Of a stretch of DNA of 64,000 bases, positions 1 through 64,000 are shown piece by piece. A model generated the notes under the pieces. That model searched no databases and was not told the DNA's origin. It saw nothing but the letters and a program-made list of their open reading frames with translations. Source of the DNA: Octopus sinensis (taxonomy: Eukaryota); the NCBI RefSeq assembly GCF_006345805.1, contig NC_043018.1, forward strand, positions 9,796,001-9,860,000, written 5' to 3'. The position numbers were made by a program, and so were the translations under genes. Position 1 is the stretch's first letter, and each line of letters begins with the position of its first letter.

Positions 1-378
1 TATATAATGTTTGTGTGTGTTACAAATGTTGTGATATCTGCCTTGGTGTCCTACAATATCCTTATTTTATTGTATGTATTATATATGTTGATATCCTCAA
101 TTCATGATTATATTTAGTTATCAAATGGCAGAATGTTATACACATACACAAGCACACATATATGCATGCATTTATATATATATATACACACACACACAAA
201 ATTTAGAGGATTGACCACTAAAAGTGGACAGCCTGTATACTAGAAATAGATGTCAAAATTGCCATTTTCCAAGGAGAATGTGTTCTCAAGAAAAAATTCA
301 GCAAAAAACCAAAGCGTAAAAATAAGACAAATGAAAATATACAAAGTATTTTTATATTTTTCTTTCTTTTCTTTTTAG

Positions 379-498
379 GTTTCTGATACTCTCGAAAACC
401 TTCTTGAAGATTTAGCTGAAATGGACCAGACCATCAATAATGTTGACCCAATTCCAGCAACTCCAGACAAATTATATGAAGAAATCGAAGACAATAAA
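379..498 (+). CDS. MACF1/DST: Spectraplakin exon 1 in window (VSDTLENLLEDLAEM...EEIEDNK), phase 0-0
   Basis: Polypyrimidine tract ending TAG at 377-378, 120-nt open frame, GTAAGT donor at 499; spectrin-repeat-like helix. Confidence 0.9.
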
Positions 499-693
499 GT
501 AAGTTATTATTATTGTTTTATTTGTGAAACATAACATTTTAAGTGGTTTTGTATTAAATTCATTATGAAATGTCATTAGCTTTACAGCAGTGCCCCAGCA
601 TGGCCACAACTCACAGGCCAAAGTTAGTAAAACCATACAAGGCTGGTACTGGACTCTTGAAAATATATTTCCTTGTGAGGTTTTTTTGTATAT

Positions 694-724
<31 letters not shown>

Positions 725-991
725 ACGGGAAGCTTTATGAAAATAAACAAAAGACGAAGGCAGGTGGAAAACAAACGAACAATTGTATTAGTATTATATA
801 TCATTTCCCTTGACCTTCTTTGGAGCAAGGTGAGGAGGGGTTTCCACTGCATGGATTGTCTTTTTTCTCTGGCTCAAAGGGATGAACCCAACACTCGTGA
901 GTGAGTGCCATGTTACTTGACTCATAAGTTATGACTTATTCAAGCAATATAAAAATACATTTGGTTCATATTACTCATGTCATGAGTCAGT

Positions 992-1673
992 GCTGTATTG
1001 TTTGAGTCATGAGCCGGCACTGTATTGTTTGAGTCATGAGCCGGCGCTGTATTGTTTGAGTCATGAGTCGGCGCTGTGTTGTTTGATCCATGAGTCGGCG
1101 CTGTGTTGTTTGATCCATGAGTCGGCACTGTTGTTTGATCCATGAGTCGGCGCTGTGTTGTTTGATCCATGAGTCGGCGTTGTGTTGTTTGATCCATGAG
1201 TCGGCGTTGTGTTGTTTGATCCATGAGTCGGCACTGTGTTGTTTGATCCATGAGTCGGCGCTGTGTTGTTTGAGCCACGGGTCAGCGCTGTGTTGTTTGA
1301 GCCACGGGTTGGCGCTGTGTTGTTTAAGCCACGGGTTGGCGCTGTGTTGCTTGAGCCACGGGTCGGTGCTGTGTTGCTTGAGCCACGGGTCGGTGCTGTG
1401 TTGCTTGAGCCACGGGTTGGCGCTGTGTTTCTTGAGCCACGGGTCGGCGCTGTGTTTCTTGAGCCACGGTTCGGCGCTGTGTTTCTTGAGCCACGGGTCG
1501 GCGCTGTGTTTCTTGAGCCACGGGTCGGCGCTGTGTTTCTTGAGCCACGGGTCGGCGCTGTGTTGCTTGTGTCACGGGTCGGCGCTGTGTTGCTTGTGTC
1601 ACGGGTTGGCGCTGTGTTGCTTGAGCCACGGGTCGGTGCTGTGTTGCTTGAGCCACGGGTCGGTGCTGTGTTG
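992..1673. repeat. 27-bp minisatellite, about 25 copies
   Basis: Unit gctgtgttgtttgatccatgagtcggc and variants; explains the overlapping ORFs 940-1742. Confidence 0.95.
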
Positions 1674-1738
1674 TCTTATGCCTTCAGTCATTGCCAGGCA
1701 ATTCCTCTAAACTCTCCCTTCTGTCTTTCTCTCTCCAG

Positions 1739-1838
1739 ATGATCATGGAACGTCTACAGAAACACCAATCTAATGTCGAAAATGCCCAACAGTCTGTCGT
1801 CCGACTCATCAACCAAGGAGTGGAAGACCAAGCAGAAA
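1739..1838 (+). CDS. MACF1/DST: Spectraplakin exon 2 (MIMERLQKHQ...VEDQAE), phase 0-1
   Basis: ctctccAG acceptor, GTAAGG donor at 1839; phase fits the next exon (A+TT=Ile). Confidence 0.88.
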
Positions 1839-2338
1839 GTAAGGACACTTTGGTTGTTGGTTTGAATGTAGGAATTGACTCTCCCTTGCCACATGTGATA
1901 TCAACATGTAGCAGTAACCAGAAATCTCATTAATGTAGAAAGTTCAGAGGAAATAATTATATAATGCTACCACATGAAGCCATTACAATATGGTGTTAAC
2001 ATGTTGTAATGAGTTCTTGCGGTGGTATTAATAATAACTTCCTGTTAATGCAGGAATTTAATCTGTTGCTACATGTTCATTTACATGTGCCTGCATCTGT
2101 AAATGATTTTGTAGATTGTAGGAATTGAACAATCTGTTGGTCACATGTGGTGTTTATGATGTTGGTATCATGTCATACATTCTACCATGTTGTGTCTCCA
2201 TTTCTCTGATTTTCACAGATTTTTATAGATGTAGGTGTAACTGTAGCAGGAATTTTGCTTCCCAACCATGTGGTCTTGGGTTCAGTACCACTGTGTGTCA
2301 TCTTGGGCCAACACTGGATAAGCAGTGATGGGGGACAA

Positions 2339-2388
<50 letters not shown>

Positions 2389-2600
2389 CAGGTTTCTTTC
2401 AGTTTCCGTTTGCCAAATCCACTTATAGAACTTTGGTCGGCTAGACCCTATAGTAGAATACACTTGCCCAAGGTGCCATGCAGTGGGACGGAACCTGGGA
2501 CCATGTGGTTGGGAAGCAATAGTTTTAATTTCTCTCAGTTGAAATAGAAATTCCCAAATTCCATCACTGAATTTTACTGTTTTTCTTTTTCTTTGTTTAG

Positions 2601-2833
2601 TTGAAGAAATGAATGCCAAAGTTGGTGAAATAGTAAGACTGGCACAAAGTGTGTCTTCTGCGGCACTGGAACGAGACCGACAGCTAAACCAAGTGGTTCA
2701 GGTGTCCTCAAAGTTCTACGATAAGTGCAACGAGGTGAAGACAACGATAAAAGACCTGCGAGACAATCTATATTCTCAAGAGCCACCTGGAATTGATCCC
2801 CCGACCATAAAAGAACAACAGAAGGAATTACTG
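2601..2833 (+). CDS. MACF1/DST: Spectraplakin exon 3 (EEMNAKVGE...EPPGIDPPTIKEQQKELL), phase 1-0
   Basis: ctttgtttAG acceptor, GTATGT donor; EPPG.DP..IK.QQ motif typical of spectraplakin spectrin repeats. Confidence 0.93.
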
Positions 2834-2987
2834 GTATGTTTTGATATATAAACCTTTTTCTTCCTCATATTCATCCCCTTGGCCCAATCCCCATCTTTAA
2901 CCATCTCTCGCTCTCCCATACATCCTTACAGCTTCTACCCATCCACATTCTCCTATCCCCACCGCACCTTGTACTCACCTTGTATTT

Positions 2988-3423
2988 TGAGGGTCCACTT
3001 TGACACCTCATCTCCTCTATTTTTATCTCTTTCCAGTTTCACCCTGGTCCTTCACCCATCCTGAGGGTCCACTTTGACACCTCATCTCCCCTATTTTTAT
3101 CTCTTTCCAGTTTCACCCTGGTCCTTCACCCATCCTGAGGGTCCACTTTGACACCTCATCTCCCCTATTTTTATCTCTTTCCAGTTTCACCCTGGTCATT
3201 CACCCATCCTGAGGGTCCACTTTGACACCTCATCTCCCCTATTTTTATCTCTTTCCAGTTTCACCCTGGTCCTTCACCCATCCTGAGGGTCCACTTTGAC
3301 ACCTCATCTCCCCTATTTTTATCTCTTTCCAGTTTCACCCTGGTCATTCACCCATCCTGAGGGTCCACTTTGACACCTCATCTCCCCTATTTTTATCTCT
3401 TTCCAGTTTCACCCTGGTCATTC
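2988..3423. repeat. 74-bp tandem repeat, about 6 copies
   Basis: tgagggtcc at 2988, 3062, 3136, 3210, 3284, 3358. Confidence 0.95.
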
Positions 3424-4051
3424 AGCCACCCTCTCTTCTATAATGTTGCTTCTCTACAGCAACAAACCTCTTCTATTCTGGCCCCTTTTTTCACCCCTTT
3501 AACCCTTCAGCGTGCAAGTTACCCTGTCAAATGTAATCTTTATATATTGACATTGTTTTGAGTTAGTCTCATAGCTTTGAGATTTCGATGATGTGATGGT
3601 TGATTTTTAGAATGGCATTGTAAGGTTCGTGTGAATTAATCATGCATCATCTCAGAGCTTTGAGATTTCAAAGATGCTATTGTCTGTTTTTAGAATGACA
3701 TTGTCAGATAGGTGTAAGAGGCCAGATCTGGCTGGTTTGAACATGAAACGGATAAAATATTTCAGCCAAATATGATTGGTTTAAATGCTAAAGAGTTAAC
3801 CCCCCTCATCTCCTAACATATAGTCGTCTCCCTCCCAGCTGTAACCTCACCCAGTCTAAAAGGACCTTATTCTTGCAAGCAGCATGGTGACCCCTCCCAG
3901 TGTTGGTGCCATGGAAAAAAAATCACAAAGTTTTTCTCATCCAAGGGTTATTTTAATCTAATCTTATTAAAAGTTATTATCTGTAGCTAGATTCACATTT
4001 GGGGTAGATTGGATGACTTGTAAATGTATATCTTTTGTTTCCTGTCCTCAG

Positions 4052-4276
4052 GACATTCGTCAGACCCAAGAAAATACTGTGATACAGACTGCAGAATGCC
4101 GGAAAGTTGGCAGCAAGTTGTCGTCGATGTGCGGAGATCCTGGTAAAATTGAAGTCCAGAAACAGTTGGAAGACATTGATAATGTGGCCGAAGACTTGAA
4201 TGATGTCGCTTATGAACGAGAAGAAGAACTGAATGCAGCTCTTGGCTACGCACAGAAATTTCAAGTAACAATTGAT
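4052..4276 (+). CDS. MACF1/DST: Spectraplakin exon 4 (DIRQTQENT...AQKFQVTID), phase 0-0
   Basis: cctcAG acceptor, 225 nt open, GTAAGT donor. Confidence 0.93.
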
Positions 4277-5147
4277 GTAAGTAGGGCAAGATTTTTTATG
4301 TTGTTTAATCCCAGGTTAGTCCTCACCCAGCAGACCTGTAATGCTTCAGGTATGACATTTTTCTGCTTTATTTAACCATAAAGCATTCAGATTATTCTGT
4401 CAGAATTAAATAATTATTTATTTACGTTGTTTTGAATTAACCATTATCTTGTAGCTTTGCAATTTCAATGTTGTGATTGCCTCTTTGTAGAATGATTGCC
4501 TCTTTGTAGAATGACATTGTAGGGTAAGTGTGAGAGGCTGAATCTGGCTGGTTTGAATGAAAAGCAAGTAAATATCTGGACTTGAGATGGCTGATTTAAC
4601 CCTTTAACTTAATCATGCATCATCTCGTAACTTTGAGATTTCAATGATGTGATTATTTGTAAAATGAGATTGTAGGGTAAGTGTGAGAGGCTGGATCTGG
4701 CCAGTTTTCATATTAAACATGTAGAATATCTGGGCTGGATATGGCATTCAAATTCCTCTGCCAAATATAATGCTTATTTATTCACATTATTTTGAACTGA
4801 CAGAATATTTGGATATAGCTGGTTCAAATACTAAAAGGTGACGACATTAAGCCACAATATATATTCCAGCTAGGAGCTAATATATATTCTAGTTAGAATA
4901 TTTATATGTTGTAGTTTGTAGCCAAGAGTAACAATGCCAGTTTCTCTCTTTTTCACCATTCTTCTTGAACAAAGGTCAATTGCCTATGACATATGTTCCT
5001 CTCCTGTCTACTTGGACAAAGGTCAACTGACCATTATGTTGGATTCTTCATTCATTCTCACAACAATGGAACTCTTTAAGAATCTCTTCAGTGGATTATC
5101 GTTGCTGGTATTGAACACCTGTTTTCCCACCAGGTTCTGGATTTTAC

Positions 5148-5152
<5 letters not shown>

Positions 5153-5186
<34 letters not shown>

Positions 5187-5211
5187 CTCACACACATATA
5201 TGCACACACTC

Positions 5212-5257
<46 letters not shown>

Positions 5258-6570
5258 GCACACACTCACACATATACGCACACACACACACATATATATA
5301 TACACACACACATATATATACATACACACACACACACACACACACACATATATGTATGTATATTTTTGAACACAAGTGTTTGTGTATTTTTTTATACATG
5401 TTTGTATGTGTATTTGTTTATATCTGTTTGTGTGTGTCTGTTTATGTCTGATTGTGTGTTTTTATTTGTTTGTGTGTTTACAGGTTTGTGATTTCTATGT
5501 ATGTTTCTGTGTTTGTATGTATAACCACAGAGTTATTTATTCATTCAATTTTTCTCAACCAATCAATGGACCAATTGAGTAAACCTGTCAGTAACGAACC
5601 TATAATGATAACTGGAAACAGCTGTAAGCCAAATTTACTGCAAGAATAAATATGCAATAGCCATTATATTTGTACCTTGTCATATGATATATGTCTGTGT
5701 ATGTATTTGTGTCTGCGAGTGTGTTTCTGTCTCTGTGTGTGTATTGCTTATTTGTGGGCCACCCGAAACCAGCTGGAGATTTATAAAGTAAAAAAAAAGT
5801 GCTCAATACATTATAAATGTAGAGTCAACATCTTTTCTTAAAAAAAACACGCAATAATATATATATATATATATATGCACACACTCACACACATATATGC
5901 ACACACTCACACACATATACACACACACACACACACATATATATATGCACACACTCACACACATATACACACACACACACACACATATATATATACACAC
6001 ACACATATATATACATACACACACACACACACACACACATATATGTATGTATATTTTTGAACACAAGTGTTTGTGTATTTTTTTATACATGTTTGTATGT
6101 GTATTTGTTTATATCTGTTTGTGTGTGTCTGTTTATGTCTGATTGTGTGTTTTTATTTGTTTGTGTGTTTACAGGTTTGTGATTTCTATGTATGTTTCTG
6201 TGTTTGTATGTATAACCACAGAGTTATTTATTCATTCAATTTTTCTCAACCAATCAATGGACCAATTGAGTAAACCTGTCAGTAACGAACCTATAATGAT
6301 AACTGGAAACAGCTGTAAGCCAAATTTACTGCAAGAATAAATATGCAATAGCCATTATATTTGTACCTTGTCATATGATATATGTCTGTGTATGTATTTG
6401 TGTCTGCGAGTGTGTTTCTGTCTCTGTGTGTGTATTGCTTATTTGTGGGCCACCCGAAACCAGCTGGAGATTTATAAAGTAAAAAAAAAGTGCTCAATAC
6501 ATTATAAATGTAGAGTCAACATCTTTTCTTAAAAAAAACACGCAATAATATATATATATATATATATATA
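5153..6570. repeat. ~690-bp tandem duplication bounded by (TA)n
   Basis: Identical ORFs offset by 691 nt (5376/6067, 5452/6143, 5600/6291). Confidence 0.95.
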
Positions 6571-6574
6571 AAAT

Positions 6575-6850
6575 ATATAAAAATACAAAATGGGACAAGG
6601 ACGCAAAGCATTCAAATAGACGATACAAAAAACGGACGGGTTATTCGAAGCCTCCAATCTTCAGTCAAGAACTGGATCATCCTCGCAATTTTGGCTGATT
6701 AATCTTGAGATTGCTCCGATCTGGCCAGCCCCAAGGCAAAACTAAGCTACGAGCATTAGATTTCTTGGAAAAAGGATCAAAATATACGAAACAAGGACAG
6801 AAAAACGGACGATGCCACACGAATATAAATACAAAAAACAATAATAATAA
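6575..6850. mobile_element. Dispersed repeat (aaatacaaa.tgggacaag..cg.aa..catt) anchored in (TA)n
   Basis: Second, truncated copy at about 30070-30200. Confidence 0.6.
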
Positions 6851-6972
6851 TGATAATATGAGAGAGAGAGAGAGTGAGAGGTTAAGTTGAAAGTAACATT
6901 GAGATGAATTGAAATAAATAAATACGATTCCACTGTTAAATATAATTTCACTGATCAAAATTTTATTTTCAG

Positions 6973-7074
6973 GCAATCAGAAGCTGGCTTCCAGTATCAC
7001 AAAAGAAACTTTCCGTCATGAAAGTTCCATCGACCGATAAGGCTGCATTAAGGAGCCAAATTGAAGAACTTAAG
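6973..7074 (+). CDS. MACF1/DST: Spectraplakin exon 5 (AIRSWLPVSQKK...QIEELK), phase 0-0
   Basis: ttttcAG acceptor, GTAAGT donor, conserved helix-A Trp (WL). Confidence 0.9.
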
Positions 7075-7257
7075 GTAAGTAAAATGCTGCAGTCTGTTTA
7101 ATACCCGCACACATACACAGGGTTGTAGTAGCCATGGTGTACTTATCGTTCCATCTTTTCAAGCTTCATGTTGCCATACAGCAGATGGCGCTGCCATAGG
7201 AATCATAAGACAAACAAACAAATAAATGACAACGCTTGCAATCTCCTATATATATGT

Positions 7258-7557
7258 GGAGGCGCAATGGCCCAGTGGTTAGGGCAGCGGACTCGCGGTC
7301 GTAGGATCGCGGTTTCGATTCCCAGACCGGGCGTTGTGAGTGTTTATTGAGTGAAAACACTGAAAGCTCCACGAGGCTCCGGCAGGGGATGGTGGTGATC
7401 CCTGCTGTACTCTTTCGCCACAACTTTCTCTCACTCTTTCTTCTGTTGGCCTGCTCGCTTAGCCAGTGGGGTGGCGTCATTCGAAGGCTAAAACAATGCG
7501 AAGCGCATTGTGACCAGCGATGTGTAACAACATCTGATAGCCTGGTCGGTCACGTTA
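7258..7557 (+). mobile_element. SINE family D (tRNA-derived head), inserted in (TA)n
   Basis: A box TGGCCCAGTGG, B-box-like GGTTTCGATTCC; same head at 15900-16195. Confidence 0.8.
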
Positions 7558-7689
7558 TATATATATATATATATTTCTGTTGTATAACGATCCATTGGCA
7601 TGCACATCCGAACGTGGGGTGTAACTGGCCCACTTATGAGTACTTTTCATTCGTTGCACAATGAACTTTGCTTGCGAAGACCTATTGAG

Positions 7690-8150
7690 GCAACTGTAAA
7701 CAAACCAAAATCGCTGACGTGGCCATGACAGTACCACCTGATTGGCACTCATGCCAGTGAAACGTTAAAAGCACATCCGAGTGCAATCGTTGCCAGGGCA
7801 GCGGATTGGCTCCCATGCCAGTGACATGTGAAAAGCACCATTCAAGCATGATCGTTGCCAGCATCACCTTACTGGCACATGTGCCAGTGGTACGTGAAGA
7901 ACAACTTCTGAACGTGGTCGTTGCTAGTGCCGCCAGACTAGCTCCCATGCATGTAGCACATAAAAGCACCTTTTGAGCATGGTCGTTGCCAGACCCACCT
8001 GACTGGCCCATGTGCCGGTGGCATGTAAAAGCATCCAGTGCACTTTTGGAGTGGTTGGCATTAGGAAGGGCATCCAGCTTTAGAAACTTTGCCAGATCAA
8101 ATTGAGCCTAGTGAGGCCTCTGGCTCACCAGTCCTCCAAGCAATCTTTCA
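7690..8150 (+). mobile_element. Retroposon family C with internal tandem array
   Basis: Core gtggttggcattaggaagggcatccagctgtagaa; many copies end in a (GAT)n tail. Others about 12497-12632, 12895-13090, 15315-15478, 21160-21345, 24420-24675, 25440-25628, 36650-36822, 53810-54105, 55835-56005, 59400-59575, 63860-64000. Confidence 0.75.
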
Positions 8151-8721
8151 AGCTCTATTTATCTGTTGTTGCTTTTTAAAATCTATATAAATGCAGAAAG
8201 AGAGCCTGAAAGATTGCTTGGTGATACATATGGCACATTTCATGAAGATGCCTGGTTAAAGTATTATAAAAGCACAAAAATATTAGTAGCTCTTCTGCAT
8301 GTGTATTAATTCGTTATTTATTTCTCACTCAATGGGAAATCATTGTTTGCTGATATTACCTGTTTTGGATCCATCCAGCTATACACACACACACACAAAG
8401 TATGGGGGTTTAGTTCACAGGTGATCTAAACAATTAGGTACGCTAGGTAAGTGGTGTAACAGATTTCTGGGGCTCCATGGTTATAACCGATTATGGTAGT
8501 TACGGAGCCATTGCAGATTATTTCTGATGCAGCGGATATATAATTGTTAAAGAGGACATCAAACATTAAGGCAAGGCAAGCATCTAAAGTCATATACAAT
8601 ATTATTATAGGATAATATTGTATAGGACTTGAGATGTTTGCCTAGCCTTAATGTTTGATGTCCTGTTTAACATTTACATATATATATATGTCTGTATGTC
8701 TTTCTATATATATATATATAT

Positions 8722-8920
8722 ATAACGGGAAGCTTTATGAAAATAAACAAAAGATGAAGGCAGGTGGAATACAAACAAGCAATTGTATTAGTATGGCACT
8801 CAGGAATATAAATAAAACAAGTCTTTTACATTTCGAGCCTACGCTCGAAAGATACACAGAGAAGAAACACAGAAAGAAGGAGAGAAAAAAAATGCGTGCA
8901 GAGGCTAGCGAATCAACATA
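8722..8920. mobile_element. Dispersed repeat starting ataacgggaagctttatgaaaataaac, anchored in (TA)n
   Basis: Second copy at 722-795; contains hairpin TTTCGAGC-CTAC-GCTCGAAA 8831-8850. Confidence 0.6.
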
Positions 8921-8998
8921 GATTGATAAATTGATAATTGTACATCCATGCTCATATGTTGATATTTTCTAGAAATTTCTGTCAATCTATTCTTTCAG

Positions 8999-9166
8999 CT
9001 CTTCAAGATGCAGACTCACCCCCATGTAGCTGATGTGGATATCCTTAATCAACACATGACTGCACTGAATGACCTTTCACCTGTAGCAGCAGAATACCTC
9101 GTGAAGCCTGTCAGTGACATTAACGAACAATGGAACGAACTAATTAAAGGAATTGCTGATCGAGAG
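8999..9166 (+). CDS. MACF1/DST: Spectraplakin exon 6 (LFKMQTHPHV...QWNELIKGIADRE), phase 0-0
   Basis: ctttcAG acceptor, GTGGGT donor, helix-C Trp. Confidence 0.9.
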
Positions 9167-9523
9167 GTGGGTAACCGTATCCTTATTGTTTATAAATCCA
9201 CTGATTAATTAATTCCACCATCCAAGAATTAGAGTTCGTTAAGCCATTGAGTTTCAGGGGCGAACCATTGGAAACTTTATCATCATTTAGTGTATCTTGA
9301 GAAAGTCTGTGTAGTGGAGTTCATTCCTCTCCAGCAGCAGAATTTAGACTGAGCACTACAGGATAACAAGACCCCACCCAACCCCGCCTGTCAGTTTTCA
9401 CTGTATTGCTATGGTGTGGAGCCACAAATTGTTCTTAAATCTGTAATTCTATTAAAATATAAACTTTATCATTAAGTCTGTCATGTAAGAATGAAGCTAT
9501 CTGATTAATTTAGAAGTTTACAA

Positions 9524-9756
9524 AGGCAGCGAGCTGGCAGAATCGTTAGCACGCCGGGCGAAATGCGTAGCTGTGTTTCGTCTGCCGTTATGTTGTGAGT
9601 TCAAATTCCGCCGAGGTTGACTTTGACTTTCATCCTTTCGGGGTTGATAAATTAAGTACCAGTTACGCACTGGGTCGATGTAATCGACTTAATCCGTTCG
9701 TCTGTCCTTGTTTGTCCCCTCTATGTTTACCCCCTTGTGGGCAATAGAGATATATA
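9524..9756 (+). mobile_element. SINE family A, intact copy with 18-bp TSD
   Basis: TSD TAATTTAGAAGTTTACAA at 9506-9523 / 9757-9774; B-box-like GAGTTCAAATTC; core ctttcatcctttcggggt(c/t)gataaa resembles conserved metazoan SINE central domains (recalled). Other copies about 10640-11135, 11490-11640, 16659-16850, 32810-33140, 38878-39100, 51710-52140, 59590-59750(-), 62680-62875(-). Confidence 0.85.
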
Positions 9757-11864
9757 TAATTTAGAAGTTTACAATAAGCGGAGAGAAAAAAAAGGGTTGA
9801 GAAGATTCCAAGCTGGTGCCATGATAAAATGGATCCAATAAGCTCTGTAAAGGGGTTGGTGATAGGAAAGGGGATTCACCTGTCAAAATGAAGCCCAACA
9901 CATTTTTATGTACCCATTGTTGTAATTCCATTTGCACGAGGTTTTCTTTTAAGAATTAGTTGCTTCAATTTTATTATTTTATTGCTGTAATTAATATTGA
10001 ATTTTATTTTTTTATTCTTTGAACTGATTTCCAACCAGAACTGCCCTTCCTTCACACAAACTCTGTTTGATTCCTTTTCAAAATTGTTCACCACAGAACT
10101 CCACCCCCATCTCCTCCCTCGACCCCCACCAAACATTCAGTGACGTTAATTTGTTTCTCTTTAATTTCTTTCGTTCGTTAACCATCGTTGTTTACCTTTT
10201 ATTTTTTAATTGCCAACTCTGGAAAATTTCTTCAGGAAGAACAGGTAACTGTGACCGGCACCAACAACTGCCTAAACAGCAGTTATCTGTTGTATACACT
10301 CACTTTAGTCTTCTACACCATTACACTTTAGAATATTTACAAATTCTAGCAAAAGAAAAAAAAAAGTTTTGAAAATTTTTTTTTGTTTCTAGAAATTTCT
10401 TCGATCCATAGAATTATAAATAGCTTAGCTTCTTATATGGCCCAAACCTCTCAGACCTGTCAATTTTCATCCTTTCATTTTATTCATTCCCCAAACATTG
10501 TGAAAATTCTTCATCAAAGAATTTCAATCTTAGTTATTGGCATTATAATTCTTGTGTGTGTGAGAGAGAGACGTTTTAATGATGATCGTCTCCGCCAATA
10601 AAGTTCTCATCATCTATTTGCTGTCGGCTTGACATTCTGCCATCACCCAACCATTGTTTTGCGTCATTACTTCTGGCATGCCAGACAAATTGCTTGGCAG
10701 TATTTTGTCTGTCCTTAGGTTCTGAGCTCAAATTCCACCAAAGTTGACTTTAACTTCTGTTGTCCTTTTGGAGTTAATAAAAATAAGTACCGATTGAGTA
10801 CTGGGGTCAGTGCAATGCATTTCCCCCTCCCTTCAAAATTTCTGGCCTTCTGCCGAACTTTCAAGCTATTAATACTTCTGGCTCATTATGTACTGAGTTC
10901 AAATCTCACCATGGTCAGATTTACGTTTCATAAAATAAAGTACAGGTACCGATATAATTAACAAAATCATCTTCCTTCAAAATTGCTGATTTTGTGCCTC
11001 TGTGAGAAATGATTCTCACTTTCTAAGGCAGTGAAGTGGCAGAGTTGGTTGAGCATCAGACAAAATGCTTTGCACTGTTTATTCCAGCTCTTTACATCCC
11101 AGGTTCAAATCCTGCCTGGGGTAACATTACCTCTTGGACTTTGATTCTTTTGATACCAACCCATCTGAGATTGCCCTTGGTTCTACGATACAAACATTTG
11201 TTTTAAAGTGATCTAAATTGAAATCTTCCACCAAAATTTCGTATTATGTTCCAAACACCAGCTGAAGAAAGACAAAGTTGTTTTACTAAATTCTTCACTA
11301 TTTTCAAAATTAGTTGAAATAAAGGCAGTGTATTTCAAGAGAAATGTGATAACAAAAGGATTGTGTCGACATAAAGGACCAGTGCTGCACCTGGGTTGAT
11401 GGTTTCTATTTTATCTCCTTGCAAAATTGTTGACCTTGTGCCAAAAAATCAAAATGATTATTACCTCTTGCTGTGCATAGCAATCCACAATTGGCAGAAT
11501 TGTTGGAGCATTGGCAAAAATACCTTGGAGCATTTTTTTCCAACCTCTTACATCTTTGGTTCAAATCCTGCTGAGGCCAACTTCGCCTTTCTTCATCTTT
11601 TTTGGAATTGACATTATAAAATACCCATTAAGTACTAGAAAAAGGACCCCCTTCAATCATGAATGGCTGTGGGAGTGCATCTAGAAAGTTCCTCTCTGAA
11701 GCAAAATTCCAAAATATAGAAGAGTTCCCCTTGAGTTTATATGTTTATAAAAACAATTCATCAAACCAGAAATCAACATTTTGTACATTTTTATTCTGTA
11801 TCACCTCTTTTATTTGGTACATTTCTCTACAGATTCATGATAGATAAACACACTCTCTCCCTCT

Positions 11865-12013
11865 CCACACACACACACGCATTTTTATTTATTTTATGCT
11901 CACACAGCAATATATATGCTTTGTCAATGTTGCTAGACACACACACACGCTGCTCTATATGCATAAAAATTTTTCTGTATCTGTGTGTGTGAGCACCCAT
12001 TCATGCTCACATT

Positions 12014-12070
<57 letters not shown>

Positions 12071-12224
12071 CACACACACACACACGCATTTTTATTTATT
12101 TTATGCTCACACAGCAATATATATGCTTTGTCAATGTTGCTAGACACACACACACGCTGCTCTATATGCATAAAAATTTTTCTGTATCTGTGTGTGTGAG
12201 CACCCATTCATGCTCACATTGGTT

Positions 12225-12296
<72 letters not shown>

Positions 12297-12310
12297 ACAC
12301 ACACACACAC
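11865..12310. repeat. ~207-bp tandem duplication bounded by (CA)n/(TA)n
   Basis: gcatttttattt at 11879 and 12086 with identical downstream sequence. Confidence 0.9.
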
Positions 12311-13441
12311 ACACGTACATATGTATATATATATATGTAAGTTTATAAAAGAATTTTATAAACTTTTAACAGTATGAAATAATTCATTTTTGGAAGAGTG
12401 GATCTTGAAGTACACACACAGCTATATATGATAGCATTTAGATATTCATTTTTTTTCCAGTCCAATATCTACATGCTATTATCTATAACTTTAAGTTGGC
12501 ATTAGGAAGGGCATCCAGCTGTAGAAAAAATGCCAGATCAGACTGGAGCCTGGTGCAGCCTCCTGGCTTCCCAAACCTCTGTCGAACCATCCAACCCATG
12601 CTAGCATGGAAAAAGGACGTTAAACGATGATGTTATGTATATATTAATGTATGTATGTATGTATAAACTTATGTATAGACACCCGATTCACTTATACACC
12701 CACACACTCTAGTATGCACATTTTGCCAAGATGCTTTTATGCACACTGTTGAGTGCATTATCTGAAAATTTTGTTGTATTTGTGATTGTTGAGCATTTCA
12801 AAGGAAATTCATTAATGAAAATGACCGAAACCTTTGGCAATATATTGTGTTTGAAAAGACCTCTCAAACCAAGTGAGATCGTAGTCGTAGCCAATGCTGG
12901 TGTTTCATAACTTGCATGTAAAAAGCATCCACTACACTCTTGGAGTGGTTGGTATTAGGAAGCGCATCCAGCTGTAGAAATCTTGCCAGATCACAATTGG
13001 AACTGGTTACACCTCCCTGGCTTACCATTTTTCAGTTAAACTGTCCAACCCATGCCAGCATGGAGAATGGACGTTAAATGATGATGCTGATAACTATCCG
13101 TATTTTTACACCATGGAGCTTTGCTATAATCAGCGAAATGAGTGATGGAGAAGAATTTAGCAGGAGTCATTATGAGGAAAGCTGCACCAAAGACATAGTT
13201 ACATACTTAATATTCATTTTTACTCTGTAATAGTGAATCTGGAAGTGTGTGTGTGCGTGTGTATATCATCATTGTTTAGTATCCGCTTTCCATGCTAGCA
13301 TGGGTTGGACATACCTACATATATATGTATATATACATGCATATATGGATACAGGACATTGAAAAAACTTTGAACACAATGAGAAATGAAATCATAAAAA
13401 CAACATTTTTTTGAACAACGAAATATATATACATATATATA

Positions 13442-13472
<31 letters not shown>

Positions 13473-13794
13473 GTATAGCTCCCATGTAACGGTTGATATC
13501 TGCACACTGCAATTGTGAACTAGCAGTAAGTATACATAGCTACTTGGTGCACATACGCACACACACACACACACACACACACTTTAACATTGTATATAGT
13601 TGGCTTATGTGTGTGTATACACACTCTGACAATGAAGCTAACAGCATGAGTCTCAAATAAATCCATTTTGTTCCAAATCTAAATTTCAAACAAAAATAAA
13701 TTTCCATTGGAATATTAATTTTGAATAAACACCTGAACTTTAAAGTGAAGATCTCAAATATGAAATTAATCGAAGGATTTTAATTATGTTTCAG

Positions 13795-13950
13795 TCCAAT
13801 TTAAATGAGACCCAAGTAAAAGTTGGAGAAATTGATCATGCCATTGAGAATGTGCTGGGAAGTTTGACTGGCATAAAGACAGACATTGACACCTTGGACG
13901 AGGTGATCGGTGACCCCAAATGTATTGAAACCCAGCTGAAAAAGCTTCAG
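13795..13950 (+). CDS. MACF1/DST: Spectraplakin exon 7 (SNLNETQVKVG...GDPKCIETQLKKLQ), phase 0-0
   Basis: tttcAG acceptor, GTATGG donor; GDPK.IE.QL motif as in MACF1/DST rods. Confidence 0.93.
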
Positions 13951-14421
13951 GTATGGATTATTTTTTTATATATTTACATTGAATAATTATTGCCCGTTTG
14001 TGTTCCATCTTTGAGTCTAGGTGTGACTGAGCTGCAGCAGGGATGGTCATGTGGTTAAGATGCTTGCTTTCTAACTACTTGGCTTCAAGTTCAGTCCCAC
14101 TGGGTGGCACCTTGGTTGAGTACAATCTACTAGAGCTCTAGGCCACCCAACACCTTGTGAGTGGATTTGGTAGATGGAAACTGAAAGAAGCCTATCATAC
14201 GTATATGCATACGGATAGTTGCATCCATGTCAGTGACAAGCTGTAAAAGGGAGACTAAGTGACCCCTTCCATCTTGGAGCAGATGCTAGAAACTGTTTGG
14301 CTTTCTGTGCCAGAGATTTGGTGGAGATGTCGGCAGCAGGACGTTGGATAACTGACAAGATGGAGGAGTCTTTGATTGATGTCTTGAAGGTTTATTGCTG
14401 CCAAGTGGAAGATCTATGTCA

Positions 14422-14957
14422 CGCTGGTGAGACCCATATTGGAGTATGGGATTCAAGCCTCTTCTCCTTATCTCCTCAAAGACATACGTCATCTCGAAAG
14501 AGTCCAGAAGCTGGCTACCCGCATGGTTCTTGATCTCAAGTATTTGTCTTATGAAGAAAGGCTGAAGATGCTCGACCTTTATTCTCTAGAAAAACGTCGC
14601 CGCCGTGGTGATCTCATTCTTGCTCACAACATCATTAGCGGAAAGTGTAACCTCTCGAAAGAGCTGTTCTTCACTCCTGCTCCAGAACGTCAGCTGCGGG
14701 GTCACTCCGAAAAGCTCTATCTGCGACAATTTCATCTCAATCGAAGGAGAGGGACTTTCTCTGTCCGGGTTGTGGATCCGTGGAATAAGCTGCCGGACGA
14801 GATGGTAGAGATGCCGACGACCGCTCGGTTCAAAGTCGCTCTTGACCAGAAATGGCCTGGACTCTTTGCATGAACACCCTCCCTGTACATAACTCCATGT
14901 CCCCCTACATGGCCTTGCTTTTTGCTTTTTGAGCCAAAAAATTAACTTAACTTAATT
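14422..14957 (+). mobile_element. 5'-truncated CR1-clade LINE (RT C-terminus + 3'UTR)
   Basis: RPILEYGIQASSPY..KDI..LERVQ..LSYEERL..RRRGDLI..RGH..RVVDPWNKLP motifs; 3' stem-loop CCATGT/ACATGG 14895-14912; (TAACT)n tail; 10-bp TSD ATCTATGTCA 14412-14421 / 14958-14967. Confidence 0.9.
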
Positions 14958-15075
14958 ATCTATGTCATCAGACAATGATCAGGTATCAATTTGCAAATGA
15001 GTTGCTACTCTGGGGCAGTCTCACCATCAACCATGCTCGTTATACTCTTCTACACCATTTGGTACTTGGCATGAA

Positions 15076-15154
15076 GGTGGTGGGGGTGCTGCCAGCTGCC
15101 TTACTCACTGACCAATGTTCAGTGAGTAAGGCAGTTGGCGGCACCCCCACCACC
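15076..15154 (+). other. 36-bp hairpin with 7-nt loop
   Basis: Arms 15076-15111 / 15119-15154 pair fully on the + strand with two G.U wobbles. Confidence 0.9.
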
Positions 15155-15899
15155 ATGCTTTAATGTATCATATTAGAGGGCAAATTGTAGCAGAGAGTGA
15201 GTTCGAAAATGGTCAAAATATATACGTCTTATGATCCACTTCACTCTAACAATGTCTTTCTTAAAAAATATGAGTGAAAATTGATTCTAGATTTAGTATG
15301 GTGTCACGTAAATACCATTCAGTTCGTTCTGAAGTGGTTGGCGTTAATAAAAGCATCCAGCTGTAGAAACCATACCAGACATTCGGAGCCTGGTGCAACT
15401 CTCTGGCTGGCCAGCTCTAGTCAAACTGTCCTACCCATGCCAGCATGGAAAACGGACGCTAATTGATGCTGATGATGCAATTAATTAAAGTCTTAGAATA
15501 GTTATTTGGCTAAGATTGACAAACAGATGTTTTCCTTCAAAAATTATACTCAAACAGATTGTAGAATCAACACGGTGGGAGATTTAATACCGTACTGTAC
15601 ATAGTTATTTCCCTTTGTGTTCAGTTCATACTCAGTTCTCTCCCATTATATCCGAGTAGCAGGACCCGTGGAAATTCCATGGCATAAAAGTCACCAATTT
15701 GAAATCATTATGTCAGTATATAAAAGACAAGCAAGGAGCCTTCAAAATAATTCTTTTGATATTCTGCCATTTAATAAGGTATTGCTTATTTGCCTCCTTG
15801 TAATACGATTGACAGATAAGATGTGCTTTATAGTTTAAGGAAATAAAAGATGAATTAAAAAGATAAAACATTCATATATATTGATTATGAATAAATCAT

Positions 15900-16195
15900 A
15901 TGGAGGCACATGGCCTAGTGGTTAGAGCAGCGGACTCGCGGTCGAGGGATCGTGAGTTCGAATCTCAGACCGGGCGATGTGTGTGTTTATGAGCGAAACA
16001 TCTAAGCTCCACGTGGCTCCGGCAGAAGGTAATGGTGAACTTCTGCTGACTCTTTCACCACAAACTTTCTCTCACTCTTTCCTCCTGCATCTTGCAGCTC
16101 ACCTGCGACAGACCAGTGTCCCGTCCAGGTGGGGAACCTATATGGCAAGGAAACTGACCCTAATGAGCCAGGCGAGGCTTGAGAAGGAACAAACA
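15900..16195 (+). mobile_element. SINE family D head with a different 3' tail
   Basis: Head matches 7258; tail resembles the 3' part of the SINE at 21357-21610. Confidence 0.75.
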
Positions 16196-16410
16196 AGGAA
16201 TAAATCACTATTAATTTTTTGTTAAATGTCTGTCCCTTTCTAGGCTCAATTTTTGTCTCCCATTTTCTTCTGGGATTGGTAAAATAAAAGTAATCGTCAG
16301 ATGTCGAAGTAGAATTACTTGTCTGTACTTGTTTCCTACAGCCTAATTTGTGGCTGGATGTCTATGTTTGGAATAGTTTATTTATTCTTTTTTCATGTTC
16401 AATATTCCAG

Positions 16411-16605
16411 CTGATCCAAGACGATGTAAAGAACCAAAGCTTAACAACTTCCAAGTTAAAGAATGCTGTTGATAATTTGATCTCAAGATCTGGTGATGCT
16501 GATTCCCCTCTTCAGCACAAGACAAATCAGGTTTCTAAATTGTTAAGAGAAGTTGAAATCAAAACTAAAGATCAAGAAAACAAACTTCAAGAAACCCTTC
16601 GTTAT
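16411..16605 (+). CDS. MACF1/DST: Spectraplakin exon 8 (LIQDDVKNQ...KLQETLRY), phase 0-0
   Basis: ttccAG acceptor, GTAAGT donor, 195 nt open. Confidence 0.9.
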
Positions 16606-16612
16606 GTAAGTA

Positions 16613-16659
<47 letters not shown>

Positions 16660-16905
16660 AGTGGCAAGCTGGCGGAATTGTTAACATGCTGGGCGAAATG
16701 CTTAGCAGTATTTCGTTTGTTGCTATGTTCTGAGCTCAAATTTTGCTGAGGTCAACGTTGTCTTTCATCCTTTTGGGATCGATTATATAAATACCAGTTA
16801 CACACTGGGGTTGATGTAATCGACTTAAACCCTTGCCCAAAATTTGAGGCCTTGTGCTCAGAGGAGTGCAGTCTTTATACTATTATACAAGAATATATAT
16901 ATGTA

Positions 16906-16949
<44 letters not shown>

Positions 16950-17359
16950 TTACATACACATACATATAAACAAACACATGTATACATACATAGACAAAGT
17001 TGCACACACACACACACACATAATTTTAGACATTGCATATCTAGGACTACATTATCCTTTGAGTTCTTCACTTTTCGTGTGAGGGCATCATGTAATTTGA
17101 AGAAGATTTGGCTGCTATTTTTGCAGATCAAACAACCATGTAGCAACTATTAGCCATTTCTTGACTAATTTCTTTACATTCCTTATTAAGGGCCAAAGCA
17201 CTCTTGCCTTTGTTGTTGTCATTGGTTCTGGGATCATTTCTTTACTGTTTTGGAAATCCTCACAACCGTGAACCTTAAGATTTTACATAGTCCAAAATAT
17301 TATACATTCTAAAATATATATCTCAAAATAATATAAATTCTACTTTCTCTATAACCTTC

Positions 17360-18880
17360 CACCACGAAAATAAATTCCATGGTTATTTTAATAATGAGGT
17401 TAAATATCTACCAAAATATGGAATTGGTATTTTCCATGCTGTCATGGGTTGGACGGTTTGACTGAGGTCTGGAGAGCCAGCAGCTGCACCAGGTGTCAAT
17501 CTGATCTGGCAATGTTTCTACAGCTGGATGCTCTTCCTAATGCCAATCACTCTGAGAGTGTAGTGGATGCTTTTTATGTGCCACTGACATGGGAGCCAGC
17601 CAGGCGGGCCTGGCATCAATCAAGTTCAGATAGTGCTTTTTATGTGCCACAGGCATGGAAGCCAGTCAAGGGGCACTGGCATCAATCAACTTCAGATAGT
17701 GCTATCTATGTGCCACTGGCACAAGAGCCAGTTTAGGGGGCATTGGCATCGGCCATGTTCAGATGGTGCTTTTTATGTGCCACTGGCATGAGAGCCAGTC
17801 ACGGGGTACTGGCATTGGCCATGTTCAGATGGTGCTTTTTACGTGCCACCAGCACGGGAGCCAGTCAGGGGGCACTGGCATTGAGCGCATTTCAAACCTG
17901 ACATTCTTTAACAAAGGACAAATTGGTATAAAAAACTGATTTCTGCAGATAAGGATAACGAAATTTTCAGTGGGTATTTCTGATTTTGTCTGAAAGGGTT
18001 AGCTACATTCAATAATGTAGTCTTTTATATGTTAGAAATAGCAGCTAAAACTCCCTCAAATCAGAGATTACTGTCTTGATCTTTTCACAGTGAAATTGAA
18101 TTCCACGGTTATTCAACTAACGATGCTAAATATCTACTAAAAAATTGGAATTGGTATTTTCTGCAAGTCCTATTCCCTTAATAAACTTGACATATCACTG
18201 CAAAAAATAGTTCCAAAAAAAAGATCCATGCGTGTATAAAACTGATTTCTACAGTTAAGGGTAATGAAATTTTCAATGGGTTTGTCTGATTTTGTCAGGG
18301 AATGGTTAGTTGCATCCAAAAATGTGGTCCTTAATTTGTTAGAAATAGCAGCCAAATCTCCCTCAAATTAGAGGGTACTGTCTTAACCCACTGACTGCAA
18401 AATTAAATTTTGTGGTTATTCCAATAATGGATGTTAAATATCTACCAAACACAAAAAATTTTTTTTTTCTGCAAGTCGTGTTGCCTTAATAAACTTGATA
18501 TATCTTAACACAAAATAGTTTTAAAAATGGCATTTAAAAAAAAAAAAGACAGATTGGTGCATAACACTGATTTCTGCAGTAAATGGGTTAGTTACATTGA
18601 ATAATGTAGTCCTTAATTTGTTAGAAATAGCAGCCTTATCTTCCTCAAGTCAAAGATTACTGTCTTTAACTGTGAAATTAAATTTCGTGGTTTTTTTTTC
18701 CAATAATGATGATATGCATCTGCCAAAATATAGAATTGGTATTTTCTACAAATTGCACTGCCTTTATAAACTTGACATATCAATAAAAAATACTTTCAAA
18801 CTTGACATTCCTCAACGAAAGATCTGCCTTTCAACTGTTAAAGGTAATGAAATTTTGGGTGGATTTATCGGATTTCTGCT
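17360..18880. repeat. Degenerate ~290-bp tandem satellite, about 4 units, first unit split by a family C insertion
   Basis: Recurrent ggttatt..taaatatctac..taataaacttgaca..ttagaaatagcagc blocks near 17380, 18107, 18414, 18688. Confidence 0.7.
17430..17885 (-). mobile_element. Family C copy with five ~66-bp internal repeats
   Basis: Reverse complement of the family C core followed by repeated tgctttttatgtgccac..ggcactggcat units; interrupts the ~290-bp satellite. Confidence 0.7.
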
Positions 18881-20405
18881 GAAAAAAGGAGAACCACTTT
18901 CTCCTCCTGTCTTTTTTTCTTGGGACACCCTTACTGCCAAAGATCTGTTTGATGTTATCTCCCTCACCCCACCCCCATCACCGATCACATTAATGACACA
19001 TCATTGATGAAACTGTTAATTATTCAGCTATTTTAATTACAGTTCTTCACTAACAACTACTGACTATAATTAGATAAATTCATTTCCAGTATTTCTAATT
19101 AAACACCTGTAATTTGGTATACAACACTGCACTGGAATCACCCTGGTTTGGTTTCCTTTTATTCTCTTCTAAGACTTAGTCAAGTCATTGGTTTAGAATA
19201 TGTTCTACAGAATTCAAAAATAACAAAAGATTTCAAGCATTTTTTTGTTAGGAACTTGCTTTCATTTATTGTTTTTAATTTTTGAGAAGTTACATATTTT
19301 TAATTTATTCATTACCATAATTTTCTGCCACTAAACATTGCTTCAATTAATTTTGAAAATATCAAGAAATTTAATACAATAACCTCGTTATTATTATGCT
19401 GGTGTTTGGACCATAAATTAAGGTTAAATTTTGATGGAAGAAAGTTTTAATTTATATCACTTTAAAGAAGGAAGTTCGTATCACAGAACCAGAGACAGTC
19501 TCAGGTGGGTTGCTATTAAAAGGGTTAAAGACAGTAAGGAATTCGATGAAGGCTAAACTTGACTATTGGTTGCATGGAAGCCAACAATGGTTTCTTATTT
19601 TAAAGTCCTTTTGTTACCATGTTTCGGTTTCAGTTCACGGTTATTCCAATAACGATGTTAAATACTTTCCTTTCAACCAATTTTGAAAGTAATGAAGAAT
19701 TTACTGTAACTTTGAAGATACCCAGTTGGTGTTTGTAACATTAACAGGAAATTTGGGAGAAGGTTTTGATTTGGATCAGTGTAAAACGAGAAGTTTGTAA
19801 CGTAGGACCTGGGGAATCTTGGGCAGGTTGTTAAATGCAAGAATTTAGAAAATATCTTATATTATTTTAAACTCTAATATTCATTCTTATTCTACATAAA
19901 CATCTGAAGGTATGATGCCATGCTGTAAATAATCTAGTCATTAGGCAATATTCCTGAAGAATCATTAAAACACCTGAAAAAAAAAAAAAAGCTTTGCAGT
20001 ATTTGTTCTGGGTTTTTACATTCTGAGTTTCAAATGTTTTTATCAGAAGCAATTATTATTATTTGGCATGGCTCACCTTTAGTTTTTTTTCCTGGAAGAA
20101 TTTATATAACTTTGGATATCCACATGATTTCAATAATTCTTGAACTGTTCAAAACCCATCTGATGATCTTTCCTATTCTCAAGAAGCGAATCTTCTGTGG
20201 AAGCCTTACAGCACATTGCATTATGATTATTATTATTGTTATTATTATTATTATTATTTTATTAATTATACCAGTTATATTGGGTTACAGTTATTCCGTG
20301 ACTAAATTTACTTTCAAGAGAATATATATTTCTTTAAAGAATTCTTTTGATTTTCTTAATGATAATCTTCAATAATTAATATATCTCCTGGTGTTCTGTT
20401 TAAAG

Positions 20406-20534
20406 GTAAAGAAATTCTCTGGTGACGTTGACGATATGCTTCATTGGATTACGGATCTTCGGATGGAACTGAAGTCTCAACCCCCGTTTGGGGCTCTTCC
20501 AGAAACAGCCAGGGGACAACTGGATAACTTCATC
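20406..20534 (+). CDS. MACF1/DST: Spectraplakin exon 9 (VKKFSGDVDDMLHWI...GALPETARGQLDNFI), phase 0-0
   Basis: GALPETAR.QL is a recognisable MACF1/DST/Shot motif; AAG acceptor, GTAAGT donor. Confidence 0.93.
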
Positions 20535-21356
20535 GTAAGTCTTTTCTCCTCTAATTATGTTTTCCACCTTGTTTCATTTAAATTAGACAATTAAATTCAA
20601 ATTGATAATTGCTTTTTTTTTTTCTGTTTTTTTCCCCCTCAATTTCATTTTAATGCTTTAGCACAGAGAATATTCTGTCAAATTTACTGTTTGTTTATTC
20701 ACACTGGAATTAACCATGCATTATCCCATAGGTTTAGATTTTGATGATGTAACTTGAATTTTAGACTGACATTGTAGAGAAGGTGTGAAAGGCAGGAACT
20801 GGCCAGTTTGAACCTAAAACAGAATATTTTGACTGGATATGACCAGCTTAAATACTACAGAGTTAATGAACAAAACATTATTACAATAAATTCAAATTAC
20901 GATGAATGTAAACAAACAAACGAAGTTTGCTTTAGAAGCATTGAGATGTCTTAGAAAGTTAAAGGAAGTGATTTTAAATTCTCAAACGCAGGCTAATGCT
21001 AATAATATAGCCTGAACAGGATAAGCCACCCCTATTTTGCAGAAAAATGTGTTGGCAGCCATCTCATAGCCGGCCACCAACATTATTACAATATAAGAAT
21101 TATTTACGGATAGTTTACTGGGTGGCGCTGGCATTAGTGGGGTCACTTCCTTGGAAATCTCCCTTGTGCTGGTGCCATGAATAAAGCACCTAGTACGTTT
21201 TGTAAAGTGGTTGGTGTTAGGAGGGGCATCCAGCTGTAGAAACTATGCTGAAGCAGACATTGGAGCTTGACACAGTCTCCTTCCTCATTGGAGCCTGTTG
21301 ACCTATCCAGACCAGGCCAGCATGGAACATGGACATTTAATGATGGAGTCAATCAC

Positions 21357-21610
21357 AGTGGAGGTGCATGGCTCAGTGGTTAGGGGCATTGGCCTCATGA
21401 TTGTAATATTGTGGTTTTCATTCCTAGACCAGGCAGTGTGTTGTGTTCTTGAGCAAAACACTTCATTTCACATTGTTCTGGTCTACTCAGATGGTAAAAG
21501 TGAGTAACTCTGTGAAGGACTGGCATTCCATCCAGGAGGGGAATTTATGTCATTGGAAAGCAGGAAACCAGCCCTAATGGGTCGGCATGGCTTGAGAAGA
21601 AAACATTCCC
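21357..21610 (+). mobile_element. tRNA-headed SINE with cttgagcaaaacacttcatttcacattg core
   Basis: Related copies about 42000-42120 and 61977-62220. Confidence 0.65.
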
Positions 21611-22142
21611 TTACTTTACCTCGTTAACCACCCATTTTTGTTGCTTGCAGAGAATTAAGAGCATCATCAGCTTGATAAAAACCTGCTTAAATTATCGATC
21701 CTTGAGGTTTTGTCTTTGAGTTAATGACATTATGTCATGTGATTATTTTCCCTCCTTTCTGTTAGAGAGGCACAAACCCTTTCACACACATCACAGGAAC
21801 TTCTACCTATCAAATTCAATCACAAGGCTTTGGTCAGTTTGAGGCTATAGCAGAAGACACTTGCCCAAGGTGCCACGCAGTGGGACTGAACCTGAAACCA
21901 TGTGGCTGGGAAGCAAATTTCTTAACCACACAGCCATGCCTGTGCCTACAAGCATGGCTGCATTCATACATTGTTATATATAAATAAACTATAACAAGTC
22001 TTTTATACAGGTGTCTGCCACAAGATTTCTACATATAAAAACCATGATAAATATTCCACAGACATTTTTTTTTCCACATAAATGATTTCTTCAGTAGATT
22101 TGAAATTTTATTTCTTGCTTGTTTCTGTTTATTTTCTTTTAG

Positions 22143-22313
22143 AAACGATGTGAAGAACTTGAAATCAAAGAAGATTGTGTCAAATCTCTGCAAATAAATG
22201 GTCAAGACATGATGGATCGATGCCAACCAGAAAACATTTTCCAACTCAGTGAAAAACTGAAGAAGTTACGAGAAAGATGGTACGAAACGAAGAACAGAAC
22301 TCTGAGACGAAGA
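22143..22313 (+). CDS. MACF1/DST: Spectraplakin exon 10 (KRCEELEIKE...RWYETKNRTLRRR), phase 0-0
   Basis: ttttAG acceptor, GTAAGT donor, 171 nt open. Confidence 0.92.
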
Positions 22314-23053
22314 GTAAGTATCTCAGAACAATATTTCTCTTGTGATACATATTATATATATATATATATAGGGTTCACTACAGCTGTTTCAGGCATGTTA
22401 GCATATACACAGATATGCTAATCTTGAACCTAACTTGGGGTCCTTATTATTAAAATACTTTGATTCAAATGAATCATACAAATGATGTATGTATGTGTCT
22501 GCATATGGGTGTGTGACATAAGAATTTGGAGATTTTGAGAGAGAACATGAAATAATTAATTTTTAACTGTGGAACTCTAAGCAGATAAAGCTATAAATAA
22601 CAGTATCTAATTATGGGTTAAAAAGCCCTTTGGATAGAAAAATTTCAAAAGCTACCTATGAGATTTGAACTCACATCTGTAAGCATGACACCAACTTGAG
22701 TATTTCTACACCCTGGTACACATTGATACACATAGACATCTAGATATACACATTGATACACATAGACATCTAGATATACAACTACCTCTAAATATTGTCT
22801 TGAATCCATTTTTTCATGCGTAAATCTTATAAATTCCTCATTATTATATCTTTGATAATATTAATCTCTTTAAGAATGTCTTTAATGCTCTCTCAGTGTT
22901 GTGAATGTTCTTGCTATCACAGATGTTCTTGGCATGATGGATGTCCTTGGCCTGGTCAATGTCCTTGGCCTGGCCGATGTCCTCAGGCGCCGTGAACGTC
23001 TTCAAAAATGTCTTCAGTGTTATAACCATGATGAAATTCTTCTTTTATTCCAG

Positions 23054-23209
23054 GACAAAATGAAAGAACATCTGCAACATGTTGAAGAATTCCACACAAC
23101 TTTAAAGAAATTCTCTGATTGGTTGAACTCGGCTGAAACGTTGATGCGAGGTTTTAAGTTCCCCAGTAAAATCGTGGAGAAAGTTTGTGAACAAATAAAA
23201 GAACATGCT
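23054..23209 (+). CDS. MACF1/DST: Spectraplakin exon 11 (DKMKEHLQHVEEFH...QIKEHA), phase 0-0
   Basis: ttccAG acceptor, GTAAGT donor; F..WL..AE spectrin helix A. Confidence 0.93.
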
Positions 23210-24376
23210 GTAAGTAAATAATAAAATTAACTCGGAATAATTGGTGGAGCATCAGATTTAGTCGCTTGTGCTATTCATTTATAAACCTTTTAGTTCTGAG
23301 TTCAAATCCTGCCCAAGTTAACTTTGTCTTTCATGTTTCTGCAGTCACTGAAACATCGAGGGTCTCCATTGGTCAAGGATGACCTGGCATCTATACATGG
23401 ATGTGCAGATCTTTCATCTTTTATTTGTTTCAGTCATTGGACTGTGGCCATACTGGAGCACCACCTTGAAGGGTTTTTAGTCAAACAAACCAATCCTAAT
23501 ATTTATTTATTTATATTATGTCTCGTATTTATTCTATAGGTCTCTTTTGCTGAACTGCTAAGTTACGGGGATGTAAACAAACCAACACTGGTTCTCAAGT
23601 AGACATGCGCGCACACTCATTTACACTCTCACACACACTCTCCCATATGCACACTCTCTCACACACATACACTTTCACACAAGCACACTCACACATATAC
23701 ACTCTCACACGTGCACACTCACACGCACGCACACTCTCACACACACATGCACTCTCACATGCGCACACTCACACACACATGTACTCTCACGCATGCACTC
23801 GCACACTCACACTCTCGCTCACACACACTCTCTTTCACATTCTCTCTCTCACACACAGTCACAATAGGTTTCCACATAGTTTCCATCTATCAAATCCACT
23901 CACATGGCAATGGGACTGAACCTGAGACCACATGGTTGGCAAGCTAGCTACTTAACCACACAGCCGTGACTGAGCCAAATATTTTTGGGATAAAGATTAA
24001 CAGTTATCCATGTTTATAAGTTTCTCTTCTTTGTGCCACTGATATGCATCCAAGAGAAAGAGCGCCAACTTTGGCTGGTGTCACTTGGAACCATTGTTGC
24101 AGGCATTTCTCTCAGGACCCAAAGAATCCAAGCAGATTCTGTAAGGCATCCCACTCCGACCCTTTAACATTTTCTACCATTGACACGTACTGGATTGGTG
24201 CTTTTTTTTTTAATCAACCCCTGAAAGATGAAGAGCAACTTTGACCTCACTGGGATTTGAACTCGGGATGCAAAGAGACAATAAATACCACAAGGAATGT
24301 GGGGAGACTGAGAAATGACTTGGGGAAAGTAGCATCTGCACACAATATGCATGCGCGTGTGTGTGTGTGTGTGTGT

Positions 24377-24410
<34 letters not shown>

Positions 24411-25115
24411 TGAGGGGCCAAGCTAAATGCAATCATGGTCATGGCTAACCCCAACTGTTGTGACATGTAAAAGGCACTCGTGCCAGTGACACGCAAGAGA
24501 CACCTGTGTCAGTGACACACGGAGAGGCACCCAGTACACTCTGGGGAGTGTTTGGCATTAGGAATGGCATTTATCCATTCAAGCCGAAACAGACTGGGGC
24601 CTGGTGCAGCGCTTCGACTTACCAGCTTCAGTCAACTCGTTTAACTTGTGTGAACATAGGAAATGGATATTAAAGGATATTGTATGCAGATGCTATGTTC
24701 CCAAGTCATTTTCCAGTTTCCCTGCATTCCTTGTGGTATTTCTCTGCACCCTGAGTTCAGATCCCACCGAGGTCAAATTTTGCCCTTTATCATGCATATA
24801 TCTGACTCTTTAGCATTGAAACCATCCATATCTGGCTAAAATATCCCACTTATTTTATGTTCAAACTAGCTAACCTCTCACACCTACCCTACAATGTCAT
24901 TCTAAAAACAAACAATCACATCAAATTCTCAAATTTATTAGACAATTGCATAATTAATTAAAAACAATGTGGATAAATAAGGGTTACATTTGATGAGGTA
25001 ATCTCAATGCTGAAGGGTTCAATTCCTTCCAGCAATATTTCCCAAGAATTAGTTTAACAGTTTTGAGAAGAATTCGTAACAATTTCTGCAATATTCTTTC
25101 ATTTTTGATTTGCAG

Positions 25116-25322
25116 GACTTCAAGAAAGATGTTCAGTCATACACAGAGTGGATGCAGAAGTTGGACCGCACCGGTACCTACTTGAAATATTTTGGTAGAA
25201 AGCAAGACACTATTTACATCAAAAACCTTTTGGTGGGCATAAGGCTGCGATGGAAAAAGCTCTTGAGAAGAACTGACGAGAGGGAACGCCTCTTGCAACA
25301 ATCCTACCACGAAGACAGACGG
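25116..25322 (+). CDS. MACF1/DST: Spectraplakin exon 12 (DFKKDVQS...YFGRKQDTIYIKNLLVGIRLRW...EDRR), phase 0-0
   Basis: LK.F..KQD...IKNLL.....RW motif is diagnostic of the spectraplakin C-terminal rod (recalled family knowledge); canonical splice sites. Confidence 0.96.
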
Positions 25323-25629
25323 GTAAGTAAGAAGGATTCTTTGAAGAACTTGTAATTGAATGATGGCATTAAACAATGGTAATTTATTGAAATAGGAGCA
25401 CAAGGTGTTGCTCCTGATTTATATTTTGGATATTTGTAACCTGTGCCGGTGCCATGTTAAAAGCACCCAATACACTCTGTAAAGTGGTTGGCACTAGGAA
25501 GAGTATACAGCTGCAGAAACCATATCAGAACAGACAAAATGGACCCAGGGCAGCTCTCCAGCTGGCCAACTCCTGTCAAACTATCCAACCCATGCCAGCA
25601 TGGAGAATGAACGTTAAAGGATGATGATA

Positions 25630-25870
25630 CATTATTTACCTTATTTACATTTGACGGATATTTGTCCTCATCTTGTTTGTTGTTAACACAGTGTTTCGGC
25701 TGATATACCCTCCAGCCTTCTTCAGGTGTCTTGGGGAAATTTCAAACCTGGGTTCTCATTCCTAAGGTAGTTTTTGATGTTATTATTATTATTGTTATTG
25801 TTCAGGTCACTGCTTGGAATCGAACTTGGAATCTTGGGGTTAGTAGCCAGTGCTCTTAACCACTATGGCC
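25630..25870 (-). mobile_element. tRNA-headed SINE carrying a hammerhead-like motif
   Basis: A-box-like GGCCATAGTGG, B box GTTCGATTC (25817-25825 minus), (AAT)n linker, hammerhead motif, AT-rich tail. Confidence 0.6.
25685..25730 (-). ncRNA. Degenerate minimal type-I hammerhead motif inside a SINE
   Basis: Minus strand GACAC-CTGAAGA-A-GGCTG-(10 nt)-CAGCC-GAAAC-ACT-GTGTT; stems I and II pair, helix III/triplet mutated. Confidence 0.55.
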
Positions 25871-26264
25871 GGTTTGGCGTCAGGGTGTCGCGCATATTTG
25901 CAATGATGAAAAACCGCCACTTCTGTAAGCCCATGGGCATAGTCTATATAAAGACATAATATGTATTAAGTATATTTACAGTAATACATCTTTGAGTGAT
26001 TTTACGCTAACGTATATAAATCATAAAGTGATTAATTTTATTGTTAATGAGGCCTATTATTTCTAATGAAACCTCTTTGCTGTATTTTCTGCCATGCAAG
26101 TTTAATTTTTCAAACCAAAATTTACATCTCCCAAAAGAAGTCGGTTGATTTGTACACCAAAAAAACTTTGGAAGATCAATAATTCCATGTGACATGGAGC
26201 AGGATTTGGAAAAATAGTCTTTTTATTCACAAAAAAAAAAAAAACAATTTTCTTTATGGTCAGG

Positions 26265-26590
26265 TTCCAACCCAGGTCATAGCAACAAAGTCCACGCACC
26301 ATACTTCTCGATTCCTCATCTCTGCCTCAAGGTCCTGGACACATTCCAGACCAATGTCTGCAATCAGCTTGTTGATGTGTGATGACATTTTCTTCTTACG
26401 TCACCATGAAGTGGGTCCCACAAGACTAATTTGGATGCTTCCAGGGACCAGATAGTTACAATAGTCTTTGCCTGACCTTCTTGCTAACTTTCAGCAGGTC
26501 TCCGTAAAGGCATTCGTTTGTCATACGTTGCTGCCATTTCACCTTTAGGGCCTTAATGTTTGAACGTTTACACATGTTTACTCTATGTTG
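26265..26590 (-). mobile_element. Decayed RTE-X-like LINE C-terminal fragment
   Basis: Across stops and frameshifts: LKVKWQQRMTNECLYGDL..VS..VRQR.L.L.G / LWDPLHG / LIADIGLE..DL...M.NREVW. Confidence 0.6.
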
Positions 26591-26707
26591 ACCCGAATGC
26601 CAGACAATGTGGTATTTCTATTTTGGCCAAAACAGGAGATGGTGGGAAAAAAAATCTAATCTTTTATATTATTTATCTGTTTTTTTTTTTTTTGTCATTT
26701 CCTTTAG

Positions 26708-26845
26708 TTTGAAGAATCGTGGAAGGATCTTTGCGATTGGCTAGATTCTAGTGAAGATATGTTAACCTCATTCCTTACGCCGCAATTGCAAGCTGCTTCT
26801 ATGACACAAGTCGGCAAAATGAAAGACGAAATGGATGAACTGAAG
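26708..26845 (+). CDS. MACF1/DST: Spectraplakin exon 13 (FEESWKDLCDWLDSSE...DEMDELK), phase 0-0
   Basis: Aligns with the F.E.W..L.DWL helix that follows the KQD repeat in MACF1; canonical splice sites. Confidence 0.93.
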
Positions 26846-27729
26846 GTAAGTTAAAAGAAAAAACAAAACTAAATTAAGTATACTAATTATTATACTCATT
26901 AAAAATTCCTCATTTTCCTTAATTAATTTCATCATTATTTTTTTGCATCTAAATTTTAACAAATTTCATTGCTGTTCATTGAAGTAGTTTCGTCTGATTT
27001 ATTCATCTGGGTCCTAATTTAACCTAAAAATACAATTAGGCCCCCGAAATATATTGCTAATTCCAGATCTTAGCTTTAGTAAAGATGTTTATGGGTTTTT
27101 AGGAACCTGAAAATAAAGGACTAAAGACAGTTTTGTCTCATTTAAAGTTTAACTCTTGATGCTGTGAAAACATTTCATAAATCCTGAAGTTTTATTTTTT
27201 AAAATTTATAGTTGATGTATTCTTAGTGTTGCACTGACTACTGCCTGGTACACCCTTGCGTCACTAGGTGGCGCATGTTATCTAATTCTCCTTTGTCAAA
27301 GTGTGGGGTCTCCCTCATGTGACATTGCAAGTGTCCCTCATGTGACATTGTGGGTTTGCCCACATTTGACATTGTGAATCCCTCTTGTGTCACAGTATGT
27401 CTTCCTCTTGTGACATTGTGGGTCTCCTTTATGTCACAATGTATGTCTCCCTTGTGTGACTTGTGGATCTCTTCTTATGTCACAGTGTAGGTCTGGTCTA
27501 TCTAGTCTCTACAAACTGGTTTCCATTGTGTCCCTTTGGTGTTGCAGTGACCCCAACCTCCATTTTCTCCAGTGCTACAGTAACCACTTCTTATGATGCT
27601 GAGTTTTAGATCTTCGCATCAACTGATGTGGATTTCTTTAAAGGTACTCAATAAGTTAGAACTGTTTTATCTTCAGTTTCATAAAGTCATTAGAAATAGA
27701 ATTTATATATGTGTATGTATATTTTATAT

Positions 27730-28113
27730 ATATGATGGCTGTCCACTCGTGACTGAGGAAGACCATTGCTGATCTTCAGGAACATTGTGCGCTCTAGGAC
27801 TAACTTATATTTTGCATTTGTGGCTCCGTTGGTGGCTAATGAGCCCTGCTCTTGACAAGCATACACGACTGCAAACATTGCAGACCAAGCTTTCCCCATT
27901 CACTATACGAGCCGTGCGCTTTTGCGGAGCTCGCTTAAGTTCTTCATGCTGGATACATGCTCTCTCAAAAGTGTCGATCCCCTCCTTAACCTGCTTCCTC
28001 CATCTGTGGCGATGACAGGCATTGTTCTCCCAGTCAGTGTCCTGCATATCACAGGCCTTTAATGAGGACTTGACACAGTCCTTAAATTGCAGCCTTGGTT
28101 TCTGCTGGAGTCT
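27730..28113 (-). mobile_element. 5'-truncated RTE-clade LINE 3' end
   Basis: KPRLQFKDCVKSSLKACDMQDTDWE..A..R.RWR..V..G..FE..C..CSR.C.SR.GL.SH.R.H (C-terminal C2H2 motif of RTE ORF) plus short 3'UTR. Confidence 0.85.
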
Positions 28114-28118
28114 CCTTT

Positions 28119-28179
<61 letters not shown>

Positions 28180-28637
28180 TATATACGTGTGTCGCACAGT
28201 GGTGGGAGACAGACACAAGCACATAGATAAACACACACACACCACAGGATTCTTTTTAGTTTCCATCTAACAAATCCACTCACAAGGCTTTGGCCAGCCT
28301 GAGGCTATAGCAGAAGACACTAGGCCAAGGTGCCATGCAGTGGGACCGAACCTGGACCACACGGCCACTCTTAAACCCCCACTTTAGTCATTTACCATTA
28401 TTAAAATTTCTATTGTTTCTGTTATTTCCAAATCAGATGAAAGGTCAGGTCAACGTTTATTGCTTTTCATTCCTTGAATTTTTTTTATTCGAGCTTTTTG
28501 TTTTCTTCTCTCCTCTACCCCACCCCATCCCCACTACATATGCTACCACCTCTACCCTGCTTTCTTTCTTACTTTTTTTTTCCTTCTCCATCTCTCAATT
28601 TGTTTTGTTATTGTTGCTTATCTTTTTGACGTCTCAG

Positions 28638-28688
28638 CCAAAACCAGTGGATATGGAAACCCGTATAAGCCAATTGCTCCATGTCAAG
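28638..28688 (+). CDS. Candidate 51-nt cassette exon (PKPVDMETRISQLLHVK in phase 0; KTSGYGNPYKPIAPCQ in phase 1)
   Basis: Pyrimidine-rich tract + tctcAG, AAG|GTATAC donor, length divisible by 3, open in the host frame; (T)GCATG motifs downstream. Confidence 0.4.
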
Positions 28689-29446
28689 GTATACCAAACC
28701 AGTACATATATACATATACGCCATTCTGTTTCTTTAGCATGTTGTCAGTCCTGCTTTATATCGATTTGTCTTTGATTATGTTGCATTTAGAATCTCATCC
28801 AAACTTTCTTTTCTTTTGTATCTTATTTTTTTTTATTCCTTATTAATGTAAAAAAAACCCAAAGTACCAACGAAGCATTTGTTGTACTTCTTAGACAAAG
28901 TACGAAGCTGCATGTCACTTCTCAACCTCTTGCATTATTACTTCATTATTCTGTCTGCAATGTATGTCTGGCACAGCCCAATGCACTTTTAGAATTCTTT
29001 AAAATGGTTTATTATTATTATTATTTTTATTTACTTTTATTTGTTATTTATGGTTTCCTTTTTGTTAAGCCCATGCATGATATTCTTTTCCTTGTGGGTT
29101 TATATTTCTCTCTCTTCATTTTATATTTCATTTTTGTCATGGTTTTTGTGGGATCTCTTTTACTGTCTTTTTATTTATGTATTTTCTTGGGGACTTGATT
29201 CTTTGGTTATTTAAGAAGAAGAAGATTATTTGGACATTTTCAAATAAGATGTGTTTTTGGAAGGCAGACAGTTCTGCTAAACTATCTTATTCATTTATTT
29301 GGCTTTCAATAGTGAGATATGAATATATATATATATACAAATAAGAAAATGGAGAAACGAATATGGTTTGTTCATCAACTTACGGATATTATATTGTTGG
29401 ATTATTTGTAGAATGAATAAATAATCTAACATTGTAATATACTCTT

Positions 29447-29650
29447 TACTCTCTTTACTCTTTTACTTGTTTCAGTCATTTGACTGCGGCCATGCTGGAG
29501 CACCACCTTTAGTCGAGCAAATCGACCCCAGGACTTATTCTTTGTAAGCCTAGTACTTATTCTATCGGTCTCTTTTGCCGAACCGCTAAGTGATGGGGAC
29601 ATAAACACACCAGCATCGGTTGTCAAGCAATGCTAGGGGGACAAACACAG

Positions 29651-29691
<41 letters not shown>

Positions 29692-29851
29692 CATATATAC
29701 GACAGGCTTCTTTCAGTTTCCGTCTACCAAATCCACTCACAAGGCATTGGTCAGTCCGAGGCTATAGCAGAAGACACTTGCCCAAGATGCCACGCAGTGG
29801 GACTGAACCCGGAACCATGTGGTTGGTTAGCAAGCTACTTACCACACAGCC
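29447..29851 (-). mobile_element. SINE family B, near full-length copy (tRNA-like head, internal CA/TA microsatellite)
   Basis: Minus strand head ggctgtgtggtaagtagcttg...gggttcagtccc. Similar copies about 2250-2520, 14035-14210, 21770-21940, 23365-23965, 28180-28370, 35745-36390, 39500-39750, 42300-42720, 48460-49280, 52305-52800, 53250-53605, 55100-55260. Confidence 0.85.
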
Positions 29852-30205
29852 GTTGATGAACAAACTAAATTTGTTTCTCCATTTTCTTATTTGTTTTATA
29901 AATTTACGGTAAAAGTATTTATTTACCTTCACCTGTTTAATACAATCAATGAACTAATTGCATTGCAATTAAAAACATTTATGTATTAAGAATTTGGATA
30001 AATGATATCCCATAGTGGGTTACACCCATAACCCTTATCTTACTTTGTACTATATATATATATATATAAATATGTAGAAAAATACAAACTGGGACAAGAA
30101 CGTAAAACATTTAGAAGACGATACAAAAAACACGGACGGGACATTCGAAGCCTTCAATCTTCAGTCAAGAACCGGATCATCCTAGCAATTTCGGCTGATT
30201 TTAGA

Positions 30206-30236
<31 letters not shown>

Positions 30237-31765
30237 ATATATTCTAAAATCGTAGACTTGAATAAAAGACTCTTTTTGAAGTTATGTTTAAATATTTTAT
30301 TTTGGAATACCATCTTCACCATTTAGACATGTTGCCTCTTCTCGCTAGCCATAAACACAGTGTACCCTAACAGGATGTACATCAGTGTAACCTAATTGTT
30401 ATTAATTTAACTATCTACTATGATAAAATCCAATGTCACCACCAGTTTCATTTTAAAGTTACCATTAAATGTTGAATTGTTCCACTGTCGGCTTGAAAAC
30501 CAGGAAAAGACTTTTGGAATTGTAGCTAAACTTTATCATTTCAATGTTTTTAGACCAGTTCTGTTACATATCGATTCTGATAATGATGTGCCTTGTCTTT
30601 TCCCGTCAATTCATCTTGCTATCATCTATTTACGCATCAACTGTTTCTTTTATTCTTACTACTACTACTATTACATGTAGACCTTTTCCCTCCTCCTCTG
30701 AATATGTGTCACAGTTCACCTATTACAGTTGTTAATTAACTATAGGTAAATTAGTGTTAACATTTGATTAATTAGAAACCGTATTGTGGTGAGGAAAAGA
30801 TACCAGGTTATCAACAAATAGTAAATAATTTTTTTCAAATATGGGAGACAACTCCTGTCCTCTTTCAGTCTTATTAGATCTCCTCAATGAAACAGATTTC
30901 ACTGTATTTGGTGAAGTATCACTGATGAGAAATGGTTGAATGGTCTAAAGGGAACTGTTTCACCAATGCAACAGACATGTTGAGAAATCATCCATTGCAT
31001 TCGTGTAGTGTGCAATGGACATATTTAGACTTGTGTCAGTGGTGTATCATATAACAATCTGGACATTTGTCAACATTTGTCAACAAAGTGACAGTCTCGA
31101 CATGTCAGTTGTGTGCAGTATGAGAAATTTGACATTTATCATCCAATTTTTTTTTTCGAATAGTCCCTATAAGAAAGCCGGAAACCTTTGTAATTCGAAG
31201 TAAGACTATGGAAGCCCTTAACAGATCTAGTGAAGTTGGACAAATGTCAGGTGAAAAGTGAAGCCCAAAACATTTACCTGATCTTTCAGGTGAGCTTTAA
31301 ATGTTAGGGCCACCAATGACTCTAATTGCATAAATACAACACTACCTATAGGGACCTAAATAGTCTTTTAAAATATATATGATAACAGAACCCTACTGAG
31401 CACAAAATCTTCTGTTGCTATGACTACAGCCACATCAATCCAGAAATTTTCTATTCCTACATTTACAGTTTCTGAGAATGAATACAGCACCATTTCCTTT
31501 GTCATCCGATAATTTCTATTGAAGGGAGACAATTCCATGTTGTCTGAACTGTTTAGTGGAAAATGGATTTTGCTGAAAAATTTGAATTATGGAAATTTAA
31601 TATTTTGTAAAAAAATAAAATATATTTCCCTGCAATACAACAAAGAAAAAAAAATTTATTAGAAAAAATACTGCAAATAAACTTGTTAAGAAATTCTTAA
31701 AAATTGCAACCAGATTTATAGTTGAGATATAAGTTTGACTGTGAATAAAGTTGAATGCAATGTTA

Positions 31766-32475
31766 GTGTTTCTCAGTCATTATCACTCTTCATTGAATGT
31801 GTTTGTCAGTCAATATCAGTCTTCACTGAATGTGTTTGTCAGTCATTATCACTCTTCACTGAATGTGTTTGTCAGTCAGTGTCACTCTTCACTGAATGTG
31901 TTTGTCAGTCATTATCACTCTTCACTGAATGTGTTTGTCAGTCATTATCACTCTTCACTGAATGTGTTTGTCAGTCAGTGTCACTCTTCACTAAATGTGT
32001 TTGTCAGTCATTATCACTCTTCACTGAATGTGTTTGTCAGTCAGTGTCACTCTTCACTAAATGTGTTTGTCAGTCATTATCACTCTTCACTGAATGTGTT
32101 TGTCAGTCGTTATCACTCTTCACTGAATGTGTTTGTCAGTCATTATCACTCTTCACTGAATGTCTTTGTCAGTCATTATCACTCTTCACTGAATGTGTTT
32201 GTCAGTCAGTATCACTCTTCACTGAATGTGTTTGTCAGTCATCACTCTTCACTGAATGTGTTTGTCAGTCATCATTCTTTACTAAATGTGTTTGTCAGTC
32301 ATTATCACTCTTCACTAAATGTGTTTGTCAGTCATTATCACTCTTCACTAAATGTGTTTGTCAGTCATTATCACTCTTCACTAAATGTGTTTGTCAGTCA
32401 TTATCACTCCTCACTGAATGCATTTGTCAGTCATTATCACTCTTCACTGAATGTATTTGTCAATCTGTATCATTC
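31766..32475. repeat. 33-bp minisatellite, about 21 copies, decaying to the right
   Basis: Unit gtgtttgtcagtcattatcactcttcactgaat. Confidence 0.95.
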
Positions 32476-33149
32476 TTAATTGATTGTCAGTCTATATTAA
32501 TCTTTTTTATCATTCTTCAGTCAATATGTTTGTCAGTCTTTTATATCACTCTTCAATCGATCACAATTTGCTTGTCAAATATTCTGTTCTCTTTTTTCTT
32601 TTTTCTATTCTTAATTCTTCATTTTGCATTTTTGAAATGTATTTTTGAATTGTTGTTTCATGAAACTCTTTTAATGGAATTGTGGCGCCATCTTCACATC
32701 TTCTTCACTCATTTTACACTTTTCTTCTGTTATGTCTCTTTTCACCTTCTGTTGCACTCATGGCAAATAAAAGAAATTATTATTATTATTATTATCATTA
32801 TTATTATTTAAGGTGGCAAGCTGGCAGAATCGTTAGCACGCCAGGCGAAATGCTTAGTGGTATTTTGTCTGCAGCTATGCTCTGAGTTCAAATTCCATCA
32901 AGGTCGATTTTGCCTTTCATCCTTTCGGGGCTGATAAATTAAATACCAATGAAATACTGGGGTTGATGCAATTGATTACCCCCTCCTCCAAAATTGCTGC
33001 CCTTGTGGCAAAATTTGAAACCATTATTATTATTATTATTATTAAGGTGGCAAGCTGGCAGAATCATTAGCATGCCGGGCGAAATCCTTAGCGGTATTTC
33101 ATCTGTTGCTATGCTCTGGGTTCAAATTCTGCCAAGGTTGACATACACA

Positions 33150-34680
33150 AAGATAGACACGCACACACACGAAGATGGGGACACACACACACTGATGGAC
33201 AGACACATACACATTGATGGACAGACACACACACTGATGGACAGACACATACACATTGATGGACAGACACACACACTGATGGACAGACACATACACTGAT
33301 GGACAGACACATACACTGATGGACAGACACATACACTGATGGACAGACACATACACACTGATGGACAGACACACACACTGATGGACAGACACACACACTG
33401 ATGGACAGACACACACACACTGATGGACAGACACACACACTGATGGACAGACCATACACATTGATGGACAGACACATACACATTGATGGACAGACACACA
33501 CTGATGGACAACACACACACTGATGGACAGACACATACACACTGATGGACAGACCACACACTGATGGACAGACACATACACATTGATGGACACACACACA
33601 CTGATGACAGACACATACACATTGATGACAGACACACACACACTGATGACAGACACACACACACTGATGGACAGACACATACACATTGATGACAGACACA
33701 TACACTGATGGACAGACACACACACTGATGGACAACACATACACATTGATGGACAGACCACACACTGATGGACAGACACATACACATTGATGGACGACAC
33801 ATACACACTGATGGACAGACACACACACTGATGGACAGACACATACACATTGATGGACAGACACACACACTGATGGACAGACACATACACATTGATGGAC
33901 AGACACATACACACTGATGGACAGACACACACACACTGATGGACAGACACGTACACATTGATGGACAGACACACACACTGATGGACAGACACACACACAC
34001 TGATGGACAGACACATACACATTGATGGACAGACACATACACACTGATGGACAGACACACACACTGATGGACAGACACATACACATTGATGGACACACAC
34101 ACACTGATGGACAGACACCACACTGATGGACAGACACATACACTTGATGGACAGACACACACACACTGATGGACAGACACATACACATTGATGGACAGAC
34201 ACATACACACTGATGGACAGACACACACACACTGATGGACAGACACGTACACATTGATGGACAACACACACACTGAGGACAGACACACACACACACTGAG
34301 GACAGACACATACACATTGATGGACAGACACATACACACTGATGGACAACACACACACTGATGGACAGACACATACACATTGATGGACAGACACACACAC
34401 TGATGGACAGACACACACACTGATGACAGACACATACACATTGATGGACAGACACATACACATTGATGGACAGACACATACACACTGATGGACAGACACA
34501 CACACTGATGGACAGACACAACACATTGATGGACAGACACACAACACTGATGGACAGACACACACACTGATGGACAGACACACACACACTGATGGACAGA
34601 CACATACACATTGATGGACAGACACATACACATTGATGGACAGACACACACACTGATGGACTGGTGCACACACACACAGA
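33150..34680. repeat. 20-24-bp (CA)-derived minisatellite, about 1.5 kb
   Basis: Unit tgatggacagacacatacacat and variants; starts where a family A SINE is truncated. Confidence 0.95.
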
Positions 34681-35246
34681 TGGACAGGCACGCGTGCACA
34701 CACACTCACTCACTCATGTACAGACACAAATATGCACAGGCATGTGCATATAGACATACATATCAACGCGTACACCAATACATACGTGCACACACACATT
34801 CTCACACACACACACGCATTCTGTCCTAACTCTGTTTAAATACATCATATTGATGTATTTAAACAGACTTTCTGGCTACAGTGTACTCAATGGCTGATCA
34901 ATATTGCCATTAATAATGTAATAATAATACCACCAAATATATACACACACACACAGATACATACACTACACATATACATACATACACAACATATACACAT
35001 GTAATACACTAAACACATACACCTATATATATATATATATATATATATGTATACTGACATATGAATATGCACACATATATACACATGTATATACATATGT
35101 GCACACATATATACACATGTATATACATATGTGCACACATATATACACACATGTATATACATATGTGCACATATACATACACACACATATATACATACAT
35201 ATATATATATATATATGTATAATATACACATACATACATATGCATG

Positions 35247-35278
<32 letters not shown>

Positions 35279-35953
35279 ATATATATATATATACACACAC
35301 ACACACATATCTATAAACACATACACATGTATGTATGTATGTATAATCTCAAAGCAAATTGAACAATCGTTTTGTCTTGAATATGTTTACATTGAGCTGA
35401 ACCCTAACTTTCTCTCTGAGGCCCTTATATCTATATTGGCTTAACCCCTAACCTCTACTCTTTCCGCTCTATTACAGTTCTGTTAATCAAGCTCTTATCT
35501 ATATTAAAGTCCAAAGACTTCCCTGACTTCACAATATATTCTCTCTCCTCTGTTGAACTCTCAAAATAAATTAGCTTTCAATTAAATTATCTTATAAATT
35601 GTTGTTAATTGATTTAGTTTGTGTATTTGCTTTGCAAGATTCTTGATGTGGAATCATCTGTTGAAACAGACACTGTTATAGTTGGGGATGGTCATCTTTG
35701 GCCAGTTAAACACATGGTATTCATTTAATTATTTGTTTTTCTTTTACTTGTTTCTGTCATTTGACTGTGGCCATGCTGGAGCTCACTTCTTTGAGTGGTT
35801 TCAGTCAAATAAATCAACCCCAGGACTTAATTCTTAAGTCAAGTACTTATTCTATTAGTCTCTTTCGCCAAACTGCTAAGCCTTGGGGATGTAAACACAC
35901 CAACACCAGTTGTTAAATGGTGATGGGGACAAAGACACACACACACATAGATT

Positions 35954-35996
<43 letters not shown>

Positions 35997-36390
35997 GCTT
36001 CTTTCAGTTTCCATCTGCCAAATTCACTCAATAACTTTGGGTAGCCCGAGGCTATAGTAGAAGGCACTTGCCCAAGGTGCCACACAGTAGGACTGAACCT
36101 GGAACCATGTGGTTGGGAAGCACATTTTTATGCTCATCAAAGAGTTTGTCCTTGCAGTTAAAGTATATTAATATTCTATCCGTAGCTGTATGGTTAAGAA
36201 GCTCACTTTGCAACCACATGGTTTTGGGTTCCATCCTACTGTGTGACACCTTGGCCAAGTGTCAAGTGTTTTCCACCATACTCCCCATGCTAACCTATGC
36301 TTTCTGAGTGAATTTCATAGGCAAAGACTGTACAAAAGCCAGTTGCATGTAAGTGTTTTGTGCCTGTGTTTGTCCTTATACTGTTTGTTT

Positions 36391-36650
36391 GACTAAAATC
36401 CTTCAAGGTCGCAGTCCAGTGACTAAAACCCTTCAAGGTCATAGTCCAGTGACTAAAACCCATCAAGGTCGCAGTCCAGTGACTAAAACCTTCAAGGTCA
36501 TAGTCCAGTGACTAAAACCCTTCAAGGTCACAGTCCAGCGACTAAAACCTTCAAGGTTGCAGTCCAGCGACTAAACCCTTCAAGGTTGCAGTCCAATGAC
36601 TAAAACCCTTCAAGGTCGCAGTCCAGTGACTAAAACCCTTCAAGATCGCA
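36391..36650. repeat. 30-bp minisatellite, about 9 copies
   Basis: Unit gactaaaacccttcaaggtcgcagtccagt at 36391, 36421, 36451, 36481 and onward. Confidence 0.93.
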
Positions 36651-37174
36651 CATAAAAGCACCCTTTGCACTCTCGGAGTGGTTGATGTTAGGAAGGGCAT
36701 CCAGCTTTAGAAACTCTGCCAGATCAGATTGGAGCCTGGTGCAGCCATCTGGTTCGCCAGTCCTCAATCAAATCGTCCAACCCATGCCAGCATGGAAAGT
36801 GGACGTTAAACAATGATGATGATTTTGTGTCTTCCCTTATCCAAGAGGAGACTCATGTGACAGTCACCGATGAGGACACGGAGTGTGTGGTGAAAGAACT
36901 TTGACAGAAAAATAAACCAAAAATAATACGAATACAAACAAAAAAGACCAAATAAACAGTGCGTGTGTTTAATTAGCCAGAAATGGCCATCCCCAAATAT
37001 AACAATATCTTTCAACACGCGATTTCACATCAAGAATCTTGCAAAATAAATGCGTAAATGTAAAAAAATATTTTTAGTTGTTGCAAAATTTCAAACTTAA
37101 AATATTTTGAAATAATACATTTCTAAATCTCCCGGAGAGATTTATGCCATAGCAACATGACAAAGTGATGGTTT

Positions 37175-37595
37175 GTTGTCAACTTAATGTGACAGTCCCA
37201 TGAAAGGGAAGAATGCTACTGTTATTTAGCCCTAGGAAACACTGTTTCCTGTTGCTATCATTTTATCGTGCTGCTTCTGCATAAATCTCTTTGAGAGATT
37301 TAGAAATATATTATTTCTATTTTCAAAAATCAGTGAATGTATTTCACTCGAAATATGTTTTCAAAGGCTGATAGGCATCGACAGCTAGCAAGCCATGCTA
37401 CACCAGACTGATGATGAGCAATGACTCTGAAACTAGTCTCTGGATGCTGACTTTGCTGGGTGGAAGTGCTTGTCTTTACTTTGAAAACATAAGGACAGAG
37501 GAAATGTGTCAAGTCCAACAGGAAACAGTGTTTCCTAGGGCTAAATAACAGTAGCATTCTTCCCTTTCATGGGACTGTCACATTAAGTTGACAAC
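37175..37595. repeat. Perfect 80-bp inverted repeat with 261-bp spacer
   Basis: 37175-37254 is the exact reverse complement of 37516-37595. Confidence 0.95.
37403..37443 (+). ncRNA. Minimal type-I hammerhead ribozyme motif (Penelope-like)
   Basis: Stem I CCAGA/TCTGG, CTGATGA core, stem II GAG/CTC, GAAA, palindromic helix III ACTAGT, GTC cleavage triplet. Confidence 0.65.
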
Positions 37596-37812
37596 ATGCT
37601 ATCACATTAAAATATTTTAAAATAATCTCACTGTCCCAGGTTCAATTCCAGCACTATCCACACCACTATACCTCACTGTGGGTCACATTTAGAATTCTCC
37701 TTTTTTTTTTTTCTTCCTTGTTTCTGATACTCTCTAATTTAATCTTGTATTCCCAAACTCCCTATTTGCAATTTGTGTTTAAGTTCTCCTTACCATAATC
37801 TCACCTTAATCC

Positions 37813-38019
37813 TTAATCCTTCAGCTTTGGAACTGGCTGGTTTATGTTCAAACTGGCCAGATCTGGCCGCTCACACTTACACTACAATGTCATTCTAAAA
37901 ATAAAAACTATCACATTGTTGAAATCTCGAAGCTTCGAGATAACGCATGGTTAATTTCCAAACAATATAAATAAATAAGCATCAGATTTGACAGAATAAT
38001 CTGAATGCTAAAGGGTTAA
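37813..38019. mobile_element. piggyBac-type MITE family F
   Basis: Ends gctaaagggTTAA; related copies about 3555-3800, 4370-4845 (clustered), 20650-20866, 24802-25022. Confidence 0.65.
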
Positions 38020-40134
38020 ACCTCACAAATATCTACTCCCTACCTTAATAATCCTTTAACATTTGTATACTCCCTATCTTAACTTACCTAATACACATCA
38101 CCTAAGCCTCACCTTCAAATACTCCCTACTTTAAATTTCACATTTGTGAAGCCTTGAAGGGTTTTTAGTCACACAAACAGTGTATGAACAAACACACACC
38201 TTACATTCATGTACTCCTTACCTTAAACTCACAGTTGTATACTCCGTCTTAATCTTCTAATACTTATTACCTAAACCTTACCATCTAATACTCACTCACT
38301 CACATTCCTACACTCCCTAAACATCCCTTTGTATCCTCCCTACCTTTCACCTGCATTCAAGTACCACATGCCCCATAAATCTTAAATTCTGATACTGCAT
38401 ACCTGAATATCATGTTCCTACATGTTCCATATTAAATGGCCCCTTCATCACAATAGTTTATTTAGCAAACTCCTGAAACACCCAGTTCCTAATATATTCT
38501 ATATTTCTATCAAAAATAAGAATTGACCATTTCCTACACTTCCAAGAAGTTGTGGGTCACCAGGTCTTGACCTTTGAACTTTGGATGGAATGGCAAGTTC
38601 AGGGTATGTCATAAGGTCATGACCTCATCACTTCCTGTCATCTAAAGATATACAAAACAACTGTTTGTTCTCTCTCAACCTCATTAAATATTCAGTTCAA
38701 ATGTTCAGTTCTTTCTCTCTTCCTGATTTCCTGTCATGGTTGGCAGAATAACATTTGATGTCCTATTTCTCAATGTACAATTCACAAATAAAGAAAAAAG
38801 AAAAGTTGACTGAAACAATAAAGTTTTCTGTCTCCTCTGAGTCAACCTTGGTTACCTCTTGTTATATTTATCTCCAAAGATGGCAAGCTGGCAGAATCAT
38901 TAGCACACCAGGCAAACTGCTTAACAGGACTTCATCTGTCTTTACGTCCTGAGTTCAAATTCTGCCAGGGATCAATTTTGCCTTTCATCCTTTCGGGGTT
39001 GATAAAATAAGTACCAGTTGAGTACTGGGGGTCGATTTAATCGACTGGCCCTCTCCCCCAAAATTCCAGGCCTTGTGCCTATAGTAGAAACAATTATATT
39101 TATCCCCACTGCTTGGCCCATGGTTGCCTTCAGTGAAGTTTGCTCTGTTGTAAGTATTGAGACTAGGCTCCTGGCAGGAGTTAATGAAGACCTTGGGGAT
39201 ATGCCAACACCCTTTATAATTTCCCTAGATGCTACAAACTAAAGCTTAACATTCCCTTCCCTTTAATATTTGTGGACCCTGACCCAACTCAGATCTTACA
39301 CATTACCCATCCTTATTAACACACAAACTCAACATTCTATTACTCATTGAGTAACAATTCTCTCTCAAACCCAATCAATATTCCATCTCTGCTATCCAGA
39401 CCACACACTCTTCTGAAATTCCACTCTGAATGGTGATGTCTAACACCATATGAAGATTCCCCATTCCTCACCGTTCCCCTTTCTTGTCTATCAGCAAGAA
39501 ACACTTCTAGTTATTCTAACTTAGCAGTTCAGCAAAAGAGACTAATAGAGTACCAGGCTCTTAAAAAATAAATCATGGGGTTATAAACCACACACACACA
39601 CACACTCAACAGGTTTTGTGCAGTTTCCACCTATCAAACTCACTCACTGGGCATTGGTCAGCCTAGGGCTATAGTAGAAGACACCTCTGCCAAGGCACTG
39701 CTTGAAGTGGTAACTGAACCCAAAACCACTTGGTTGCAAAATGAACCACCACAACAATTTTAAAGAACCTGAATAACAAAATTGACCTCAGCAAGATTTG
39801 AACTCAGAGTGTAGGGTTCTAGAACAGAACACCACAAGTCATTGTATCCACCACTCTAACGACTTTACCAGTTCACCCCACATCTAATAATGTTTTGGGA
39901 CCCCAAAATGGTCTCACTATTAACTTTACCATTTTTAACTGATTCCAAAGAATATATTTTGTATTATTTTTTGTTTTTTTTATAGAAATAATTGAAAAGA
40001 TTTCTGTCTTTGTATTTTCTTTTGTTTTTGAAGGTCTGCAAATACCAATTTGATTTTTTGTTCTGAGATCTTTATTTCATATTTGACTTTATTCTTTATT
40101 TCTGTAACTTTGCCCCCCTCCCTTGTTTCTTCAG

Positions 40135-40307
40135 CTCTTTCAACACCAACTGGCGGCTAAACATTCCTTGTACTATTCCACCACAAGACTTGGCCGTAAT
40201 CTTAAAGACCGCTGCACCAAAAGCGATCAAGATCGAGATATTCTTCAAGCAATGTTGGACCAACTGAAAAACAAGTGGAACCTTGTTCGATCTGTTGTCT
40301 CTAAAAG
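40135..40307 (+). CDS. MACF1/DST: Spectraplakin exon 14 (LFQHQLAAKH...KNKWNLVRSVVSK), phase 0-2
   Basis: Long pyrimidine tract + CAG, AG|GTAAGA donor; follows a 13.3-kb intron. Confidence 0.93.
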
Positions 40308-43300
40308 GTAAGACATTTAAAAAAGCTGTGATAAGACATGTCATATGATGTGTCATAATATCATTTTATTTGGTCTTAAGTATCTAGTACATTATTCACT
40401 TGGTGTTTTCTTTTACAGGTTTTTTTTTTCTTTTTCATATGACAACCCATAGCTTATTATTGCTGTCTTGCCTTAAAGGTATTGTTAGCTGATTCCTTGC
40501 AACCTGTACATGATAAACTGTTACCTATTGTTACATTGAATGTAGCCCTTATACAATAGCCTATAGCCTATTGTTGAGAGAATTTATTGTTGGTAGCCTA
40601 TTGTTAGTTGATAGCTTGCAAATTCAAGCTATTGCTAACTTGTAGCCTGCAGCTTTTCCTTGCATTACAGTTTGTAACCTATTGCTGCTTTCAGCCTATT
40701 CTTACACAATAGGCTGTAGTTTCTTGTTGACGATAACAATAATTTTATTGGAGCGGAAATAACCATGACTCCTCCTGTTAACGCTGCCTACCCTCTGATC
40801 TGTGCCATGAAGCAGAGAAACACTTACTTCAGAGGAGACATACAAACAGCCTGACCCAACACCTGTTCTTAGAGGACATTGACTAGTTTTATTTCAGCCC
40901 ATCATCACCACCACATTTCCAGGTCATGTCCAAAATGAAGAGTTTTTTTTTACCATTTTTATATCCAAAGCAAAGAGCATGTGTCAGTTATAGGGTGTTA
41001 CTCAAGGAACAAAAGATACATAATACGTAACTAATTACCGATATAGTGTCACTAGATGACCATTAGGGAGAACATCTAAGTACCAACATACTAGATGACT
41101 TAGATTATTTAACTACCAATATATTGTCACTAGATGACTGCTAGAGAGGACTTCAACAACCAATATAGTGCTACCTAGACTAATTGATTAGATTTCCAAT
41201 AATCTTCAATATTATATTGACAATATCTGTTTAGATTTACTCTCTAATTTCATAACCTTGATGATAAATTAATTGGTTTCTCTCAGAAATGTCTAGTACA
41301 CATTTCTTGTTATCATTTCCATGATTCTCATTACCGTTTCCATATTTCTTTTGTTCCATTCTTCAATTGAAATCTGCGACAGTTTTATACAATTAAGATC
41401 CTTTTCTCCATTGATTTGTCCGTCGTTGGTAATTAAACCGCCTTTTATGTTGTCATAAACACACTTGAAATTACTTTGAGACCGCAATTTAATGCAGATC
41501 GGATCTGTATATGAAACGATGACGGCTGTTTAAGACTGGTTCACACAATGTGTTATGAATATTTATAAACAAGCTGACAATAACAGCAACAGAAATAAAC
41601 CTGTGAAGCAAAGCTTTCAGCAAAACAAAACCCAGATTCTTTATTGTTAGTACATATTGTTGTTATATTGTATATACGTATGTTGTTTACTGCATTGTGC
41701 TTTGTAACAAAGTATGTGTGTGTGTGTGTGTGTGTGAGAGACTGCTGCTCGTTATTAGGTATATAGATGAATGAAATGATTAGGATAGTTTCAATGGAAT
41801 ATATTTCTCTGTTAATGTGTTTAATTCTTGATAAACCAGTCGTAATCTATAATGTTGTGGAATTTTTGTGAGCAGATAGTTTCCCACTAAGAGGACTCCG
41901 TGTAGTCAGCTGGGAAAAACTGCAGGAAAAGAATGAACTGAAATGTTAGAAACGTGTTAAACAATGAGAATCTTTTGATGGGGGAAGGTTTTATGGTGGA
42001 GTGGTTATGGTGTTGCTCTTGCGGTTCGTAGGATTCAATTCTCAGATCGGACATTGTGTTCTCAAGCAAGGTACTTCATTTCACATTGCCTCTGTAAACT
42101 CAGCTGAAAATGAACAGCTGTGGCATCTGGGGATGAGGGTGGGGAGCAGTGGTGGGGGTTTAATTCTGTGACAGACTAGTGTCCTTTACAGGGGTGGTGG
42201 TAGTGGTGGTGGTGGAGTTTTAGACCTTTGATCTGGATTCCTTGTTATCTGAATAAGCCTCAAAGGAAATATCTTTTGATGTTGAGTTGTGAAAAAAAAT
42301 TTCTGGTAAGAAATCTGTTTCCTAACCACTTGGTTCCAGGTTTCAGTCCCACCGTGTGGTCGCAGTCTAATGACTGAAACACGTAAATGAACACAGACAC
42401 ACACACATGCATCTTTTATTCTTTTATCTGTTTCAGTCATTTGACTGCATCCATGCTGGAGCACCACCTTGAAGGGTTCTAGTCGAATAAATTGACCCCT
42501 GGGACTTTTTTAAAGCCTAGCACATATTCTGTCGGTCACTTTCACCAAGTCATGAGGATGTAACCATACCAACACCGATTTTCAAGTAGTGAGAGAGGAC
42601 AAAAACACACACACATACACAACGGGCTTCTGTCTACAAATCCATTCACAAGGCTTTCGTTGGTCTGAGGCTATAGTAAAAGACACCTGCTTAAGCAAGT
42701 TTCTTACCACTCAGTCATGCCTGCACCTATATATGAAGACACTTGTTGAAGGTGCTTGGAACTTGAATTTAATATCGCAAGTTGTGAGACTGATTCTGTT
42801 TCAGTTTCAGAACCTGACAATCAAAAAAAAAAAAAGTCCATCTCCTCTACAACCTGTATCGAGCACTCTCTGCATTGTCCAACACAAACCAATAGTATGT
42901 GTGTGTTTGTGAGAGAGGGAGAGCTGCAAAAATGAAGTGAGTCAGTCATAATAACGAAGGAGAGGAGAAAAGGAACGAGAGAAGGAGAGTAAAGAGGGAC
43001 GACTTTTCAAATCTGCAACATGTAGTTTGTAAATGGGGGAGAGAAATTCTTTGTCAAAGAAGAAATGGTTCTGCTTTGAACTGCCGAACGAAGACAACCA
43101 TTTGTCACCAAAACTAAATTCAAGGGTAGATTGGAATTGGGAAAGTTGAAGAAATGCTGCAAAGCGACTCTAAGGGACACGGGATCAAATCGAAGCAAAG
43201 ATCCCGGTAAAAAGAATAACGACAATTCAAGCTTGAAGCAGAAAATGAACAATCGCTGAGCTGAAGCCAGAATAAACCCCATCATTTTTGATGGGTACTA

Positions 43301-44699
43301 CACCATTAGAGAGAAAGAGAGAGAAGGGGAGGGATCGAGCTAAAAAGCTTTGGACAGCCTTGTAAGGGTTCAACCATGCGTTTATGGAGTGTCTTTGCGG
43401 TAGGTGACTGCCATCTGTCTGCCCACTAACTCGTGGATTACGTGTGCTCCGTAGGAATGTTCGTTCCTCCTTTCAAAACTAAATATTAAATGAATGCGTG
43501 TGGCAGGAAGAGGAGAGAGAAATATTTTAAATATCAAGGACTTAGAAAGCCTTCATTAAGCACAGTCTTTTGCACAACAACTTCGTTGTATTCTCTCTTA
43601 CACACCTTTGTTCTCTCTCTCCCTCTCTTACACCTTTCTTCTCTCTCTTACAAATCCTCTCTCTCGCGCACAGACCTCTCTCTGACACACACCTTTCTTC
43701 TCTCTCCCTCTCTCTTACAAATCCTCTCTCTCTCGCACAGACCTCTCTCTGTCACACACACACACAGCGACATTTCTATATAAACTAGTTTAGCTAGATT
43801 TTACAAGCTGACAGACAAGATCTGTCCAACTTGATGTTTAATATCATCAAGTTGTTTACTTTCTAGTTAATCAAAGCAGAAAAGGAAAAAAAAGGAAGAA
43901 AAAAAAAGGAAGGTAAAAAGCCGTCATAATGACACAGCTTGCCAAATATGGTAGTCCTTACCTACTGGCCATAATAACGTATGATGACTGACAAATGCGG
44001 GCTGTTGCTTTCTCCCCTCCTCTGCACCCTTTTCCACCACACATCACCCTCACCTCTCTCTCTCTCTCTCTCTCACTTCACATTCTTTTCCACCCGCTTT
44101 CCCCCTCTCTCCCTTTATCTATTTCCTCTATCACCTGCCCTTCCTTTGCTTAACCTGTTGCCCCGTTCAATAGAAAGATACCTGTTATTACGAGTCCCTA
44201 CTAAAGAGATAGATAGATAGGTATATAGATAGATTGATAGATAGGTATATATGTTTCTTTATTAGCCACACAGGGCTGCACACAGACAGAACAAATTACA
44301 AGGTAGAGCTTTTCTTTTGGGGGTAAAAAAAAGGGGTTGGTTTTCGATCAAAAGGGATCGTAAAAGGAAAGAAAGATAGATAGATAGATCTTCTACTCTG
44401 TTGCTTCACCTGTTAGACATAGCAGCCAAATTACTTGCAATCTCAGTATTTTTTTATTTATTAAGATAAAAAGGGCATCGTACATAATGGCAGTCTTTGA
44501 TATATATATACTCCCTAAAAGATCTTTTCTAATCCTTATTTTAGCCCGCGTAATACTAGTTGATAGGGCGTAAATAAATATTTCTCCTGAACTTTTTAGA
44601 GGATGGTTACAGGTGGAACACTTTTAATCAATGGTCAACTTTATCAAGACTAATCAACAACTCTATAAGCAAACAGTTGGGGGCTGGCGGCTATTCATT

Positions 44700-44997
44700 T
44701 AGCTTGCTAAACAGCATAAAGTTTTTGGTACACTAACTCGTCTTAGCTGGACAGGTTAGTGTCTGTGTGTGAGTGTGAGTGAGAGAGAGAGAGAGAGTGA
44801 GAGTGAAAGATCGCAGTGAGTGAGTGACATTTCTCCATTGCTTTTACCTGTGATTGTATGTAAAGGTGTAAGAGGGCGGTAAGGTAGACGACGTCGCCGG
44901 AGGAGAAGACACCGCCGCCGCCATCATCATCATCATCACCATCGCCACATAGTTGCCGCTTTTAATATTCTCTCTCCTTCTCTCGGGGAAAAAAGTT
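44700..44997 (+). promoter_or_regulatory. Candidate internal promoter / 5'UTR
   Basis: (GT)/(GA) tracts, local CpG enrichment (gacgacgtcgccgg, ccgccgccgcc), (CAT)n, no SINEs; upstream of the candidate first exon. Confidence 0.45.
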
Positions 44998-45077
44998 ATG
45001 GATGACGGCAGTTACCCTACCAGCAACTCTGCAGATTACGAATTCCTCGTTTGGCCGAATGTCGACACAAGTTATAG
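44998..45077 (+). CDS. Candidate alternative first coding exon (MDDGSYPTSNSADYEFLVWPNVDTSY), phase 2
   Basis: ATG-initiated 26 codons + AG|GTAAAG donor, in phase with exon 15; preceded by CpG-rich, TE-free sequence. Confidence 0.65.
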
Positions 45078-47669
45078 GTAAAGATTAAAAAAAACAAACA
45101 AAACAAATACACACACGGGTAAAAAAAAAAAAAAACATCAAACAATGGCTTTTAATAATTAGTAGCAATTAATTATAACGAGAAGACACTAATACAAAAC
45201 TTTCTTCTAATCTTTTTTGATTACTAATTTCCGTCTATTAAACTGTTTTGGTTCGCATTCCTCTCTCTCTCACTTTTTACTGTTACGGAAGTATTTTATT
45301 TTATTTTAAAATCTATTTATCGATGTTTTATTTAAAAAAAATGTTAACCGTTCTTTAAAAAGTAACATCTGGTTTATATATATATAAACTTTTAATTAAA
45401 TATGAATTAAAATCTCAAGCAAAAACGTCCTGGAAACTTTCGACGTTCGCTTTTTAATTAAACAAGGTCATTGTTTTATACTTCCTAAATATTTATTTAA
45501 TTTAATAAATATATATCCTTAATTACATCAGTGTAATTAAGCAATCTCGGCTTTCACAACTTTCCACAGAGTTTCTCAATAAACTTTGGTTATTATAGTC
45601 TAAAGTTAAATTCACTCCTACCTGAAATTAACAACCTCTCAGACCCACGTTAAAACGATCCCAAGTGAATTTCGATATATAGAATGCCTTTATTTCTTGA
45701 TGTTTTTTCGCTTCCTATCTTTCAAATATTTTCTAATCCTTATTTTAGCCCGCGTAATACTAATTGGTAGGGCGTAAATAAATATTTCTCCTGAACTTTT
45801 CGTTGTAAAAACACTAAAATGGCGATGTCATTTTTGTCAATACAGGTGACCCGTTTCTCATTAACAGGTGTAACAACTCTTCAGCTTTTTCTCTAGCACT
45901 ATTGGAATTTCTGCTTAATTTAGCTCTACTAACCTGTCGTTATTTCTTTATAAAGCATCTCTGATTATATAATACGTGTGCATGTATGTGTGTGTGTGTA
46001 TATATATATATATGTATATATATTAAAGAATAAGTGTTTCGTTGTTTTAATTATAGTTGTTGTTGTTTAACCCTAGGTCAGTCCGGAACAAGTAAATTTA
46101 CGATTAAAGACATTCCACTCGTGACTGTCCGGTTTCCTTTTCAGGCATAGTCCATCTAGGACTACTTTATTCAGTGTGTCCTTGTTTATTCTCAGCTCAG
46201 TCTGATCAATCATGTCTATGATTAAAGGCGTTCCATCTGTGGCATTTCCGTATTTTCTCCACCCCCATCGCATAATATATCCCATGTCTTGTTTAACCCC
46301 TTAGTCAACACTGACCCGACACACAAACATAGGGCCATCATTAAGGACAGTCCGTCCGTGACCATCGGGTCTCTTCCATAGACAGAACTACTTTATCAGA
46401 CGTATTCTTCTATATATCTTTTCAAAGACGGAAGAATATAAGGAGATTTTGCTGCTATTTCTATGAAGCCAGATGACTTAATTGTAGTTCACCCTGTCAT
46501 TTCAGTGAAAACTCATTGTCAGTGTGTGTGTGTGTTGACATTCCAGCAAACAGTACTTGTATGACAATAAAACTACACACCTCATCAATCAGTTTAACAA
46601 CTCACAAACTATTTATCAGGTTACACACATCTACATACCTTCCTATCTATCTCTCTCTCTTTCTGATCAGTAGTTGACATTCAGTACAGTGCAGTTTCAT
46701 TAACTTTCTACCTGAGTACCTACCTGGGCCTTCCTTCTGACTATTTCTATTGCTACCGTACACACACACACACACACACACATACCATTGTCACTTTGTT
46801 TTAAAAAAACTCTCTAATGTTGTTATTGTTTATCTTGGCTGCTAGAAATATTTAACTTCCGATTACCTGAACATGTACCTGATCTACAACTGCTACACGC
46901 ATGCAACAAACACGCACTCTCAAACCTTGACAAATATAGAGGGTAGTTTGTCAGGGTATTCACTACCCTGGCCCAGCCCTGCTCTCTTTTCCTCCTCTCC
47001 CTATACTGTACACCCTCTTTCATTCCTACTGCAGGTAGCTGCTTCTCTATTCCTACACCGTGTGCTATTTTCTCCAAGTTACACACTGTATATCCCCTTC
47101 TCAAATTCCTGTTATATGTCCCCCTTTTTTCTGACCCCCTAATGTGCTCGGTATTTTTTCACCCCTACTATGTATACCTTCTTCTCCAAATTCTACATTG
47201 TGAAACCCTTTCTTACATTCCTACAATGCTCCTCACATCTCCCAGCCCCTCCTGCTCCATAATATGCTCTCCTTTCCCCAACCTTGCAATATGCACTTTC
47301 TCTATTCAGTTCCGTAGAACGCACTCCCTTTCTACGTCTTTCCAGCCATCACCCTTTTTACTGCAGCTGAAAAATACAGTTGAAGAACCACAGTCATTAT
47401 AAAGTATATCACAGACCAAATCAGTTATTTCTCAGAATTTGAAATGTTTTGAGTGAAATAATGTGAAATGTCATAACAGCCCACAATTCTCTCCTCTCCT
47501 GCCCTTCGTCTTTCTCACTTCTCAGAATGATCTCATCTGTTGTCTTTATTGCACCGTGTAACATGATTTTTGTCCTTGGGCAGTGACTGTTATTTCCAAT
47601 TTGCTGTCCCCTAGAAAGTATGAAAAATGGCTAATATTTCTTTCAGCCTTTGCTTTTGATCTGATATTT

Positions 47670-48053
47670 ATTCAAACCCCAAAGAATCCCTCTCAACACA
47701 TGGCTATGATGCTCCTCATTCAAACCCCAAAGGATCCCTCTCAACACATGGCTATAATGCTCCTTATTCAAACCCCAAAGGATCCCTCTCAACAAATGGC
47801 TATCATGCTCCTCATTCAAACCCCAAAGGATCCCTCTCAACACATGGCTATGATGCTCCTCATTCAAACCCCAAAGGGTCCCTCTCAATACATGGCTATA
47901 ATGCTCCTCATTCAAACCCCAAAGGATCCCTCTCAATACATGGCTATAATGCTCCTCTTTCAAACCCCAAAGGATCCCTCTCAACACATGGCTATGATGC
48001 TCCTCTTTCAAACCCCAAAGGATCCCTCTCAACACATGGCTATAATGCTCCTC
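47670..48053. repeat. 48-bp minisatellite, 8 copies
   Basis: Unit attcaaaccccaaaggatccctctcaacacatggctataatgctcctc. Confidence 0.95.
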
Positions 48054-48681
48054 TGCTACCCCTGCTCATGATTAGGTGGTCAAGGTCAAGCAACTGATAA
48101 GCAAATCTGTGGTGTTGAGCAAGAATATTTGCTATAACAACATTTCTGAACTTCAGCAACTCAGGTACTGAACCTGTCTGAAATGTAATGGAAAATTGGT
48201 CAGTTTCAAAACCTTGATGTCCAGGTCCCAAAAACACAGTTTGAAGGGAATTCTTGTCATTTCCTTTGATTTCTAGATAGAAACAATTGGAAATAACATT
48301 TACTGACCAAAGATGAAAAAAACGAAAGCTAAAACAAAAAATTTGTAACAGTGTTATTTAAGTTGTTCAGGATTTACCTGGTGCCCCACAGGTATAACAT
48401 ACAATGTATTTGTATATATGGTTTTATATGTCTGAATAGATGTATGTATGTGTGTGTGTGTATTCTTTTACTTGTCACAGTCATTTGACTGTGGCCATGC
48501 TGGAACTCCACCTTGAAGGGTTTTAGCTGAACAAAATTGACTCCAAAAAAACTTTTCTTTTTAAGCCCAGTACTTATTCTATCAGTCTCTTTTACTGTAC
48601 CACTAAGTTACAGGGATGTAAACACACCAACACCAGTTGTTAAGCAGTAATGGGGTCAATCACAGACACACAGAAACATGC

Positions 48682-48724
<43 letters not shown>

Positions 48725-49098
48725 GAGCTTCTTTCAGTTTCTATCTGTCGGATCTCAAAACGTTTTGGTCAACCTGAAGCTATAGTAGATGCCCTAGGCG
48801 CCACATAGTAGGACTGAACCCAGAACCATGTGGTTGAGAAGCAAGCTTCTTATCACACAGCCATGCCTGCACATATTATATTCTTTTATTACTTGTTTCA
48901 GTCATTTGACTGCGGCCATGCTGGAGCACCGCCTTTAGTTGAAGAAATCAATGCGAAGACTTATTCTTTGTAAGCTTATTACTTATTCTATCGGTCTTTA
49001 TTGCCGAACCGCATAGTTATGGGGACATAGACATACCCGCATCAGTTTTCAAGCGATGGTCGGGGGACAAATACGGGGACACACACACACACACATGC

Positions 49099-49139
<41 letters not shown>

Positions 49140-49439
49140 TGACGGGCTTTCAGTTTCCGTCTACCAAATCCACTCAAAAGGCTTTGGTTGGTCCAGAGCT
49201 ACAATAGAAGACAGTTGCTTTTAAGGTCCCACACAGTGGGACTTGAACCCAAAGCAGCATGGTTTGCAAAGGGAACTTCTTAAGCAACACTGTTATGTCT
49301 TTAGAATATTTCATTTTTGGATTTGGCTTGGAAAAATTCTTGACATGAACTTGTGTGTTGAAACAAATTTTGTTGTATCTTGGGTGGATCATTATGCCAA
49401 AATAAACACAGACACTGATTCAGTTTCACTTCTTTATTA

Positions 49440-49565
49440 TTAGTCAGTTGGTTAGTTATTTAACCAATCAAGAAATCAAAAGGACTTTGACAGGCAACTG
49501 ATTGTTTGACTGATTAAGCATTCAACCAATTCGTTAGTTGGTTAAATAACTGACCAATTGACTAA
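49440..49565. mobile_element. Small ~125-bp MITE-like element
   Basis: ~28-bp terminal inverted repeats with 2 mismatches (ttagtcagttggttagttatttaaccaa / ttggttaaataactgaccaattgactaa); TA dinucleotides near both ends. Confidence 0.55.
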
Positions 49566-50340
49566 GAATTAGGACGTGAAATTGAACCAGTGCTGCGTGT
49601 TTATTATTAGTGTAATTGACTGTCTCAAGATATATCAAAATAAGCTTATATATCAAATTACAGGAACAGTAAAATAATATGGCTAGAGAGAGCAGAGATT
49701 TGTGTTTTTTTTTGTTTATTTTTAAGTAAAGGCTTTCTTCAAGGTTGAAATAACTGGGTTAAGTAGGACATGACAAAAGTTTTCCATCCTCTGTGTTTGA
49801 GTGATTGGTTGCAGCTGATGGGGAACATAAAATGATTCTCAAGAAGAATTTTGTCTGAAACATTCTCTACAGCAATGTCACTACTGTTTCTCCTCATTTT
49901 TATCAAATAACACAAGTCTTGCCAACATTGACCACTAGTGGACTTCTTGGGACTTTGTTCTCTGCAGAGATGTGTGTAATAAAAACAGGGTCTGATGAAA
50001 CTAGTGATTAATCTGCAATTTACAAAACTTGTATAATGAAACTTGTGGTGATAAGAGAGTCCCTGATGAGAAAGAAAACTTTTCTTCTTTCCTCTTTTTC
50101 CTTTCTTTTTTCTTGTAACTTTCCACCTCTCTTTCCTCTCACCAATCCACATCAGCTTTTCACTTCTTGTTGTCATAACATTCACCTCTTTCCTACAATT
50201 TGAAGTCGAGCAATTCTGTCAGTCAATCTCTCTCTTTGATCTTTAATTACTTTTTTTTTCAGGTTTGAAAATTTCTCTTCACTTCTTTTACTCTTATGCT
50301 CTCCCTTCCTTACTCTCCTTCCTTTTACATATGTCTATAT

Positions 50341-50631
50341 GTGTGTGTATATATATATATTTTTTTATTCTGTACTTCCGGCTTCACTATTCTTTACAAC
50401 TCACATCCGTGGTGAGTTAACTTGGAAATTCAAAGCGACAGTGTAACCATCATCTAATTATGGTATTCTTGGCTAGCTAAGAAATGTGTGTGTGTATATA
50501 TATATATTTTTTTATTCTGTACTTCCGGCTTCACTATTCTTTACAACTCACATCCGTGGTGAGTTAACTTGGAAATTCAAAGCGACAGTGTAACCATCAT
50601 CTAATTATGGTATTCTTGGCTAGCTAAGAAA

Positions 50632-50660
<29 letters not shown>
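50341..50660. repeat. 147-bp tandem duplication bounded by (GT)n(AT)n
   Basis: tgtacttccgg at 50371 and 50518 with identical downstream sequence. Confidence 0.92.
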
Positions 50661-50662
<2 letters not shown>

Positions 50663-51125
50663 TTAAATAATAAGGGTGAAAAATTGAGTATTAATTTGAT
50701 TAATATCAATTTAAAACCAATGGCCTAGCACACACACACACACACACACATATAACCCATGCTGGCATGGGTTGTGTGTGTGTGTGTGTGTGCATTTGGT
50801 TGGGAAGCAAACTTCTTGATTATAAAATCATGCCTTCTTCGCCCCCCCTCCCCCTACATACACTTGGTGTTGTTGTGTGGTCCTTCGTGTTGCCCCAAAA
50901 CATTAAGTATTCCTTCGTCAGAGAGATTTAATTGGGTTTGGAAATGGTTGGTATTTTTTTTTGTGTGTATTTTCTTTGTATTTCATAGATTGTGGAATCT
51001 GCCGAATTCTACTTGGTGAAATTATTGATTACTAGTTAATTAATTAATTTTACCCTTTGTTATTATTGATATATATATATATATATATATAATTATTATA
51101 TATATATATATATATATATAATTAT

Positions 51126-51159
<34 letters not shown>

Positions 51160-52464
51160 TATGTATATATATATACAAGTTTGTGTGTGTGTATATATAT
51201 ACATATAATAATTATATATGTAATTATAACAAAGGATTGGCTATAAGCCTCTTGACGTGCTAGAAATAGATGCTTATCGCCAATCCCTTGTTATAATTAT
51301 GCATATAATTATCATATTTGTTGTATATATATTTTATGTGTACATATATGATCTGTATACATATTGTATGTGTATATGTATAATCTGTATGTATGTTGCT
51401 CTGTGTGTGAGTTTATATAAATAGTATGTGTGTACATGTATTATGTTGTGTGTGTGCGTGTGTGTATCATAGGAATGTGACCTGTATGCATATATATTGT
51501 GTGTGTGTGTGTGTGTGAATCTACTAAAACAATTGCTCTCAAACCCTGGCTGACATCAGTTTCCTCCTTTCCCTCCTGTGTATATACATATAAATGTGGT
51601 GAGAGATTCCTGTGTGATGACAGATGATGTTTTTGAATATATGGAGAGAGAGAGAAAGAAACAGGTGCTAATCCATAAACTGCTGTTTTTACTTATAATA
51701 TTCAACAAAGCTGTGAGTTGGCAGAATCGGCAAAGAACACCTTATGGTATTCTTTCTGGCGGTGAGCTGGCAGAAATGTTAGCACGCCAGGCGAAATGCT
51801 TAGCAGTATTTCGTCTGCCTGCCGTTACATTCTGAGTTCAAATTCTGCCGAGGTCGATTTTGCCTTTCATCCTTTTGGGGTTGATAAATTAAGTACCAGT
51901 TGAGTACTGGGGGCAATCTAATTGACTTTCCCCTTCCCCCAAAATTTCAGGCTTTGTGCCTATAGTAGAAAGGATTATTATTATTGGCAAGTACCAGTTA
52001 CGCACTGAGGTTGATATAATCGACTTAATCTGTTTGTCCTTTCTGTGTTTTGCCCCTTGTGGGTAGTAAAGAAATAGGTATTTTTTCTGACTGTTTACTC
52101 TGAGTTCCAATCCTGCCCAAGGTCAACTTTGCCTTTTATTCCTTTCCCTATCCCACCCCTCCCCTCCCCAGGGCTGATACAATAAAGTACCACTCAAGTG
52201 GTGGGGGTGGGGGTTGATGGCATCACCTGAACCCTGCCCCTTCCTTCTTAAAATTTTCAGGTCCTGGACCTAAATCAAAAACAACTATGAAGAAGGTGCA
52301 AGAGTGGCTGCGTGGTAAGAAGCTTGCTTTTGAACCACATGGTTCTGGGTTCAGTCCCACTGCGTGGCACCTTGGGCAAGTGTCTTCTGTTATAGCCTCA
52401 GGCTGATCAAAGCCTTGTGAGGGGATTTGGTAGACGGAAACTGAAAGAAGCCTGTCATGTATAT

Positions 52465-52500
<36 letters not shown>

Positions 52501-53624
52501 CTGTATGTCTTTGTGCCTATATTTGCCCCCCACCACTGCTTGACAACTGGTGCTGATGTTATGTCCCTGTAACTTAGCAGTTTGGTAAAAGAGACTGATA
52601 GAATAAGTGCCAAACTTTGAAAAATAAAGTCAATATATAGATGGTGCAGGAGTGGCTGTGTGGTAAGTAGCTTGCTTCCCAACCACATGGTTCCGGTGCC
52701 ACCTTGAGCAAGTGTCTTCTACTATAGCCTCGGACCAACCAGAGCCTTGTGAGTGGATTTGGTAGGTGGAAACTGAAAGAAGCCTGTCGTGTATGGTATA
52801 TATATATATATATATACCATATGGTTGGTTACAAAGCAAATGTTTTGAGCACATGGGTATGTGTGTTTAACAATGGTGATTTCTAACATTGGTACAAGGC
52901 TACCAATGTTTGGAGAGAGAGAGAGAATGTGGTGGTGGCGAGACATAGTCACTTATATCAGCTTCAGTATTTGACTGGTATCATATTTCATGAATCTTGA
53001 ACAGAATTAAGGGCAAGTCAACCCAGGTGAGGTTTAAATTTAGATTGGAAAGCGATCAGAATTGCTAATCTTGTTCTCAGTTTCTGTCTGCTTCATTAAC
53101 ATTCTAGACAGACATTCGTTAATACAATGAATGTCTAATGAATCGCTGACCAAAATTAATAAATTCCTGCTTTCTTCAGTTGAAATTTATTTTAAAATCA
53201 CATTTTAAACTATATTAGGTCCTTCAAGTGCTATTGGTGGATGTATACAGGTGTGGCTGTATGGTAAGAAGTTCACTTCCTAACCACATGGTTCTGGGTT
53301 CAGTCCCATTGTGTGGCACCTTGAGCAAGTGCTTTTTACTATAGCCTTGGGCCAACTAGAGCCTTGTGATTGGATTTGGTTGACGGAAACTGAAAGAAGC
53401 TTGTCATATATATGTATAAATATCTGTGTGTGTCTTTCTGTCTGTATTTGTCTCCCATCACTGCTTGACAACCGGTGTTGGTGTGTTTACGTCCCTGTAA
53501 CCTAACAGTTCAGCAAGAGAGTCCTAGGGTCGATTTGCTTGACTAAACCCTTCAAGGCTGTGTCCCAGCATGGCCACGGTCAAATGACTGAAACAAAATA
53601 TAAAAGATATACACACGCATACAT

Positions 53625-53655
<31 letters not shown>

Positions 53656-54199
53656 ATACACTGTTTGATGGTACAAGTGTAATATATAGAATGTGTGCAC
53701 ACTTACATGCAGGTGTGTATGTGGTGATTTGCTGTACTTGAGAAGACGTGTCAAGCTAAGCAAACTCGCTGTCTTCCACACAAACAGGCTTGTTGTCCTT
53801 TACAGATGATGGTGCCATTTAAGAAGCCCCCATGCCGGTGAGTGCTGTGTTAATGCACCATTGCTGGAACTGCATTAATGCACTCATGTCAGTGCTGCAT
53901 AAATGCACCTGTGATGGTGATGTGTAAAAAGCACCCAGCACACTCTGTAAAGTGGTTTGCGTTAGGGAGGGCATCCTGCTGTAGAAACCATGCCGCAACA
54001 GACAGATGGGGTCTAGACAGCTCCCTTCTTCTACCCAGCTCCATATCAAACTGTCCAACCCATGCCAGTATGGAGGGCAGATGTTAAACGATGATGATGA
54101 TGATGGTATGTCTGTGTTTGCACGTTATTTCTATTAATATATTGTCTTTTTAGTTTATCGTTTTAAAGGAAAACTGTTTAAAAGTTGGAAATTAACACT

Positions 54200-57100
54200 T
54201 GAATCCCAGAAGATTATATTTAACTTTTTTTGTTACCATATTTCTACTGAAATGCACAGTTTTTATTAATTAACACATCCAATTTAACTTGGATGTGCTA
54301 TTAACATTAATGAAATATTTGCTTTACTGACTTGGTTAACAGGTGAACAATACAAAACACAGTGAACAGGTGAACAAAACCTTGCTAATACAGTTAATTA
54401 GTTCTTTAATATACATGGTTAACAAGTGAACTATACCTTAATAAACATGTTTAACAGGTGAACAATATTTGAATAAATGTGGTTAACATATGAACAATGC
54501 TTTGATAAACACATGTGCACAATACCTTAATAAACACAGCTAGCAGGAAAATACTACTTTAATGAATGTGGTCAATAGGTGAACAAAACCTTTCTCACTC
54601 AGTGAACAGGTGAACGAAGCCAAACAGTTTGTCCTGTTTGTTTCCAGTTGATTCATTAATTTATTTCCTTTGGTTAATTAATATCGAAGTCCTTCTTGTA
54701 CTAATTACCCAAATTTAGTGACAGTTTAATCAAGCCTATTACCTCTCCCTCCCCATCACTACTGTTTACTGCTATTTGCTCAGCAGAGCGAGTTGTTATG
54801 GTAACAAATGGGGGATATTCATCAAGAGATTAGTTGAATAAATAATAACGAGAGCTTATAATTAAAACTTGGTTGGTGTGTAGACTTGTATGGCAGGTGA
54901 GAAACTTGGGGGTGGGTGGTGGGGAATGAAATATATCTACTTTCATGTAATGTTGTTGTTGTTGTAAAGCCTCAGGTGATCCCTGATGGAATAGATCCAC
55001 AGCATGTAAATAAGACCTACATCTGATGTCTGTTGTTCCGAATATAATCCCAGCCTCAGTTTGGCTGAAGACCATTCTGCACTGAATGGTATGGAGTTGT
55101 ATGGCTGTGGGGTTAGGGAGTTCACTTCACAACCATGAGGTCTTGAGTTCAACCTCACTGTGTGGCATCATGGACCTCGGGCACATGGCATCTACTGTGG
55201 TGTTGGGTTGACCAAAGCCTTGCGAGTGAATCTGGTGGATGGAAACTTGTAGGACGCCTGTTGTGTGTGTGTGTGCATATATATGTGTGTGTGTGTATAT
55301 ATCATGTCATCATTTAATGTCCATCTTCTATGTATGCATGAGTAGAGTGGTCAACAGGAGCCCGGCCAGGTAGAAAATGTACCCTAGGCTAGTGTCTGTT
55401 TGGGTGGGGATTTTATGGCTGAATGCTCATCCTAACACCAACCACTCCCCAGATACATGTATGTGTATATATATATATATATATACACACACACCCACCC
55501 ACACCCATGTATGTGTCTATGTATATATACACATGTACATGTATATATACACGTGTGTATGTGTATATATATATATAATGTATATATATGTATGTATGTA
55601 TGTATATATCTGTATATGTATGTATATATCTATGTATGTATGTATATATATATATATGTGTATATATATATATATATATTATATATATATATATATTATA
55701 TATATATATATGTATGTATATAATACATACACACACAAAAATTGGTGCAGATTGGAGACAGGAAGAGGTTCCAGCTGTAAAACCCTACCTCAAGATCAAT
55801 TCCCATCCAATCCATGCTAGCATGGAACAAAGCTCCTGTGCTGGTGCCTTGTGAATTGGTTGGCATTAGGAAGGGCATCCAGCTGTAGAAACCTTACTAA
55901 AACAGACAATTGGCGCCTGGTGCAGCTCTCTGGCTGGTCAGCTCCTGTCAAACTATCCAACCCATGCCAGCATGAAAGATGGACATTAAATGATGATGAT
56001 GATGATAAACCAATTAGTAAATGGTTGTATAATATTCTGGAACAAACTGTGATGAGTTTTAAGAAACTACAAGACTGTTGTCCGGTTGATACCCAACCAC
56101 ACAGCACGGTCAACAGTTTGTTGCAGCAATACATTCGAGGCTGGATTAAAAGACAATTGATTCTCTTTGTGCAATCCAACCCTGCCCTCCCCTCTCTTGT
56201 GACCTTGACAGTGTCTAAATGACAATAAAGGTATAATGAGTGTTGTTTGTGAAATGATTGATTAACAATTCAATTTTCTTCCCGATCAGCTCCCCCACCT
56301 CCCCAGGCTTGATTTCATGACTGTATTGACCCTTTTGGTATTAACCTTTGTGAGACTGCCCCTGGTTCTATGATATAAGTTTCCTGCGCTCTCAACACAA
56401 TTCTAAGCCAGAATCAGAGTGATTGACATCATGTGACTATGTTAGGCCTTTTCATTTAACCCTTTTCGCACCAACCTACCTGAGACTGCTCACCCCACCC
56501 CCCTGTTCCATGATATCAGCTTCTTGTTTTAAAGTGATCTAAATTTAAACCTTCCATCAAATTTTCATGTTAATCCATGTTTCAAACCCCAGCTTCATAA
56601 AGAGATTATTTTACTAAAGTCTTTATTATTTTCAGATTTAAGTGAAACACAATAAGTGTATTATAACAGAAATATGGTAACAAAAAGGTTAAAGTAATTG
56701 AAATTAAAACCTTATGTTCCAAGCAGTAGCTTGATAATGACAGTTATTTTAATAAATTCTTTGTTTTCAAAATTAAATGAAACAAAAGCAGTTTATAAAT
56801 CAACTGTTAGTGATGGAAACAGCCTTTGTAACGGATATTAACTTGCACATCCAACTTTTCTTGGATGTGCTGTTTTGAACACCAAAGACTGCAGAAATCC
56901 TCCTTAGAAACCACTTTGTAAAGAGCTAAATAGCACAGAATATATTTGCAGATGAAATTTTACCAGCACCAGTGAATGGGGCTGTTGTATTACATGTATT
57001 ACAGCGTAATTTTTGCCTCATCAGCAGCAGATACCCAATCACGAAATGTGAGACTGCAATCTCTTGAAACCAATATAGTTTAACACTGACTAAACAGCCA

Positions 57101-57468
57101 GTGATGTTGCACAAAGCTGGTAGACTGTGTATAAATTAGCCATTAGCGACAGAAGCATCATTTGTAATGAATATTAATTAGAACATCCAACTTAACTTGG
57201 ATGTGTTGTTTCCAACATTGTAGACTGCAGTAATCATCTCGAGAAATCGTCTCTAAGAGAAGGTGCTGACAAGATTCCGTCAACCGATATATCTGTGCTT
57301 TTAATAGCATCTAATGTCTTTACACAAAGATTTCTCCAAACTATCACCGTAGGCTACAGCATTCAAAATAGCACATCCAAGTTAAATTGGATGTGTTAAT
57401 TAATAAAAAATGTGCATTTCAGCAGAAATATGGCAACAAAAATGTTAAATATAATCTTCTGGGATTCA
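54200..57468. repeat. ~100-bp inverted repeats 3.1 kb apart
   Basis: 54200-54302 and 57367-57468 are reverse complements with only a few differences; each has a CACATCCAA-N6-TTGGATGTG hairpin. Confidence 0.85.
56456..56692. mobile_element. piggyBac-type MITE family E (TTAA-CCC...GG-TTAA)
   Basis: TTAA at 56456-56459 and 56689-56692 with CCCTTT/AAA(A)GG ends; related copies about 11145-11365, 19300-19528, 19605-19840. Confidence 0.65.
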
Positions 57469-58585
57469 TAAACTAAGCACTATTCTATCTTTATTCATCA
57501 ATTTCCATTCCATGCTCTCTCCAAGACAATTCTTGTAACAAATCAGTGTTTTTTTTTCCTTTTTATGAAACGAAATGGATAAGAATAACTTGATTAATCT
57601 CTAACTTGATGAAGAATCAATCGCATTTATGAACCAAGAATAACTCTGTTTGACTACTCAAAAATAATGAATTATCAATGGATTTGGTTTACCATTGGGT
57701 GTGTGCATGTGTGTGTGTGCGTGTGTATATATATATATATATGTATGAGGCTAATTATGTGAATTTGTATACGGTATGTGTGTGTGAAGCACCAAAGGAT
57801 GTGTGTATATGAAGGTATTTCTTTGTATACACATATTGTGTATGGGTTGGAGTTTGGCACCAATAAATATATTGTATGTGAGGGGGGGTGTGTGTGTGTG
57901 TAATATGTAGGCATTTTTGTGCCCATATATGGTGTGTTGGTGGGAGTTTGATCCCAATAGATACCTGGACATGTGGATATCTGTATGTATATATATATAT
58001 ATATATAGATATATATATATATATGTGTGTGTGTGTGGTGTATGGGTGTTTGTTTAGAAGTCAGTGAGTTATCTGAGTTGTTTAGTCCCAGGTCGGTACT
58101 AGTCTAATAGACTTATGATGAAAGACATTCTAGCCATGGCCATTGTTGTTGTTTTTTTTATTTTTTGTATGTGATGGGGAACCCAGGAATACATAAATCC
58201 CGATGTGTTCTGTTTTTAAGATGGCAGGGCAAGATATGACAAAAATTTGGCTGCTATTTTTAGCGGGTTCAATAACTATAAAGAGGTTCCGTCTACGTGA
58301 TGACTGGCCTGTCATTTGTATGTATATGTGGTGGGTGGGTGGGGTGGTAATAATAATTACTCAGACATTTCTCACTACACTAGACCCTCCCTCTCCTCTC
58401 TCAGTCTATATATATCTTCAACTATAAATATTATATCATTGGGAGATCTTGCTAAATATATCTTCCACATTGATTAAATGGCCACAACTGAGGAAACTTT
58501 ATACCTTCTGGTCAGCCGAGTTAATTTATTTCTCAGCCAAATTACTAAGCACTTTTCTTAATATCACCATCATCGTCATCTAATC

Positions 58586-58985
58586 TCTTTACTCTTTTAC
58601 TTGTTTCAGTCATTTGACTTTGGCCATGCTGGAGCACTGCCTTTAGTCGAGCAAATCGACCCCAGGACTTATTCTTTGCAAGCCCAGTACTTATTCTATC
58701 GGTCTCTTTTGCCGAACTGCTAAGTTATGGGGACGTAAACACATCAGCATCGGTTGTCAAGCGATGTTGGGGGGAGGGGGACAAACACAGACACAAACAC
58801 ACACACACACATACATATATATATACATATATACGACGGGCTACTTTCAGTTTCTGTCTACCAAATCCACTCACAAGGCTTTGGTCGGCCCGAAGCTATA
58901 GCAGAAGACACTTTGCCCATGGTGCCATGCAGTGGGATTGAACCCGGAACCATGTGGTTGGTAAGCAAGCTACTTACCATTCAGC
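58586..58985 (-). mobile_element. SINE family B, second near full-length young copy
   Basis: Highly similar to 29447-29851 along its whole length apart from the internal microsatellite. Confidence 0.85.
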
Positions 58986-59884
58986 CAGTTTACTTTTTTA
59001 TGCTCATGTGGGTCAGATTGAATTCGTTGAGGCAGATCTTCTATGGTTGGATGCCTGTCATTGTTGCCAACCAAGGTACTGTTTCCCCATGGAAGACTGG
59101 AAATGAACAACCCCTCTTTTATGACAATGATGCATATTTACAACCATTGTATGACATCAAGAAAAGGGTTCACATAAACAGGCATTCCTTTGTATGTTGG
59201 GCTTCTTTCAGTTTCCATCTACAGAATCCACTTGCAATAGTTAGGTTGGTCGAGGGCTTTAATAGAATACCCTTTCCCCCAAATGCCATCCAGTAGGGCT
59301 GATTAGATTGCACCCACAGTTCTTATCTTTTATCCCTGGTATTTATTCTGTTGGTCCCTTTTGCAGAGCCATTCAGTTGTTGGGTACTTGGGGACTTCAC
59401 TGGTGTCGGTGCCACGTAAAAGAAAAAATCACCGAGTACCATTCTTTTAAGCTGTTGGAGTTAGGATGGATGTGAAGCTGTAGAAACCTTGCCCAAGCCG
59501 ACAGGGAACCTGACAGAGCCCTCTGGCTCGTCTCTGTTTGTCGAACCATCCAACCCATGCCAGCATGGAATAAAGCACATTGAATCATGATGATTTCAAA
59601 TTTTGGCACAAAGCCAGCAAGGTTTTTGTGGTAATGAAATTAGTCAATTACATCAACTCCAGTTTCACAACTGGTACTTATTTTATCGAATCGACCCTGA
59701 AAGGATGAGAGGCTCAGCTGACCTTGATGGGATTTGAACTTGGAATACCACAGGGAATGGGACATAAAACCAAAAATAAAATTCATTTTTCTAATGAGAA
59801 AGTTAATTAAGATTGTTTTGTAGATTTAAAGTGTAATTCATATTTATTCTGATTTTTTTTTTCTCTTTCTTTGTCCATTTTTAG

Positions 59885-60044
59885 CCAGAACAAACTAGAT
59901 GAAGCCCTGCTGACGTCTGGCCGCGTCTCTGATGCCCTAAATTCACTGCAGGAATGGCTGAGTAAAGCGGAAGCGATGCTGTCTAAAGACGAATGCATTC
60001 TTGGAGATTACGACACTGTAAATCTATTAATAGAACAACATAAG
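59885..60044 (+). CDS. MACF1/DST: Spectraplakin exon 15 (QNKLDEALLTSG...LIEQHK), phase 2-0
   Basis: Q.KL.EALL.SG..DAL..L..WL motif; phase 2 matches exon 14 (AG+C=Ser) across a 19.6-kb intron. Confidence 0.95.
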
Positions 60045-60309
60045 GTTTGTTTATTTACTTCGCATGTAATAATTGTGACTCCGGAGTCACCAGTGAATTG
60101 TGCCTCAGTATATTTACCTGATTACTGTACTTCATTTTACTTCCCAGAAAATTAAATAAAGGACCTCTGTTTGAAAAAACAACCCATATCAAGAATTCAT
60201 TCTTTGGTTCACTTTTCCGTTTTTCCATGTTTTTAACAGTGATACTGCTTTTGAAATATCACTTTCTTGTCTGTATTGTATGAGACATGTTCAACACATG
60301 GTTTATATA

Positions 60310-60347
<38 letters not shown>

Positions 60348-61042
60348 CATAAACTGTCCTGTTTGTGTTACCAATTTTGACCCTCTGCAAAATCCCAAAT
60401 TTTATTTAATTTGCTTTGCAGGAGCAACAGTTTTATTGAAAGCGAATATTATTGTTGAATGCTCGATATACGAAACTAGAAAAACAGCCAACAACTGACG
60501 AAGGGTCGTTCTTTATGTTGTTTGTCTTGTTTTCCATTTGTATCTTTTATTGTTAGAAAAAATAGTTCATATTCTATGTACTCGTATTTCCTATTTTTTT
60601 TTGCACCCATTTCATGAAGTGCCCACTTATGCATATATATATATATATTATTATATATATTACTGAAGCATTGTTTTACAACCGGATGCTCTTCCTATCA
60701 TCAACCTTTAAGTAAAGGCTATTTCAAGCAACATGTGTCTTATTCTGTGTCTTTGAAAGCCCAAAGCCAACAGCTGATTTGTTGACAAGGAAATGATAAC
60801 AACCACTGGGCTACTGATGTTATCATTTGTAGGTCAGAGATTTTATTTTTGGGGTGGGGGACAAATGAAAAGGTCAACAGTTACTCAGGCACATATATTC
60901 GAAACCACAATCGATCTGTATGTTGGACAAATTGCTCAACTTGCTCCCTGCTTTCTTTCGAACAACTTGATGTAGTTAACAATTATTTAAAAATTTTTTT
61001 TAAAAACCCATATTTCTGTAGTAATGAAATATCCATTTTCAG

Positions 61043-61204
61043 TCAGTGCAACAAGAACTGGAAGCTCGGGAACAAACTTTGGAAGCCTTGAAGTCTGCTG
61101 GAAGCATCCCTGAACAACACATTGAGGATCTGGTATTTCTATGGAAACGGATTAATTTATTGAGTGAAAGTCGAGAGGCTCGTTTAAAGGAGGCATTAAC
61201 TTTG
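61043..61204 (+). CDS. MACF1/DST: Spectraplakin exon 16 (SVQQELEARE...RLKEALTL), phase 0-0
   Basis: ttttcAG acceptor, GTAAAT donor, 162 nt open; gene continues past the window. Confidence 0.9.
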
Positions 61205-61535
61205 GTAAATATCATTTCTTAATTTGATAAACACTATAATTCCATTTCTGTGATTGTCTGTTTTCCTGACAATCACAGTAAAGACTTTTAGCTGTTTTTG
61301 TAGTTTGGTTGTTTGTTATTGAAACACTGACAGGTCATTTAATTAGCTAAATACACAACTGGAAATATTTGTTATAAGCTTAACTGTCTATATATAACTT
61401 GTATACAGTTATAACTGTAAGCATAGTTTCTTATTTATTACATAAGAACATTTATTTTTACGGAGATGTACTTGCATAGCAAGTGATTTGATCTGAGATC
61501 GTGTGCTGAAACGAAAACAATTGCAGCGTGGAAGG

Positions 61536-61784
61536 TGTTTGTAAGCCATTTAAGAAACACACAAAAGCCGTTCGATTCACTTCAACATTTAAGTTTAATT
61601 TGTCAAAATATTTTCGTCGCTTTGAGACCACGACCTGTTCCCTGACAAAGCTTCGTGATGCAGCATGGATTTTTATCAGTGAACAGGTCGCGGATTTTAG
61701 TGACGAAAATATTTTGACAAATTAAACTTAAATGTTGAAGTGAATCGAACGGCTTTTGTGTGTTTCTTAAATGGCTTACAAACA
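61536..61784. repeat. Foldback: perfect 83-bp arms plus imperfect inner stem
   Basis: 61536-61618 is the exact reverse complement of 61702-61784. Confidence 0.95.
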
Positions 61785-62270
61785 TTTATTTTACTCAATT
61801 AAAATCTAATTTTGCAAGTAATCATCTTCAAAACTAAATATTTGTCACCCTTGCATTTTCCATGAGTATCCAGTAGTTGACTAGGTACGATACCAATGGA
61901 TTTCTTGCTAATCATTTCTCTGCTGGAGGTAACATGTAAATATTGTAAAGACAAACACCACAATACATACATACATGGGGCATGGCCTAGTAATTAGGGT
62001 GTTGTGCTCACAATTGTGAGATCGTGGGTTCAATTCCCCGACTGGGCATTGTTTTGGTTTCTTGAGCAAAGAACTTCATTTCACATTCCTCTGTGCTCAT
62101 TCTGATGTGGTACCCGTTGCACCTGTGCAGGTAATGTCGATCTGATGGAGGGAGTGAGCTTATCTCTACACAGATGTTTGATCATTATAAACAAATCATC
62201 TGTGTGGTTGTTTGGTAAGGAATTGTCAAACCCTCATACGTCGTCTAATGATGGAAGAGTCTATTATTGC

Positions 62271-62341
<71 letters not shown>

Positions 62342-64000
62342 TATATATAGCTCTCCAGCTCCTGTCAAACTGTTCAACCCATGGTAGATGAATGTTAAAT
62401 GATGATGATATATGTATATATCTATCTACACACACACGCACACAAATGTGTATAAAGTTGCTCCTCAATAAGTTTCCATAAGTCAGAAAGAAAACATAGG
62501 CACTCATTTATCAGGCAATAGAGGGGGTTTATTATTATTCATATGAATTTAATCTCCTAACAACCAGTTTCTGCATCTAAATGGTTTCATGGTGAAGAAC
62601 CAAGTGAATCCATAATCACTGGACATGGCTGAATGAATAAGCATATCTTCATCTCTTTGTTCTTTTCTACTCAAGGCACAAGGCCCGAAATTTTGGAGGA
62701 GGGGGTCCAATCGATTGGATAGACCCCAGCGCACAACTGGTGCTTAATTTATTGACATCCGAAAGGATGAAAGGCAAAGTCAACCTCAGTGGAATTTGAA
62801 CTCAGAACATAAAGACAAATGAAATGCTGCTAAGCGTTTTGCCAGGCGTTCTAACGTTTCTGCCAGTTTGCTGCCTTGATCGCTTTATTACTGGAGGCCT
62901 GAAATTACTACATTCAGTTTATGGGTCTCAGATGTTCAAATGATTATTAATTTACCTGTTTTTTAGTCTTAAAAAGGTTCTTCAACAGGAAACTGTTTGG
63001 TAACTGAAATTGGTTTTGGGACTAAAAAAGCTGGCCATTAAAATTCTCTGAATATTTTGCTATCTCCCAAACACCAAATTAATAATGACAAAATTAATTA
63101 CTGTACTAAATTTCTTCTAAACCTTACTCGTTAGTATGTTTTCAGGCAAGTCAAGAAATACTTAATTGCTATTGTTTTTATTCAATTAGCAAAACAATGG
63201 AAGCATCTCCTCCCCCTCCTACAACAACAAGAAGCCTTAAGATTGGTTATAAACTATTTCACATCAAATTATCTACTCTAATTTATGCAAAAATATGTAA
63301 ATGTTTGCAGTAGACTTGTATTCATAAAAATGTCAAAATTTATTAAGAGAACAAATAATTTTTTTTCGTCTTTATTGGAAAAATCTAATTTATATTCTGG
63401 AGTTGTGCTTATTTGACAAGTGACTCTTGATTTGAAATTGGGTGTTGAAGCAGAAAGAATTATTATCAGAGAAGGAACATTTTAATGATTGAAAAAACCA
63501 CACAAACACTGTTAAATTCATTCTTAATTTCCTTCATGAGGTGCCAAACATTTTGTCAACCCACATCATGATCTTTAGCATAGCTTGACAGAGATGCAGT
63601 TGAATTGTGTCAACAGTGAAGGTTGAAGTTTCTGCTACAAAGACTTTCGCATCTCATCAGATAAACTAAAAGCAAACAAACTTTTGTATATTTCTTGCTT
63701 TTTTTTAAATTGCTAAAATGACTTTTCCACAATTTAATCGCTAACAATAATTTACAGTTTAATAATCTTTACCCATCTTTTGCCCTTCATCTCCTAGCAT
63801 AAAGTTGCCCCCTTTTAAAGTTTGTAGTCTTGCCAACTGCATGGTGGCCCTCGCTATTGCCAGTGATGAGACAATGCACTCCAGTACATGTAAAGTGGTC
63901 AGCAGTAAGGACATCCAACTGTGGAAACCCTGCCAAAGCAGACTGGAACATGATGCTAATCTTGGGCCCATCGAATCCACTGCCTGCGTCAGTTGTTGAC

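What the first reader, a model, noticed from the sequence alone, without database searches (positions are those of the whole stretch)
44700..45077. Internal promoter and alternative first exon predicting a short C-terminal spectraplakin isoform
Seen: inside the 19.6-kb phase-2 intron lies an ATG-started 80-nt exon ending AG|GTAAAG, the exact phase needed to join exon 15 (…TSYS-QNKLDEALL). It is preceded by a CpG-enriched, SINE-free stretch. Known: spectraplakins end in a few spectrin repeats, EF-hands and a microtubule-binding GAR domain. Inference: a mini-spectraplakin lacking the actin-binding, plakin and most rod domains, a microtubule-only regulator made from an internal TSS.
Basis: partly seen in the sequence, partly recalled or inferred. 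Interest (0 to 1): 0.8.

Follow-up and report, generated by a model that had tools for sequence, protein, structure and literature searches.

The report
Possible internal start of octopus spectraplakin
Inside a long intron of an octopus cytoskeletal-linker gene lies a small conserved CpG-rich patch carrying a start codon and splice signal that could produce a short, microtubule-binding-only protein, but no octopus transcript evidence was available to prove it.

Summary
ATG 44998, an 80-nt open frame and the donor AG|GTAAAG at 45077/45078 lie in a 19,577-nt phase-2 intron (40308-59884) of an Octopus MACF1/Shot-type spectraplakin gene, and they fit exon 59885-60044 in frame. The ORF, donor and phase pattern alone is not beyond chance: the donor is weaker than 17 of 20 real donors, and 54 equally good ATG/donor combinations exist in the intron.

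Other evidence makes the site special:
- It is the only non-repeat, non-exon CpG-rich patch in the 64-kb window and in the 103-kb O. bimaculoides locus.
- 14 of its 16 CpGs are retained between the two octopuses, against 48% elsewhere in the intron (P=0.003). This suggests a germline-unmethylated island of the kind found at octopus TSSs.
- ATG, ORF and donor are conserved in O. bimaculoides.
- No usable acceptor lies upstream.
- A gastropod RNA contig carries an analogous CpG-rich, ATG-containing segment. It is spliced to the same acceptor in the same phase and opens a 743-aa ORF with spectrin repeats, EF-hands and a GAR domain.

Against the interpretation: no Octopus transcript or annotation was found, the peptide shows no coding-type constraint, and the gastropod contig also contains upstream exons. 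Verdict: a plausible (about 50%) internal promoter and first exon.

The parts
44998..45077 (+). Candidate alternative first coding exon. ATG plus 26 codons plus AG, phase 2, peptide MDDGSYPTSNSADYEFLVWPNVDTSY(S).
   Evidence: The orthologue is at L002 55421-55500 with ATG, ORF and donor intact, 3 of 80 nt different (S5N, N10T) and all 5 CpGs conserved.
45078..45083 (+). Candidate 5' splice site GTAAAG (context TAG|GTAAAG).
   Evidence: It scores 5.2 bits on a matrix from 20 real O. bimaculoides donors. That is below 17 of the 20, and 69 of 1258 decoy GTs in the intron score as well. It is identical in O. bimaculoides.
44817..45100 (.). CpG-rich, single-copy island around and upstream of the ATG. 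This is the putative unmethylated promoter or TSS region.
   Evidence: CpG o/e is about 1.0, against 0.40 for the window. It is the only non-repeat, non-exon CpG peak in the window and in the 103-kb O. bimaculoides locus. 14 of 16 CpGs are conserved, against 77 of 160 in the rest of the intron, Fisher P=0.003.
44760..44812 (.). (GT)n/(GA)n microsatellite at the upstream edge of the island. Its length differs between the two octopuses.
44910..44941 (.). (GCC)4(ATC)5 trinucleotide repeats inside the island. They supply several of its CpGs. O. bimaculoides has a 6-nt indel here.
40135..40307 (+). Constitutive exon '14' (LFQHQLAAKH..NLVRSVVSK+AG), donor AAG|GTAAGA.
   Evidence: It matches P0159 residues about 1338-1398.
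40308..59884 (+). The 19,577-nt phase-2 intron that holds the candidate. It is the only phase-2 intron among 20 mapped in the O. bimaculoides orthologue.
59885..60044 (+). Exon '15' ((S)QNKLDEALL..IEQHK), the shared acceptor exon. It begins a spectrin repeat.
   Evidence: The protein is identical in O. bimaculoides despite 17 synonymous differences. The exon boundary is conserved across many animals.
61043..61204 (+). Exon '16' (SVQQELEAREQ..KEALTL).
44848..44942 (-). Mirror-image candidate on the opposite strand of the same island. An ATG-started 95-nt open frame (MVMMMMMAAAVSSPPATSSTLPPSYTFTYNH+AG) ends at CAG|GTAAAA. It could be a divergent transcript or a coincidence.
   Evidence: The donor is conserved in O. 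bimaculoides. No nested gene is annotated in L002.

Best explanation
The segment from about 44817 to 45077 is an intragenic, germline-unmethylated CpG-island-type promoter with its first exon, lying inside the only phase-2 intron of an Octopus spectraplakin (MACF1/Shot) gene. Transcription would start in the island. If the start lies downstream of about 44860, the AUG at 44998 is the first one. The exon would splice from 45077 to the normal acceptor at 59885. The product would be about 690 aa: a 27-residue unique head, the last three spectrin repeats, the EF-hand pair, the GAS2/GAR microtubule-binding domain and the Ser/Thr/Pro-rich tail. It would lack the actin-binding, plakin and most rod domains.

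Shown:
- the sequence anatomy;
- the conserved CpG-retaining island;
- conservation of ATG, ORF and donor in a second octopus;
- absence of an upstream acceptor;
- the domain content of the downstream part;
- an expressed analogue in a gastropod.

Inferred: the TSS, the splice 45077 to 59885, translation, and the microtubule-only function.
For: 1. Anatomy and phase. The intron is the only phase-2 intron of 20 mapped.
2. CpG island. CpG o/e is about 1.0 in a gene body at 0.40. It is the only unique, syntenic, non-exon CpG peak in the 64-kb window and the 103-kb O. bimaculoides locus.
3. CpG retention. 14 of 16 CpGs are conserved, against 77 of 160 in the rest of the intron (P=0.003). Non-CpG identity is only slightly higher, 91.7% against 88.7%. 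This is the signature of long-term hypomethylation. Octopus methylated genes lack methylation at the TSS (PMC9476566).
4. ATG, open frame and GTAAAG are identical in O. bimaculoides. The exon is 96.2% identical, against an intron median of 90%.
5. No credible 3' splice site lies in or just upstream of the island. Scores there are at most 0.5 bits, against 2.4-14.8 for real acceptors. This argues against an internal cassette exon.
6. Gastropod RNA contig L001 (Logan SRR23441711). A 193-nt CpG-rich segment (o/e 0.99) carries an ATG at position 700 and the peptide MNDDDSGGEYPFNSRSS..SSS. It is joined in phase 2 to QNKLDEALL and opens a 743-aa ORF with spectrin repeats, EF-hands and GAS2. Genomic contig L005 of the same species shows an ordinary AT-rich intron and acceptor directly upstream of that exon, so the segment really is spliced on.
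7. In that gastropod, GC3 falls from 0.75 to 0.43 and CpG o/e from 0.84 to 0.43 exactly at the exon 14/15 junction. This is compatible with a separate, germline-active transcription unit starting in this intron.
Against: - No Octopus RNA evidence could be reached.
- The exact predicted O. bimaculoides 693-aa isoform is not in the 15-billion-protein collection.
- The RefSeq name of XP_052831648.1 carries no 'isoform X' suffix, and only one gene is called across L002.
- The donor is weak and many equally good ATG/donor/phase-2 combinations exist in the intron.
- A candidate of this quality falling within a 350-bp island is expected by chance roughly once in four (derived).
- The substitutions between the two octopuses fall at codon positions 2, 2 and 3 and cause two amino-acid changes and no synonymous change. 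Real exon 15 has 17 synonymous and no amino-acid changes.
- About 30 other intronic blocks are equally conserved.
- The similarity to the gastropod peptide is not significant: shuffle P is 0.25 for local and 0.09 for global alignment, and the peptide ranks 3rd of 214 ATG peptides in the intron.
- In the gastropod contig the segment follows exon 14 and starts with GTTAGG. It may therefore be an exon-14 extension or a cassette with a premature stop, not a first exon.
- The opposite strand of the island offers an equally good ATG-plus-donor candidate.
Confidence: 0.5

Rival explanations
1. The island is a real conserved unmethylated regulatory element: an intronic enhancer, an orphan CpG island, or the TSS of a non-coding or antisense transcript. 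The ATG, 80-nt frame and GTAAAG donor are then coincidental and no short spectraplakin is made.
For: - CpG retention and uniqueness of the island hold whatever the ORF does.
- The donor is weak and such ORF/donor combinations are common.
- The peptide shows no coding-type constraint.
- The minus strand has a mirror ATG plus CAG|GTAAAA candidate.
- Conserved sequence extends well beyond the exon, to 45141-45560.
- There is no annotated isoform.
Against: - A gastropod expresses an ATG-bearing, CpG-rich exon spliced to exactly this acceptor in this phase.
- ATG, frame and donor are all intact in both octopuses.
- No nested gene is annotated on either strand, and no long ORFs lie nearby.
Confidence: 0.3
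2. The segment is an internal alternative exon, either a cassette or 'poison' exon or an alternative 5'-splice-site extension. It would be included in transcripts from the upstream promoters, as the gastropod contig literally shows. It would bring in a stop codon that truncates or down-regulates the long isoform. The downstream ORF would be translated rarely, if at all.
For: L001 contains exons 10-14, then the 193-nt segment with an in-frame stop at 672-674, then exon 15 onward. In Octopus, any read-through from exon 14 into this region also meets stops.
Against: - In Octopus no acceptor scores above 0.5 bits within the island. The best one upstream, at 44613, scores 4.3 bits and is 385 nt away.
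- The de Bruijn contig cannot tell a cassette exon from a first exon that overlaps or adjoins exon 14. The segment begins GTTAGG, which looks like the intron start after exon 14.
Confidence: 0.1
3. The site is a chance ORF and chance GT in neutrally evolving intron, and the CpG richness is a by-product of (GCC)n/(ATC)n microsatellites.
For: - The null counts of candidates are high.
- Microsatellites lie inside the island.
- The two octopuses are too close for ORF conservation to mean much. The probability of at most 3 differences in 80 nt is 0.016-0.035, and about 10% of intronic 100-bp windows are as conserved.
Against: - CpG retention is 88% against 48% (P=0.003). It includes 5 of 5 CpGs inside the ORF, outside the microsatellite.
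- It is the only such unique syntenic patch in about 100 kb.
- There is a gastropod analogue.
Confidence: 0.1

Closest known systems
Internal-promoter short isoforms of dystrophin (Dp260, Dp140, Dp116, Dp71) and of nesprin-1/2
   Same: These are giant spectrin-repeat genes. A promoter with a unique short first exon sits inside an intron and splices in frame to the common downstream exons. The product keeps only the C-terminal functional module (own knowledge; nesprin variants PMC3388047 and Dp71 PMC13305302 were listed).
   Different: Those isoforms have mapped TSSs, cDNAs and proteins. Here only sequence features, two-species conservation and a gastropod contig exist. The retained module is EF-hand, GAR and tail (microtubule binding), not a dystroglycan- or KASH-binding end.
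Known spectraplakin isoforms (MACF1a1-3, MACF1-4, MACF1b, MACF1c; dystonin a/b/e; Shot A-D; VAB-10A/B)
   Same: It is the same gene family. Alternative promoters and first exons that give different lead peptides are the rule in this family.
   Different: All described N-terminal variants still keep the plakin domain and/or the whole spectrin rod. None of the reviews read describes a natural isoform made only of the last 3 spectrin repeats, EF-hands and GAR. The nearest thing is the artificial Shot 'EGC' or C-tail construct.
GAS2 / GAS2-like proteins
   Same: They are small proteins whose microtubule binding rests on a GAR domain plus an EB1-binding tail. Functionally, this is what a mini-spectraplakin would resemble (own knowledge; spectraplakins are described as Gas2-like family members).
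   Different: GAS2-like proteins are separate genes and carry a CH domain in front of the GAR. They have no spectrin repeats or EF-hands.
Unmethylated CpG islands at transcription start sites within methylated gene bodies
   Same: The site has a local CpG o/e of about 1 in a depleted gene body. CpGs are retained between species. Octopus methylated genes lack methylation at the TSS (PMC9476566).
   Different: The island is short (about 280-350 bp) and its G+C is 46-49%. The methylation state was not measured. Intragenic islands can also be enhancers or non-coding TSSs.

Membership tests
Spectraplakin (MACF1/dystonin/Shot/VAB-10) host gene | Long rod of spectrin repeats | tested here: met
   The window's + strand exons match O. 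bimaculoides XP_052831648.1 and A0A0L8H113 closely, and exons 15-16 are identical. Pfam Spectrin hits on the orthologue.
Spectraplakin (MACF1/dystonin/Shot/VAB-10) host gene | C-terminal EF-hand pair followed by a GAS2/GAR domain | tested here: met
   On the O. bimaculoides orthologue, downstream of the window: EF-hand_7 at 391-451 and GAS2 at 475-543 (E=2e-30) of the predicted 693-aa product. These domains are not inside the 64-kb window itself.
Spectraplakin (MACF1/dystonin/Shot/VAB-10) host gene | N-terminal calponin-homology actin-binding domain and plakin domain | not tested
   These lie upstream of the window and of locus L002. The RefSeq model is only the C-terminal 2065 aa.
Alternative-promoter first exon (Dp71-type short isoform) | Exon with its own ATG that joins the common exon in frame | tested here: met
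   80 nt ending in phase 2. The intron is phase 2 and the junction reads TSY-S-QNKL.
Alternative-promoter first exon (Dp71-type short isoform) | No 3' splice site upstream, so the exon is a first exon and not internal | tested here: met
   Acceptor matrix built from 20 real sites. Nothing scores above 0.5 bits in 44817-44997, and the best upstream site is 4.3 bits at 44613.
Alternative-promoter first exon (Dp71-type short isoform) | Functional 5' splice site | tested here: inconclusive
   TAG|GTAAAG scores 5.2 bits, within the real range of 4.0-13.6 but below 17 of 20 real donors. 5.5% of decoy GTs score as well. It is conserved in O. bimaculoides.
Alternative-promoter first exon (Dp71-type short isoform) | Mapped transcription start and spliced transcript | not testable with these tools
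   No Octopus RNA data were reachable. The exact-sequence look-up of the predicted isoform was negative. The word-index protein searches returned no Octopus proteins at all.
Alternative-promoter first exon (Dp71-type short isoform) | Conservation of the exon in other lineages | tested here: inconclusive
   It is conserved in O. bimaculoides, but without a coding signature. A positional analogue is expressed in a gastropod, but the peptide similarity is not significant and its first-exon status is unresolved.
CpG-island-type unmethylated promoter | Local CpG o/e well above the background, more than 200 bp long | tested here: met
   o/e is 0.93-1.07 over 260-350 bp, against 0.40 for the window. 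G+C is 46-49% against 37.5% for the window, which is below the classical vertebrate 50%.
CpG-island-type unmethylated promoter | Protection of CpGs from decay over evolutionary time | tested here: met
   14 of 16 CpGs retained against 77 of 160, Fisher P=0.003.
CpG-island-type unmethylated promoter | Measured absence of methylation, open chromatin, and promoter activity | not testable with these tools
   This needs the published O. bimaculoides WGBS/RRBS tracks (PMC9476566) or ATAC/CAGE data.
Cassette or poison exon | Both a 3' and a 5' splice site flank the exon | tested here: not met
   There is no credible acceptor in Octopus. The gastropod contig leaves this open for that species.

The most novel reading that the evidence does not exclude
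Molluscs, at least octopods and heterobranch gastropods, share an ancient intragenic CpG-island promoter in the single phase-2 intron of their spectraplakin gene. It makes a 'mini-spectraplakin' of about 700 aa: a short acidic/Ser-rich head, 3 spectrin repeats, EF-hands, a GAR domain and an EB1-type tail. This would be a natural counterpart of the artificial Shot-EGC fragment and a Dp71-like isoform for this family. In the gastropod, the compositional break in GC3 and CpG at this intron suggests that the short unit is the germline or broadly expressed one.
Probability: 0.35. Interest if true: 0.6.

Novelty: new variant of a known kind. Interest (0 to 1): 0.45.

Why it matters
Spectraplakins are studied as actin-microtubule cross-linkers, and their isoform diversity is described as N-terminal variation that keeps the rod. 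A natural isoform with only the last spectrin repeats and the EF-GAR-tail module would be a microtubule/EB1 regulator uncoupled from actin. It could act on its own or compete with the long forms. It would also confound C-terminal tags, antibodies and knock-outs. If the isoform is shared by cephalopods and gastropods, it would be an old feature of the gene. It would then be worth looking for at the homologous intron of shot, vab-10, MACF1 and DST. If the site is only a regulatory island, it is an ordinary intronic element.

Tried and rejected
1. Word-index protein searches: alt exon plus exons 15-16; the N-terminus of gastropod P0024; gastropod exon 14 plus extension. They returned only single-exon genomic read-through ORFs from other animals and no Octopus proteins. 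They therefore say nothing about expression.
2. Exact look-up of the predicted O. bimaculoides short isoforms (693 and 571 aa) found nothing.
3. Rfam and tRNA scans of the whole window found nothing.
4. The idea that the 75-bp direct repeats (44522-44596 and 45726-45800) are LTR-like ends of an inserted element carrying the 'exon' was rejected. The left copy is missing at the orthologous O. bimaculoides site, while everything between the repeats is syntenic.
5. A retrocopy with a poly(A) tail (the A-run at 45122-45136) has no support. No ORF or homologue was found, the A-run varies in length between species, and the region is single-copy and syntenic.
6. A nested protein-coding gene on the minus strand is unlikely. 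No convincing ORFs were found in 40.3-47 kb and none is annotated in L002.
7. P0040/L003 was considered as a second example. It is a genomic contig whose 197-aa ORF is merely contiguous with exon 15, so it is uninformative.
8. Retained intron as the explanation of the gastropod insert was rejected. The genomic sequence upstream of exon 15 (L005) is different and AT-rich.
9. An upstream/downstream CpG shift was looked for in Octopus and is absent: 0.40 against 0.37.
10. Literature searches for a natural C-terminal-only spectraplakin isoform found none.

Full report
**What is there**

The + strand of the window carries a run of spectrin-repeat exons.

A HMMER search of 1.84 billion representative proteins with the hypothetical junction peptide found P0018. 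P0018 is O. bimaculoides A0A0L8H113. [quoted passage not shown] This protein closely matches the window's exons and is identical over exons 15-16. It carries the constitutive junction ..NLVRSVVSK-S-QNKLDEALL...

The genomic locus of that protein is L002, CM046622.1:30,691,085-30,793,890. It is collinear with the window at 83-91% nucleotide identity. The window is therefore from another Octopus species, and the gene is a spectraplakin.

The literal observation is right:
- exon 14 is 40135-40307 and ends ..AAA AG|GTAAGA;
- the intron is 40308-59884, 19,577 nt, phase 2;
- the candidate runs from ATG 44998 to 45077 (80 nt, MDDGSYPTSNSADYEFLVWPNVDTSY plus AG), followed by GTAAAG;
- exon 15 starts at 59885 with the C that completes AGC = Ser.

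**Is the pattern more than chance?**

By itself it is not.

- The intron holds 425 ATG-started open frames of 30-400 nt that end at a GT in phase 2. With a generic donor matrix, 15 of them have a donor at least as good as this one.
- I mapped 20 real splice junctions of the O. bimaculoides orthologue and built Octopus-specific matrices from them.
- On the donor matrix the candidate TAG|GTAAAG scores 5.2 bits, below 17 of the 20 real donors.
- 69 of 1258 decoy GTs in the intron score as well, and 54 ATG/donor/phase-2 combinations are as good.
- This intron is the only phase-2 intron among the 20 mapped (16 are phase 0, 3 are phase 1). The phase match is still only a one-in-three event.

**What makes the place special**

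*CpG richness.* The window has CpG o/e 0.40. The segment 44751-45100 has 17 CpGs and o/e 0.93, and its peak 200-bp bin is above the 99th percentile.

*Uniqueness.* Eleven such peaks exist in the window. All the others are minisatellites, repeats, lineage-specific insertions or known exons. Only the candidate and known exons are both single-copy and syntenic.

*Same result in the other octopus.* In the 103-kb O. bimaculoides locus, 11 peaks reach the 98th percentile and only three are non-repeat. One is a stretch with no counterpart in the window. One is the last coding exon. One is the orthologue of the candidate, L002 55201-55600, with 18 CpGs and o/e 1.03.

*CpG retention.* In 44817-45100, 14 of 16 CpGs are still CpG in O. 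bimaculoides. In the rest of the intron the figure is 77 of 160, and in the rest of the window 207 of 452 (Fisher P=0.003 against the rest of the intron). Non-CpG identity is only slightly higher, 91.7% against 88.7%.

Selective protection of CpGs is what long-term absence of germline methylation produces. O. bimaculoides has gene-body methylation in a subset of genes, with the TSS and promoter left unmethylated in a large class of them (PMC9476566). The island is thus a good candidate for an intragenic TSS or other unmethylated regulatory element.

Part of the island is microsatellite ((GT/GA)n and (GCC)4(ATC)5). However, the five CpGs inside the ORF lie outside these repeats and all five are conserved.

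**Conservation of the exon**

In O. bimaculoides the ATG, the open frame and AG|GTAAAG are all intact at L002 55421-55500. Three of the 80 nt differ.

This is weak evidence, for two reasons:
- The median identity of 100-bp intronic windows is 90%, the 90th percentile is 95%, and about 30 other blocks in this intron are as conserved.
- The three differences fall at codon positions 2, 2 and 3 and give two amino-acid changes (S5N, N10T). Genuine exon 15 shows 17 differences, all synonymous.

The constraint therefore looks like constraint on DNA, not on a peptide. With three changes, though, nothing can be concluded.

**First exon or internal exon?**

An acceptor matrix built from 20 real sites finds nothing above 0.5 bits in 44817-44997, while real acceptors score 2.4-14.8. 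The best site further upstream scores 4.3 bits at 44613. Every read-through from exon 14 into this region meets stop codons.

In Octopus the segment is therefore either a first exon or not an exon at all.

**Evidence from another mollusc**

The representative search also returned P0024 (743 aa). It starts MNDDDSGGEYPFNSRSSRLSSSNVSSSGSSS and continues QNKLDEALL.. through spliced exons to EF-hands, a GAS2 domain and a tail.

*Source.* P0024 comes from Logan RNA contig L001 (SRR23441711, 6657 nt). The source organism is not identified. The closest named homologues of the query are from the gastropods Plakobranchus (78%) and Candidula.

*The inserted segment.* In L001 a 193-nt segment (599-791) lies between the exon-14 equivalent and exon 15. 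It has 58% G+C and CpG o/e 0.99. It contains a stop in the exon-14 frame at 672-674 and an ATG at 700 that reopens the frame in phase 2.

*It is really spliced on.* Genomic contig L005 is from the same species, since its exon 15 is identical. It shows an ordinary AT-rich intron end..ttattatttaatgcacag|CCAGAAC, directly upstream of exon 15. The segment is therefore spliced to the normal acceptor and is not a retained intron.

*The constitutive form also exists.* A second contig, L006, is also from this species. It differs from L001 only at three clustered A/G sites, and it has the constitutive junction.

*What this shows.* A mollusc from another class expresses a CpG-rich, ATG-bearing segment from the same intron, joined to the same exon in the same phase. 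It opens an ORF with the same domain content as the one proposed for Octopus.

*Two cautions.*
- The segment follows exon 14 in the contig and begins GTTAGG, which looks like the start of the intron after exon 14. It may adjoin exon 14, either as a distal 5' splice site or as a first exon overlapping exon 14. A de Bruijn contig cannot tell an internal TSS from inclusion in long transcripts.
- The peptide similarity (M-DD..G-YP..NS..NV..S) is not significant. Shuffle P is 0.25 for local and 0.09 for global alignment, and the peptide ranks 3rd of 214 ATG peptides in the intron and 38th of 1316 in the window.

*An unexpected supporting detail.* In the gastropod coding sequence, GC3 drops from 0.75 to 0.43 and CpG o/e from 0.84 to 0.43 exactly at the exon 14/15 junction. 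This looks as if the 3' part belongs to a different methylation or transcription domain. Octopus shows no such shift.

**What the product would be**

Adding the O. bimaculoides head peptide to the downstream 666 aa gives 693 aa. Pfam finds three spectrin-repeat stretches, an EF-hand pair (391-451) and GAS2 (475-543, E=2e-30), followed by a Ser/Thr/Pro/Arg-rich tail of about 150 aa. Exon 15 begins a spectrin repeat, so the truncation falls at a module boundary.

**Negative evidence**

- The exact 693-aa and 571-aa predicted sequences are not in the 15-billion-protein collection.
- Only one gene is called in L002 and nothing is annotated at the island.
- The RefSeq name of the protein has no 'isoform X' suffix.
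- The word-index searches returned no Octopus proteins at all, so their silence is uninformative.
- The same island offers a mirror candidate on the minus strand: ATG 44942 down to 44848, then CAG|GTAAAA. This shows how easily such patterns arise, or hints at divergent transcription.

**Comparison with what is known**

The reviews read list N-terminal promoter variants only: Shot A-D; MACF1a1-3, MACF1-4, MACF1b and MACF1c; dystonin a/b/e; VAB-10A/B. All of these keep the rod. None of the papers read describes a natural isoform of only the last repeats plus EF-GAR. The nearest thing is the experimental Shot EF-GAR-Ctail fragment.

The closest known mechanism is the internal-promoter short isoform of other giant spectrin-repeat genes, such as dystrophin Dp71 and the short nesprins (and own knowledge). 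If real, this is a new variant of a known kind.

**Verdict**

- About 0.8: the island is a functional unmethylated element.
- About 0.5: it is a promoter whose first exon splices 45077 to 59885 and encodes the short isoform.
- About 0.3: it is a regulatory or non-coding TSS element with a coincidental ORF.
- About 0.1 each: an internal alternative exon, or pure chance.

Interest is moderate (0.45). The decisive data are octopus RNA-seq or Iso-Seq junctions, CAGE, and the existing methylome.

Noticed in passing
window 44522-44596 and 45726-45800: A 75-bp direct repeat at 96% identity brackets the candidate region. The left copy is absent at the orthologous O. bimaculoides position and only the right copy is present (L002 56128-56203). 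The left copy is therefore a lineage-specific local duplication or insertion and not an LTR pair.
   Followed up: yes
window 44848-44942, minus strand: A mirror-image candidate first exon lies on the opposite strand of the CpG island. It is ATG-started, 95 nt long, ends in phase 2 and is followed by CAG|GTAAAA. It is conserved in O. bimaculoides. It may reflect divergent transcription or be a coincidence.
   Followed up: partly
L006 (gastropod mRNA contig) 169-4422, junction at about 2274: There is a sharp compositional break exactly at the exon 14/15 junction. GC3 is 0.75 and CpG o/e 0.84 upstream, against 0.43 and 0.43 downstream. Octopus shows no such break. The cause is unexplained; it may mark a methylation or transcription-unit boundary.
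   Followed up: partly
L001 169-172 versus L006: The two gastropod RNA contigs are identical over about 2.7 kb except for three clustered differences, G in L001 and A in L006 (FLKHFG versus FLRRFG). This looks like an A-to-I editing cluster or a polymorphism.
   Followed up: no
window about 4040-4300 (+); L002 18404-19461: The spectrin-repeat exon DIRQTQENTVIQ..KFQVTIDV is missing from the O. bimaculoides RefSeq and UniProt models. The orthologous place is a 1058-N assembly gap. The gastropod protein P0158 contains the equivalent segment. Those octopus gene models therefore lack an exon.
   Followed up: partly
window 59885-60044 versus 61043-61204: Exon 15 has 17 synonymous differences in 160 nt from O. 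bimaculoides with an identical protein, and 5 of its 7 CpGs have decayed. Neighbouring exon 16 has only 3 differences in 162 nt. The silent-site rate is very uneven.
   Followed up: no
window 5353-5866 and 6044-6557: Two tandem copies both align to a single O. bimaculoides segment (L002 21046-21561). This is a lineage-specific tandem duplication of about 690 bp rich in (TG/TA)n.
   Followed up: no
window 14388-14870 (+): A 161-aa ORF resembles the C-terminal part of a non-LTR retrotransposon reverse transcriptase (my reading of the translation; it was not searched against any family library). It is CpG-rich and absent from the orthologous O. bimaculoides position, so it is a young lineage-specific insertion.
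   Followed up: no
L003 3459-4397 (unidentified invertebrate genomic contig, SRR23372228): A 197-aa acidic/Asn/Ser-rich ORF runs without a stop from inside the homologous intron straight into the QNKLDEALL exon. It could be a 5'-extended exon in that species or a chance ORF.
   Followed up: partly
L002 splice map: Of 20 mapped introns in the octopus spectraplakin C-terminal half, 16 are phase 0, 3 are phase 1 and only the 20-kb intron 14 is phase 2. The boundary before QNKLDEALL recurs in the single-exon genomic ORFs from many other, unidentified, animals.
   Followed up: partly
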